Assembly (NCBI GenBank): GCA_031550915.1
Contig: JAVBOF010000075.1
Coordinates: forward strand, 1-37,532
Length of the DNA: 37,532 nt
Direction: 5' to 3'
DNA from: Eubacteriales bacterium
GTDB taxonomy: Bacteria > Bacillota > Clostridia > Christensenellales > MGBC116941
The translations under genes and the position numbers were made by a program. The notes beneath the pieces are model-generated. The model ran no database searches and was not told where the DNA came from. It saw only the letters and a program-made list of their open reading frames with translations. Positions 1 to 37,532 of the stretch are shown piece after piece (position 1 is the first letter of the stretch; each line of letters begins with the position of its first letter).

Positions 1-192
1 ACCGACTGGCTGTATAAGTCGGCGAGCGTGTTGAAAACGCACAACTACCCGCTGTACCAGGCGGTGTTCCCACCGCTCGTGGCCGGCAAGAGGCCACTAA
101 AACTACCCGGATCGTATTGGATACGGCTTTGGGCGCAGAACGAAGGTAATGCCCCGACGCTTTTGAAGGAAGTTAAGCTCAATGTGAATTGA
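1..192 (+). CDS. 3' end of a CDS (5'-partial) sharing its C-terminal domain with the next gene
   Basis: Frame 1 is open from 1 to TGA at 190-192: TDWLYK...GSYWIRLWAQNEGNAPTLLKEVKLNVN*, aligning with the end of 267..1667 (TDFLYK...GRYWIRLWAQNEGNAPTLLKEVKYYVDW). Confidence 0.8.
   Translation, partial: TDWLYKSASVLKTHNYPLYQAVFPPLVAGKRPLKLPGSYWIRLWAQNEGNAPTLLKEVKLNVN
114..177 (+). repeat. 64-bp direct repeat, copy 1 (copy 2 at 1586-1649)
   Basis: 61/64 identical by eye; the three differences are synonymous third positions in YWIRLWAQNEGNAPTLLKEVK. Confidence 0.9.
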
Positions 193-266
193 TAATGTTT
201 GCAATACAAGTATTAATAGCTTTCAATCACCGCCACATCCAAATTGGAATCTAGGAGGGCTAATCA

Positions 267-1667
267 ATGAAAAAGAAGATATTTATGCTTATGCTCGCCG
301 CCTCGCTGCTTTTTACCGCTTCTTTTGCGTTTGCAGCGGACTACAGGCAGGATTGGAGTAAAAGCTTCCAAGACAATGCGCCATTTTTGCGGTCTGCAAA
401 CTTGAATCCTATAAGCTCCGGAGGATATATTTTTACAATATCAGATACGCTTTATAAAACAGACAGTAGCGGCATAGTAATTCTTTCGAAAAAGGTGGGT
501 ATACCTTTACGCGCCTTGTCTATCGCTACAGATGAAGGGGTATATGCGAATACGAGTGTCTCTACGGATAGTTATATTTGTAGATTTGATTCAAATTTTA
601 ATCTTTTATGGCAGAAACCTTCCGGTTATGTTATTGGGAAACTGATGCCGACTTCAGACTATGGCTGTATTTTCAGCCAGCTTCGTCCAGGTCCTAAAGA
701 AGATTATTATGAAATCATTAAGGTCAATAGTATCGGTGAAAAGAAAGATATTGATGGATGGATATTTGGAATGATTCCTGTAACAAATCTCCAAGATGGG
801 AGTAGTGTTTTTTCAATGTATCCAGGTGAGGGATATCCAATTTTGATGAAATTTGACAGCTGCGGGCAACGCTTACCTGAGATAAAGATTGCTTCCGAAA
901 TCAAGGCCGTCACAACAAGCGGCGATTATATCGGATTGCGATATCCATATAATAAAATCTACATCCAGGATAAAAACGGTAAGCTGCGCACAAGCAAAAA
1001 TGTTGGGTTTCCGATCTCCTATGTAGCGGCCACCAAGGACGGCGGATTTGTATGCGCCGGAAACGTTACAAAAAGCGATGTGCAGAGCGGAGTATTTAAG
1101 GGATATTCCGTAAAAGGTGAATCCGATTGTGGCATTGCTAAGTTTGATAAAAACGGCAATGTCGAATGGAAAAAACTGTTTGGGACATCCGGCAAGGACG
1201 AGGTTAATTCTATCAATACCGATAAAAATGGCGGTATTGCCGTTGCTTCAAGACTGGACTTCATCAATGCCTTTAGCGCTAAAACCAACAATATCAGACA
1301 TTTCACACCTGTTAACAGGGCGCCTGTTGCAAAAAGCACGGACTTTAAGGCTAAAGCGTCTAATGCGGGAGTTTATGAAGCCCAGAAGATAAGGCTAATG
1401 GGCAGCGTCAACCCAAATAAAGGAAAATTGAAACGGGTGTTTGTAAACATATCCTTGCCGAATTTATACAACACAGACTTTTTATATAAAGAGAAGCTTA
1501 TATCCTCTAAAGGCGTATATAAGCTAAATACAAAGGACTTTCCTGAATTAAAGGAGGGAAGCGGGCCGTTTAAGCAAAAAGGCAGGTATTGGATACGGCT
1601 TTGGGCGCAGAACGAAGGGAATGCCCCGACACTTTTAAAGGAAGTTAAGTATTATGTAGATTGGTAA
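267..1667 (+). CDS. Secreted protein, probable beta-propeller repeats plus a conserved C-terminal beta-rich domain
   Basis: RBS AGGAGGG; Sec signal MKKKIF...AFA-A; propeller-like repeats (YKTDSSGIVI, CRFDSNFNLLWQK, AKFDKNGNVEWKKLFGTSGKDEVNSI). Confidence 0.75.
   Translation: MKKKIFMLMLAASLLFTASFAFAADYRQDWSKSFQDNAPFLRSANLNPISSGGYIFTISDTLYKTDSSGIVILSKKVGIPLRALSIATDEGVYANTSVSTDSYICRFDSNFNLLWQKPSGYVIGKLMPTSDYGCIFSQLRPGPKEDYYEIIKVNSIGEKKDIDGWIFGMIPVTNLQDGSSVFSMYPGEGYPILMKFDSCGQRLPEIKIASEIKAVTTSGDYIGLRYPYNKIYIQDKNGKLRTSKNVGFPISYVAATKDGGFVCAGNVTKSDVQSGVFKGYSVKGESDCGIAKFDKNGNVEWKKLFGTSGKDEVNSINTDKNGGIAVASRLDFINAFSAKTNNIRHFTPVNRAPVAKSTDFKAKASNAGVYEAQKIRLMGSVNPNKGKLKRVFVNISLPNLYNTDFLYKEKLISSKGVYKLNTKDFPELKEGSGPFKQKGRYWIRLWAQNEGNAPTLLKEVKYYVDW
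1586..1649 (+). repeat. 64-bp direct repeat, copy 2
   Basis: Matches 114-177. Confidence 0.9.
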
Positions 1668-1683
1668 TGTTTGTTGTGGATAA

Positions 1684-1724
1684 ACCCGGTCATTGTTTAA
1701 AGAATAATGGCCGGGTGGTTTCTT
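1684..1724 (+). terminator. Probable intrinsic terminator after 267..1667
   Basis: Stem ACCCGGTCATTGTTT / GAATAATGGCCGGGT followed by GGTTTCTT. Confidence 0.5.
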
Positions 1725-1831
1725 GCTATATTCCTACGGACTCGGTTCATGGAAAAAAATGATTTCGCCTAAGCCCAGTAAAGAATGAATGCATACAATA
1801 TATATATGACACCGACAACAAACTGCTTGAG

Positions 1832-3601
1832 GTGATGAAGGCTAATGATGCAGGCCAGATGCGCACTGTTGAAGGGTATGCTTACGACGCGAATACAGAC
1901 CGGCTGACGAGCGCTACGGAATATTTGCAATTTAATAGCCAGGCGAACAAAGCGGGAACGAAAATAGTCCGCAGCTATGCATATGACGCCCGGACAGGCA
2001 ACCCGTCGATGATTACGTATAAGAACGGTACAACCGAAGTTGAAAAGTATACGCAGGAATATGATACCGTTGGCTTCCTGAAAAACGAGAGCGTTTGGAG
2101 CAAGTATGGCACGGTGCGCAGCGTAGCGAAGGAATACACCTATGATGGTATAGGGCAGTTGAAGACGGGAAAGACGACAAAGGACGGCACTATTACCCTA
2201 AACACCTATCACTACGACGATATAGGCAACAAGACTGTAGAAACCAAAAAAGTAGGCAGCGGACCGATATATACTACAAGCAACGACTATAACCAAAAAG
2301 GATATTTGACTCGGACCGTCGAAAGTAATACCCAGAACAGCAATACTACGCGAACGGACTTTGATTACGACGATTGTGGGAACGTAGTTAAAGAGATGGA
2401 ATATGAAAACGATGTGCTGGTGAATACGAATACGTATAAGTATAGCAAAGCCAATCAACTGATTGAAACCAACGGGCAACCAGTGGCGCAGACCGCGACG
2501 ACGACAAAGACAGACAGCGTATATAACGGAGACGGGCAGCGGATTTTGCGAGATACCGGACTTGGGGCATCCAACAGTGAAGAAATCTATATTTACCTGG
2601 GATCGGCAATATTATTTACAGTGAACGAGAATGGTTCGGTATTGACGGAGAACGTGCTAGACCCAAGCGGGCGGATAATATGCAGCTGGAGGGATAGCAG
2701 CGGCAAGACGAACAGCTCGGATGAAGACTATTATTTCTATCACTACGATATGCGCGGGAGTGTAAGCAATATATTATCTACGAAAAAAACCTCGGGAAAT
2801 ATAACGCTGGTGCAGACCTATGACTATGACGCGTTTGGAAACGCGAAAGAAGGGATAGACCAAAGCGTATTCAAGAACGACATCCAGTTTACCGGAGCAG
2901 TGAACGATAAAGCCAGCGGATTGGTATACCTGAACGCGCGGCACTACAACCCGAAGACCGGGCGGTTTATGCAGAAAGATACGTACAGAGGTCAGGCCGG
3001 TAACCCGGGCAGCCACCACACGTATGCATATTGCAGCAACAATCCGGTTAATATGGTTGATCCGACTGGACATTGCCCTTGCTCTTATGCAAAATATTAT
3101 GGTACTGTTTACAAAGGAGAACACTTTTATGATTCGCTAAACTGCCCACCAAAACCAGTACAGAAAGTCGATAGAAAGCCGATGACTATAGTTGGAAGCG
3201 GTAGCAATAGATGGAATATTATAAAACATCCGCCGCATACAACTAAGAATTTGCCACACATCCATATTGATGATAAGTCTAATGGCAAAAAGTATGCACA
3301 AAACAGCGATGGATCTCCGCATGATGGTAATACAAATCAGCCATCGAATGGAATAAAAAGGGAATTAAGAAGCAAATATGGTTGGGATTGGGACAAGAAA
3401 AAGGCTGCATATGACAAAAAAATTGCGCAAGATAAAGCAAGAAAGGAAGCCGAAGAAAAAAAGAAGGCTGCGGAGGAAGAGAAAAAAAGACAACAAAAGA
3501 AAATTGAGCAGCTTTTAAGGAAGCCATCTATTCCAATACCTGAGTGGAGAGTGCTGCCTAATACTGGGGAATCAGATGGAATATGGAGTATATTTAAGTG
3601 A
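1832..3601 (+). CDS. Rhs/YD-repeat polymorphic toxin, 5'-truncated, with Rhs-associated core and C-terminal toxin tip
   Basis: Many YxYD repeats, core LVYLNARHYNPKTGRFMQKD and NNPVNMVDPTGH cleavage motif, then a divergent ~175 aa tip. YD-type sequence (IQYIYDTDNKLLEV) continues upstream of the GTG to a stop at 1760, so the gene begins mid-core. Confidence 0.9.
   Translation: MMKANDAGQMRTVEGYAYDANTDRLTSATEYLQFNSQANKAGTKIVRSYAYDARTGNPSMITYKNGTTEVEKYTQEYDTVGFLKNESVWSKYGTVRSVAKEYTYDGIGQLKTGKTTKDGTITLNTYHYDDIGNKTVETKKVGSGPIYTTSNDYNQKGYLTRTVESNTQNSNTTRTDFDYDDCGNVVKEMEYENDVLVNTNTYKYSKANQLIETNGQPVAQTATTTKTDSVYNGDGQRILRDTGLGASNSEEIYIYLGSAILFTVNENGSVLTENVLDPSGRIICSWRDSSGKTNSSDEDYYFYHYDMRGSVSNILSTKKTSGNITLVQTYDYDAFGNAKEGIDQSVFKNDIQFTGAVNDKASGLVYLNARHYNPKTGRFMQKDTYRGQAGNPGSHHTYAYCSNNPVNMVDPTGHCPCSYAKYYGTVYKGEHFYDSLNCPPKPVQKVDRKPMTIVGSGSNRWNIIKHPPHTTKNLPHIHIDDKSNGKKYAQNSDGSPHDGNTNQPSNGIKRELRSKYGWDWDKKKAAYDKKIAQDKARKEAEEKKKAAEEEKKRQQKKIEQLLRKPSIPIPEWRVLPNTGESDGIWSIFK
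2735..3073 (+). repeat. 339-bp Rhs core repeat, copy 1 (copy 2 at 5082-5420)
   Basis: About 16 mismatches in 339 bp by manual comparison; identity ends exactly at DPTGH. Confidence 0.95.
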
Positions 3602-3605
3602 GGTG

Positions 3606-4268
3606 ATGGAAGTGCAAATAAATGGAATTGACCTGGTGTATCTATATCGCTGGAATAATGAATTATATATGTCAGGAATAAGAATCAAAATGGTATTGAA
3701 AATTCTATCAAAATATTTTGATGGTTTTGTTTTACTTAACAAGCCTGGATTTGCTGACTTTATTGATTGTCATGAAGTACTATTTAGCAAAAATATCAAT
3801 AATATCAATAATATCGATATTGGAGATATTGGAGATTTCAGTGTAGTGGGATTTAAAAATTATAAAAATAATATTAAAGTGCTCCGAGACTTCGAAATTG
3901 CAGAGTTAACTTATTTTGCATATACACATATATTTCTTGAAAAAACATTATTCGACATAAATAAATATGTTTTTGCCTTTACGCATGACGATGGATGGTA
4001 TTCAAAAATAATTACAAACGATTTGGAAAAGCTTATAGACGATTTAATTTCGTACTATTTGACAAAAGAAAAGGACATTTTTGAATGGATAAAAAATTGT
4101 TCAAATACAGGTATTGTTGTTGAAAAGGATAATGAAACCAATTCGATCATGCGATTATTAGTATTGAATAGTGATATAAATGAGCAAATTAAAAATGATC
4201 CGGACTTTTTATTTAATTACTATGAGGACGTTATAATCGATTCTAAAGTGATTGTTGTAAATGGTTAA
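3606..4268 (+). CDS. Putative immunity protein for the upstream Rhs toxin
   Basis: AT-rich acidic ORF immediately after the Rhs stop; GAGGTG at 3600-3605 favours a start at 3606 or 3612 over 3576. Function inferred from position. Confidence 0.65.
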   Translation: MEVQINGIDLVYLYRWNNELYMSGIRIKMVLKILSKYFDGFVLLNKPGFADFIDCHEVLFSKNINNINNIDIGDIGDFSVVGFKNYKNNIKVLRDFEIAELTYFAYTHIFLEKTLFDINKYVFAFTHDDGWYSKIITNDLEKLIDDLISYYLTKEKDIFEWIKNCSNTGIVVEKDNETNSIMRLLVLNSDINEQIKNDPDFLFNYYEDVIIDSKVIVVNG

Positions 4269-4351
4269 GAACCGCATTTCCATAGCACATCAAGGGTTCC
4301 AAATTGGAGTAGTCGTTGATACAAAAATAAAATTTTAAGGTATGCGCAGTA

Positions 4352-5074
4352 ATGAAAAAGATAGTATTTTTACTTTGTTTAATAATGTTGTTTTTGTGTA
4401 GCTGCATAGGAAATAATCAAGTAAAAGCAAGTATAGGTTTTACTGAATTCAAAACGACTGACATACTTACAATGAAATATCAAAAGATTATATTTGAAAG
4501 CGCAATAGAATTAAATGAATCAGATAACTCTTTATCCGCAAATCATCTGAAAGAATTGAATCGTATTATTGGTATGAGCGATGACGAAAGGAAATCGCGT
4601 TTCTTGGATATATATGTTGCATTTAAGGAAGCCAACCGCCTAAAAATTAATTTGAAGCCAGAAGATTTTGCAAAAGATTATAATGAATACATGCAAATAA
4701 GTAAGGAACAAATATTCAACCTGGGAATAAAAAACAAAGAGGATATCTGGGAAAAAGTTGCAAAGGATCTAGAGAAAGCTGTTTCTGAAAGTAATTATTC
4801 AGAAAGTGAATTTTATGATAGAATCATTAAACCATATAATGAGCTTTATTATGCGAATGGGCAATTAATTAACTACTATTTCGATAACATAGGCCAGAGG
4901 CAAGACACTCTTAAGTATTTTGAGGAAAACCAGGATATGTTAAATGCTGAAAACTTTAATGAGCATAGAATTAAAGATATTCAGAAAGATGAGGAAGCAT
5001 ATAATGCATATATTAAAGATCTTTATAAAAAATATGATATTGAGCAGTTAAAGAAAGAAATTGGCTTGTATTAA
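4352..5074 (+). CDS. Lipoprotein, helical, weakly SurA-N-terminal-like
   Basis: MKK, hydrophobic stretch and lipobox-like LCSC; segment FKEANRLKINLKPEDF recalls SurA_N-type helices. Confidence 0.65.
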   Translation: MKKIVFLLCLIMLFLCSCIGNNQVKASIGFTEFKTTDILTMKYQKIIFESAIELNESDNSLSANHLKELNRIIGMSDDERKSRFLDIYVAFKEANRLKINLKPEDFAKDYNEYMQISKEQIFNLGIKNKEDIWEKVAKDLEKAVSESNYSESEFYDRIIKPYNELYYANGQLINYYFDNIGQRQDTLKYFEENQDMLNAENFNEHRIKDIQKDEEAYNAYIKDLYKKYDIEQLKKEIGLY

Positions 5075-5078
5075 ACAG

Positions 5079-5570
5079 ATGTTCTATCACTACGATATGC
5101 GCGGGAGTGTAAGCAACATATTATCTACGAAAAAAAACTCGGGAAATATTACGCTGGTGCAGACCTACGACTATGACGCGTTTGGAAACGCGAAAGAAGG
5201 GATAAACCAAAGCGTATTCAAGAACGACATCCAATTCACATGTGCAGTGAACGATAAAGCCAGCGGATTGTTATACCTGAACGCTCGGCATTACAACCCG
5301 AAGACCGGGCGGTTTATGCAGAAAGATACGTACAGAGGTCAGGCCGGTAACCCGGGCAGCCACCACACGTATGCATATTGCAGCAACAACCCGGTTAATA
5401 TGGTTGACCCGACTGGGCATGCGACATATAAAATAACGAATAGTATACCCAGTTATCCAGTAATAAACGATGATATTTCGAATGGTAACACAAAACCAAC
5501 TATTGGGGATTATGAGGTATTGAAACAAATAAATGCAATATCTATTGGTGGCAGCATTGTGGCAGGGTAA
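5079..5570 (+). pseudogene. Orphan Rhs cassette: core fragment plus a different, short or broken C-terminal tip
   Basis: Core ~95% identical to 2735-3073, then ~50 unrelated residues after DPTGH; conserved FTG changed to FTC; no following immunity gene. Confidence 0.8.
5082..5420 (+). repeat. 339-bp Rhs core repeat, copy 2
   Basis: Matches 2735-3073. Confidence 0.95.
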
Positions 5571-5669
5571 CCGAATTGCCGTTTATTCTGTCCGGTTTTG
5601 ATGCAACACCACAGAGATGCAGGTGAGGCATTGAACCATACGTAAGACATATTTCAATAATAACCGTCT

Positions 5670-5692
5670 AAAAAGGATACATGAGTGTATCC
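5670..5692 (-). terminator. Intrinsic terminator ending the transfer region
   Basis: Minus strand GGATACA-CTCA-TGTATCC-TTTTT just after the sortase stop. Confidence 0.6.
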
Positions 5693-5714
5693 AAAGATAT
5701 TTCGGGCACCTTAA

Positions 5715-6362
5715 TTATTGTAGCTTAGATTTTATTACAAACTTCTGCGGGGCATGGCCAACGTAGCGGAAAGGATAGCAGGTAACTAGCATTAAGCATT
5801 TTCCCTCCTCCACAGGAAATCGCAAGGCATCATCACTCGGGATGATTTCTACCGCTTGAACCTTATAGGAAAAACTACTCCCATCTGCAAATTTATAGAT
5901 TAAATCGTCATTTTCCTCCAGACCGTTCAAAAACCGGAAATCTCCATTCCTATGACCCATGAGAATGCATATACCTTCCTCGCCCGCTTTTGCGGAACTT
6001 TCCATCCAGCCAACGCCTTTTTTGAGTGTGGATTCATCCACACCCTGATTGATGTGAAATGTCTTTTTCTTGCCTTGCTTTACGACAGTTAGAGTATCAA
6101 ACGATTTTGCTGTTTTGCTTGGCTTTATAATTGTGCCACTTTCATTTGCGTCTTTGGATGGTTGTGCAGTTACCATATTTACTTGATTTGTAATTGATGG
6201 CGTATGTACGCCCTTGAATTGCATTGTATTCGGTACATCTGTTTTGCCGCTTGTATATGAATACGTAGTCTGTTCGTCTGAGCCTTTCACAGTGACGCAA
6301 ATTATTCCAATCGCTATTGATATACCAATAGCGACAAATAGCCTTATCTTTACTTTCTTCAT
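5715..6362 (-). CDS. Sortase (class D-like)
   Basis: N-terminal TM anchor; TLKKGVG, catalytic His in GHRN and Cys in LVTCYPF. Confidence 0.9.
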   Translation of the reverse strand: MKKVKIRLFVAIGISIAIGIICVTVKGSDEQTTYSYTSGKTDVPNTMQFKGVHTPSITNQVNMVTAQPSKDANESGTIIKPSKTAKSFDTLTVVKQGKKKTFHINQGVDESTLKKGVGWMESSAKAGEEGICILMGHRNGDFRFLNGLEENDDLIYKFADGSSFSYKVQAVEIIPSDDALRFPVEEGKCLMLVTCYPFRYVGHAPQKFVIKSKLQ

Positions 6363-6371
6363 AAATCCTCC

Positions 6372-8123
6372 TCAATTGGCCTTTACATATGGTCTAGCAT
6401 AAAAAATAATCTCCCACTTGCCGCCGCCCCATAGCTTTTGTATGGCAACGCCACCGTGGGAAGGTGTTGAATCGACAATCCTGCCATTGCCTATATAGAT
6501 GCCTGTGTGATGCACCTCCAGCTTGCGCCCGCAATGACAACCGCTTTTACGCCAGAATATCATGTCTCCCGGTTGCAGCTGGTCTTTTGATACAACTACA
6601 TTCTTTTCGACGCAATATTCAGCTTGAGCCTCAGACGTTCTGGGCAGATTGATACCCACGGATTTATACGCATACTGGGTCAACTGAGAGCAATCTAAAG
6701 TGCTGTATTTTGTCCCAACCTTTGAAACCGCCGCTTTAACGATTGCACCACCAAGCTCACCTTCGGGCAGATCTGCGTTGATTTGTGCCAGTTCATCCGG
6801 TGTCAATCCGCCGTTAATATCAATATCCAACATCCTAACAAACATGGCATAGAATTTCGGAGACATCATTTCTTCAAGAACGGCTTTTTGCTGATCTGTG
6901 AATCCGTACATCTGTGCAGCCCCGGCATAAGTCATACCGTCTACGCTGATTACCGCAATTTGTTTTTGCGTCTGAACAGTGCTTTCAATGCCGTTTTCGT
7001 CAGTAATTTGGGTTTCATCTATAATAGTTTTTTGGCTTACTGTAACCTTGTTCATATCCCAAAACACATCTCTTAATTTCGCTGCCTTAACATTGTCCAT
7101 AATTACAACATCCATGCCACTAGCCTTATCCATGCTGGTTTTCACGGCAAAAACACCTATAACATCTATCCAATTCAGACAATATGAATCGCCGTCCGAA
7201 TCCGGCTTCAATACCTCGCCATAGTCTACCGCGATACCGTTTACCTTGTTTTCAAGTTCGGTATCCAACTCATGCATTATAGCGGATAACGGCTTTACTC
7301 CCGCATCGTTCACATGCTCGTTGCTGTAAAAAATGCCGTAGGGCGAGAACAAGAGCATAAGTATTGCTCCAACCGCCATTATAATGAGAAGCACTATACC
7401 ACCGCCGCTTGCAATGATAAGGATTATGCTTTTAAGAGCATTAAAAACGCTATTCACAATAAACTTTACAGACTTATACGCTACCTTAAATACTTGCTTC
7501 GAGGCTTTAGCCGCTTGTTTAGCAAGCTTCTTTTGGCTGCGTTTCCTTATTTCGCGTTGTGCCTGTTTCCGCTGTTGGTGTTTCAAAAAATTCGCCTGTC
7601 GACTCAAACCAATAAATCTGCCCTGCTGTGATGCGGGTCTTATAGGATTGGTATAAAGAGGAGAGGGCTTATTTGGCTTTGCTGCTTTTGGTGAAATATG
7701 TACCTGTTTATGGGGCTGTGGTTTGGTGATATGTTGTCTTGCAGGAGTATGCCCTGAGGACGTGTTTTGAGAAGTGTATCCCCCATCCTGCGTCATATTT
7801 TCTGCTGTTATGTTTATATCATCCGATTTCGTATTCTTTGCCTGATTAGCTTTTTGTACTTTTTTCAGACTGCTTCTTTGAATAAACCGCTTAATTGAAT
7901 GCTTGCCTAAACTCAAACCGCCTTGTGCAGCTATGCCAGCCTTATCCGCAATACCGTCTTTATACTTCTGAGCGGTTTCGCCTTCTATGGAATCAATCTT
8001 ATGGTCCTGCAGTTGCCGCTCCTGTAACCCTTCTTTGGATTTCTTTAGAGAATCGAACGCCGCCCGCTTTATACTGCGGGCGGCGTTGCTGATAGGTGTC
8101 TTATAAGGTTTTTTCGCTCTCAT
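6372..8123 (-). CDS. Conjugation cell-wall hydrolase (VirB1-like), NlpC/P60 C40 peptidase
   Basis: Basic N-terminus, TM segment, C-terminal LDCSQL...LPRTSEAQ...LQPGDMIFW...HHTGIYIG. Start placed at the ATG at 8123, next to the virB4 stop. Confidence 0.88.
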   Translation of the reverse strand: MRAKKPYKTPISNAARSIKRAAFDSLKKSKEGLQERQLQDHKIDSIEGETAQKYKDGIADKAGIAAQGGLSLGKHSIKRFIQRSSLKKVQKANQAKNTKSDDINITAENMTQDGGYTSQNTSSGHTPARQHITKPQPHKQVHISPKAAKPNKPSPLYTNPIRPASQQGRFIGLSRQANFLKHQQRKQAQREIRKRSQKKLAKQAAKASKQVFKVAYKSVKFIVNSVFNALKSIILIIASGGGIVLLIIMAVGAILMLLFSPYGIFYSNEHVNDAGVKPLSAIMHELDTELENKVNGIAVDYGEVLKPDSDGDSYCLNWIDVIGVFAVKTSMDKASGMDVVIMDNVKAAKLRDVFWDMNKVTVSQKTIIDETQITDENGIESTVQTQKQIAVISVDGMTYAGAAQMYGFTDQQKAVLEEMMSPKFYAMFVRMLDIDINGGLTPDELAQINADLPEGELGGAIVKAAVSKVGTKYSTLDCSQLTQYAYKSVGINLPRTSEAQAEYCVEKNVVVSKDQLQPGDMIFWRKSGCHCGRKLEVHHTGIYIGNGRIVDSTPSHGGVAIQKLWGGGKWEIIFYARPYVKAN

Positions 8124-8124
8124 A

Positions 8125-10461
8125 TCAATATTCCCATGTCCTTTCGCCGGGCTTCGTTGTGACCAGCTTATATATCTCACTCTCGGCCGGGAAACGGTTT
8201 TCAAAAGGCACTATGGAATTACCTACCTTTATCAATCCATGCCCCTGAGAAGCGTTTGTCAAGTACGCCTGCTGCGCGGATGATATGTTCATAAGCTCGG
8301 ATATCCGCATCCTGTCCGTGGCGCTTTGGTTATGGAAAATGACAAACTCACTGTTGGCAAACATCAGTTTCGCGGCATCATGCCTAACGATTTCCTCAAT
8401 GTTCTGCGTAATGCCCGTCATAAACGCACCATATTTCCGCACACGCTTCCAAAGGCTCATAAGGTATGTCATGCTGAATTCGTGCTGGAAAAGCAGATGG
8501 CATTCGTCAATATATATCCAAGTGTTTCTGCCTTTCTTTCGGTTAGCTGTGATCCTGCTCCATATGCTGTCCAGAACAACAAGCATTCCTGCGGTCTTTA
8601 GCTGAGAACCTAAATCCTTGGTATCGTATATAACAAATTGCTTGGATGTATTTACATTTGTGGGCTGAGCGAAGGTCGATAGACTGCCGTTTACATAAAG
8701 TTCAATCGACAGGGCAATATCCTTTGCTTCCTGCTCCGGTTGTACAAGCAATTCATTATAGAATTCCTTTAGCGTAGGCTTTGTCTTATCCTTCCTTGCT
8801 TTTTTATATACCCGATCAACGCACCGATCTATTATTGATTTCTGTTTGGCATCAAGCTTCCCCACTCCTACAAGCTGCTCACACAGGGACAAAACGAACT
8901 CGCTTTTAAGCTTTATCGGGTCATCTCCGCCACCATATTCACTATTGATATCCATCGCATTTATATGTGTATCTGAGTTTGCGGAAATACGTATAACCTC
9001 GCCGTCCAGTGCTTTTGCTAGGGGATAATATTCGGCCTCAGGATCAATGCATATTACATCGCCCTTATTTTGAATAAGCAAGGACAGCATTTCAACCTTC
9101 GCGGACACGCTTTTGCCGCTGCCGGATACACCAGTGATGAATCCGTTGCCGTTTTGCAAAGACTTACGGTCACATAGTATAAAGTTCCTCGATACGCTGT
9201 TCACGCCATAGTATAAGCCCTTGCGTTCGAATATCTCCTGCGCTGAAAACGGAAACAGAATCGCCGCGCTTTTGGTCAGCAGCGTACGCATGGTATATGT
9301 CTTTCGGTGTCCGATAGGCAAAACGGTGTCAAGTGCCTGCTTCTGCTGATATTTTAATATATTGAATCTGCATGTGTTTTTGCTGCCTATTGATAGAATA
9401 GCTTCGGTATCATCGTTCAATTCTTCAAGTGTATCGGCGGTATGCACAAGGGTTATATATCCATAAAACATACGCTGGTTGTCGCTGGTGATGGCCTGAT
9501 ATATGTTTTGGGTTTCATGGCGTTGCTGTTCAATCTGCATAGGGGTAATGCCTGTAAAATTGTTTTGCTGGATCTGCTTTTGCTGATGCCGCGCGTTGTT
9601 GGTTTCGATGGATAACATTTTGTTCTCAACATACTTTATGGCTTCGCCTGCGGGCGCGGCTACAATGTCAATGGATAGCATAAGATTTTTCGGATACTCA
9701 CAAAGCGTGGTTATAAAATCATCTTCGATATATGAAGCATAGTCCGAAAGAAAAAGCACCCTTGCGAACCTGTCCCCAAGCAAGATATGGTCAGTCCTGT
9801 ATCCGATATAGTCCGGGCAAATGTAATCTGCAAAATCCTGCCCTTTGCGTTTAGCTTCATCGAAGTCGAATCGAAAATAGTCTTCTTCTCCGGCACGGTA
9901 GAAATCATGCAGTATACGTAGCTTTTCCCTAACATCCAATTCAGTAAGGTTTGAATCCAGCCTTGCAAACTGTGCCCGCAAATCCGTAGATATCCTTGAA
10001 AAGTACATGTTCGCTTCATCAATATTGTCTTTGTTCACGCTAATAGTTACATATTTCTCCTGCGCGATGCTGTTGTTGTTAATAATGGCGTTCTCAGTCA
10101 TTATCCGGTTATATGCACGGCGCAATGGATTAAAGCGGTCATCCTGTTGCTGGAGGAGCATGTTTTTTTCAAACTCAGCTTTGTTAATCTTTCTGTTGTT
10201 TATAGTGATCTTGAATGAGCTTGCGGAATCTAGGGAATTAAGCAAAGCGCAGTATGACATCATCATGCCTTTTTGCTCATCTAGGCCTACCACCCTGTAA
10301 TTGATGTCTGCAAACCTGTATGTTTTGCTGTATCCGTTTCCAATATTAAATGTGCCGTCCCGGTATATTTCCTTAATTGGGATGCACTTCTGTACGCTCT
10401 TTGGTATAGCAAACCGCTCTTTAGTGCCGTTTCTAATAGCCCCGCGGTACGACTTCGTCAT
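8125..10461 (-). CDS. virB4: VirB4-like conjugal transfer ATPase
   Basis: Walker A GVSGSGKS, ICIDPEAEY, Walker B YIDECH, RVRKYGA...ITQN. Confidence 0.95.
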   Translation of the reverse strand: MTKSYRGAIRNGTKERFAIPKSVQKCIPIKEIYRDGTFNIGNGYSKTYRFADINYRVVGLDEQKGMMMSYCALLNSLDSASSFKITINNRKINKAEFEKNMLLQQQDDRFNPLRRAYNRIMTENAIINNNSIAQEKYVTISVNKDNIDEANMYFSRISTDLRAQFARLDSNLTELDVREKLRILHDFYRAGEEDYFRFDFDEAKRKGQDFADYICPDYIGYRTDHILLGDRFARVLFLSDYASYIEDDFITTLCEYPKNLMLSIDIVAAPAGEAIKYVENKMLSIETNNARHQQKQIQQNNFTGITPMQIEQQRHETQNIYQAITSDNQRMFYGYITLVHTADTLEELNDDTEAILSIGSKNTCRFNILKYQQKQALDTVLPIGHRKTYTMRTLLTKSAAILFPFSAQEIFERKGLYYGVNSVSRNFILCDRKSLQNGNGFITGVSGSGKSVSAKVEMLSLLIQNKGDVICIDPEAEYYPLAKALDGEVIRISANSDTHINAMDINSEYGGGDDPIKLKSEFVLSLCEQLVGVGKLDAKQKSIIDRCVDRVYKKARKDKTKPTLKEFYNELLVQPEQEAKDIALSIELYVNGSLSTFAQPTNVNTSKQFVIYDTKDLGSQLKTAGMLVVLDSIWSRITANRKKGRNTWIYIDECHLLFQHEFSMTYLMSLWKRVRKYGAFMTGITQNIEEIVRHDAAKLMFANSEFVIFHNQSATDRMRISELMNISSAQQAYLTNASQGHGLIKVGNSIVPFENRFPAESEIYKLVTTKPGERTWEY

Positions 10462-10829
10462 TTCTTTTTACCTCCGAATATCCTTTTTATATTTACTGCC
10501 TTAGCCTGTTTCTCTATTTCTTCATAGCAATGATTCACGGATTTATATATGAAAACACTTGGCATAATGAACGTACTTGAAAACCAAGCCCAAGCGAATT
10601 GCCATAGATTCATGCCGTTATATTTGAAAAATCCGCTTGCTGCAATGGGCGCGGCAGCGAATACGCAAAGCCAGCTTGCGATTTCTTCTCCAATGGTTAC
10701 TTTGCAAAGGAAATATACACCCACAGCCGTGCCAATGGATAAAACCGCCGCAATGAATTGATGCAAAGTCAAACCGAAAAAGATAGTTTCCTTGTAATCA
10801 TTTATTTCTTTGTTTATATTTTCTTCCAT
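10458..10829 (-). CDS. prgI: PrgI family (VirB3-like) membrane protein
   Basis: INKEINDYKETIFFGLTLHQF signature, two TM helices, GFFKYNGM; directly upstream of virB4. Confidence 0.9.
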   Translation of the reverse strand: MEENINKEINDYKETIFFGLTLHQFIAAVLSIGTAVGVYFLCKVTIGEEIASWLCVFAAAPIAASGFFKYNGMNLWQFAWAWFSSTFIMPSVFIYKSVNHCYEEIEKQAKAVNIKRIFGGKKK

Positions 10830-10861
10830 GATAGATTCCTCCTTTGATTAAAAATGGAAAC

Positions 10862-10883
10862 AAAAAACGCCCCGTTTGGGGCG
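10862..10883 (-). terminator. Intrinsic terminator between the TA module and prgI
   Basis: Minus strand CGCCCC-AAAC-GGGGCG-TTTTTT. Confidence 0.8.
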
Positions 10884-10898
10884 AAGGTTCATTTTCTG

Positions 10899-11234
10899 CT
10901 AACTAATAATCTTTTGCAGTTCCTTTTTTAATTCAGGTATGTCATTGTTTATTGTAAACCATACATCTTCCATTCTTAGCGTTTGATATTTATGTGCGGC
11001 AATATCCCTCATTCCCGCAATGGCTCTCCAATGAATATGATTATGCGAGTTCTTAAATTCTTCGGTCAAACTCTTAACCAGCTCTCCAATATTTATTAAC
11101 GTCATGCTGACAGACCGCATTGCCTTTTCATCTTTTAGAAACATATCTTCAGTATAATCTGCTGATATACTTCTTAAAAAGGTGATTTCAGAGAGTATCT
11201 TCTTCAATATTTGAAAATCCCTGCTACTATCCAT
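10899..11234 (-). CDS. HEPN (DUF86/HepT-like) RNase toxin
   Basis: IGELVK...WRAIAGMRDIAAHKY: Rx4H HEPN motif followed by Tyr; overlaps the MNT gene. Confidence 0.9.
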   Translation of the reverse strand: MDSSRDFQILKKILSEITFLRSISADYTEDMFLKDEKAMRSVSMTLINIGELVKSLTEEFKNSHNHIHWRAIAGMRDIAAHKYQTLRMEDVWFTINNDIPELKKELQKIIS

Positions 11235-11511
11235 AAATGGCTACCGTCCTATCTATCTCCAACATGGCATTATTGGGCATTGGATAGTGGATAATATCCA
11301 CATGATTAGAGAATTCGCTTTCCAAGCGAAGCTTTAGAGCGGATAATTCAAAAAGGGAGATTTGCTCTTGCTCAAACTCAACCAGTAAATCTATATCGCT
11401 TTCTTCTGTAGAACGACCATCAGCATAAGAACCAAAAAGCAACACTTTTTTTATCCCATAATCCGGCGCAACATCTTTTACTTTTGCTTTTATATTATCG
11501 ATATTAAGCAT
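11227..11511 (-). CDS. Minimal nucleotidyltransferase (MNT/MntA-like) antitoxin
   Basis: LFGSYADG...SDIDLLV (GSx10DxD motif). Confidence 0.9.
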   Translation of the reverse strand: MLNIDNIKAKVKDVAPDYGIKKVLLFGSYADGRSTEESDIDLLVEFEQEQISLFELSALKLRLESEFSNHVDIIHYPMPNNAMLEIDRTVAIYG

Positions 11512-11537
11512 GGAATCCCGCTCCTTTCTGTATTAAT

Positions 11538-11567
11538 AGTTTACCATAATAATTCACTCACATGCAA
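11538..11567 (-). promoter_or_regulatory. Putative sigma-A promoter of the MNT-HEPN operon
   Basis: TTGCAT-18 nt-TAAACT with an extended TG. Confidence 0.5.
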
Positions 11568-11574
11568 TTACCTC

Positions 11575-12417
11575 CTATATCCCAAACATGCGTTTGACTA
11601 CGGTATCAGCAGACTTTATCAATCCTACAAGCATGAGCATATTGAAAATTACTTGTGTCATGTATTGGAACACTGAATTAAAAGCGTCCTTCGTCGTAGT
11701 TGGGTCTGTCGGCGTTGAAGCTATGGCGTTGAATACAACAATTGAAACGATTATAATAAGCCCTTCAAGGCAAACTCCGGCATAGGATTTTAGAAACTCT
11801 CTCGCCGTATTGGAAAATCCATCACCGGCTGCCGTTGAAAGCGCGATTGGTGCGATAGCCGTATGCAAAAACAGTCGGAAAAACCGTCCATAGACCGTGT
11901 ATAATATGACGAATGATAGAGCGGTTACGATGATCGTTCCGAATATGGAAATGAGGAACAAAGGAATACTGCCCCAAAAGTCAACGCCGTTTATGGTGTT
12001 TTTCATAGTGTCCGATAGTTCTGCGAACCGCGCCAAGTTATTGCCTCCTACCTTTGCCATGACATTACCAACGAGCCCAGCCCCCGCCGTATATATAGCG
12101 TTCAATATATCCATGCCGTAATCCACGGCGGTTTTGCCTATTATGAATTTCACAAGTAGCCGTATAGCGGTTTCAGGCCGCTTCAGTTCCCGAAAGCTCG
12201 CCACATTTTTGAGTAGGCTTGCAATAAAGAAAAGCACCAGCAGCCCATATGCCGCGCCCTTTAGTCCTGAATTGATCTGCTGCATGATTGACCAAATGGC
12301 ACCGCCCCTGAATTGCTGTGGTGACATGGTTAGAATCTGCCATATCTCTGCAAGCCATTGATTCCAAGTTTCTAAGGCATGGTTAATATTATCGATTATT
12401 CCGTTACCGCTGCCCAT
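11575..12417 (-). CDS. VirB6-like polytopic conjugal transfer membrane protein
   Basis: About 6 TM helices; LTMSPQQFRGGAIW, ELKRPE, VYGRFFRLFLHTAIAPI; located in the T4SS cluster. Confidence 0.85.
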   Translation of the reverse strand: MGSGNGIIDNINHALETWNQWLAEIWQILTMSPQQFRGGAIWSIMQQINSGLKGAAYGLLVLFFIASLLKNVASFRELKRPETAIRLLVKFIIGKTAVDYGMDILNAIYTAGAGLVGNVMAKVGGNNLARFAELSDTMKNTINGVDFWGSIPLFLISIFGTIIVTALSFVILYTVYGRFFRLFLHTAIAPIALSTAAGDGFSNTAREFLKSYAGVCLEGLIIIVSIVVFNAIASTPTDPTTTKDAFNSVFQYMTQVIFNMLMLVGLIKSADTVVKRMFGI

Positions 12418-12436
12418 AAAATACCTCCTTAAAATA

Positions 12437-12470
12437 GAAAAGCCGCTTTGCCTAACTAAAGCGGCTTTTC
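12437..12470 (-). terminator. Intrinsic terminator (possibly bidirectional) between the virB2-like and virB6-like genes
   Basis: GAAAAGCCGCTTT...AAAGCGGCTTTTC inverted repeat. Confidence 0.75.
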
Positions 12471-12483
12471 CTATACATTTCTG

Positions 12484-12777
12484 TTACAGGTTCGCGCCTA
12501 AAAGATTCAATAGCTCCTTTACAAAGAATATAAGGATACCGCCTGCCAAGCCTAAGAATCCCGATACCCTTTGTGACGGGTCATGGCTCTTGAAGCTCAT
12601 ACCGATCTGTACAACGCCCAACATTAAAGCTATAAAGCCAACTGCTCTTACGATTTGAAATACTATGTCTGTTAGTTTGTTCACGCTCTCAAGTGGGCCA
12701 TCCGCATAGGCGATTGTGGGGAACAATAAAAAAGCCGCCAATATAGCGACTGCAAAGATATTTTTTTTGTTTTTCAT
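12484..12777 (-). CDS. VirB2/TrbC/Maff2-like small membrane (pilin-like) protein
   Basis: Signal peptide ending AYA-D, two TM helices around SFKSHDPSQR. Confidence 0.75.
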   Translation of the reverse strand: MKNKKNIFAVAILAAFLLFPTIAYADGPLESVNKLTDIVFQIVRAVGFIALMLGVVQIGMSFKSHDPSQRVSGFLGLAGGILIFFVKELLNLLGANL

Positions 12778-12831
12778 TATTATATAACTCCATTTCTCAA
12801 ATTATCTATTATCCATTTTTAATTATTAATT

Positions 12832-12856
12832 AAAAAAAGCGTCCGTTCCCGAACGC
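12832..12856 (-). terminator. Intrinsic terminator after fic
   Basis: Minus strand GCGTTCG-GGAA-CGGACGC-TTTTTTT. Confidence 0.75.
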
Positions 12857-12872
12857 CCCTTTGTGCATGTTT

Positions 12873-13655
12873 TTAATGGTCTATTCCGTTGCGCTTTTTT
12901 ATTACCTCTTTCGACTGTTCAGCCAAACGGATACGCTCTATTAATGCCTTTTGAACATAATCCCGTACATAATTAAGCATCGGCATTTCATCTTCGTCGT
13001 TACCCTGGTATGCATGGAATCCGTAATAGTAACGTTGCTTATCCTCCACTTTTATATCTATCGGGGGATAACCATTTTGCATAAGCTCATAGTTCATAAG
13101 CAATCGGCCTGTGCGACCGTTTCCGTCAATAAATGGATGTATACTTTCGAATTCCAAATGAAACAGTGCAACGGCATCAACCAAATGCATCTTTTCTTTT
13201 ATTGCTGGATATTCCAAAATGAGCTTTTTTATTCTGCCCGGCACCGCTTCTGGAGACGGAAGAACAGCATCCGTACCGCCGATATATACACCAACAGTCC
13301 GGTATTGCCCCGCATCCTCTGGTTTGTTCATTAAAACCCGTTTATGGATTTCTAAAATGATATTTTCGTCAATAGTCTTATCGCTTGCTGATTGCTCTAA
13401 AACATAATTAAAGGCTTTCCCGTGACCGATAGCATCGTTCTGATATGCTTGAGGTTTGCCTCCAATGGATATTCCATCCTTGAGTAACATATATGTTTCC
13501 TGCTTCGTCAGTGTGCTGCCCTCAATAGCGTTAGAATTGTATGTATACTCAATGCGGAAATCATCATATATCCGTTCAAGTGTTCCTTGCGAAAGCGGCG
13601 GTAATGATTCTAGTTTTTCAAGCAGTATATCAATTTGGATCAGAATATCGCTCAT
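12873..13655 (-). CDS. Fic family AMPylase, class II (N-terminal inhibitory helix)
   Basis: Canonical HPFIDGNGRTGR; inhibitory motif SNAIEG. Confidence 0.93.
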   Translation of the reverse strand: MSDILIQIDILLEKLESLPPLSQGTLERIYDDFRIEYTYNSNAIEGSTLTKQETYMLLKDGISIGGKPQAYQNDAIGHGKAFNYVLEQSASDKTIDENIILEIHKRVLMNKPEDAGQYRTVGVYIGGTDAVLPSPEAVPGRIKKLILEYPAIKEKMHLVDAVALFHLEFESIHPFIDGNGRTGRLLMNYELMQNGYPPIDIKVEDKQRYYYGFHAYQGNDEDEMPMLNYVRDYVQKALIERIRLAEQSKEVIKKRNGIDH

Positions 13656-13681
13656 ATTAACTCCCTCCGGTCTTAAATTAT

Positions 13682-13710
13682 ATTATATATCCCAAAATCA
13701 ACTATGTCAC
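13682..13710 (-). promoter_or_regulatory. Putative sigma-A promoter of fic, overlapping the virD4 stop
   Basis: GTGACA-17 nt-TATAAT. Confidence 0.55.
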
Positions 13711-15392
13711 CTTTTATCCCCCTTTGTATGTTGATATGGCTTTGCTCCGCCATCGGTGATGAGTTTTATGTTCCTGTGCTTCAAAAGATTGAATTTGCTG
13801 TCCTTAATCGGCCTGAATCCTTTTACCAAAGCAATGGCATATTCGTTCCCCATGCGCCGCAGTTCATCGGGAAGCATTAATTCACGCCCCAACAGGTTTT
13901 GATGCTTTGTTACCGATCCCCGCGCACCAGTTGTGATATTTATCGTCCGGGCTGATATGGTTTCCTTGCCAAGCTGCTCAGAAAAGTATTTTAGGGAAAA
14001 TGGCTCAGAACCGCCAAGATACAAAATGCTGTCGCAACACCCTATGATGCTTTCCCAAGTGTTCATATTCTTATAGATATCCTTTAGCTGGGAAAGGTTT
14101 TGCAATATGATACTTGCTGAGATTTCCCTTGACCGCATAGTGCTTATGACTGAATCAAAGTTTTCAGGTATGGCAATATTGGCGAACTCATCAAAAATCA
14201 TCCTGACATGCACGGGCAATCTACCGCTAAATACATGATCTGCCTGATAATACAATTCGCTGATGATCTGCGTGTACAAGAGTCCCACTATGAAATTAAA
14301 AGCCTTATTGTTGTCCGGCACTACCGCAAACAGTGCGGTTTTTTCTCTGCCAAGGGACGCAATGTCCATTTCATCGAATGTTGTGATATTCCGTACTTTC
14401 TCTATGGAGAACACTGATAGCCGAACGGCAACGCTTATCAATATGCTTTTTGCAGTTTTGCCCGCCGCCAACTTAAAGCTCTTGTACTGTTTTACCGCAA
14501 TATGTTCCGGCTTATCCTGCTCCAGAGACAAATACAACATATCGAGAGGAGAGATAAAATCATCATCGTCTTCGCGCACATCTGCATAACCCAGCATGGT
14601 CATAATAAATCCGAAATTTTGTTCATAGGTGGGAGCTTCATAATACAGCATAAACATCAACGCCTGTAATAAGAGGGTTTCGGCCTTCGTCCAAAAGGGA
14701 TCGTTTTCCTGTGCTGTCTTTTGTGTAGTATTACGGATAAGGTTATCAATCAGCAATATAACGTCCGTTTCTTCCCGTATATATTGAAACGGATTGTATC
14801 CATCGGATTTTTCAAGGTCTATAAGGTTCAAAACCTTTATCTTATAGCCTTTCGCCTTGAGCATATTGCCTGTGCTTCTCAAAAGCTCTGATTTTGGGTC
14901 GGTGACTACGAAGCTGGTATTGGTATCGCATTGCATGATGTTGGGTTTGCAGTAATAGCGGGTCTTACCGCTACCACTGCCGCCGACAATTAAAACATTC
15001 AAATTAAGCTTATGCATCCATGTGTTCATGCCCATGCAAAGGTTTTGAGTAAGGATAATATTATTCTCTTTTCGCTTATCCTTTAGCTTGACGCATACCG
15101 CAAAAGCATTGCCCCATTTCGCGCTGCCGTGTTCCTCTCCGTTACGCATATTCTGCTTAGTTCCATAGTAAATAAGAAAGCAAGAAGCATAAATAACGGT
15201 AAATCCGATAATGAAAGGCAAGGTGTGGTCTGTGAAGCGAATCGTAAACGGGGCGGCTATTGCTTTTGATAGTTCATCAGCAATTTGAAATACTGTATAC
15301 CCCTTAACATAACTTTGGGCAGTCAAAACTGCCGCCCAAAGTACGAAGGGATAACCGATCATAATGCCAAAAAGCCTGTTGCCGTTTTTCAT
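13707..15392 (-). CDS. virD4: VirD4/TraG type IV coupling protein
   Basis: Two N-terminal TMs, EHGSAKW, GGSGSGKT, VTDPKSE, FDEFANI, MRSREIS..IILQNLSQ. Confidence 0.95.
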   Translation of the reverse strand: MKNGNRLFGIMIGYPFVLWAAVLTAQSYVKGYTVFQIADELSKAIAAPFTIRFTDHTLPFIIGFTVIYASCFLIYYGTKQNMRNGEEHGSAKWGNAFAVCVKLKDKRKENNIILTQNLCMGMNTWMHKLNLNVLIVGGSGSGKTRYYCKPNIMQCDTNTSFVVTDPKSELLRSTGNMLKAKGYKIKVLNLIDLEKSDGYNPFQYIREETDVILLIDNLIRNTTQKTAQENDPFWTKAETLLLQALMFMLYYEAPTYEQNFGFIMTMLGYADVREDDDDFISPLDMLYLSLEQDKPEHIAVKQYKSFKLAAGKTAKSILISVAVRLSVFSIEKVRNITTFDEMDIASLGREKTALFAVVPDNNKAFNFIVGLLYTQIISELYYQADHVFSGRLPVHVRMIFDEFANIAIPENFDSVISTMRSREISASIILQNLSQLKDIYKNMNTWESIIGCCDSILYLGGSEPFSLKYFSEQLGKETISARTINITTGARGSVTKHQNLLGRELMLPDELRRMGNEYAIALVKGFRPIKDSKFNLLKHRNIKLITDGGAKPYQHTKGDKR

Positions 15393-15607
15393 CGTCCAAC
15401 ACCTTTTTGTTTATTTGACTTTGCCTTGCATTTAGCTTTATTAAACCGCTCCTGCGCTGGTGTGAGTTTTTCCTTTGCCTTCTGTGCCTTATATCTTTCC
15501 AGCTTTTTGCCGATAGATTCACGCTCTTTTGGTTTATCCTTATCAGTTGAATCTTTTTGCATATTCAAGCTTAGCTCGGATGGATTTTCGTTCCGGTTCT
15601 GGCTCAC
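15389..15607 (-). CDS. Small basic ORF, probably the frameshifted C-terminal part of PcfB
   Basis: GTG start overlaps the pcfB stop (GTGA) right after an A8 run; no SD of its own; RESIGKKLERYK...KQKGVGR resembles PcfB-type tails. Confidence 0.65.
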   Translation of the reverse strand: MSQNRNENPSELSLNMQKDSTDKDKPKERESIGKKLERYKAQKAKEKLTPAQERFNKAKCKAKSNKQKGVGR

Positions 15608-16014
15608 TTTTTTTTATCGTTTTCATCGTCTGGCGTTATCTGGCCGTACCCGATTTTTTCAAACGCCATATTGATTCTCTTTGTATCTTCATCTCTCATT
15701 ATGACATTCAATAGGCTTTTATCATTTTCGTCCGGCTCGCTATGGTAGGGAATACTCAACCTTTGGGCTGCTTTTTCGAACTGCTTAAATTCCGGCTTTG
15801 TCATGGAAAACGCCGTAAAATCCTTGCCGTTGGTTAGAAGGTCAAAAGGTGTTTCTCCTGTCAAGGCTCCGTTTTTAGCTGCCATCATCTTGCTTTGCTT
15901 AATAAAGAAGGCGAGCATCACAAGCCCTTTTATCCCGCCACCTACAGCCTTTATGCCCGTTTCTCCTAATCTTAGGTACATATTAAATACTTGGTCTGCC
16001 GCGTCCTGGCTCAT
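15604..16014 (-). CDS. pcfB: PcfB family (DUF3801-like) conjugation protein
   Basis: Between relaxase and virD4; GETPFDLLT...FKQFEKAAQRLSIPY pattern; start placed at MSQD after AAGGAG. Confidence 0.7.
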   Translation of the reverse strand: MSQDAADQVFNMYLRLGETGIKAVGGGIKGLVMLAFFIKQSKMMAAKNGALTGETPFDLLTNGKDFTAFSMTKPEFKQFEKAAQRLSIPYHSEPDENDKSLLNVIMRDEDTKRINMAFEKIGYGQITPDDENDKKK

Positions 16015-17392
16015 CTTTACCATCTCCTTTTTTAAGTTCATTAAGTTTTGTTTTTATGTCCTCGCTGCTTTTCTCTACCTGTTCACACATTTTCAATTCA
16101 GCTTTACAAGCGTGTATTGCTTCCCATGATTTTGTAATGTTCTCATACATTTCGACTTTAATGCTATACAGCTCTTTAAGCGCTAGGTCATCTCCATAGC
16201 CCGCCTTTGCCAATTCCTCCTTTGCTTTTATATAGGCATCGTGCTCCTCCTTCATTTCGTAATATCCCTCTATATACATTTCATGTGGGCCTTCGAGAGC
16301 GGAAAGCAAAGTAATGTTGTTGAAATGCTTTGTAAGCGGCTTTTTTGCCTCGTAAAAGGCATCCTTTCCGGCAATCAAATTATCCAGCTTATCCCGCACT
16401 GATTTTGCGTAAGCATCCAGATCGCTTTTATTAAGGATTTTGTTTTTATGCAAAAATTTGTATTGCTCTTTATATTTGGTCATCTTTAATAATTCCTCTC
16501 TCATTGGAAAAACCGCCTTTTTCGGCGGCTTCTTTTTTACAAGGTTCAATATGTGCAAGTAGTAATAGTATTGTGCCATCCAACCATACAGCTTTAAGGC
16601 GGGGCGTGTGGCGTATTGCATTCTTCTCTTTGGTTTCTTTGCTATGGGTGGCACAATGAGCGGCTTGCCATCAATCCTTGCCCGAATGCCTTCCTCGCTG
16701 TATTCGCTGCCGATTTTATACCCACGGGCAAAACGCTCCTTTCCCTTTGGCCTAAATGCAATGTGTTTACCATGCTTTATCTCATATCCCTTATGTTCCA
16801 TTATTACAATGAAGTTCCCGAAACTGTATGCTTTGTCAATTGCATCGTCCAAGTCCTGCCGTATCATACTGCGCCAAGTGGTAGTGCCGCTTTTATCGTC
16901 CAGCCATGTTTTATAGTGCATGGATTTACCGCCATATTCAATAATGACCGACAAGCCATGCGCCTTGCATATGCGGTCACTTATTCCACGGATGTTTTGG
17001 TAATATTCCTGCTTGGAACAATGGAACTTTCTGCCGTCAACAAAGGAAACGGAGTTGATCAGCAGATGATTGTGTACATGATTTTTGTCGGTATGGGTAG
17101 CGTAGACTACCTCGTATCCGCTCAAATATTCCTCTATGTACTCTTTGGCAATCTGGTGCGCCAACTCCGGCGACAATTCCCCCGGTATAAAGCTCTGTAT
17201 GATGTGATAGCCCAATCTGCCGCCTGTTTTGCCATACTTCTCCTTTGTGGCGTTCATTTGTTCTAATTCCGCGCCCATCAAGCAGTTGTGCGCTCCGCAT
17301 AAAATTCCCTCCTGAGTCTTATCGCCGTTCTTGATGTAATTGATTGCTTTAGAAAGGCTATGGTTGATGGCAATAATCTTCGTACAAGCCAT
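15983..17392 (-). CDS. Relaxase/mobilisation nuclease (MOBP type)
   Basis: AINYIKNGDKT (catalytic Tyr), GYHIIQSFIPGE, ATHTDKNHVHNHLLINSV (3H motif). Confidence 0.95.
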   Translation of the reverse strand: MACTKIIAINHSLSKAINYIKNGDKTQEGILCGAHNCLMGAELEQMNATKEKYGKTGGRLGYHIIQSFIPGELSPELAHQIAKEYIEEYLSGYEVVYATHTDKNHVHNHLLINSVSFVDGRKFHCSKQEYYQNIRGISDRICKAHGLSVIIEYGGKSMHYKTWLDDKSGTTTWRSMIRQDLDDAIDKAYSFGNFIVIMEHKGYEIKHGKHIAFRPKGKERFARGYKIGSEYSEEGIRARIDGKPLIVPPIAKKPKRRMQYATRPALKLYGWMAQYYYYLHILNLVKKKPPKKAVFPMREELLKMTKYKEQYKFLHKNKILNKSDLDAYAKSVRDKLDNLIAGKDAFYEAKKPLTKHFNNITLLSALEGPHEMYIEGYYEMKEEHDAYIKAKEELAKAGYGDDLALKELYSIKVEMYENITKSWEAIHACKAELKMCEQVEKSSEDIKTKLNELKKGDGKDEPGRGRPSI

Positions 17393-17393
17393 A

Positions 17394-17705
17394 CTACGGT
17401 TCAGCTCCTTTCAGTACAGCGATAACCTTCCGCATAAGTTCCTGAACAATCCGTATCTCTTTGCCCGTTACAATGCCCGTACTATTTGCTTTCGCCGCGA
17501 TCTGATTGATAAGCCCACCAATTTTATTGACGCTGTTTATCATCTCCCTTGTGCATGTATCCTCTTGGATGGTGATTTGCTTTTCGTTTACCAACCGAAG
17601 TACGTATTGATTGAATGGAATTCTGAGCATTTCGGATTGGTGTTTTAGGTCTGAGTATTCGGATTCAGTCACCCATATTTTGAGTTGTTTTGTACGTTGG
17701 CGCAT
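17394..17705 (-). CDS. mobC: MobC relaxosome accessory protein
   Basis: RHH-like N-terminus and NKIGGLINQIAAKAN motif; directly upstream of the relaxase. Confidence 0.88.
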   Translation of the reverse strand: MRQRTKQLKIWVTESEYSDLKHQSEMLRIPFNQYVLRLVNEKQITIQEDTCTREMINSVNKIGGLINQIAAKANSTGIVTGKEIRIVQELMRKVIAVLKGAEP

Positions 17706-17741
17706 GTATAAGCGCCCTCCTTTCGATGTGAAAATGGATGC

Positions 17742-17771
17742 AAAAAAACCTCATCCAGCAGGATGAGGTTT
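17742..17771 (-). terminator. Intrinsic terminator between the kinase and mobC
   Basis: Minus strand AAACCTCATCC-TGCT-GGATGAGG-TTTTTTT. Confidence 0.8.
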
Positions 17772-17867
17772 GATTTGTGATTAGGCTAGTTTTTTATTAA
17801 GTGATATAATAAGGATAATGCTGTGTAGATATCTAGCTGAAGTTCACTCTTATGCTCCAAACTTTAA

Positions 17868-18719
17868 TCATTTATACATATTATATGCTTGGCTATATTC
17901 TTGTTCTAAGTTTAGGGATTTAACAAGATCCAAGATTTTTGACTCATACGCTGTTAAAAAAGGAAAATCTGATTTTATACGAGCCAAGCGCAAAGCAAAA
18001 AGATTTTTTTCATACTGATCTTTTGACAAAATATCCATATGTGTTTCCAGAGTCAAGCTTAATGTCATAGAATCTAATAATAAATTAGCAAGAATAAGTG
18101 ATCCTTCGCTTTTAACTTTCTCACACAAGAAACTTACTTTTTTGAGCTCAGGCATCACTTCAAAAGCAACATTGTAGAGTAAACAACAATCTCTTTCATT
18201 TGACTTTAGTGAGCCGGAAAACGCACTTGTTCCAAAATCTATTATTTTTGCTACATTATCATCCGTAACAATAATATTACGGCTATGCAAATCGCCGTGA
18301 TATATGTCCTCTTCATATACAGGAATCATTGCTATTAGTATTTGTTTAAGAACAATAAACCGGAGCATATATTCATGTTTCCCTGCTAGCCATTTTCTTA
18401 ATTCAATGCCATCAATGTATTCCATAGTACAATATGATAGACCATCCAGCTCTGATGCAGAAAAAACTGTACATATATTTTTATTTCCAATGAATTTTGC
18501 ATTCTTATTCAATTCTAATGCAACTCGTTTAGGATCAACCAAAAGCATTCCCTGTCGCGGAATCCATATTTTAACAACTTCTTTTCTGTTCAAACGATTA
18601 TTTTGGGTCAAAAATGTTATTGCGTTTGCTCCAGAATCTAAGCATTTTATAAAAGAATAACCTTCCAAAGGAAAAACTTTTTTGTCTATCAAAAGTTGGT
18701 TTCCGTCTATTTCGAACAT
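17868..18719 (-). CDS. Hanks-type Ser/Thr protein kinase, soluble
   Basis: LDSGANA glycine loop, VVKIW, MEYIDG, HGDLHSRN, IIDFG; AT-rich; no TM or PASTA domain. Confidence 0.88.
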   Translation of the reverse strand: MFEIDGNQLLIDKKVFPLEGYSFIKCLDSGANAITFLTQNNRLNRKEVVKIWIPRQGMLLVDPKRVALELNKNAKFIGNKNICTVFSASELDGLSYCTMEYIDGIELRKWLAGKHEYMLRFIVLKQILIAMIPVYEEDIYHGDLHSRNIIVTDDNVAKIIDFGTSAFSGSLKSNERDCCLLYNVAFEVMPELKKVSFLCEKVKSEGSLILANLLLDSMTLSLTLETHMDILSKDQYEKNLFALRLARIKSDFPFLTAYESKILDLVKSLNLEQEYSQAYNMYK

Positions 18720-18847
18720 GCTTACTCCTAAGAAAATAAATTCATTAGCAACTATTTTATACTATACGCTATAGCCAAGATCTAACTGTTTACATAAACT
18801 ATATCACAATAAACTACACATATAAATGCCAAACATACATTAGGGTT

Positions 18848-18919
18848 TTAGGGCAAAGCCCTAACAAGATTTGTATTTGGGTACCCAAATGCGATGCTTG
18901 CTATCCGTAAAACGGATAG
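18848..18919 (+). promoter_or_regulatory. Putative oriT
   Basis: Three inverted repeats (TTAGGGC-AAA-GCCCTAA; ATTTGGGTACCCAAAT; CTATCCGT-AAA-ACGGATAG) with TGCTTG^C at 18895-18901, resembling the pC221-type MOBP nic. Confidence 0.75.
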
Positions 18920-19023
18920 GGTGAAAAGAATGAAATGATTTATCGTTAAGCCGTCTTTTTGGGGCGGGGAATTGGCTGGATCTCTTTGTGCTTCTCTTTT
19001 AATTCGGGAGACCGTCAGTTACA

Positions 19024-20316
19024 TTATCTACAAATATCGGCTTTATTCCGCTTCTTTTTTTTTACCTCAATATCAATATCCTTAGATATATCGTACTCAA
19101 TAACGGCAAGATCATTGAACTGCTTTTTCAGCTTTTCACCATAACCCTTGCCTGTGCAATCGATAATAATATCAATACCGCTTTTGTTTTTCTGCTTAAA
19201 CTCGTTTATATAAGTTTCAAGCGATGAGAAATCACCATTACATATAACCATTCTGTGAGTTGCGTTTCCGTCTGTGACGAGGGCATGGTCAATCAGGTGC
19301 TGCGGATTACTGTAAAGGCATAGTCCGCTACCACCGCCTTTTGCACATTCCCCGTGTGGTGAGAAGTCTTTACAGGCTATACCTTTAACTTTCTTTAGGG
19401 TATCGTTCCAATCGTTTAGAATGGGGAGAGTATATGAAATTTCGTAATTGTTCATATACTTCTCTATATATTTTATTGTGGCGGCATACCCTGCGCCATC
19501 GTTGTTCAACCGAAACCCAATCTGGCTAATTTCGGGATGATTTTTCAAAAACACCTCCAGAGCGCCGTCATGTACACATCCTAAAGATAGCCTATGAGCT
19601 TTCATATAATCCAGCCCATAATGCTTATATAAACTGGCGAGGGAGATGGCTTCTATGGGGGCTTCAAAAACGCATACAGTTTTTGCGTTATCATATCCTG
19701 CCAGCAAAAAGCCATAATACTTGTTGCTGCCCTCGGCATCAACCCGATACTGCCCCCAAAGGCTGCGGCTTGAAGCATATTTAGGCGTTGCTGTTTTGTC
19801 CAAGCCAACAAAGGTCACATTATCATAAGTCTTTCCGCTGTTCTTATCCGAATAACTGCTTTGATATATTATGCCTTGCTCAATGCAGCGCCCTATAATG
19901 TCTATATCCATACCACGCTTCTGCAAATAGGATACGGCTTTTCTGTTGTCACAACTTTTATTCGGCAATATAAGCTGCTGAATCTTTTGTTCGTGGCGCT
20001 TTATATAAGTGGGTTTTCTTGCATAGCTTTGAACGCCGCCTACAAGCCGTGCCATAGCTTCCCGAAAGCTCTTATTCTCGTAATATATTAAAAAATCCAG
20101 CGTGTTACCGCCGGATACGCTGTTATTTCTTTCGTTGCTGAAAAACATTTTACCATTAAATTCGTGCCAAGTGCTATTGTTGAAAACAACAAGGCTCTTA
20201 TCGCCGTTCAGGTTAAATTCATGCCCGTGCTTTTTTAAGTTATATCCTTCTTCCCGAAGGTAGGATATCAAATCATAATCCTTTGCATTTTGTATCTGCT
20301 CATCGCTGTAATACAT
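19024..20316 (-). CDS. DUF3991/Toprim primase-like conjugation protein
   Basis: GGNTLDFL, YLQKRG, NVTFVGLD, VFEAPIEAISL, LNNDGAG, DWNDTL; RBS GGAGG before the ATG at 20316. Confidence 0.85.
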   Translation of the reverse strand: MYYSDEQIQNAKDYDLISYLREEGYNLKKHGHEFNLNGDKSLVVFNNSTWHEFNGKMFFSNERNNSVSGGNTLDFLIYYENKSFREAMARLVGGVQSYARKPTYIKRHEQKIQQLILPNKSCDNRKAVSYLQKRGMDIDIIGRCIEQGIIYQSSYSDKNSGKTYDNVTFVGLDKTATPKYASSRSLWGQYRVDAEGSNKYYGFLLAGYDNAKTVCVFEAPIEAISLASLYKHYGLDYMKAHRLSLGCVHDGALEVFLKNHPEISQIGFRLNNDGAGYAATIKYIEKYMNNYEISYTLPILNDWNDTLKKVKGIACKDFSPHGECAKGGGSGLCLYSNPQHLIDHALVTDGNATHRMVICNGDFSSLETYINEFKQKNKSGIDIIIDCTGKGYGEKLKKQFNDLAVIEYDISKDIDIEVKKKKRNKADICR

Positions 20317-20387
20317 ATCAATACCTCCCGAAACAAGGAAGGAGCTGCCCATATTTGAACAGTCCCTAATACTTGTTAAATTAATGT

Positions 20388-20888
20388 TTACTGTGCAACT
20401 GCTGTCAGTGCGTCAACAATATGGGCATCAAACTCCGTTCCAGCCCTCAGCGATAAATACTCCAACGCCTGAAAAGCGGGCCAGGCTTTTCTATACGGCC
20501 TGTCCGTTGTCAACGCATCAAAAACATCTGCCACGGCGATTATCCTTGCGCTAGTTGGTATCTGCTTATCGAAAAGCCCCGTATAGCCGCTGCCGTTCAG
20601 CCGTTCGTGATGGTACAGGGCGGCTTCTGCTGCCGCCCTGTGTATTTCATCGGGCATATTGGACAATATCAAATGCCCCATAGTGGTATGCCATTGGATT
20701 AATTTGTACTCGTCCTTCGTAAGCGCAGTAGGTTTATCGAGTAAGGCTGAGGGAATGCCCATCTTACCGATATCGTGAAACATTCCGGAAATGGTTATGA
20801 TAGCCGTATCCTTTTCGGATAAGCCAAGTTTTCCCGCAATCCTGCCTGATAGCTCGGATACATGCAAAGCGTGATCCAAGTCTACCAT
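20388..20888 (-). CDS. Stand-alone HD-GYP phosphodiesterase (GYT variant)
   Basis: H...FHDIGK, HTTMG, HHERLNGSGYT, ARIIAVADVFDALTTDRPYR. Confidence 0.92.
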   Translation of the reverse strand: MVDLDHALHVSELSGRIAGKLGLSEKDTAIITISGMFHDIGKMGIPSALLDKPTALTKDEYKLIQWHTTMGHLILSNMPDEIHRAAAEAALYHHERLNGSGYTGLFDKQIPTSARIIAVADVFDALTTDRPYRKAWPAFQALEYLSLRAGTEFDAHIVDALTAVAQ

Positions 20889-23800
20889 TACTTACTCTGC
20901 TTTCTTTTCCTGAATGTGCGGATAGCAAAGAACGATACGCCTCCCATAAGGATAATCACCACGCCTATGGCGATTAGGATATCGTATTTGTCCGTATCCA
21001 GCCCCAGCTTAACAAACGGAGAGTTTGGCACTTTAACGGAAAGGGGAACATCGATCGTGTTTTCATCCTTGACGGATATTTTCATGGGCGGTGCAGGGAA
21101 GAAGCCCTTTGGTACGACTTTTTCCTCCAGCCAATAGTTGCCTTTTGGGATATGTGATATAAGCATTTCGCCCTTGCTGTTGACCATGAGGGTTGTATCT
21201 TTGCCCTTCGGGTCATATCTGAAGCTTCCGTCTTTCTGCTTTGTAAAATGAAGCGTTTTGAATCCCAAGCCAAGGAATCCGTCCTTCTGCTTTATCTCGA
21301 AACCTGCGCCCGTCACTGGTTTGTCAGTCTTGGCGTGAACTTTGCACAGGTGGAAAGCCAGAGGGACGTTATATATCTCAACACTGAATGGATTGGATAT
21401 ACCGTTTTCATCCGTAAGACTAAACTTTACAGGAGAGAGGGCAGCATAACCAGCTTGCGGTACTTCAACAAGGGTATAGTTTGCTTTAGGCAGATACAGA
21501 ATACTGGCTTTACCGTCTATACCTGTAACAAACTCCGCTTTGCCGTCATCATTGGGAACATAGCTACCGTCATCCCTCTGTATCAGCTTTATTGGGTTAT
21601 TATCCGGGTCTAATAGGCGGAACGCAACCGCCATTGGATTCTTGGTGTAGCTGTCAGCCTTATATACCGTTAGCTTTGTCGGCTCATCCGTAATACCCGT
21701 TTGCCCTGTGATGCTGCCGTATGCGTCCACCGTAAAGCTGAATTGTGTCTGGTTAATGACGAATTGGGCAGGACAGTAGGATTCAAAGAAGGTATATGTC
21801 CCTGCGGGAATCTCAGCCATCGTGATAGTACCAGCTTCGGAGGTAAGGCCGGTATAGTATAATGTACCGTCTGATTGAAATATTTCGATTTTCGCTCCCG
21901 GTATGGGCTTGCCGTCCGTGATATCTGTCTTATTGAGCGTTACTTCATTGGGGGCGTTAGTGCGGGAGTATACTACGATGTCCGGCGAATCCTCGTTTAT
22001 TTTAATAACATCAACTTTATCTTCCAGCTTGAATCCTGTCGGCGGTGTTACCTCGTTGATTTGATAACCGTCCTTTGAATACGGCAACGGCAGCGATGTT
22101 GCAATGCCTTCCTTATTGGTTTTGAGAGTTGTTACAACAATACCGTCCTTTGTGCGAATCTCGAATATCGAACCTTCAAGAGGGCGGTTATTGTCCCTTG
22201 CGTCAGTCTTAATAACCCGAATCTGCTTTTTATGAAGCTTGTTTTTTATGGGTTTGTTGTCGTTTACATCGACGCTGATCTCATGCACTTTATCTCTGGC
22301 ATATTTAGCTTCAATATGGTACTTTGTGTCCGAAAGCTCGTAATCAGCATTTTTCGCAGCCAGTTCCTTCACATAGAATTTACCCAGCGGAATCTCCTTG
22401 GATATTTCCGCTATGCCTTGGGCGTTAGTTTCCATGATGCCCAAGAGGTCATTCTTACTCAAAACCACGCTGCCGTCCGCACCTCTAATGTCCTCATCGG
22501 CAAACAGACCGAATATGAAGCCATCACCGTTGATGTAGGAAAATTCGCATGTGGAAGGCGTGAATATCTCAGCATGTTTCTGGAGATTTATGCATACTTT
22601 CTGCCGTTCGTTTATGAGCTTTAAGCTTTCGGAAACAATGGGCGTATGCTGGTCTTTGTATTCCAAAGTAACTTCATACTCGGATTTATCAAGGACAAAT
22701 GGCTCAATGGTTTTTTTCTCTTTTACAATGTATGTCCCAAGATAAAGTTCTTTTGTCTTTGCCTTTGAATCACTGCCTGTGATAATGGTATCAATAACAT
22801 CGCCCTTCTTTGCGTGTACTATGCCGTCCGGCGTTTTGATATCATATTTAGCGATTACATCAAACTCTATGCCCGCCAAGCCTTGCTTTTTATATACAGG
22901 TACTCTTAGCTTGCCATACTTGGTATCACTTTCTTTAGCCCCAACAAGCATTTCGCCCTGCTTTTCTATGGTTATCGTGCCCTTAGCCGGGCTGTCAGTG
23001 CATTCCGCAACAAGGGTCTGCGCCGCTTGATCTTTTATTTCGAAGGGTATGGCATTTTCGTTTAACAAATACGAGTACGGCGATTCCAATTCATGTAAAG
23101 TATATTTGCCGTACGGCAACGGTTCAGGCAATGTCAGTGTTCCGCTGCCATCCGTTTCAAAAATGTCCAGAGTAACAGGCTGCGGATACTGTATATGCTG
23201 TTTAACAATATCGCCGGATGAATCCTTTATCTGAAACTTAGCCCCGGCGAGGGGAATAACTTTTCCGCTCTCCGCATCCACTTTTACTATTTTAAGATTT
23301 AATTCGATAGTGTCGTTTTCAAGTATAAATGGATATGTCCTGTTTTCCGCTGAAACGGAAACCTTAAATGGGGCTACCAGCTTTCTGCCCTCGTTCGCTG
23401 CACTTGGCAATTCTGTCACTATATATTCTCCGTAGGGCAGGAGCTTGGATATCCCAAAACCGTTTTCATCGGTCTTTATTTTGTCCAGTACTTCGCCGCT
23501 TAATATAAGCTTTACTTCAAACTCAACATCCTTAAGCGGCTCTTTTATGTTTTCGTTACCCTGCTCCGGCTCACCTGTAAGCGGTTTACTCGCAAACTTT
23601 ATTACGGAGATTTTACCCTCGACAACTTTGTTTTCTACGGTTTCAGATAACAGGGCGATTTCTTCATTTTGCTCGGCATAGGCAATGCGAAAAGGATATT
23701 CCTTTTGTGATAGGGTATATCCTCTTGGCGGGGTGATCTCTTTCAGAATATAGTCCGTTTCGATGGGAAGCTCCCCGCTCTGCACGCTGCGGCTGTTAGC

Positions 23801-25429
23801 GGGGCATTGCAGGGTTTCGATAAGAATGCCGCTTGTTGTGTATATTCCAAAGGTAGCGCCTGTCAAAGTCGCGTCACCCTGCGCTTTGTCAGCAGTGTCC
23901 TTATCCGCTTTCGTGACGGTTATTTTGCTTACCTGTGGTTTCTCAGGAATATCTACCCGCTCATATGCAATGGGCGTATATTGGTCTTCATAACCCAAGG
24001 CCACGGTATATGTCGTTGGATTCAAAACCATTTTTGAAGGCGCGGTTTTCTCTTTTACGGTATATGTATGGCCTATGGGGAGTTTCTTGCTCTCACCGTA
24101 ACCTGAAACGTTCGTTATAATGGTATCCACAATGGCGTTATCGGAATCCCTGACCTCAAATACCGCTCCTCCAAGTGAGTAGTTACCCATGCTTGGATTG
24201 CTGTTGCTCTTATACAGCTGGATAATGCCCTCGCCGCGCTGGTCAATTATATTTGCCGTTGTGGTTTGGCTGGATATTACCGGGACATTTACGTTATTTG
24301 TGTTCAAAAGATAATTTACCTTTGCCTGTATCTCCACCAATCGGTAATCCCCTGCAGGAAGGTCTGAGCATATTGCTTTTCCATCAGCGCCGATTGTAAG
24401 GGTATCCACCAAAACATTATCGCTGTCGTAAAGCTCGAATACCGCACCTTCCTGACTGCCGCCGTCACTGCCAACTTTTACAATTTCAAGATTACCCAAA
24501 GCATCAGTGGTCATATTCAAGTCTTTTGAAGCTGCAATCTCCATACCCTTGCCGACAAGAACAACATCCTGTTCATCGCTGTCGCTTGGAGTATAGTAGG
24601 CATAATTTGCCGCAACTCTGTCATCATAGCCTTTTGCTGTCAGGGTAATCTTCTTACCGGCATTTTGAGGCGCTGCGGGAATCTTTATCGTCAAGATATC
24701 TCCGCTATCTCCGGTAAAGCCCTCAACAATTGAACCTGTGGGAAGCTTTGTCTTATCAAGTGTATACCCGCCATGCATATTCGTAAGGGTGGCTTTTGTA
24801 GTTCCTTCAAAAAATGTGCCTGTTCCATCCTGAACCAGGGTTATGTTCGAAGGCGTGAATTTCACGGAATGGGTCAGTTTCTGCTGCGCCCGAGCAAGAT
24901 TTAACAGGTCTATTGCAAAGTCCCAAACGGCATCAGCCGAAGACGTACCTTTGGATCGCACTTGACCGGGATGATCTTTTAGGTTAGTGAAGCCATAAAA
25001 GCTGCCGTTAGGCGAACCCGTCTGCTCTGATAGCCAAAAGCGTACAGCGTTCGCCGTTGCATAACGCGCTTGGCTGGAGGATAAACCACCACTACCGTTT
25101 GGATAACCTCTTTCAAGTATTATTTGCAACCCTAATCTTGTTTTCGCTGAGTATTTTGTTGTCGGGTCATATTCCGTTGCAGAGCCATGAGGGCTGTTTT
25201 TAGCATGTTGCAGACAGTATGCCACAATCTCTGGGCTTGAACCGTCCACATAATGGTATGGTGTGTCCAGTGAATGCCAGCCGGAGTCGTTATGGTATTC
25301 AAAGTATTCCGTTGGTTCTTCCCTTGTATCAACATCCACTGTATTTGCTGCAAGTGCGTTTACAGGGAAAATGGAAAGGGATAAAAGAACAATCAACAGA
25401 ATTGCCAGAATCCTTCTTGTTTTGTTCAT
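20888..25429 (-). CDS. Large cell-surface adhesin: putative thioester domain plus SpaA/Cna-B isopeptide repeats
   Basis: Signal peptide, VAYCLQH motif, repeated KxD...GAxF...GxYxxxExxxPxGY units, C-terminal TM and basic tail. Confidence 0.9.
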   Translation of the reverse strand: MNKTRRILAILLIVLLSLSIFPVNALAANTVDVDTREEPTEYFEYHNDSGWHSLDTPYHYVDGSSPEIVAYCLQHAKNSPHGSATEYDPTTKYSAKTRLGLQIILERGYPNGSGGLSSSQARYATANAVRFWLSEQTGSPNGSFYGFTNLKDHPGQVRSKGTSSADAVWDFAIDLLNLARAQQKLTHSVKFTPSNITLVQDGTGTFFEGTTKATLTNMHGGYTLDKTKLPTGSIVEGFTGDSGDILTIKIPAAPQNAGKKITLTAKGYDDRVAANYAYYTPSDSDEQDVVLVGKGMEIAASKDLNMTTDALGNLEIVKVGSDGGSQEGAVFELYDSDNVLVDTLTIGADGKAICSDLPAGDYRLVEIQAKVNYLLNTNNVNVPVISSQTTTANIIDQRGEGIIQLYKSNSNPSMGNYSLGGAVFEVRDSDNAIVDTIITNVSGYGESKKLPIGHTYTVKEKTAPSKMVLNPTTYTVALGYEDQYTPIAYERVDIPEKPQVSKITVTKADKDTADKAQGDATLTGATFGIYTTSGILIETLQCPANSRSVQSGELPIETDYILKEITPPRGYTLSQKEYPFRIAYAEQNEEIALLSETVENKVVEGKISVIKFASKPLTGEPEQGNENIKEPLKDVEFEVKLILSGEVLDKIKTDENGFGISKLLPYGEYIVTELPSAANEGRKLVAPFKVSVSAENRTYPFILENDTIELNLKIVKVDAESGKVIPLAGAKFQIKDSSGDIVKQHIQYPQPVTLDIFETDGSGTLTLPEPLPYGKYTLHELESPYSYLLNENAIPFEIKDQAAQTLVAECTDSPAKGTITIEKQGEMLVGAKESDTKYGKLRVPVYKKQGLAGIEFDVIAKYDIKTPDGIVHAKKGDVIDTIITGSDSKAKTKELYLGTYIVKEKKTIEPFVLDKSEYEVTLEYKDQHTPIVSESLKLINERQKVCINLQKHAEIFTPSTCEFSYINGDGFIFGLFADEDIRGADGSVVLSKNDLLGIMETNAQGIAEISKEIPLGKFYVKELAAKNADYELSDTKYHIEAKYARDKVHEISVDVNDNKPIKNKLHKKQIRVIKTDARDNNRPLEGSIFEIRTKDGIVVTTLKTNKEGIATSLPLPYSKDGYQINEVTPPTGFKLEDKVDVIKINEDSPDIVVYSRTNAPNEVTLNKTDITDGKPIPGAKIEIFQSDGTLYYTGLTSEAGTITMAEIPAGTYTFFESYCPAQFVINQTQFSFTVDAYGSITGQTGITDEPTKLTVYKADSYTKNPMAVAFRLLDPDNNPIKLIQRDDGSYVPNDDGKAEFVTGIDGKASILYLPKANYTLVEVPQAGYAALSPVKFSLTDENGISNPFSVEIYNVPLAFHLCKVHAKTDKPVTGAGFEIKQKDGFLGLGFKTLHFTKQKDGSFRYDPKGKDTTLMVNSKGEMLISHIPKGNYWLEEKVVPKGFFPAPPMKISVKDENTIDVPLSVKVPNSPFVKLGLDTDKYDILIAIGVVIILMGGVSFFAIRTFRKRKQSK

Positions 25430-25459
25430 AAAAATATCAACCTCCTTTAATTTGGGTAC

Positions 25460-25482
25460 AAAAAAACACCGCGTTTGCGGTG
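25460..25482 (-). terminator. Intrinsic terminator just upstream of the adhesin RBS
   Basis: Minus strand CACCGC-AAAC-GCGGTG-TTTTTTT. Confidence 0.8.
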
Positions 25483-25515
25483 CTAAAAAGATGAAAATAT
25501 GCTTTTTATATCTAT

Positions 25516-26301
25516 CTATTCGATGCCTAGATCATCGTGCTGTGATGGAAGGGGCGCGATGATGACGAAATACATAACATCGTTTCTCCATGCAGCTCCT
25601 ATACCGAAATACTGGCGGTCAGGCAATAGAAAATCTGTAGTATGGGCTGTGGATGCCGCGCCTTCGTTGTATGCGGCATTCAAATCCTTGGTTAGCACTG
25701 TTCCTACGGTTTCGGAGAACATATTGTCAGAATGATCAGCCCTTCCATTGCCACGTTCAGCAAGCTTTTTAGCATGTACTGCGGCTATTTCATTCAGCTT
25801 AGGATGTGTCTTTGCTGGTTGAGCCCCATAGCATTCATCATCCTTGTATTGTTCATCAGAACCATAAAACTCACGGTATTCATTGATTCCGTCCATGATT
25901 GCTTGTATATATTTATCGCCCATCATGGTAATGACAGGGCTTATCGGGGTACTGATCTTTCCGCTGATTTTGCTATATCCACTTGCCTTATGTGACTTGC
26001 TTAGCGCCTTTATTTTGTAATAATATGACTTTTTGAGCTTCACCTTTTTGTCTACAAAACTCAATTTATTCGTTTCGCCAACCTTGGTATACCCGCTGCT
26101 TTTCTTTTCCGAACGGTATATCCTGTAAAGATACGCACCCTTTGATTTATCCCATGACACTTTAACATATTCTGCCGAGATTTTGACTTTGATACTCTTT
26201 GGCGAGGGAGGAGCATTTGAAGCCGCAAGCGCTGCGCTTGGAAAAAGAAATACGCTAATCAACATTAAAAGCGCAAAGCTAAACTTTATGCTTCTGTTCA
26301 T
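25516..26301 (-). CDS. Secreted fibronectin type III plus CAP/SCP-like domain protein
   Basis: Signal peptide; VSWDKSKGAYLYRIYRS...YYYKIKA (FN3); INEYR...LNEIAAVHAKKLA...HS...FGIG (CAP-like). Confidence 0.75.
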   Translation of the reverse strand: MNRSIKFSFALLMLISVFLFPSAALAASNAPPSPKSIKVKISAEYVKVSWDKSKGAYLYRIYRSEKKSSGYTKVGETNKLSFVDKKVKLKKSYYYKIKALSKSHKASGYSKISGKISTPISPVITMMGDKYIQAIMDGINEYREFYGSDEQYKDDECYGAQPAKTHPKLNEIAAVHAKKLAERGNGRADHSDNMFSETVGTVLTKDLNAAYNEGAASTAHTTDFLLPDRQYFGIGAAWRNDVMYFVIIAPLPSQHDDLGIE

Positions 26302-26339
26302 GCCGATACCTCCAAAAATGCTATGATTAATTTATTGGG

Positions 26340-26368
26340 AGCATAGCATGAACCTTAACATAGTTCAA
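26340..26368 (-). promoter_or_regulatory. Putative sigma-A promoter of the FN3-CAP gene
   Basis: TTGAAC-17 nt-TATGCT with an extended TG. Confidence 0.5.
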
Positions 26369-26426
26369 ACTTTTCTCTTTAACCCCTAATATATTTCTCA
26401 GTATTATTTATATCAGTCTTATTAGC

Positions 26427-26468
26427 CCGTAAAATTTCCGGTTCTTGAATCGTAAAATTTACGATTCA
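26427..26468. repeat. RepA_N-type iterons / putative replication origin
   Basis: Palindrome TGAATCGTAAAATTTACGATTCA (26446-26468) and a related copy CCGTAAAATTTCCGG 23 bp away, at the end of repA_N. Confidence 0.65.
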
Positions 26469-26821
26469 GGCGAAACAGGCATAGGAGGCCGCATATGGCA
26501 TATAAAAATTAGATTTGGCTTGCCTAGCCCTTGCCGTATTTCATCAATAAGCTGTATACTCTGAAGCTCACGAAAGGCTTTTGTGCATGTCTTGTCGGAT
26601 ATGTTCAATAGCTGCTGGATATCCAAACGGGTAAAGATCAAATAGATCTCACCGTATACGTTTACCCAGCCGTTTTGCTTAGAAAGGTACATCCGGTCAA
26701 GCAGCAGAGCATATAGCATCTTAGCGTCATTTGACAGAACGTCATAGGGCGGTACAAACAGGTCTTTGGGCAGCATGATATAGCTGTGGGTATTGCTTTC
26801 AGTTATTTTATATCTGCTCAC
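26459..26821 (-). CDS. repA: Replication initiator A N-terminal domain (RepA_N) protein, short or truncated
   Basis: LPKDLF...LSNDAKMLYALLLDRMYLSKQNGWV...IYLIFT...RQGLGKPNLIF. Confidence 0.85.
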   Translation of the reverse strand: MSRYKITESNTHSYIMLPKDLFVPPYDVLSNDAKMLYALLLDRMYLSKQNGWVNVYGEIYLIFTRLDIQQLLNISDKTCTKAFRELQSIQLIDEIRQGLGKPNLIFICHMRPPMPVSPES

Positions 26822-26950
26822 ATAGTATTTTCCTCCTTATCTTTAATTATATTAGTCCTCCTAATCTTCTTTCAGCCTTTCAAGCATTATCCGCTTGTGC
26901 TTGCGTTGTTCGCTATCCAAGGGGTCAAAGTTTTCAAGGAAACAAGCGTA

Positions 26951-27091
26951 CTATACCCTTGTACAGATTTGGCAAGCCCTCCTGTCCTTGCGCTTATATA
27001 GCTCCTTATATTTCTTGGGTATACGCTTGCCCGGCAAATGCTTACAGCAATCAATGCACCTTCCCGTGCTAACAAACAAAATCGTATCCAT
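26951..27091 (-). CDS. Small Cys-rich basic ORF (CxxC...CxxC)
   Basis: Strong RBS AGGAGG, CIDC and CQIC; the frame stays open for 29 more codons past the TAG. Confidence 0.5.
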   Translation of the reverse strand: MDTILFVSTGRCIDCCKHLPGKRIPKKYKELYKRKDRRACQICTRV

Positions 27092-27115
27092 ATAAAAACC
27101 TCCTTTGGGAGAAAT

Positions 27116-27135
27116 AAAAAAACGGCTACTTGCCG
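27116..27135 (-). terminator. Intrinsic terminator after ardA
   Basis: Minus strand CGGC-AAGTA-GCCG-TTTTTTT. Confidence 0.55.
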
Positions 27136-27152
27136 CATAACATTGAGAAATA

Positions 27153-27869
27153 TTATCTTTCAAATCCTCTGCTTTTTGGTTTTACTTTTTTCAATTCATT
27201 GCAATTAGGCTGCCTTCCATCAAAAATATCTTTGTTCAGCTGGCGTCCGAGTTTTTCTTTTGAAATCGCAAACACCTTGTATTCGTCTGGAACATTGATT
27301 CCATCATAATTTTCTTGAAACGTATTACCATTGCTTCGGATATATCCCTTCTCGGTAAACGTCCCACCGTCATCAAGGCGAATGTCGCATCCGAATCTTT
27401 CATAATCAATATAAGTTGATAAATTACCCATGTCTTTTGTATCGTAGCAGCCGCTTTCCTCAATCCAAAAATATCCAAGAGCATATTCGTCTTCGATACC
27501 ATCAATATAATCAAAACAGTCGAGATTATCTGTGAGATTAATAAGGTCTTTTAAACTGCCACAGTATTCACCTTTTGAAATTGCCGCTTCATAAGCCTGA
27601 ATCTCGTAATTTGACATATTATCTAGCTTAGAAGAAAGATAATTGAGTTCATCTATGCTGGCATATTCACTTAATAGTTTATAGATCCCATCTATCTCTG
27701 TTTCATAGTCAGTTATAAAGAATTCCTCATATCTGGCACCATCGATACCGATTCTTCGGAAAGTCTGCTTTAGGTCTTCCTTTGTAGTCGGAAAACTGTG
27801 CCATTCGCCAACGAGTTTCCCTTCTACATATTTACCTAAATTAGTAATATATGCGCTGATTATTGACAT
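27153..27869 (-). CDS. ardA: Antirestriction protein ArdA
   Basis: AYITNLGKYVEGKLVGEW, YEEFFITDYE, EYASIDELNYL, YIDYERFGCD; very acidic. Confidence 0.93.
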   Translation of the reverse strand: MSIISAYITNLGKYVEGKLVGEWHSFPTTKEDLKQTFRRIGIDGARYEEFFITDYETEIDGIYKLLSEYASIDELNYLSSKLDNMSNYEIQAYEAAISKGEYCGSLKDLINLTDNLDCFDYIDGIEDEYALGYFWIEESGCYDTKDMGNLSTYIDYERFGCDIRLDDGGTFTEKGYIRSNGNTFQENYDGINVPDEYKVFAISKEKLGRQLNKDIFDGRQPNCNELKKVKPKSRGFER

Positions 27870-27950
27870 TGATATCACTTCCTTTCAAAGTTTGTTAATG
27901 CAATAGCAAAGCGTTAGATTTGAACTCGTTTCAAGTTCTCAATTAAACTA

Positions 27951-28991
27951 TTAAATATTAGGCTGATTTGATTTGTTGTTTGCGTTAATCTCCTGCCTGT
28001 TACGGTGCTGCAAATAGAAATCAAGGGCTTTTTGTGTAATTGCAATCCGCTTTTCTTCCGGCATTTCGGGATTGAAATACCGTTCTGTAGCTTTCTCTAA
28101 TCCTAAAGCATAGCTTATCTTTTTTGTTGCTTCCTTTGGTGTAACGCCTCTGCCGAAATACTGCTTTATAGACGAAAAGTTTATCTTCGGGAATTCGTTT
28201 GAGTTCCTGTTCATCATTATTTCTTCCATGCTATCCTTGTCCAGCTTGCCCATTTCACTGAGTTTCCGCATTTCTGACGCTTGCTGTTGTGATGGGGGAA
28301 GTAACCCTTTTTCATTTCCGTCACCAGTAAGCAGCGACAACAAATCCTCCTGATTTTGTTTCGGTAGATAGGATAGCTCAACGGATGGAATAAACTTAAT
28401 CCGCCCTTCGTCTACCATATCAAGAAGCGGAGGAATCAGCTCGGTTAGGCGTATATAGCGGGATATTTGGTTTCTACTTTCACCACTTTGGTCAGCGACA
28501 ATATCTCTGGATTGCTTGCCATCATAATTCGGCCCAACTTGGGCTGAATTCTTTGAGGGCCTTCCAGCCTGCCGTTTTATAGCTTCCAGCTTCATCTTAT
28601 ATGCAAAGGCTTTCTCGCTTAAAAGTATGTTTTGCCTCTGCCCGTCAAGGTTCGTATCAACCATCATCACAATGGCGGTTTCGTTATCAACATCTTTTAC
28701 AATAGCTGGAACAAAGGCAAACTCATTTGCCCTCGCTCCTTCAAAACGCCTATGCCCCGCAATGATTTGATATCTGCCCTCATGTTCCGGATTTGGGCGT
28801 AATATGAGGGGTGACAATATCCCATGCTCCTTTATGGTCTGCGCCATTTCATCTATATTATTTATCTTAAATGGATGATGGGGGAAATGGTCTATAAAAG
28901 AAACATCTATGTTTTCTATGGTTTCTTTCGCTTTACTTGGCTCGGTTGGCTCAAAAAAGTCAACGGGTTTGATCTCTAGTTTTTTTGCCAC
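27951..28991 (-). CDS. parB: ParB/RepB/Spo0J family partition protein
   Basis: IKEHGILSPL, IIAGHRR, SEKAFAYKMKLEAIKRQAGR, QISRYIRLTELIP; GTG at 28991 fits the RBS best. Confidence 0.93.
   Translation of the reverse strand: MAKKLEIKPVDFFEPTEPSKAKETIENIDVSFIDHFPHHPFKINNIDEMAQTIKEHGILSPLILRPNPEHEGRYQIIAGHRRFEGARANEFAFVPAIVKDVDNETAIVMMVDTNLDGQRQNILLSEKAFAYKMKLEAIKRQAGRPSKNSAQVGPNYDGKQSRDIVADQSGESRNQISRYIRLTELIPPLLDMVDEGRIKFIPSVELSYLPKQNQEDLLSLLTGDGNEKGLLPPSQQQASEMRKLSEMGKLDKDSMEEIMMNRNSNEFPKINFSSIKQYFGRGVTPKEATKKISYALGLEKATERYFNPEMPEEKRIAITQKALDFYLQHRNRQEINANNKSNQPNI
28526..28550. promoter_or_regulatory. 25-bp palindrome inside parB, candidate parS
   Basis: AATTCGGCCCAACTTGGGCTGAATT, near-perfect inverted repeat. 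Confidence 0.5.
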
Positions 28992-29769
28992 AATCAACCG
29001 CCTCCTTTGTAAAGTCTCTGAACGCTTCTGTCAGCTTTCCGTTTGGATCGTATTCGTATATGCTCTTTCCCGCAACAACAGCTTCCTTTGCCTTAACGGA
29101 AAAGGGAATCATGGTTTTATATATTTTGAAATACCCGCCGCAGGATACCCGAAGGTTTTCAATCATTTTCCTTGCAAGCCTTGTTCTGGTATCGGCCATA
29201 TTTACCACGATCCCGTCGATTTTAAGGTTCGGGTTTATATTCTTTTTTACTCTGTTTATGGATTTTGTCAGCATCTCCAAGCCTTTTTGAGAAAGATATT
29301 CCGCTTGTACAGGTATAATTACGCTATCCGCTGCCACAAGGGAATTGACAGTAAGAAATCCCAAGGATGGCATTGAATCAATTAATATGTAGTCATAGTC
29401 CTCTTGGATTTCGCTTAATATATCCTTCAGCACCGATTCCCTTGAAAGTACATTTACCAAAGCTGGTTCTATACCTGAAAGCTGGATGTTAGATGGTATA
29501 AAATCAACACCCTGCGATTGCATAAGGTATTCACGAACATCCAATGGCTCATCGTTTATGGATTTCAGCATTGCGTCCGATATGGTATTTTTGAGTTCGT
29601 CCGGCTTTTGATATCCAAGGCATGTTGTGAGATTTCCCTGCGGGTCAAAGTCACAAAGTGCAACTTTGTACCCCATATTGGCAAGACCTACGCCTAAATT
29701 ATGGCTAACCGTTGTCTTTCCGACTCCGCCTTTTTGATTGGCTATAGCGATGGTTTTACATTTTTGCAT
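28960..29769 (-). CDS. parA: ParA/Soj family ATPase
   Basis: IAIANQKGGVGKTT, DFDPQGNLT, DYILIDSMPSLG, IIPVQAEY. Confidence 0.95.
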   Translation of the reverse strand: MQKCKTIAIANQKGGVGKTTVSHNLGVGLANMGYKVALCDFDPQGNLTTCLGYQKPDELKNTISDAMLKSINDEPLDVREYLMQSQGVDFIPSNIQLSGIEPALVNVLSRESVLKDILSEIQEDYDYILIDSMPSLGFLTVNSLVAADSVIIPVQAEYLSQKGLEMLTKSINRVKKNINPNLKIDGIVVNMADTRTRLARKMIENLRVSCGGYFKIYKTMIPFSVKAKEAVVAGKSIYEYDPNGKLTEAFRDFTKEAVDCGKKTRDQTR

Positions 29770-29844
29770 TGTAATGCTCCTTTTCAAGAAAATAGAATAA
29801 GCAAAATACCGGATTAAAACGCTTGTAAAGTGTAGAAAGCGGAT

Positions 29845-29873
29845 AGTTATTTGGGCTTTACGCCGATTTAACT
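29845..29873. other. Candidate attachment site (ICE right junction)
   Basis: Imperfect inverted repeat AGTTATTTGGGC-TTTAC-GCCGATTTAACT (9/12) centred where the cotJC-like coding sequence begins. Confidence 0.5.
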
Positions 29874-30143
29874 GAGGATATGGCGGCGGAGCAGAAGGCG
29901 AGGGCCGCTTACGAAAGGATACTTGATTTGACGGATGACCCGGATGTACGCGGGCCGATAAAGTTCTTACGTGAAAGGGAAGTGGTCCATTTCCAGCGTT
30001 TTGGTGAGCTGCTTAATGAGGTGCAGGGGATATTTGGCATCAGCTGCAACAAGATGATGGATATGAGGAACTATAAAGGTATGGTGGATAAAAACGCCTG
30101 CGGCATGGCCCAATATGGAATGCAAAGAGCAAGAGGAAGATAA
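29862..30143 (+). pseudogene. cotJC: 3' half of a CotJC/manganese catalase family spore-coat gene, interrupted
   Basis: ADLTEDMAAEQKARAAYERILDLTDDPDVRGPIKFLREREVVHFQRFGE matches the CotJC C-terminal half; similarity starts upstream of the ATG at 29880 and stops abruptly at ~29861. Confidence 0.85.
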
Positions 30144-30244
30144 GGGCATTTCTTGGCAAACGGCAACCGCCCGGACTACGTTAAAGGGCTGGGCTTAAAC
30201 ACTAGCAAGGAAAGCGCTATTACAGTAAATCGATGAATAACGCC

Positions 30245-30280
30245 GGCTGGCTCCGTTGTTAAATGGAGCCAGTCTGTTTT
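30245..30280 (+). terminator. Intrinsic terminator downstream of cotJC
   Basis: GGCTGGCTCCGTT...AATGGAGCCAGTC-TGTTTT. Confidence 0.7.
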
Positions 30281-30366
30281 AATTTGAATACGCGGATAAT
30301 TATTACAAAGTATATAACCATGAATAAGAATCCCGGCTTTGCTCACGTTTTCAGATATATGCCGAA

Positions 30367-30651
30367 ATGCACTGGTCTAAGCGCAAGAGGCTGGCTGAGC
30401 AGTGGCATTACATTGTGCGTGACGCGCTGAAAAAGGCTGGAGTGCCAAAGAATGTATTCCACAAGCCTGCTGAGGTTTGCATATACGTGAACAGCCGTAT
30501 GGACCGCGACAACCACAGCTATCTTTTGAAACTCATAATAGACGGGCTGAAAGGTCACGTTATCGAGGACGATTTGCGCAAGTATGTCCGGCGCACAAGC
30601 ATAGAGCTATACGGCGGCAAAGATATTTTAGTTAGTGTACAGGAGGTATAA
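30367..30651 (+). CDS. RusA-like Holliday junction resolvase, phage-type, probably 5'-truncated
   Basis: HWSKRK, DRDN..LLKLIIDGLKGHVIEDD (DxDN...K...D...DD); upstream in-frame QIYAE has no start or RBS. Confidence 0.65.
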   Translation: MHWSKRKRLAEQWHYIVRDALKKAGVPKNVFHKPAEVCIYVNSRMDRDNHSYLLKLIIDGLKGHVIEDDLRKYVRRTSIELYGGKDILVSVQEV

Positions 30652-30687
30652 GGGGTGGCGGCTAAAAAGCAATATTGCAAAGTAAAC

Positions 30688-30711
30688 AAAAAATGCGCCC
30701 GGAAGGACGCA
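30688..30711 (-). terminator. Intrinsic terminator of the zinc-ribbon gene
   Basis: Minus strand TGCGTCC-TTCC-GGGCGCA-TTTTTT. Confidence 0.7.
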
Positions 30712-30729
30712 CTTAATATCAAAAATTAT

Positions 30730-30999
30730 TTATCTTTGATTTGTAAAACAATCGCTGCAATAAATCGGTCGATCGTTTCTCGGTTGGAAAGGGATCTGGC
30801 AACTTACTCCACACGCTGCGCATGTTGCGTTGTACATCTCTCTCTGTTGCCTTCCGCTGCTTTTACGCATGTCGCGGCATGGTTTGCATCTTTGGGGCTC
30901 ATTTGTAAATCCCTTTTCGGCGAAAAAATCTTGTTCGCTTGCCGTGAAAACGAATTCCTGACCACAGTCTTTGCAAGTAATGTTTTTGTCCTGATTCAA
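30730..30999 (-). CDS. Zinc-ribbon protein (zf-trcl plus CxxC-x17-CxxC domain)
   Basis: CKDCGQEFVFTASEQDFFAEKGFTNEPQRCKPCR and CAACG...IPFQPRNDRPIYCSDCF. Confidence 0.9.
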   Translation of the reverse strand: MNQDKNITCKDCGQEFVFTASEQDFFAEKGFTNEPQRCKPCRDMRKSSGRQQREMYNATCAACGVSCQIPFQPRNDRPIYCSDCFTNQR

Positions 31000-31049
31000 T
31001 TAGAATACCTCGTTTAATAAATTATGCCTTTGTTGCGGCATTGATTATA

Positions 31050-31078
31050 ATAATACACGGAATGTACTTCGAAGTCAA
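31050..31078 (-). promoter_or_regulatory. Putative sigma-A promoter of the zinc-ribbon gene
   Basis: TTGACT-17 nt-TATTAT. Confidence 0.6.
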
Positions 31079-31131
31079 ATTTTATTGGTATTGAAGTGGA
31101 GACATCTTGGATAAAACCTAGTACAGCAATT

Positions 31132-31170
31132 AAAACAATAACCGCCTGATGTTGGCGCAGCAAGCGGCTA
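31132..31170 (-). terminator. Probable terminator of the SDR gene
   Basis: Minus strand TAGCCGCTTG...CAGGCGGTTA-TTGTTTT. Confidence 0.55.
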
Positions 31171-31245
31171 TACCGTATGTTGTATCTGGATGCCTTGGTT
31201 ATATACAATATGCGGGAGGTTTACACATTTTTTAGGCACTAACAA

Positions 31246-31965
31246 CTAAAACAGTTTTGTATAGATAGAATTAGGTAGCCTCTTTAATATGAAAGCAATT
31301 AACGCCCACCTTTTCGTTATATATACTGATTTCTTTTTTGAATTAATTGCTTTATATATTTGATGACCCGCTACGGATACAGGCGTCACCCAAAACAGCC
31401 CATCGCCCTGTGCCATAGCGGTATCCATAAATCCAGGCTTTATATCTGTAATAGAAATATTGGCTCCTCTCTTTTTCACTTTACATTGCATACCTTCCAG
31501 ATAATTTGATATAAAAGACTTTGAAGCATTATAGGCAGGGCACTCGGAGCTTCCTCTAAGTGAAGCAATTGACGAAATAACAGCAAGATGGCCGCTTCCC
31601 TTTAATTGAAAATAATTCACGGATGTGCAAATCAGTGATGTCACGCCTGTAACATTTGTATTTATCGTCTCTAATTCCAAATTCCATTCCAGTTCCTTAT
31701 TCGTATATCCGGTTCCAGAACTAATAACGATTAAGTCAACTCCGCCCATCTCAGTAATAAGATCTTCTAATTGCAATTTAGATATCTTGCAATCAGTTAT
31801 GTCCATGTATTTTACAATCGAATCAAAAGGAAGGTTTGATTTCAGTTCTTCAAGCAATTCAATACGTCTTCCCGTTAGTCCAAGCAAAATTTTATCTTTT
31901 GAAAACTGTTTTGCAAGTTCTTTTCCTATCCCGCTGCTTGCACCAATGATAATTGCTTTTATCAT
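31246..31965 (-). CDS. Short-chain dehydrogenase/reductase
   Basis: IIGASSGIG, ISS, YNASK, IKPGFMDT; start at MIKAII. Confidence 0.92.
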   Translation of the reverse strand: MIKAIIIGASSGIGKELAKQFSKDKILLGLTGRRIELLEELKSNLPFDSIVKYMDITDCKISKLQLEDLITEMGGVDLIVISSGTGYTNKELEWNLELETINTNVTGVTSLICTSVNYFQLKGSGHLAVISSIASLRGSSECPAYNASKSFISNYLEGMQCKVKKRGANISITDIKPGFMDTAMAQGDGLFWVTPVSVAGHQIYKAINSKKKSVYITKRWALIAFILKRLPNSIYTKLF

Positions 31966-32170
31966 ATATACACATCCTAATATATACGTTATAATCGCGG
32001 TATTCCAGTACCGCAATGGTTTTCGCTCCGGTATGGGTTATTGGAATAATCTACTTATACAGATATCATACTTGTTTACGTCAATAAATCAATATGATCA
32101 TTATCCAAATACATATGCAATAGAGCTAGTAGATTATTTATAATTGGCAAAATGCAGTCGAAAAGAGAGA

Positions 32171-32531
32171 ATGAGTGAGTATTCGTTAGCAGGGGTGGTT
32201 AGGGGTTACTGCGGATGAGCTTTTGAAGAATTATCTATCCAAAAAAAGTAGTTCTATGACTATTGATTATGGAGCACTTGTCAATAATGACTCAAAAGTT
32301 AAAGAAAAAATAAATGATGAACTTGGTACTATGACCAAGTTCATGCAAAGTAATTCCAGTAAGTTTGGTACGAGTTATAAGAATGTTAACTCTACCAATT
32401 GGAACAAAATAACAAGCGTATCAACTAATTCTATGAAATTTGCTTTGAATAAACATCATTTTAGATTATCTGCAAGAGTCAAAAAAATCAGACCAAAAGT
32501 GCTTGATACAACCCGAAGACCGGGCGGTTTA
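32171..32531 (+). pseudogene. Degenerate Rhs-locus remnant (possible toxin-tip fragment joined to 25 bp of Rhs core)
   Basis: 32507-32531 is identical to the Rhs core at 2945-2969 and 5292-5316; preceded by a start-less frame (TADELLKNYLSKK...). Confidence 0.55.
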
Positions 32532-32564
32532 AAATGGTTTCGAGGAAGCCAAGCGGTTTAAGAG

Positions 32565-33530
32565 TTACTCACTCTTTCGCTGATACAACGATTGTGGGCT
32601 AACCACCTCGTCCACTATGAATACAGGACGGTTGCGTGAAGCATCGAGTGTACGCCAAAGGTATTCAGCAATAATGCCTAAAGAAAGGTTTGTAAGCCCA
32701 AACCCGATGAGTATAATGCTAATTAGAGTGGGCCAGCCCGCCTGATAAGGAAATATATTAAATATCTTTACTACTAAAGTATGTAATGCGACTATAAAGC
32801 CTATTATTGCAAATACAATTCCCAAAATGCTTACAAATCTTATGGGTGCAAATGAAAAAGCAACAAACGAATCTATAAACATCTTTATCTTTTTGGATAG
32901 CACCCATTTTGATTGACCCTTTGTACGGGCTGCGTAATCAACATCGATTATCGCACATTTAAATCCGAGATTAATTATTTGCAAAATAATTGATGAATTA
33001 GCTTCAATATGTGTATTAAGATGATCTTTAATCTTATTATTAAACATTACATTATTGACACCCTTTTGGGGATAGTATGGAATTGCAAATCGCCTTATTG
33101 CTTTCGAATAAATACTTGAAGTAATGCGGGCGAACCCGGAGACATTCACTTCTCTCTTTTGAGCGCATACAAGATCATGGCCTTCTAATATCTTCTCATA
33201 CATTTCGCTTACCATGCTCAAGGGTTCCTGCATGTCAGCACCCATAAATACACATACCGGCGCGGATGCATTGAGTAATCCTGCGCGCGTTGCCGCATGC
33301 GATCCGAAATTTCTGGAGAGTTTGACCAGTTTAATTGTAAAATTACTAATTTTTTGGTTTTCCAATACCTCTATAGACCTATCAGTAGAACCATCATCAA
33401 CAAAAACCACCTCAATATTATACTCTTTTTGAGAAGCGAAAATTTCCAAACATTTGCAAAGAGGCTCAATGTTCTCTTCTTCATTTAGGAAAGAAATAAT
33501 TATAGATAGGTCCGGATACATAAACTCCAC
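32565..33530 (-). CDS. Glycosyltransferase family 2 (GtrB/DPM1-like, polyprenol-phosphate type)
   Basis: FVDDGSTD, LSRNFGSH, ADMQEP, two C-terminal TMs, EYLWR...RNRPVFIV. Confidence 0.92.
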   Translation of the reverse strand: MEFMYPDLSIIISFLNEEENIEPLCKCLEIFASQKEYNIEVVFVDDGSTDRSIEVLENQKISNFTIKLVKLSRNFGSHAATRAGLLNASAPVCVFMGADMQEPLSMVSEMYEKILEGHDLVCAQKREVNVSGFARITSSIYSKAIRRFAIPYYPQKGVNNVMFNNKIKDHLNTHIEANSSIILQIINLGFKCAIIDVDYAARTKGQSKWVLSKKIKMFIDSFVAFSFAPIRFVSILGIVFAIIGFIVALHTLVVKIFNIFPYQAGWPTLISIILIGFGLTNLSLGIIAEYLWRTLDASRNRPVFIVDEVVSPQSLYQRKSE

Positions 33531-33542
33531 CTCAGATTCTAA

Positions 33543-34436
33543 TTATCTTATACTCTTAATATGGTTTAAAAATCTATCGTGTTGAATAGCAAAATTTCCA
33601 CTCACATGCTGTCCTTCATTAACATCTGTCGTAACAACTGATCCAAGCGAAATACGAGCCCAATCGCCTATCCTCTGGTGGGATACAGTTGAACCAGGGC
33701 CAACCATCACATTATCGCCAAATATTGCGGAACCGCAAATTACAGATCCCGCAATAATAAAACAATTTTTGCCCGTTTTACATGCATGGGATATATGTGT
33801 GAGATTATCAATTTTAGTTCCATTTCCCAAAATGGTATTATCCCACGTAAAAACTGCTTTATCGACACAGGTATTATAGCCTATTTCTACTTTTTTACCT
33901 ATAACGACTCCGCCACAATGTGTAACCGACAATATGTCGTTGTTTTCAAGCCTCTTATATTCAAATCCCTCTCCGCCAATTACGACCCCTGCCCTTATAT
34001 TGACATCAGCTCCAATTGAGACGTCCTCTTTTATACTAACAAATTCTTCTATAATGCAATTTTGTCCTATGTTTACATTAAATGGAGCAATATATGCCAA
34101 AGGGCTAATAATAGCGCTTTCGTGGATAAATGTGGGTTTCTTATCTCTCCTGTAGCTTTTTTCCTGGCAAAGAATATTATGCAAATTAAAGAAATCAGTT
34201 CTTGGATTTGCCGTTACTGCAATTCCAATATCATCTCTATTTATTTTTTTAAGCAGTTTATCAGTACAAAAAATGCAAGAAATGCTTTCGTTATCATCTA
34301 TTTCATTTAAGTATTTTTCATCTTCAATAAAAGTAAGTGATTTTGTAGGTGCTTTTAACTTGCTCATTGTAAGTGCAAAAAACGCGCCGTCTTTAATAAG
34401 TTTCATATCCTTTTGAAGCCATTCCGACAAAAACAT
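33543..34436 (-). CDS. LpxD-like hexapeptide-repeat acyltransferase
   Basis: Hexapeptide repeats, IGGEGF, HCGGVVIG, TKIDNLTHISH. Confidence 0.85.
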   Translation of the reverse strand: MFLSEWLQKDMKLIKDGAFFALTMSKLKAPTKSLTFIEDEKYLNEIDDNESISCIFCTDKLLKKINRDDIGIAVTANPRTDFFNLHNILCQEKSYRRDKKPTFIHESAIISPLAYIAPFNVNIGQNCIIEEFVSIKEDVSIGADVNIRAGVVIGGEGFEYKRLENNDILSVTHCGGVVIGKKVEIGYNTCVDKAVFTWDNTILGNGTKIDNLTHISHACKTGKNCFIIAGSVICGSAIFGDNVMVGPGSTVSHQRIGDWARISLGSVVTTDVNEGQHVSGNFAIQHDRFLNHIKSIR

Positions 34437-34450
34437 CTAATCACCCCATC

Positions 34451-35176
34451 CTATAAATTTATTTCTGAAATATGCTTGAATTCATATTTCCTTTGCTTCG
34501 CCAAATTAATTAAATTATGGAAAAATGAACGAGTCCCAATTTTTTTATTATCACATACATATTTTATAAGCTCCTTATACTCATAAAATGAACTCCTTGC
34601 GGATTCATATCGTAATGCAGTTTCTGTATTTAAAAAAATATGTATTGGGTGAAAATCAAAAACCTTTATACAATTCTTCTTATCTAGATAAACTTCTGGC
34701 AAAGGCTTGTTTTTATCGCTAAAATACACATCATCTTCATAAAAATGCGGTAATTTGATTGTATCAAAAAAATACTTATAAGGCTTCAAATCCATACCGG
34801 CATCAATTGGTATATAAGTGTTCAAATCATATTTAATCCCCTTGCCGGCCATGTATTTAACTATTAGTGAACTATTAAACAAAGCATGTGATCTAGTACT
34901 AACCGCTTCAGGAACCAATTCAAGTAAATCATCTATTATTTTAGTGTAACTTCTAATCTCTTTTAACTCCATCAATCCATTAAAGTTTGGATGAATGCCT
35001 AATTCAAATAAATTATTTTTTCTTAGTTCATAAATAAACTTTGTTTCATGTGTTACAAAAAAAGTTGCTTTTATATTAGCTTTGATCAAAAGATCACAAG
35101 TATATTCAATCACTTCGTCTGACGCCCAATCCATATCAAATGTTAAGTATATATCGTTGTCCCATTTTTGATCCAT
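34451..35176 (-). CDS. Polysaccharide deacetylase family protein (WbmS-like)
   Basis: LTFDMDWA, ATFFVTH, ELGIHPNF, RSH, FDFHPIH. Confidence 0.8.
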   Translation of the reverse strand: MDQKWDNDIYLTFDMDWASDEVIEYTCDLLIKANIKATFFVTHETKFIYELRKNNLFELGIHPNFNGLMELKEIRSYTKIIDDLLELVPEAVSTRSHALFNSSLIVKYMAGKGIKYDLNTYIPIDAGMDLKPYKYFFDTIKLPHFYEDDVYFSDKNKPLPEVYLDKKNCIKVFDFHPIHIFLNTETALRYESARSSFYEYKELIKYVCDNKKIGTRSFFHNLINLAKQRKYEFKHISEINL

Positions 35177-35297
35177 GATTATAAAAGACCTCTTACTTAA
35201 ATTAAAATCCGTTTTGTTAGTATATCATAAAATTTATTTTTTGTATAAAAACTCATTATAAATCTTCAGGACAATCGCAAAATTTAGCAATTTGGGG

Positions 35298-35500
35298 TGA
35301 TGCAACCGAATTGCAGTACAGCGGAAAAGTCTGGTTCAGCAGAAAAGGAGAGGTACCTATATCAAAATATGAGGCAGTTTTAAAAAAGAAATCGTCAGGT
35401 TTGTATAACGAGGGCGGATGAAATGCAAAGAGACTGGCTAATGAAGTCGGCGTGCATGAGGACACAAGGTACAACGGGTGGCGCAACAACAAGAAGATAC
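35298..35500 (+). mobile_element. Degenerate IS3-family left end and orfA relic
   Basis: TG-starting IR-like stretch, RBS AAGGAG, broken frames reading SKYE..FKKEIVR/LYNEGG*NAKRLANEVGVHEDTRYN (HTH transposase-like). Confidence 0.55.
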
Positions 35501-35776
35501 TATCGGTCAATCTAAGGGGCCGTTTACGCGTGGTCATGATTGAGGTGGCGGGTCCGTGGGTTTTTTCCTTTCTACTACAGATTTAGAAGGATATATGCAA
35601 ATGCAGAATAAATGATTTATTTCGATCCGTTATGAAAAAACTTGAAACCCAGATGAATATGAATCTAGTATCATGTTGCATTCTCAGAAATTTAGAAAGA
35701 ATTGATCCGACAATGAGAATATCGACAAAAATAATTGCTTGCCGATTTGTGGTAATAAGTAATTCAATGGCGATGG

Positions 35777-36511
35777 CTAATGGTCTCGTTCTTTTTTTTC
35801 GTAACAGATTGAAAAGCAATTATATGCAAATATTCCATAATCCTGGATTGTGTTGATCAATTCAACCAGATATCCGTTAGATATACAATCCCATATCTCT
35901 GAAAGATAATTGGTCGCACTGAAGAGATTACTCGTCATGTAATATGCGGTGCATACTTTTTCCACGATTAGGCCTTCAATACAATCGTTTAGCGAAATGA
36001 ATACATTGTTGCCGACTTCGTTATATAATAGTCTAAAATACTGTGAAAACTCCTTTATATATTTTTCTAAATCATTTTCTTTCGCAGCCACAAGCATATT
36101 CATTATGTTTGCATTCATATCTTGAAACAGTGTTGAATCTTTTTTCAAGCTTTTGTTATCTCTGAAACTATTTTGGAGAATGATAACTACTTGCGTATCG
36201 ATCGCTGTGCCTAATACAAATACTTCATACATTTTTTCATAGCCCAAAATCGTTGACCAAGCGGTAGCTTCTTCAGCTATTCTGTTTCTTTTTGTTATCC
36301 TCGTTCCTTGCGATGTGCGTGATTCAAGAACCCCCAGATAAGTAAGTGTCTTGACAGCCTCTCTGACAGAGGTTCTGCTGACACTAAATCTCTCCGCAAG
36401 TTCCTGTTCCGTAGGGATTTTTTCGCTTTGCTTATATGTTCCATCCGCAATCATTTTGCGGATCTCGTTCATAAGCTGTTCTACTATTGTCTTTTGTCTT
36501 ATATCCGTCAT
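35777..36511 (-). CDS. GntR/FadR family transcriptional regulator
   Basis: IPTEQELAERFSVSRTSVREAVKTLTYLGVLE..SQGT. Confidence 0.92.
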   Translation of the reverse strand: MTDIRQKTIVEQLMNEIRKMIADGTYKQSEKIPTEQELAERFSVSRTSVREAVKTLTYLGVLESRTSQGTRITKRNRIAEEATAWSTILGYEKMYEVFVLGTAIDTQVVIILQNSFRDNKSLKKDSTLFQDMNANIMNMLVAAKENDLEKYIKEFSQYFRLLYNEVGNNVFISLNDCIEGLIVEKVCTAYYMTSNLFSATNYLSEIWDCISNGYLVELINTIQDYGIFAYNCFSICYEKKERDH

Positions 36512-36720
36512 AATCAGGATTCACCTTACCTAAAAATTATTGAGTTTGCAAGTGTTTATACTTTCTAGTTTGTTTATCATATAAAAGACATGGTATCACA
36601 ATATAATTGTATTTTGCAAATCTTTCTTAATAGATATACTTTAGAAGACATTTTCAAGTAATAACTTAAGAACTAATATTCTTTTATATAGTAATTTATA
36701 CAAAATATATTAAAAAGTGC

Positions 36721-36749
36721 TTGACAAAAAAAGAGACATAGACTATCTT
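36721..36749 (+). promoter_or_regulatory. Putative sigma-A promoter of the SDR gene
   Basis: TTGACA-17 nt-TATCTT in the AT-rich divergent intergenic region. Confidence 0.55.
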
Positions 36750-36878
36750 TATACTATAAAACATATTCTTTATCATACAAAGATATAAAACACTTTCCAA
36801 ACTTATTTTGACCTGAATACTAATGGTGTACTCTTTTAATCTTTCTCTGAATTAAAAATTATTTTGAGGTAATTGCAG

Positions 36879-37532
36879 ATGAGTCTTTGTCTTAAAAACA
36901 AGGTCGCGGTAGTTACAGGAGCAGGTAGTGGTATTGGCCGAGCAATTGCTGAAAAGCTTGCAAGAATGGGTGCCAACGTATTTGCGACGGATTTTAATCT
37001 CCAAGGAGCAAAAGAAACGGTTAATGGAATGCCGATGGAATTAGACGAACAAAAGCACGAACCGTTATTTCTTGATGTTACAAAGCGCAGTTCCGTGGAC
37101 GAAGCGATTGAGGCTGTTTCAGAAAAATATGGGCGTATTGATATTTTGGTGAATAATGCCGGCGTATCGAGCATGAAAAGATTCGAAGATCTTACAGACG
37201 AAGATTGGGATTCAAATTTCAATATCAATATAAAGGGTATGTTTTATTGTACACAGGCAGCGTTGCAATATATGAAAAACATTGATGCGCGCATAGTTAA
37301 TACTGCATCAATGGCGTCTATCAAAGGTTTGCCCTATCTTGTTCATTATTCGGCATCAAAATGGGCGGTAGTAGGATTTACAAAAGCCATTGCCGTTGAA
37401 TTTGCGCCATATGGCATTCGTGCAAATTGCGTATGCCCGGGGTATGTTAAAACCTCGATGCAGGAAAGGGAACTGCAATGGGAGGGCGAATTACGAAAAA
37501 TGAAGGCGGAAGAGGTAAAGGACGAATATATT
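36879..37532 (+). CDS. SDR oxidoreductase (sugar/polyol dehydrogenase-like), 3'-partial
   Basis: Absent from the ORF track because it runs off the edge: MSLCLKNKVAVVTGAGSGIG...NNAG...YSASK...CPGYVKT; RBS GAGG. Confidence 0.92.
   Translation, partial: MSLCLKNKVAVVTGAGSGIGRAIAEKLARMGANVFATDFNLQGAKETVNGMPMELDEQKHEPLFLDVTKRSSVDEAIEAVSEKYGRIDILVNNAGVSSMKRFEDLTDEDWDSNFNINIKGMFYCTQAALQYMKNIDARIVNTASMASIKGLPYLVHYSASKWAVVGFTKAIAVEFAPYGIRANCVCPGYVKTSMQERELQWEGELRKMKAEEVKDEYI

Follow-up and report, generated by a model that had tools for sequence, protein, structure and literature searches.

Mother-cell sporulation genes can carry mobile or formerly mobile elements, the described cases including skin (in sigK, with SpoIVCA) and SPbeta (in spsM, with SprA/SprB) of Bacillus subtilis as well as vfbin (spoVFB), vrin (spoVR), gin (gerE), and yin (yabG) (PMC4191935; PMC5595907; PMC10747680). 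These systems have both gene halves, a serine recombinase at the element end, a directionality factor, and excision shown during sporulation. In a published example (Suzuki et al., 2019; PMC6957869), an ICEBs1 chimera furnished with the recombination unit of SPbeta inserts into spsM, which shows such units to be swappable between prophages and conjugative elements. The spore-coat gene cotJC is likewise already in print as an integration target, in a passage of a preprint that cites Abe et al. (2013) (bioRxiv 10.1101/2021.11.22.469490); a literature search on cotJC with intervening elements or prophage integration found no study of such an element.

The locus compared with these systems here lies on a contig of 37,532 nt (C108), the whole of which was analyzed and is called the window. 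It belongs to a metagenome-derived bin of 2.02 Mb in 179 contigs (G000; G, C, and L numbers denote genomes, contigs, and loci), with an estimated completeness of 85.6%; contigs of mobile DNA often escape binning. The GC content is 40.6% for the window contig vs. 44.5% for the bin, and the junction region was found in one public run only, an invertebrate gut metagenome that is possibly the source sample (X1). The host organism is probably a spore former because Spo0A and SpoIVA are both encoded in the bin. Two full-length Spo0A-like genes are present (C133:2271-2582 and C92:5402-5713) with a mutual identity of only 43%, reflecting either a paralogue or a bin that mixes two spore formers.

In the window, a conjugative element with a type IV secretion system (5715–29769, all genes on the minus strand) abuts the 3′ part of cotJC, the element's parA end meeting the spore-coat gene at codon ~132, with 92 nt between this point and the parA ATG. 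A sporulation-gene frame is interrupted, as in skin and SPbeta, at one junction (29862 against the parA end); the locus differs from that type in having one junction only, in that a recombinase and a 5′ half were not found, and in being conjugative rather than prophage-like. The cotJC stump is most likely a recent remnant and not a working excision switch. The features on which the comparison rests are as follows.

1 to 5570, plus strand: array of RHS and beta-propeller toxin genes beyond the sortase end of the element (two ORFs match the TIGR03696 Rhs core, 4e-22; a 300-nt stretch is repeated at 96% identity).
5715 to 27878, minus strand: element body, from a Pfam scan and the gene order of G192 and G371 (27–53% protein identity).
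27951 to 28997, minus strand: parB (Pfam ParB_N, 3.2e-18).
28960 to 29769, minus strand: parA, terminal gene of the element (Pfam AAA_31, 6.6e-59; CbiA; ParA).
29770 to 29861, minus strand: spacer of 92 nt between parA and the break, with a parA ribosome site and, in a promoter scan, no promoter-like parA site.
29845 to 29873, no strand: junction and candidate recombination site, an imperfect inverted repeat across the break 29861/29862.
29862 to 30143, plus strand: 3′ stump of cotJC (Mn-catalase spore-coat gene), the last ~93 codons and stop, from PF05067, homology start, and conserved columns.
30245 to 30274, plus strand: intrinsic terminator 3′ of the cotJC stump, a 13-pair stem with 7 G-C pairs and then a T run.
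30367 to 30651, plus strand: RusA-like resolvase gene, N-terminally truncated (phrog_4632, E 1.2e-8, residues 2–86 on profile 49–150/171).
32507 to 32605, plus strand: isolated RHS-core island and an element-end-like stretch (25-nt exact match; 84% identity to C97:4094-4168).

The first-pass annotation of this DNA had described a CotJC/Mn-catalase frame that starts abruptly at ADLTEDMAAEQKAR, about 90 bp from the parA start, runs uninterrupted to its stop and terminator, and has its junction in an imperfect inverted repeat, and these observations were borne out. Frame +3 reads G, stop, and LFGLY up to the break and ADLTEDMAAEQKAR after it, where homology to cotJC opens mid-gene; an in-frame TAG stands upstream of the break at 29844–29846, and the stump frame is open up to its stop at 30141–30143. 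Residues 4–63 of the 98-aa frame match positions 139–198 of the 284-position Pfam Mn_catalase profile (PF05067; E 4.2e-15; 55.9 bits vs. a cut-off of 27), and such partial cover indicates a fragment of a family member, not a whole gene. With 10–11 full-length CotJC proteins of relatives (190–210 aa), both BLAST and tblastn alignments open at base 29862, which corresponds to homologue residue 128–132; ~127–131 codons, about two thirds of the gene, are therefore absent. An alignment of 59 distinct homologue segments has 28 columns conserved at ≥90%, and in 27 of these the stump carries the majority residue. No decay is visible in the stump, and every ORF of the element is long and uninterrupted, so any loss must be recent, or nothing has been lost.

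With the parA ATG at 29769, preceded by an AAGGAG ribosome site, the spacer between gene and break measures 92 nt; the longest parA frame opens at a TTG at 29787, from which it would be 75 nt. The arms of the inverted repeat (29845–29856 and 29862–29873) are 12 nt each, complementary at 9 of 12 positions, and separated by a 5-nt spacer. In the same repeat search, a score of at least 9/12 was reached at 2.6% of all window positions, and since the arm length was picked after the repeat had been seen, the repeat is modest evidence. The break falls in the most conserved coding stretch of cotJC, 24 nt from a proven hot spot, and no repeat able to mislead an assembler was found at the junction.

The transfer set of the element was recognized by Pfam (Relaxase, 5.2e-37; T4SS-DNA_transf, 4.1e-59; AAA_10/TraG P-loop; PrgI, 1.9e-26; TrbC; NlpC/P60; and, weakly, TrbL_2). 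From the parB side, the body encodes ArdA, RepA_N, a TED-SpaA adhesin (1513 aa), HD, DUF3991-Toprim, a kinase, NikA, and a MobA/VirD2 relaxase, and after the relaxase DUF3801, the VirD4 coupling protein, Fic, TrbC-like and VirB6-like proteins, an MNT/HepT pair, PrgI, VirB4, NlpC/P60, and a sortase. Cargo within the transfer region consists of the MNT/HepT toxin-antitoxin pair, the Fic protein, a Ser/Thr-kinase-like protein, and an HD-domain protein (10899–11511, 12873–13655, 17868–18719, and 20388–20888). The element's own sortase (5715–6362) and its 1513-aa thioester-domain/SpaA-repeat surface adhesin (20888–25429) presumably serve mating-pair contact. The "complete ICE" of the earlier interpretation is not confirmed by the contig: Resolvase, Recombinase, and Phage_integrase domains are absent by Pfam from its 42 ORFs, and neither an integrase nor a second att end was found on it, the single candidate end being at 29861. 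On the other side of the element, no direct repeat or att-like core was detected, the sole long-range exact repeat being a 25-nt RHS-core island, and a palindromic serine-recombinase att core is not enriched in the window (three matches vs. 1.8 expected).

The backbone of the element is frequent in the order: ParA of this family occurs at E ≤ 1e-60 in 40 of 400 other genomes (43–55% identity). In addition, a ParA scan of the genome contigs gave five loci, the best at 45% identity. No close copy of the element for comparison of the junction was found in the genome contigs or in IMG/VR, where ParA matches extended over only 20 residues and a 25-nt stretch of the element arm had no exact match. 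The backbone is colinear with the elements of G192 and G371, in which parA is the end gene too. The G192 element has the same backbone and gene order as the window, with parA at its end, but carries a Tn916-like tyrosine integrase and is inserted in the 3′ part of lysS; the integrase lies ~10 kb beyond NlpC, and a displaced tRNA_bind fragment is found at the integrase end with a DUF4379 protein. Because a tyrosine integrase and lysS are used in G192 and serine recombinases elsewhere (G371 and G315, the latter with a serine recombinase directly upstream of parA), the element family swaps integration modules. Related elements measure 47–55 kb and have their integrase 10–20 kb beyond NlpC/sortase, whereas the window has only 5.7 kb of unrelated RHS DNA there. 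The relatives inserted in lysS are those of G192 (L060–L062) and G061 (L051), and in G192, a complete lysS with the tRNA_bind domain adjoins the parA end.

As ways of checking its proposal, the first-pass annotation had named a cotJC 5′ half with cotJA/cotJB, a recombinase at the far end, and another intact cotJC, and the search for these parts came back empty. No cotJC 5′ half is present in the 29.8 kb of contig upstream or in the 85.6%-complete assembly, where tblastn with 10 full-length CotJC proteins reached only position 29862 onward; the stump is the sole Mn_catalase match of the assembly. CotJB was absent from the assembly at E ≤ 0.1, and tblastn with cotJA and cotJB of three relatives gave nothing below E 0.2. 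At the places occupied by cotJABC in G002, G039, and G001, the bin's own contigs C48, C20, and C73 run through without cotJABC, in a comparison where cotJABC synteny among the three relatives is itself only partial. In housekeeping genes, G000 is about equally far from all three (~40–66%). The far side of the element holds the RHS array, with no recombinase gene anywhere on the contig. The assembly contains one large serine recombinase, on a 5-kb contig with sigma, XRE, and Mob genes (C55), and the bin has two tyrosine recombinases in other contexts, on C1 and C129. C55 was considered as the missing recombinase end and rejected, its enzyme being 25–27% identical to the cotJC-type recombinases and having a sigma-factor gene next to it, not cotJC. 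A comparison of the contigs of run X1 with positions 20000–37532 showed no joints among the results listed, the loose ends listed being in the parA P-loop region or near 37.1 kb; since contigs cannot show rare excised forms, this comparison is neutral on excision. An independent contig set of the same run holds 97% of the sampled 31-mers of 29300–30500.

Searches for the uninterrupted form of the gene covered metagenomes and protein collections. An intact same-species cotJC, which would mark an empty site, was not found among the best 80 of 448 metagenome relatives (the best being 82% identical over the conserved 56 residues), and none of these 80 carries the stump's own tail. The best longer form among 5.8 billion proteins was 85% identical over 59% of the query, and a search for proteins of near length returned an 87-aa product on the window contig only. 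The closest CotJC relatives of the stump (80–85% over ~56 aa) come from other families, and two genomes of the same family are 62% and 42–44% identical to it; 56 residues are too few for placing its origin, the difference between 75% and 85% identity amounting to a few residues. The genes flanking the stump are shared with none of the cotJ loci of G001, G002, and G039, the 80 metagenome loci, or the seven IMG/VR loci, so that no native context was found among these.

Within the order, cotJC is very often found split. Among 400 other genomes, sampled evenly, 118 have a match to a full-length CotJC, and the gene is split in at least ~30 of these 118 cotJC-bearing species representatives, roughly one in four or more. 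Three hot spots account for the breaks, namely residues ~24–28, residues ~62–66, and the AAEQ core, with at least 21 genomes broken at residue ~62–66 (three of them ambiguous, near contig ends) and one further at ~24; in G122, G097, and G071, both cotJC pieces lie on one contig, 7–8 kb apart. A scan of IMG/VR with the stump gave seven proviral contigs, in six of which CotJC homology starts at residue 62–70 and in one at residue 29; in three of the seven, serine recombinase genes of two kinds (504–510 aa) end just upstream of the CotJC part. The best 80 of the 448 metagenome loci, which are not independent because many come from the same few species, comprise 29 that are full-length, 1 starting from residue 17, 10 from ~28–30, 36 from ~59–65, and 4 cut by contig ends, and serine recombinase genes adjoin the stump in 15 of them. 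When 3′ matches were collected from 109 other genomes, ten stumps started 6–8 codons after the window's first residue, at the recombinase core, and G000 alone started at residue 1 with a short frame, barring one contig-end case. No second break at the window's own site was seen among the 109 genomes, the best 80 metagenome loci, or the seven IMG/VR loci.

Six elements at the AAEQ site were read at both junctions (G371, 54.8 kb; G300, 34.1 kb; G268, 19.6 kb; G023, ~10.8 kb; G163, ~10.6 kb; and G344, ~6.9 kb). The crossover core GCAGCNGA is common to all six and lies in codons A-A-E of EDMAAEQ; since its phase relative to the codons does not differ between attL and attR, an exact crossover would rebuild the cotJC frame. 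The recombinases of these elements (~510–570 aa) are encoded next to attR or attL and have Resolvase, Recombinase, Zn_ribbon_recom, and DUF4368 domains. In G371, the core GCAGCCGA occurs in the same codon phase at both junctions of an element of 54,766 nt inside cotJC (C2:273043-328661; L156+L145+L144). The genes there follow each other on one strand in the order cotJB, cotJC 5′ part, a 1005-aa phosphoesterase, ParA, ParB, adhesin, Toprim, relaxase, VirD4, TrbC, VirB6, PrgI, VirB4, NlpC/P60, sortase, 19.5 kb of cargo, a 538-aa serine recombinase, cotJC 3′ part, and spoIIE, the cargo opening directly after the sortase on the opposite strand. G371 carries this element, so a natural conjugative element that splits cotJC exists. 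In the chimeric ICEBs1, too, a conjugative element sits in a sporulation gene by way of a serine recombinase unit, but that chimera was engineered, whereas the elements of G371 and the window are natural. As a side observation, the large serine recombinase beside the 3′ half in G371 is of the DUF4368 type; among the cargo genes are those for MazF, sigma factors, DUF6034, DUF6119, and an ABC transporter.

The G371 element shares the window's backbone (27–53% identity), the same target gene, and the same conserved stretch (..EDMAAEQKAR). It and the other AAEQ-site elements differ from the window in that both gene halves and a recombinase are present and in that they cross over at the core GCAGCNGA, 24 nt further downstream than the break in the window. 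These 24 nt of cotJC upstream of the core are kept in the window, with only synonymous differences from G039, so the window stump cannot be an attR of the AAEQ class. The gene that lies against the stump in the window is parA, not a recombinase. Orientation differs as well: the window element is antisense to cotJC with its parA end against the 3′ half, whereas that of G371 is co-oriented with its parA side towards the 5′ half. Positions 29862–29910 of the stump resemble a whole attB for AAEQ-site serine recombinases (core, 24 nt to its left, and the full right arm), and the stump could, to judge by this resemblance, be a landing site for such elements.

Both sides of the element in the window are occupied by DNA of other kinds. 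Beyond the sortase, after 145 nt, a convergent RHS/propeller array stands where the cotJC 5′ half would be expected if the element ended there. The propeller genes of the array have paralogues at 91–98% nucleotide identity on a chromosomal contig with housekeeping genes (C37), near leuS and ychF, and the left end of the window contig falls inside a repeated propeller gene common to C37, a typical assembly break. The array is made up of a pair of beta-propeller (SBBP-like) genes, an RHS core ending in a C-terminal tip, a pair of small ORFs that match no family and are possible immunity genes, and an orphan core-tip that is 96% identical to the first core-tip over 300 nt. An exact 25-nt RHS-core sequence, coding for YNPKTGRF, occurs three times (2945–2969, 5292–5316, and 32507–32531), the third copy being an island between unrelated DNA, 27 kb from the array and 2.6 kb outside the parA end of the element. 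With the array on one side and this island on the other, the block 5571–32506 is bracketed by RHS DNA.

On the cotJC side, the RusA-like gene is a second gene stump, ~220 nt 3′ of the cotJC stop and lacking its first ~48 codons; a 120-aa ORF without a family match follows it (30367–31017 for the two), and the pair suggests a phage remnant. At 32531–32605, a stretch of 75 nt is 84% identical to C97:4094-4168, where the copy falls within the terminal part of a YjbR-like ORF, immediately upstream of a parA gene of which only the first ~21 codons are left; from these two settings, the stretch has the appearance of an end of a different element, mostly deleted, that was inserted at two different targets. 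A variant contig in run X1 shows 32 differing positions and 2 indels within 30418–30585 and is then identical up to 31932; of the 34 differences listed for it, two are at 31933 and 31961.

The locus is probably an irreversibly broken remnant of an insertion, whether the far end was lost after the insertion, a deletion created the junction, or the gene fragment was imported with the element. The element, or the ancestor of the DNA block, probably entered cotJC by recombination at the short inverted repeat in the conserved ADL..AAEQKAR stretch, the same stretch that related elements use 24 nt further on with a large serine recombinase, and its far end would later have been lost or the block moved; as a variant, the junction may have been made by deletion and never have been an att site. 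The position in a conserved stretch, the inverted repeat, the undecayed stump, and the intact element genes fit a real integration event. The gene is most likely broken for good because there is no recombinase, an RHS array lies at the other side and an RHS remnant opposite, a RusA-like stump follows, and cotJA, cotJB, and the 5′ half are missing. The stump (perhaps with the RusA-like stump and the genes to ~32.5 kb) might instead have arrived together with the element out of a previous host whose cotJC the element occupied; in this special case of a remnant, the matching 5′ half was never at this locus in G000. This is in keeping with the block between RHS sequences that share an exact 25-mer, with the absence of cotJABC from three syntenic places and from the assembly, and with the closest CotJC relatives being in other families, but the 56 residues compared are too few, G000 stands at much the same distance from each of the three relatives in its housekeeping genes, no mechanism for moving the block is visible, and no recombinase lies inside it; this origin is very unlikely. 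That the junction 29861/29862 joins two molecules or strains, or that the contig is foreign to the genome, is extremely unlikely: a metagenome bin of 179 contigs, the GC difference, the two divergent Spo0A-like genes, and the variant contig in the same run could be taken as signs of it, but the independent X1 contig set carries the junction region at 97% of sampled 31-mers, there is no misleading repeat at the junction, and the high identity of the propeller genes links the contig with C37, which is also in this bin.

The main rival to a broken remnant is a complete element that runs off the left end of the contig with the RHS array as cargo, so that a recombinase and cotJA-cotJB-cotJC 5′ half lie beyond and excision would restore cotJC; once circular, the element would have a recombinase gene that reads through attP into parA, as is the case for G371 and G315. 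The same-family 54.8-kb element of G371, which splits cotJC with its core in phase at both junctions, speaks for this reading, as do the five further genomes with the same core in phase and the ICEBs1 chimera in spsM (PMC6957869). The undecayed stump, the inverted repeat at the junction, the lack of a promoter-like parA site in the 92-nt spacer, which fits transcription from across an att site, and a host with Spo0A and SpoIVA are also in its favor. In G371, too, the cargo begins immediately behind the sortase and on the other strand, so the array could be cargo; the contig breaks off in a propeller repeat, and the assembly is incomplete. The assembly nonetheless lacks the 5′ half, cotJA, cotJB, and a matching recombinase; an RHS-core remnant 2.6 kb outside the parA end is unexpected if the array is cargo, and the array's propeller paralogues stand beside leuS on C37. 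The break is 24 nt off the known crossover, in the opposite orientation to G371, and has no second example, and cotJC is not known to be needed for spore formation in B. subtilis. A complete element beyond the contig end is on this balance unlikely. It is distinctly unlikely that the element is, in addition, a complete member of a cotJC-targeting conjugative lineage with a new site 24 nt upstream and in the opposite orientation, excised in the mother cell and tied to sporulation, perhaps with transfer or loss of the element tied to it as well.

Taken alone, the window locus, where a conjugative element has cut a spore-coat gene, most likely leads no further. Of the earlier proposal, the splitting of cotJC by a conjugative element is supported in general, by the G371 element and by the recurrent use of the gene as a landing site of serine-recombinase elements. 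For the window the proposal is not supported: as far as the data reach, the 5′ half and a recombinase are missing, which the first-pass annotation had named as refuting it, the break lies off the crossover, and RHS DNA occupies the far side. In an order of mostly gut-associated spore formers, cotJC breaks at three precise places with serine recombinase genes at the joints, and in at least one genome, G371, a full conjugative element lies between in-phase cotJC halves; loci of the G371 type, not the window, are the place to test the switch idea. If cotJC elements exit the chromosome during sporulation as skin and SPbeta do, timed gene repair would, among anaerobic gut bacteria, be far commoner than the few examples from Bacillus and Clostridium suggest, and conjugative transfer could then be coupled to developmentally timed repair of cotJC. 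In three genomes of the order (G311, G135, and G158), cotJC is apparently split at two sites simultaneously.
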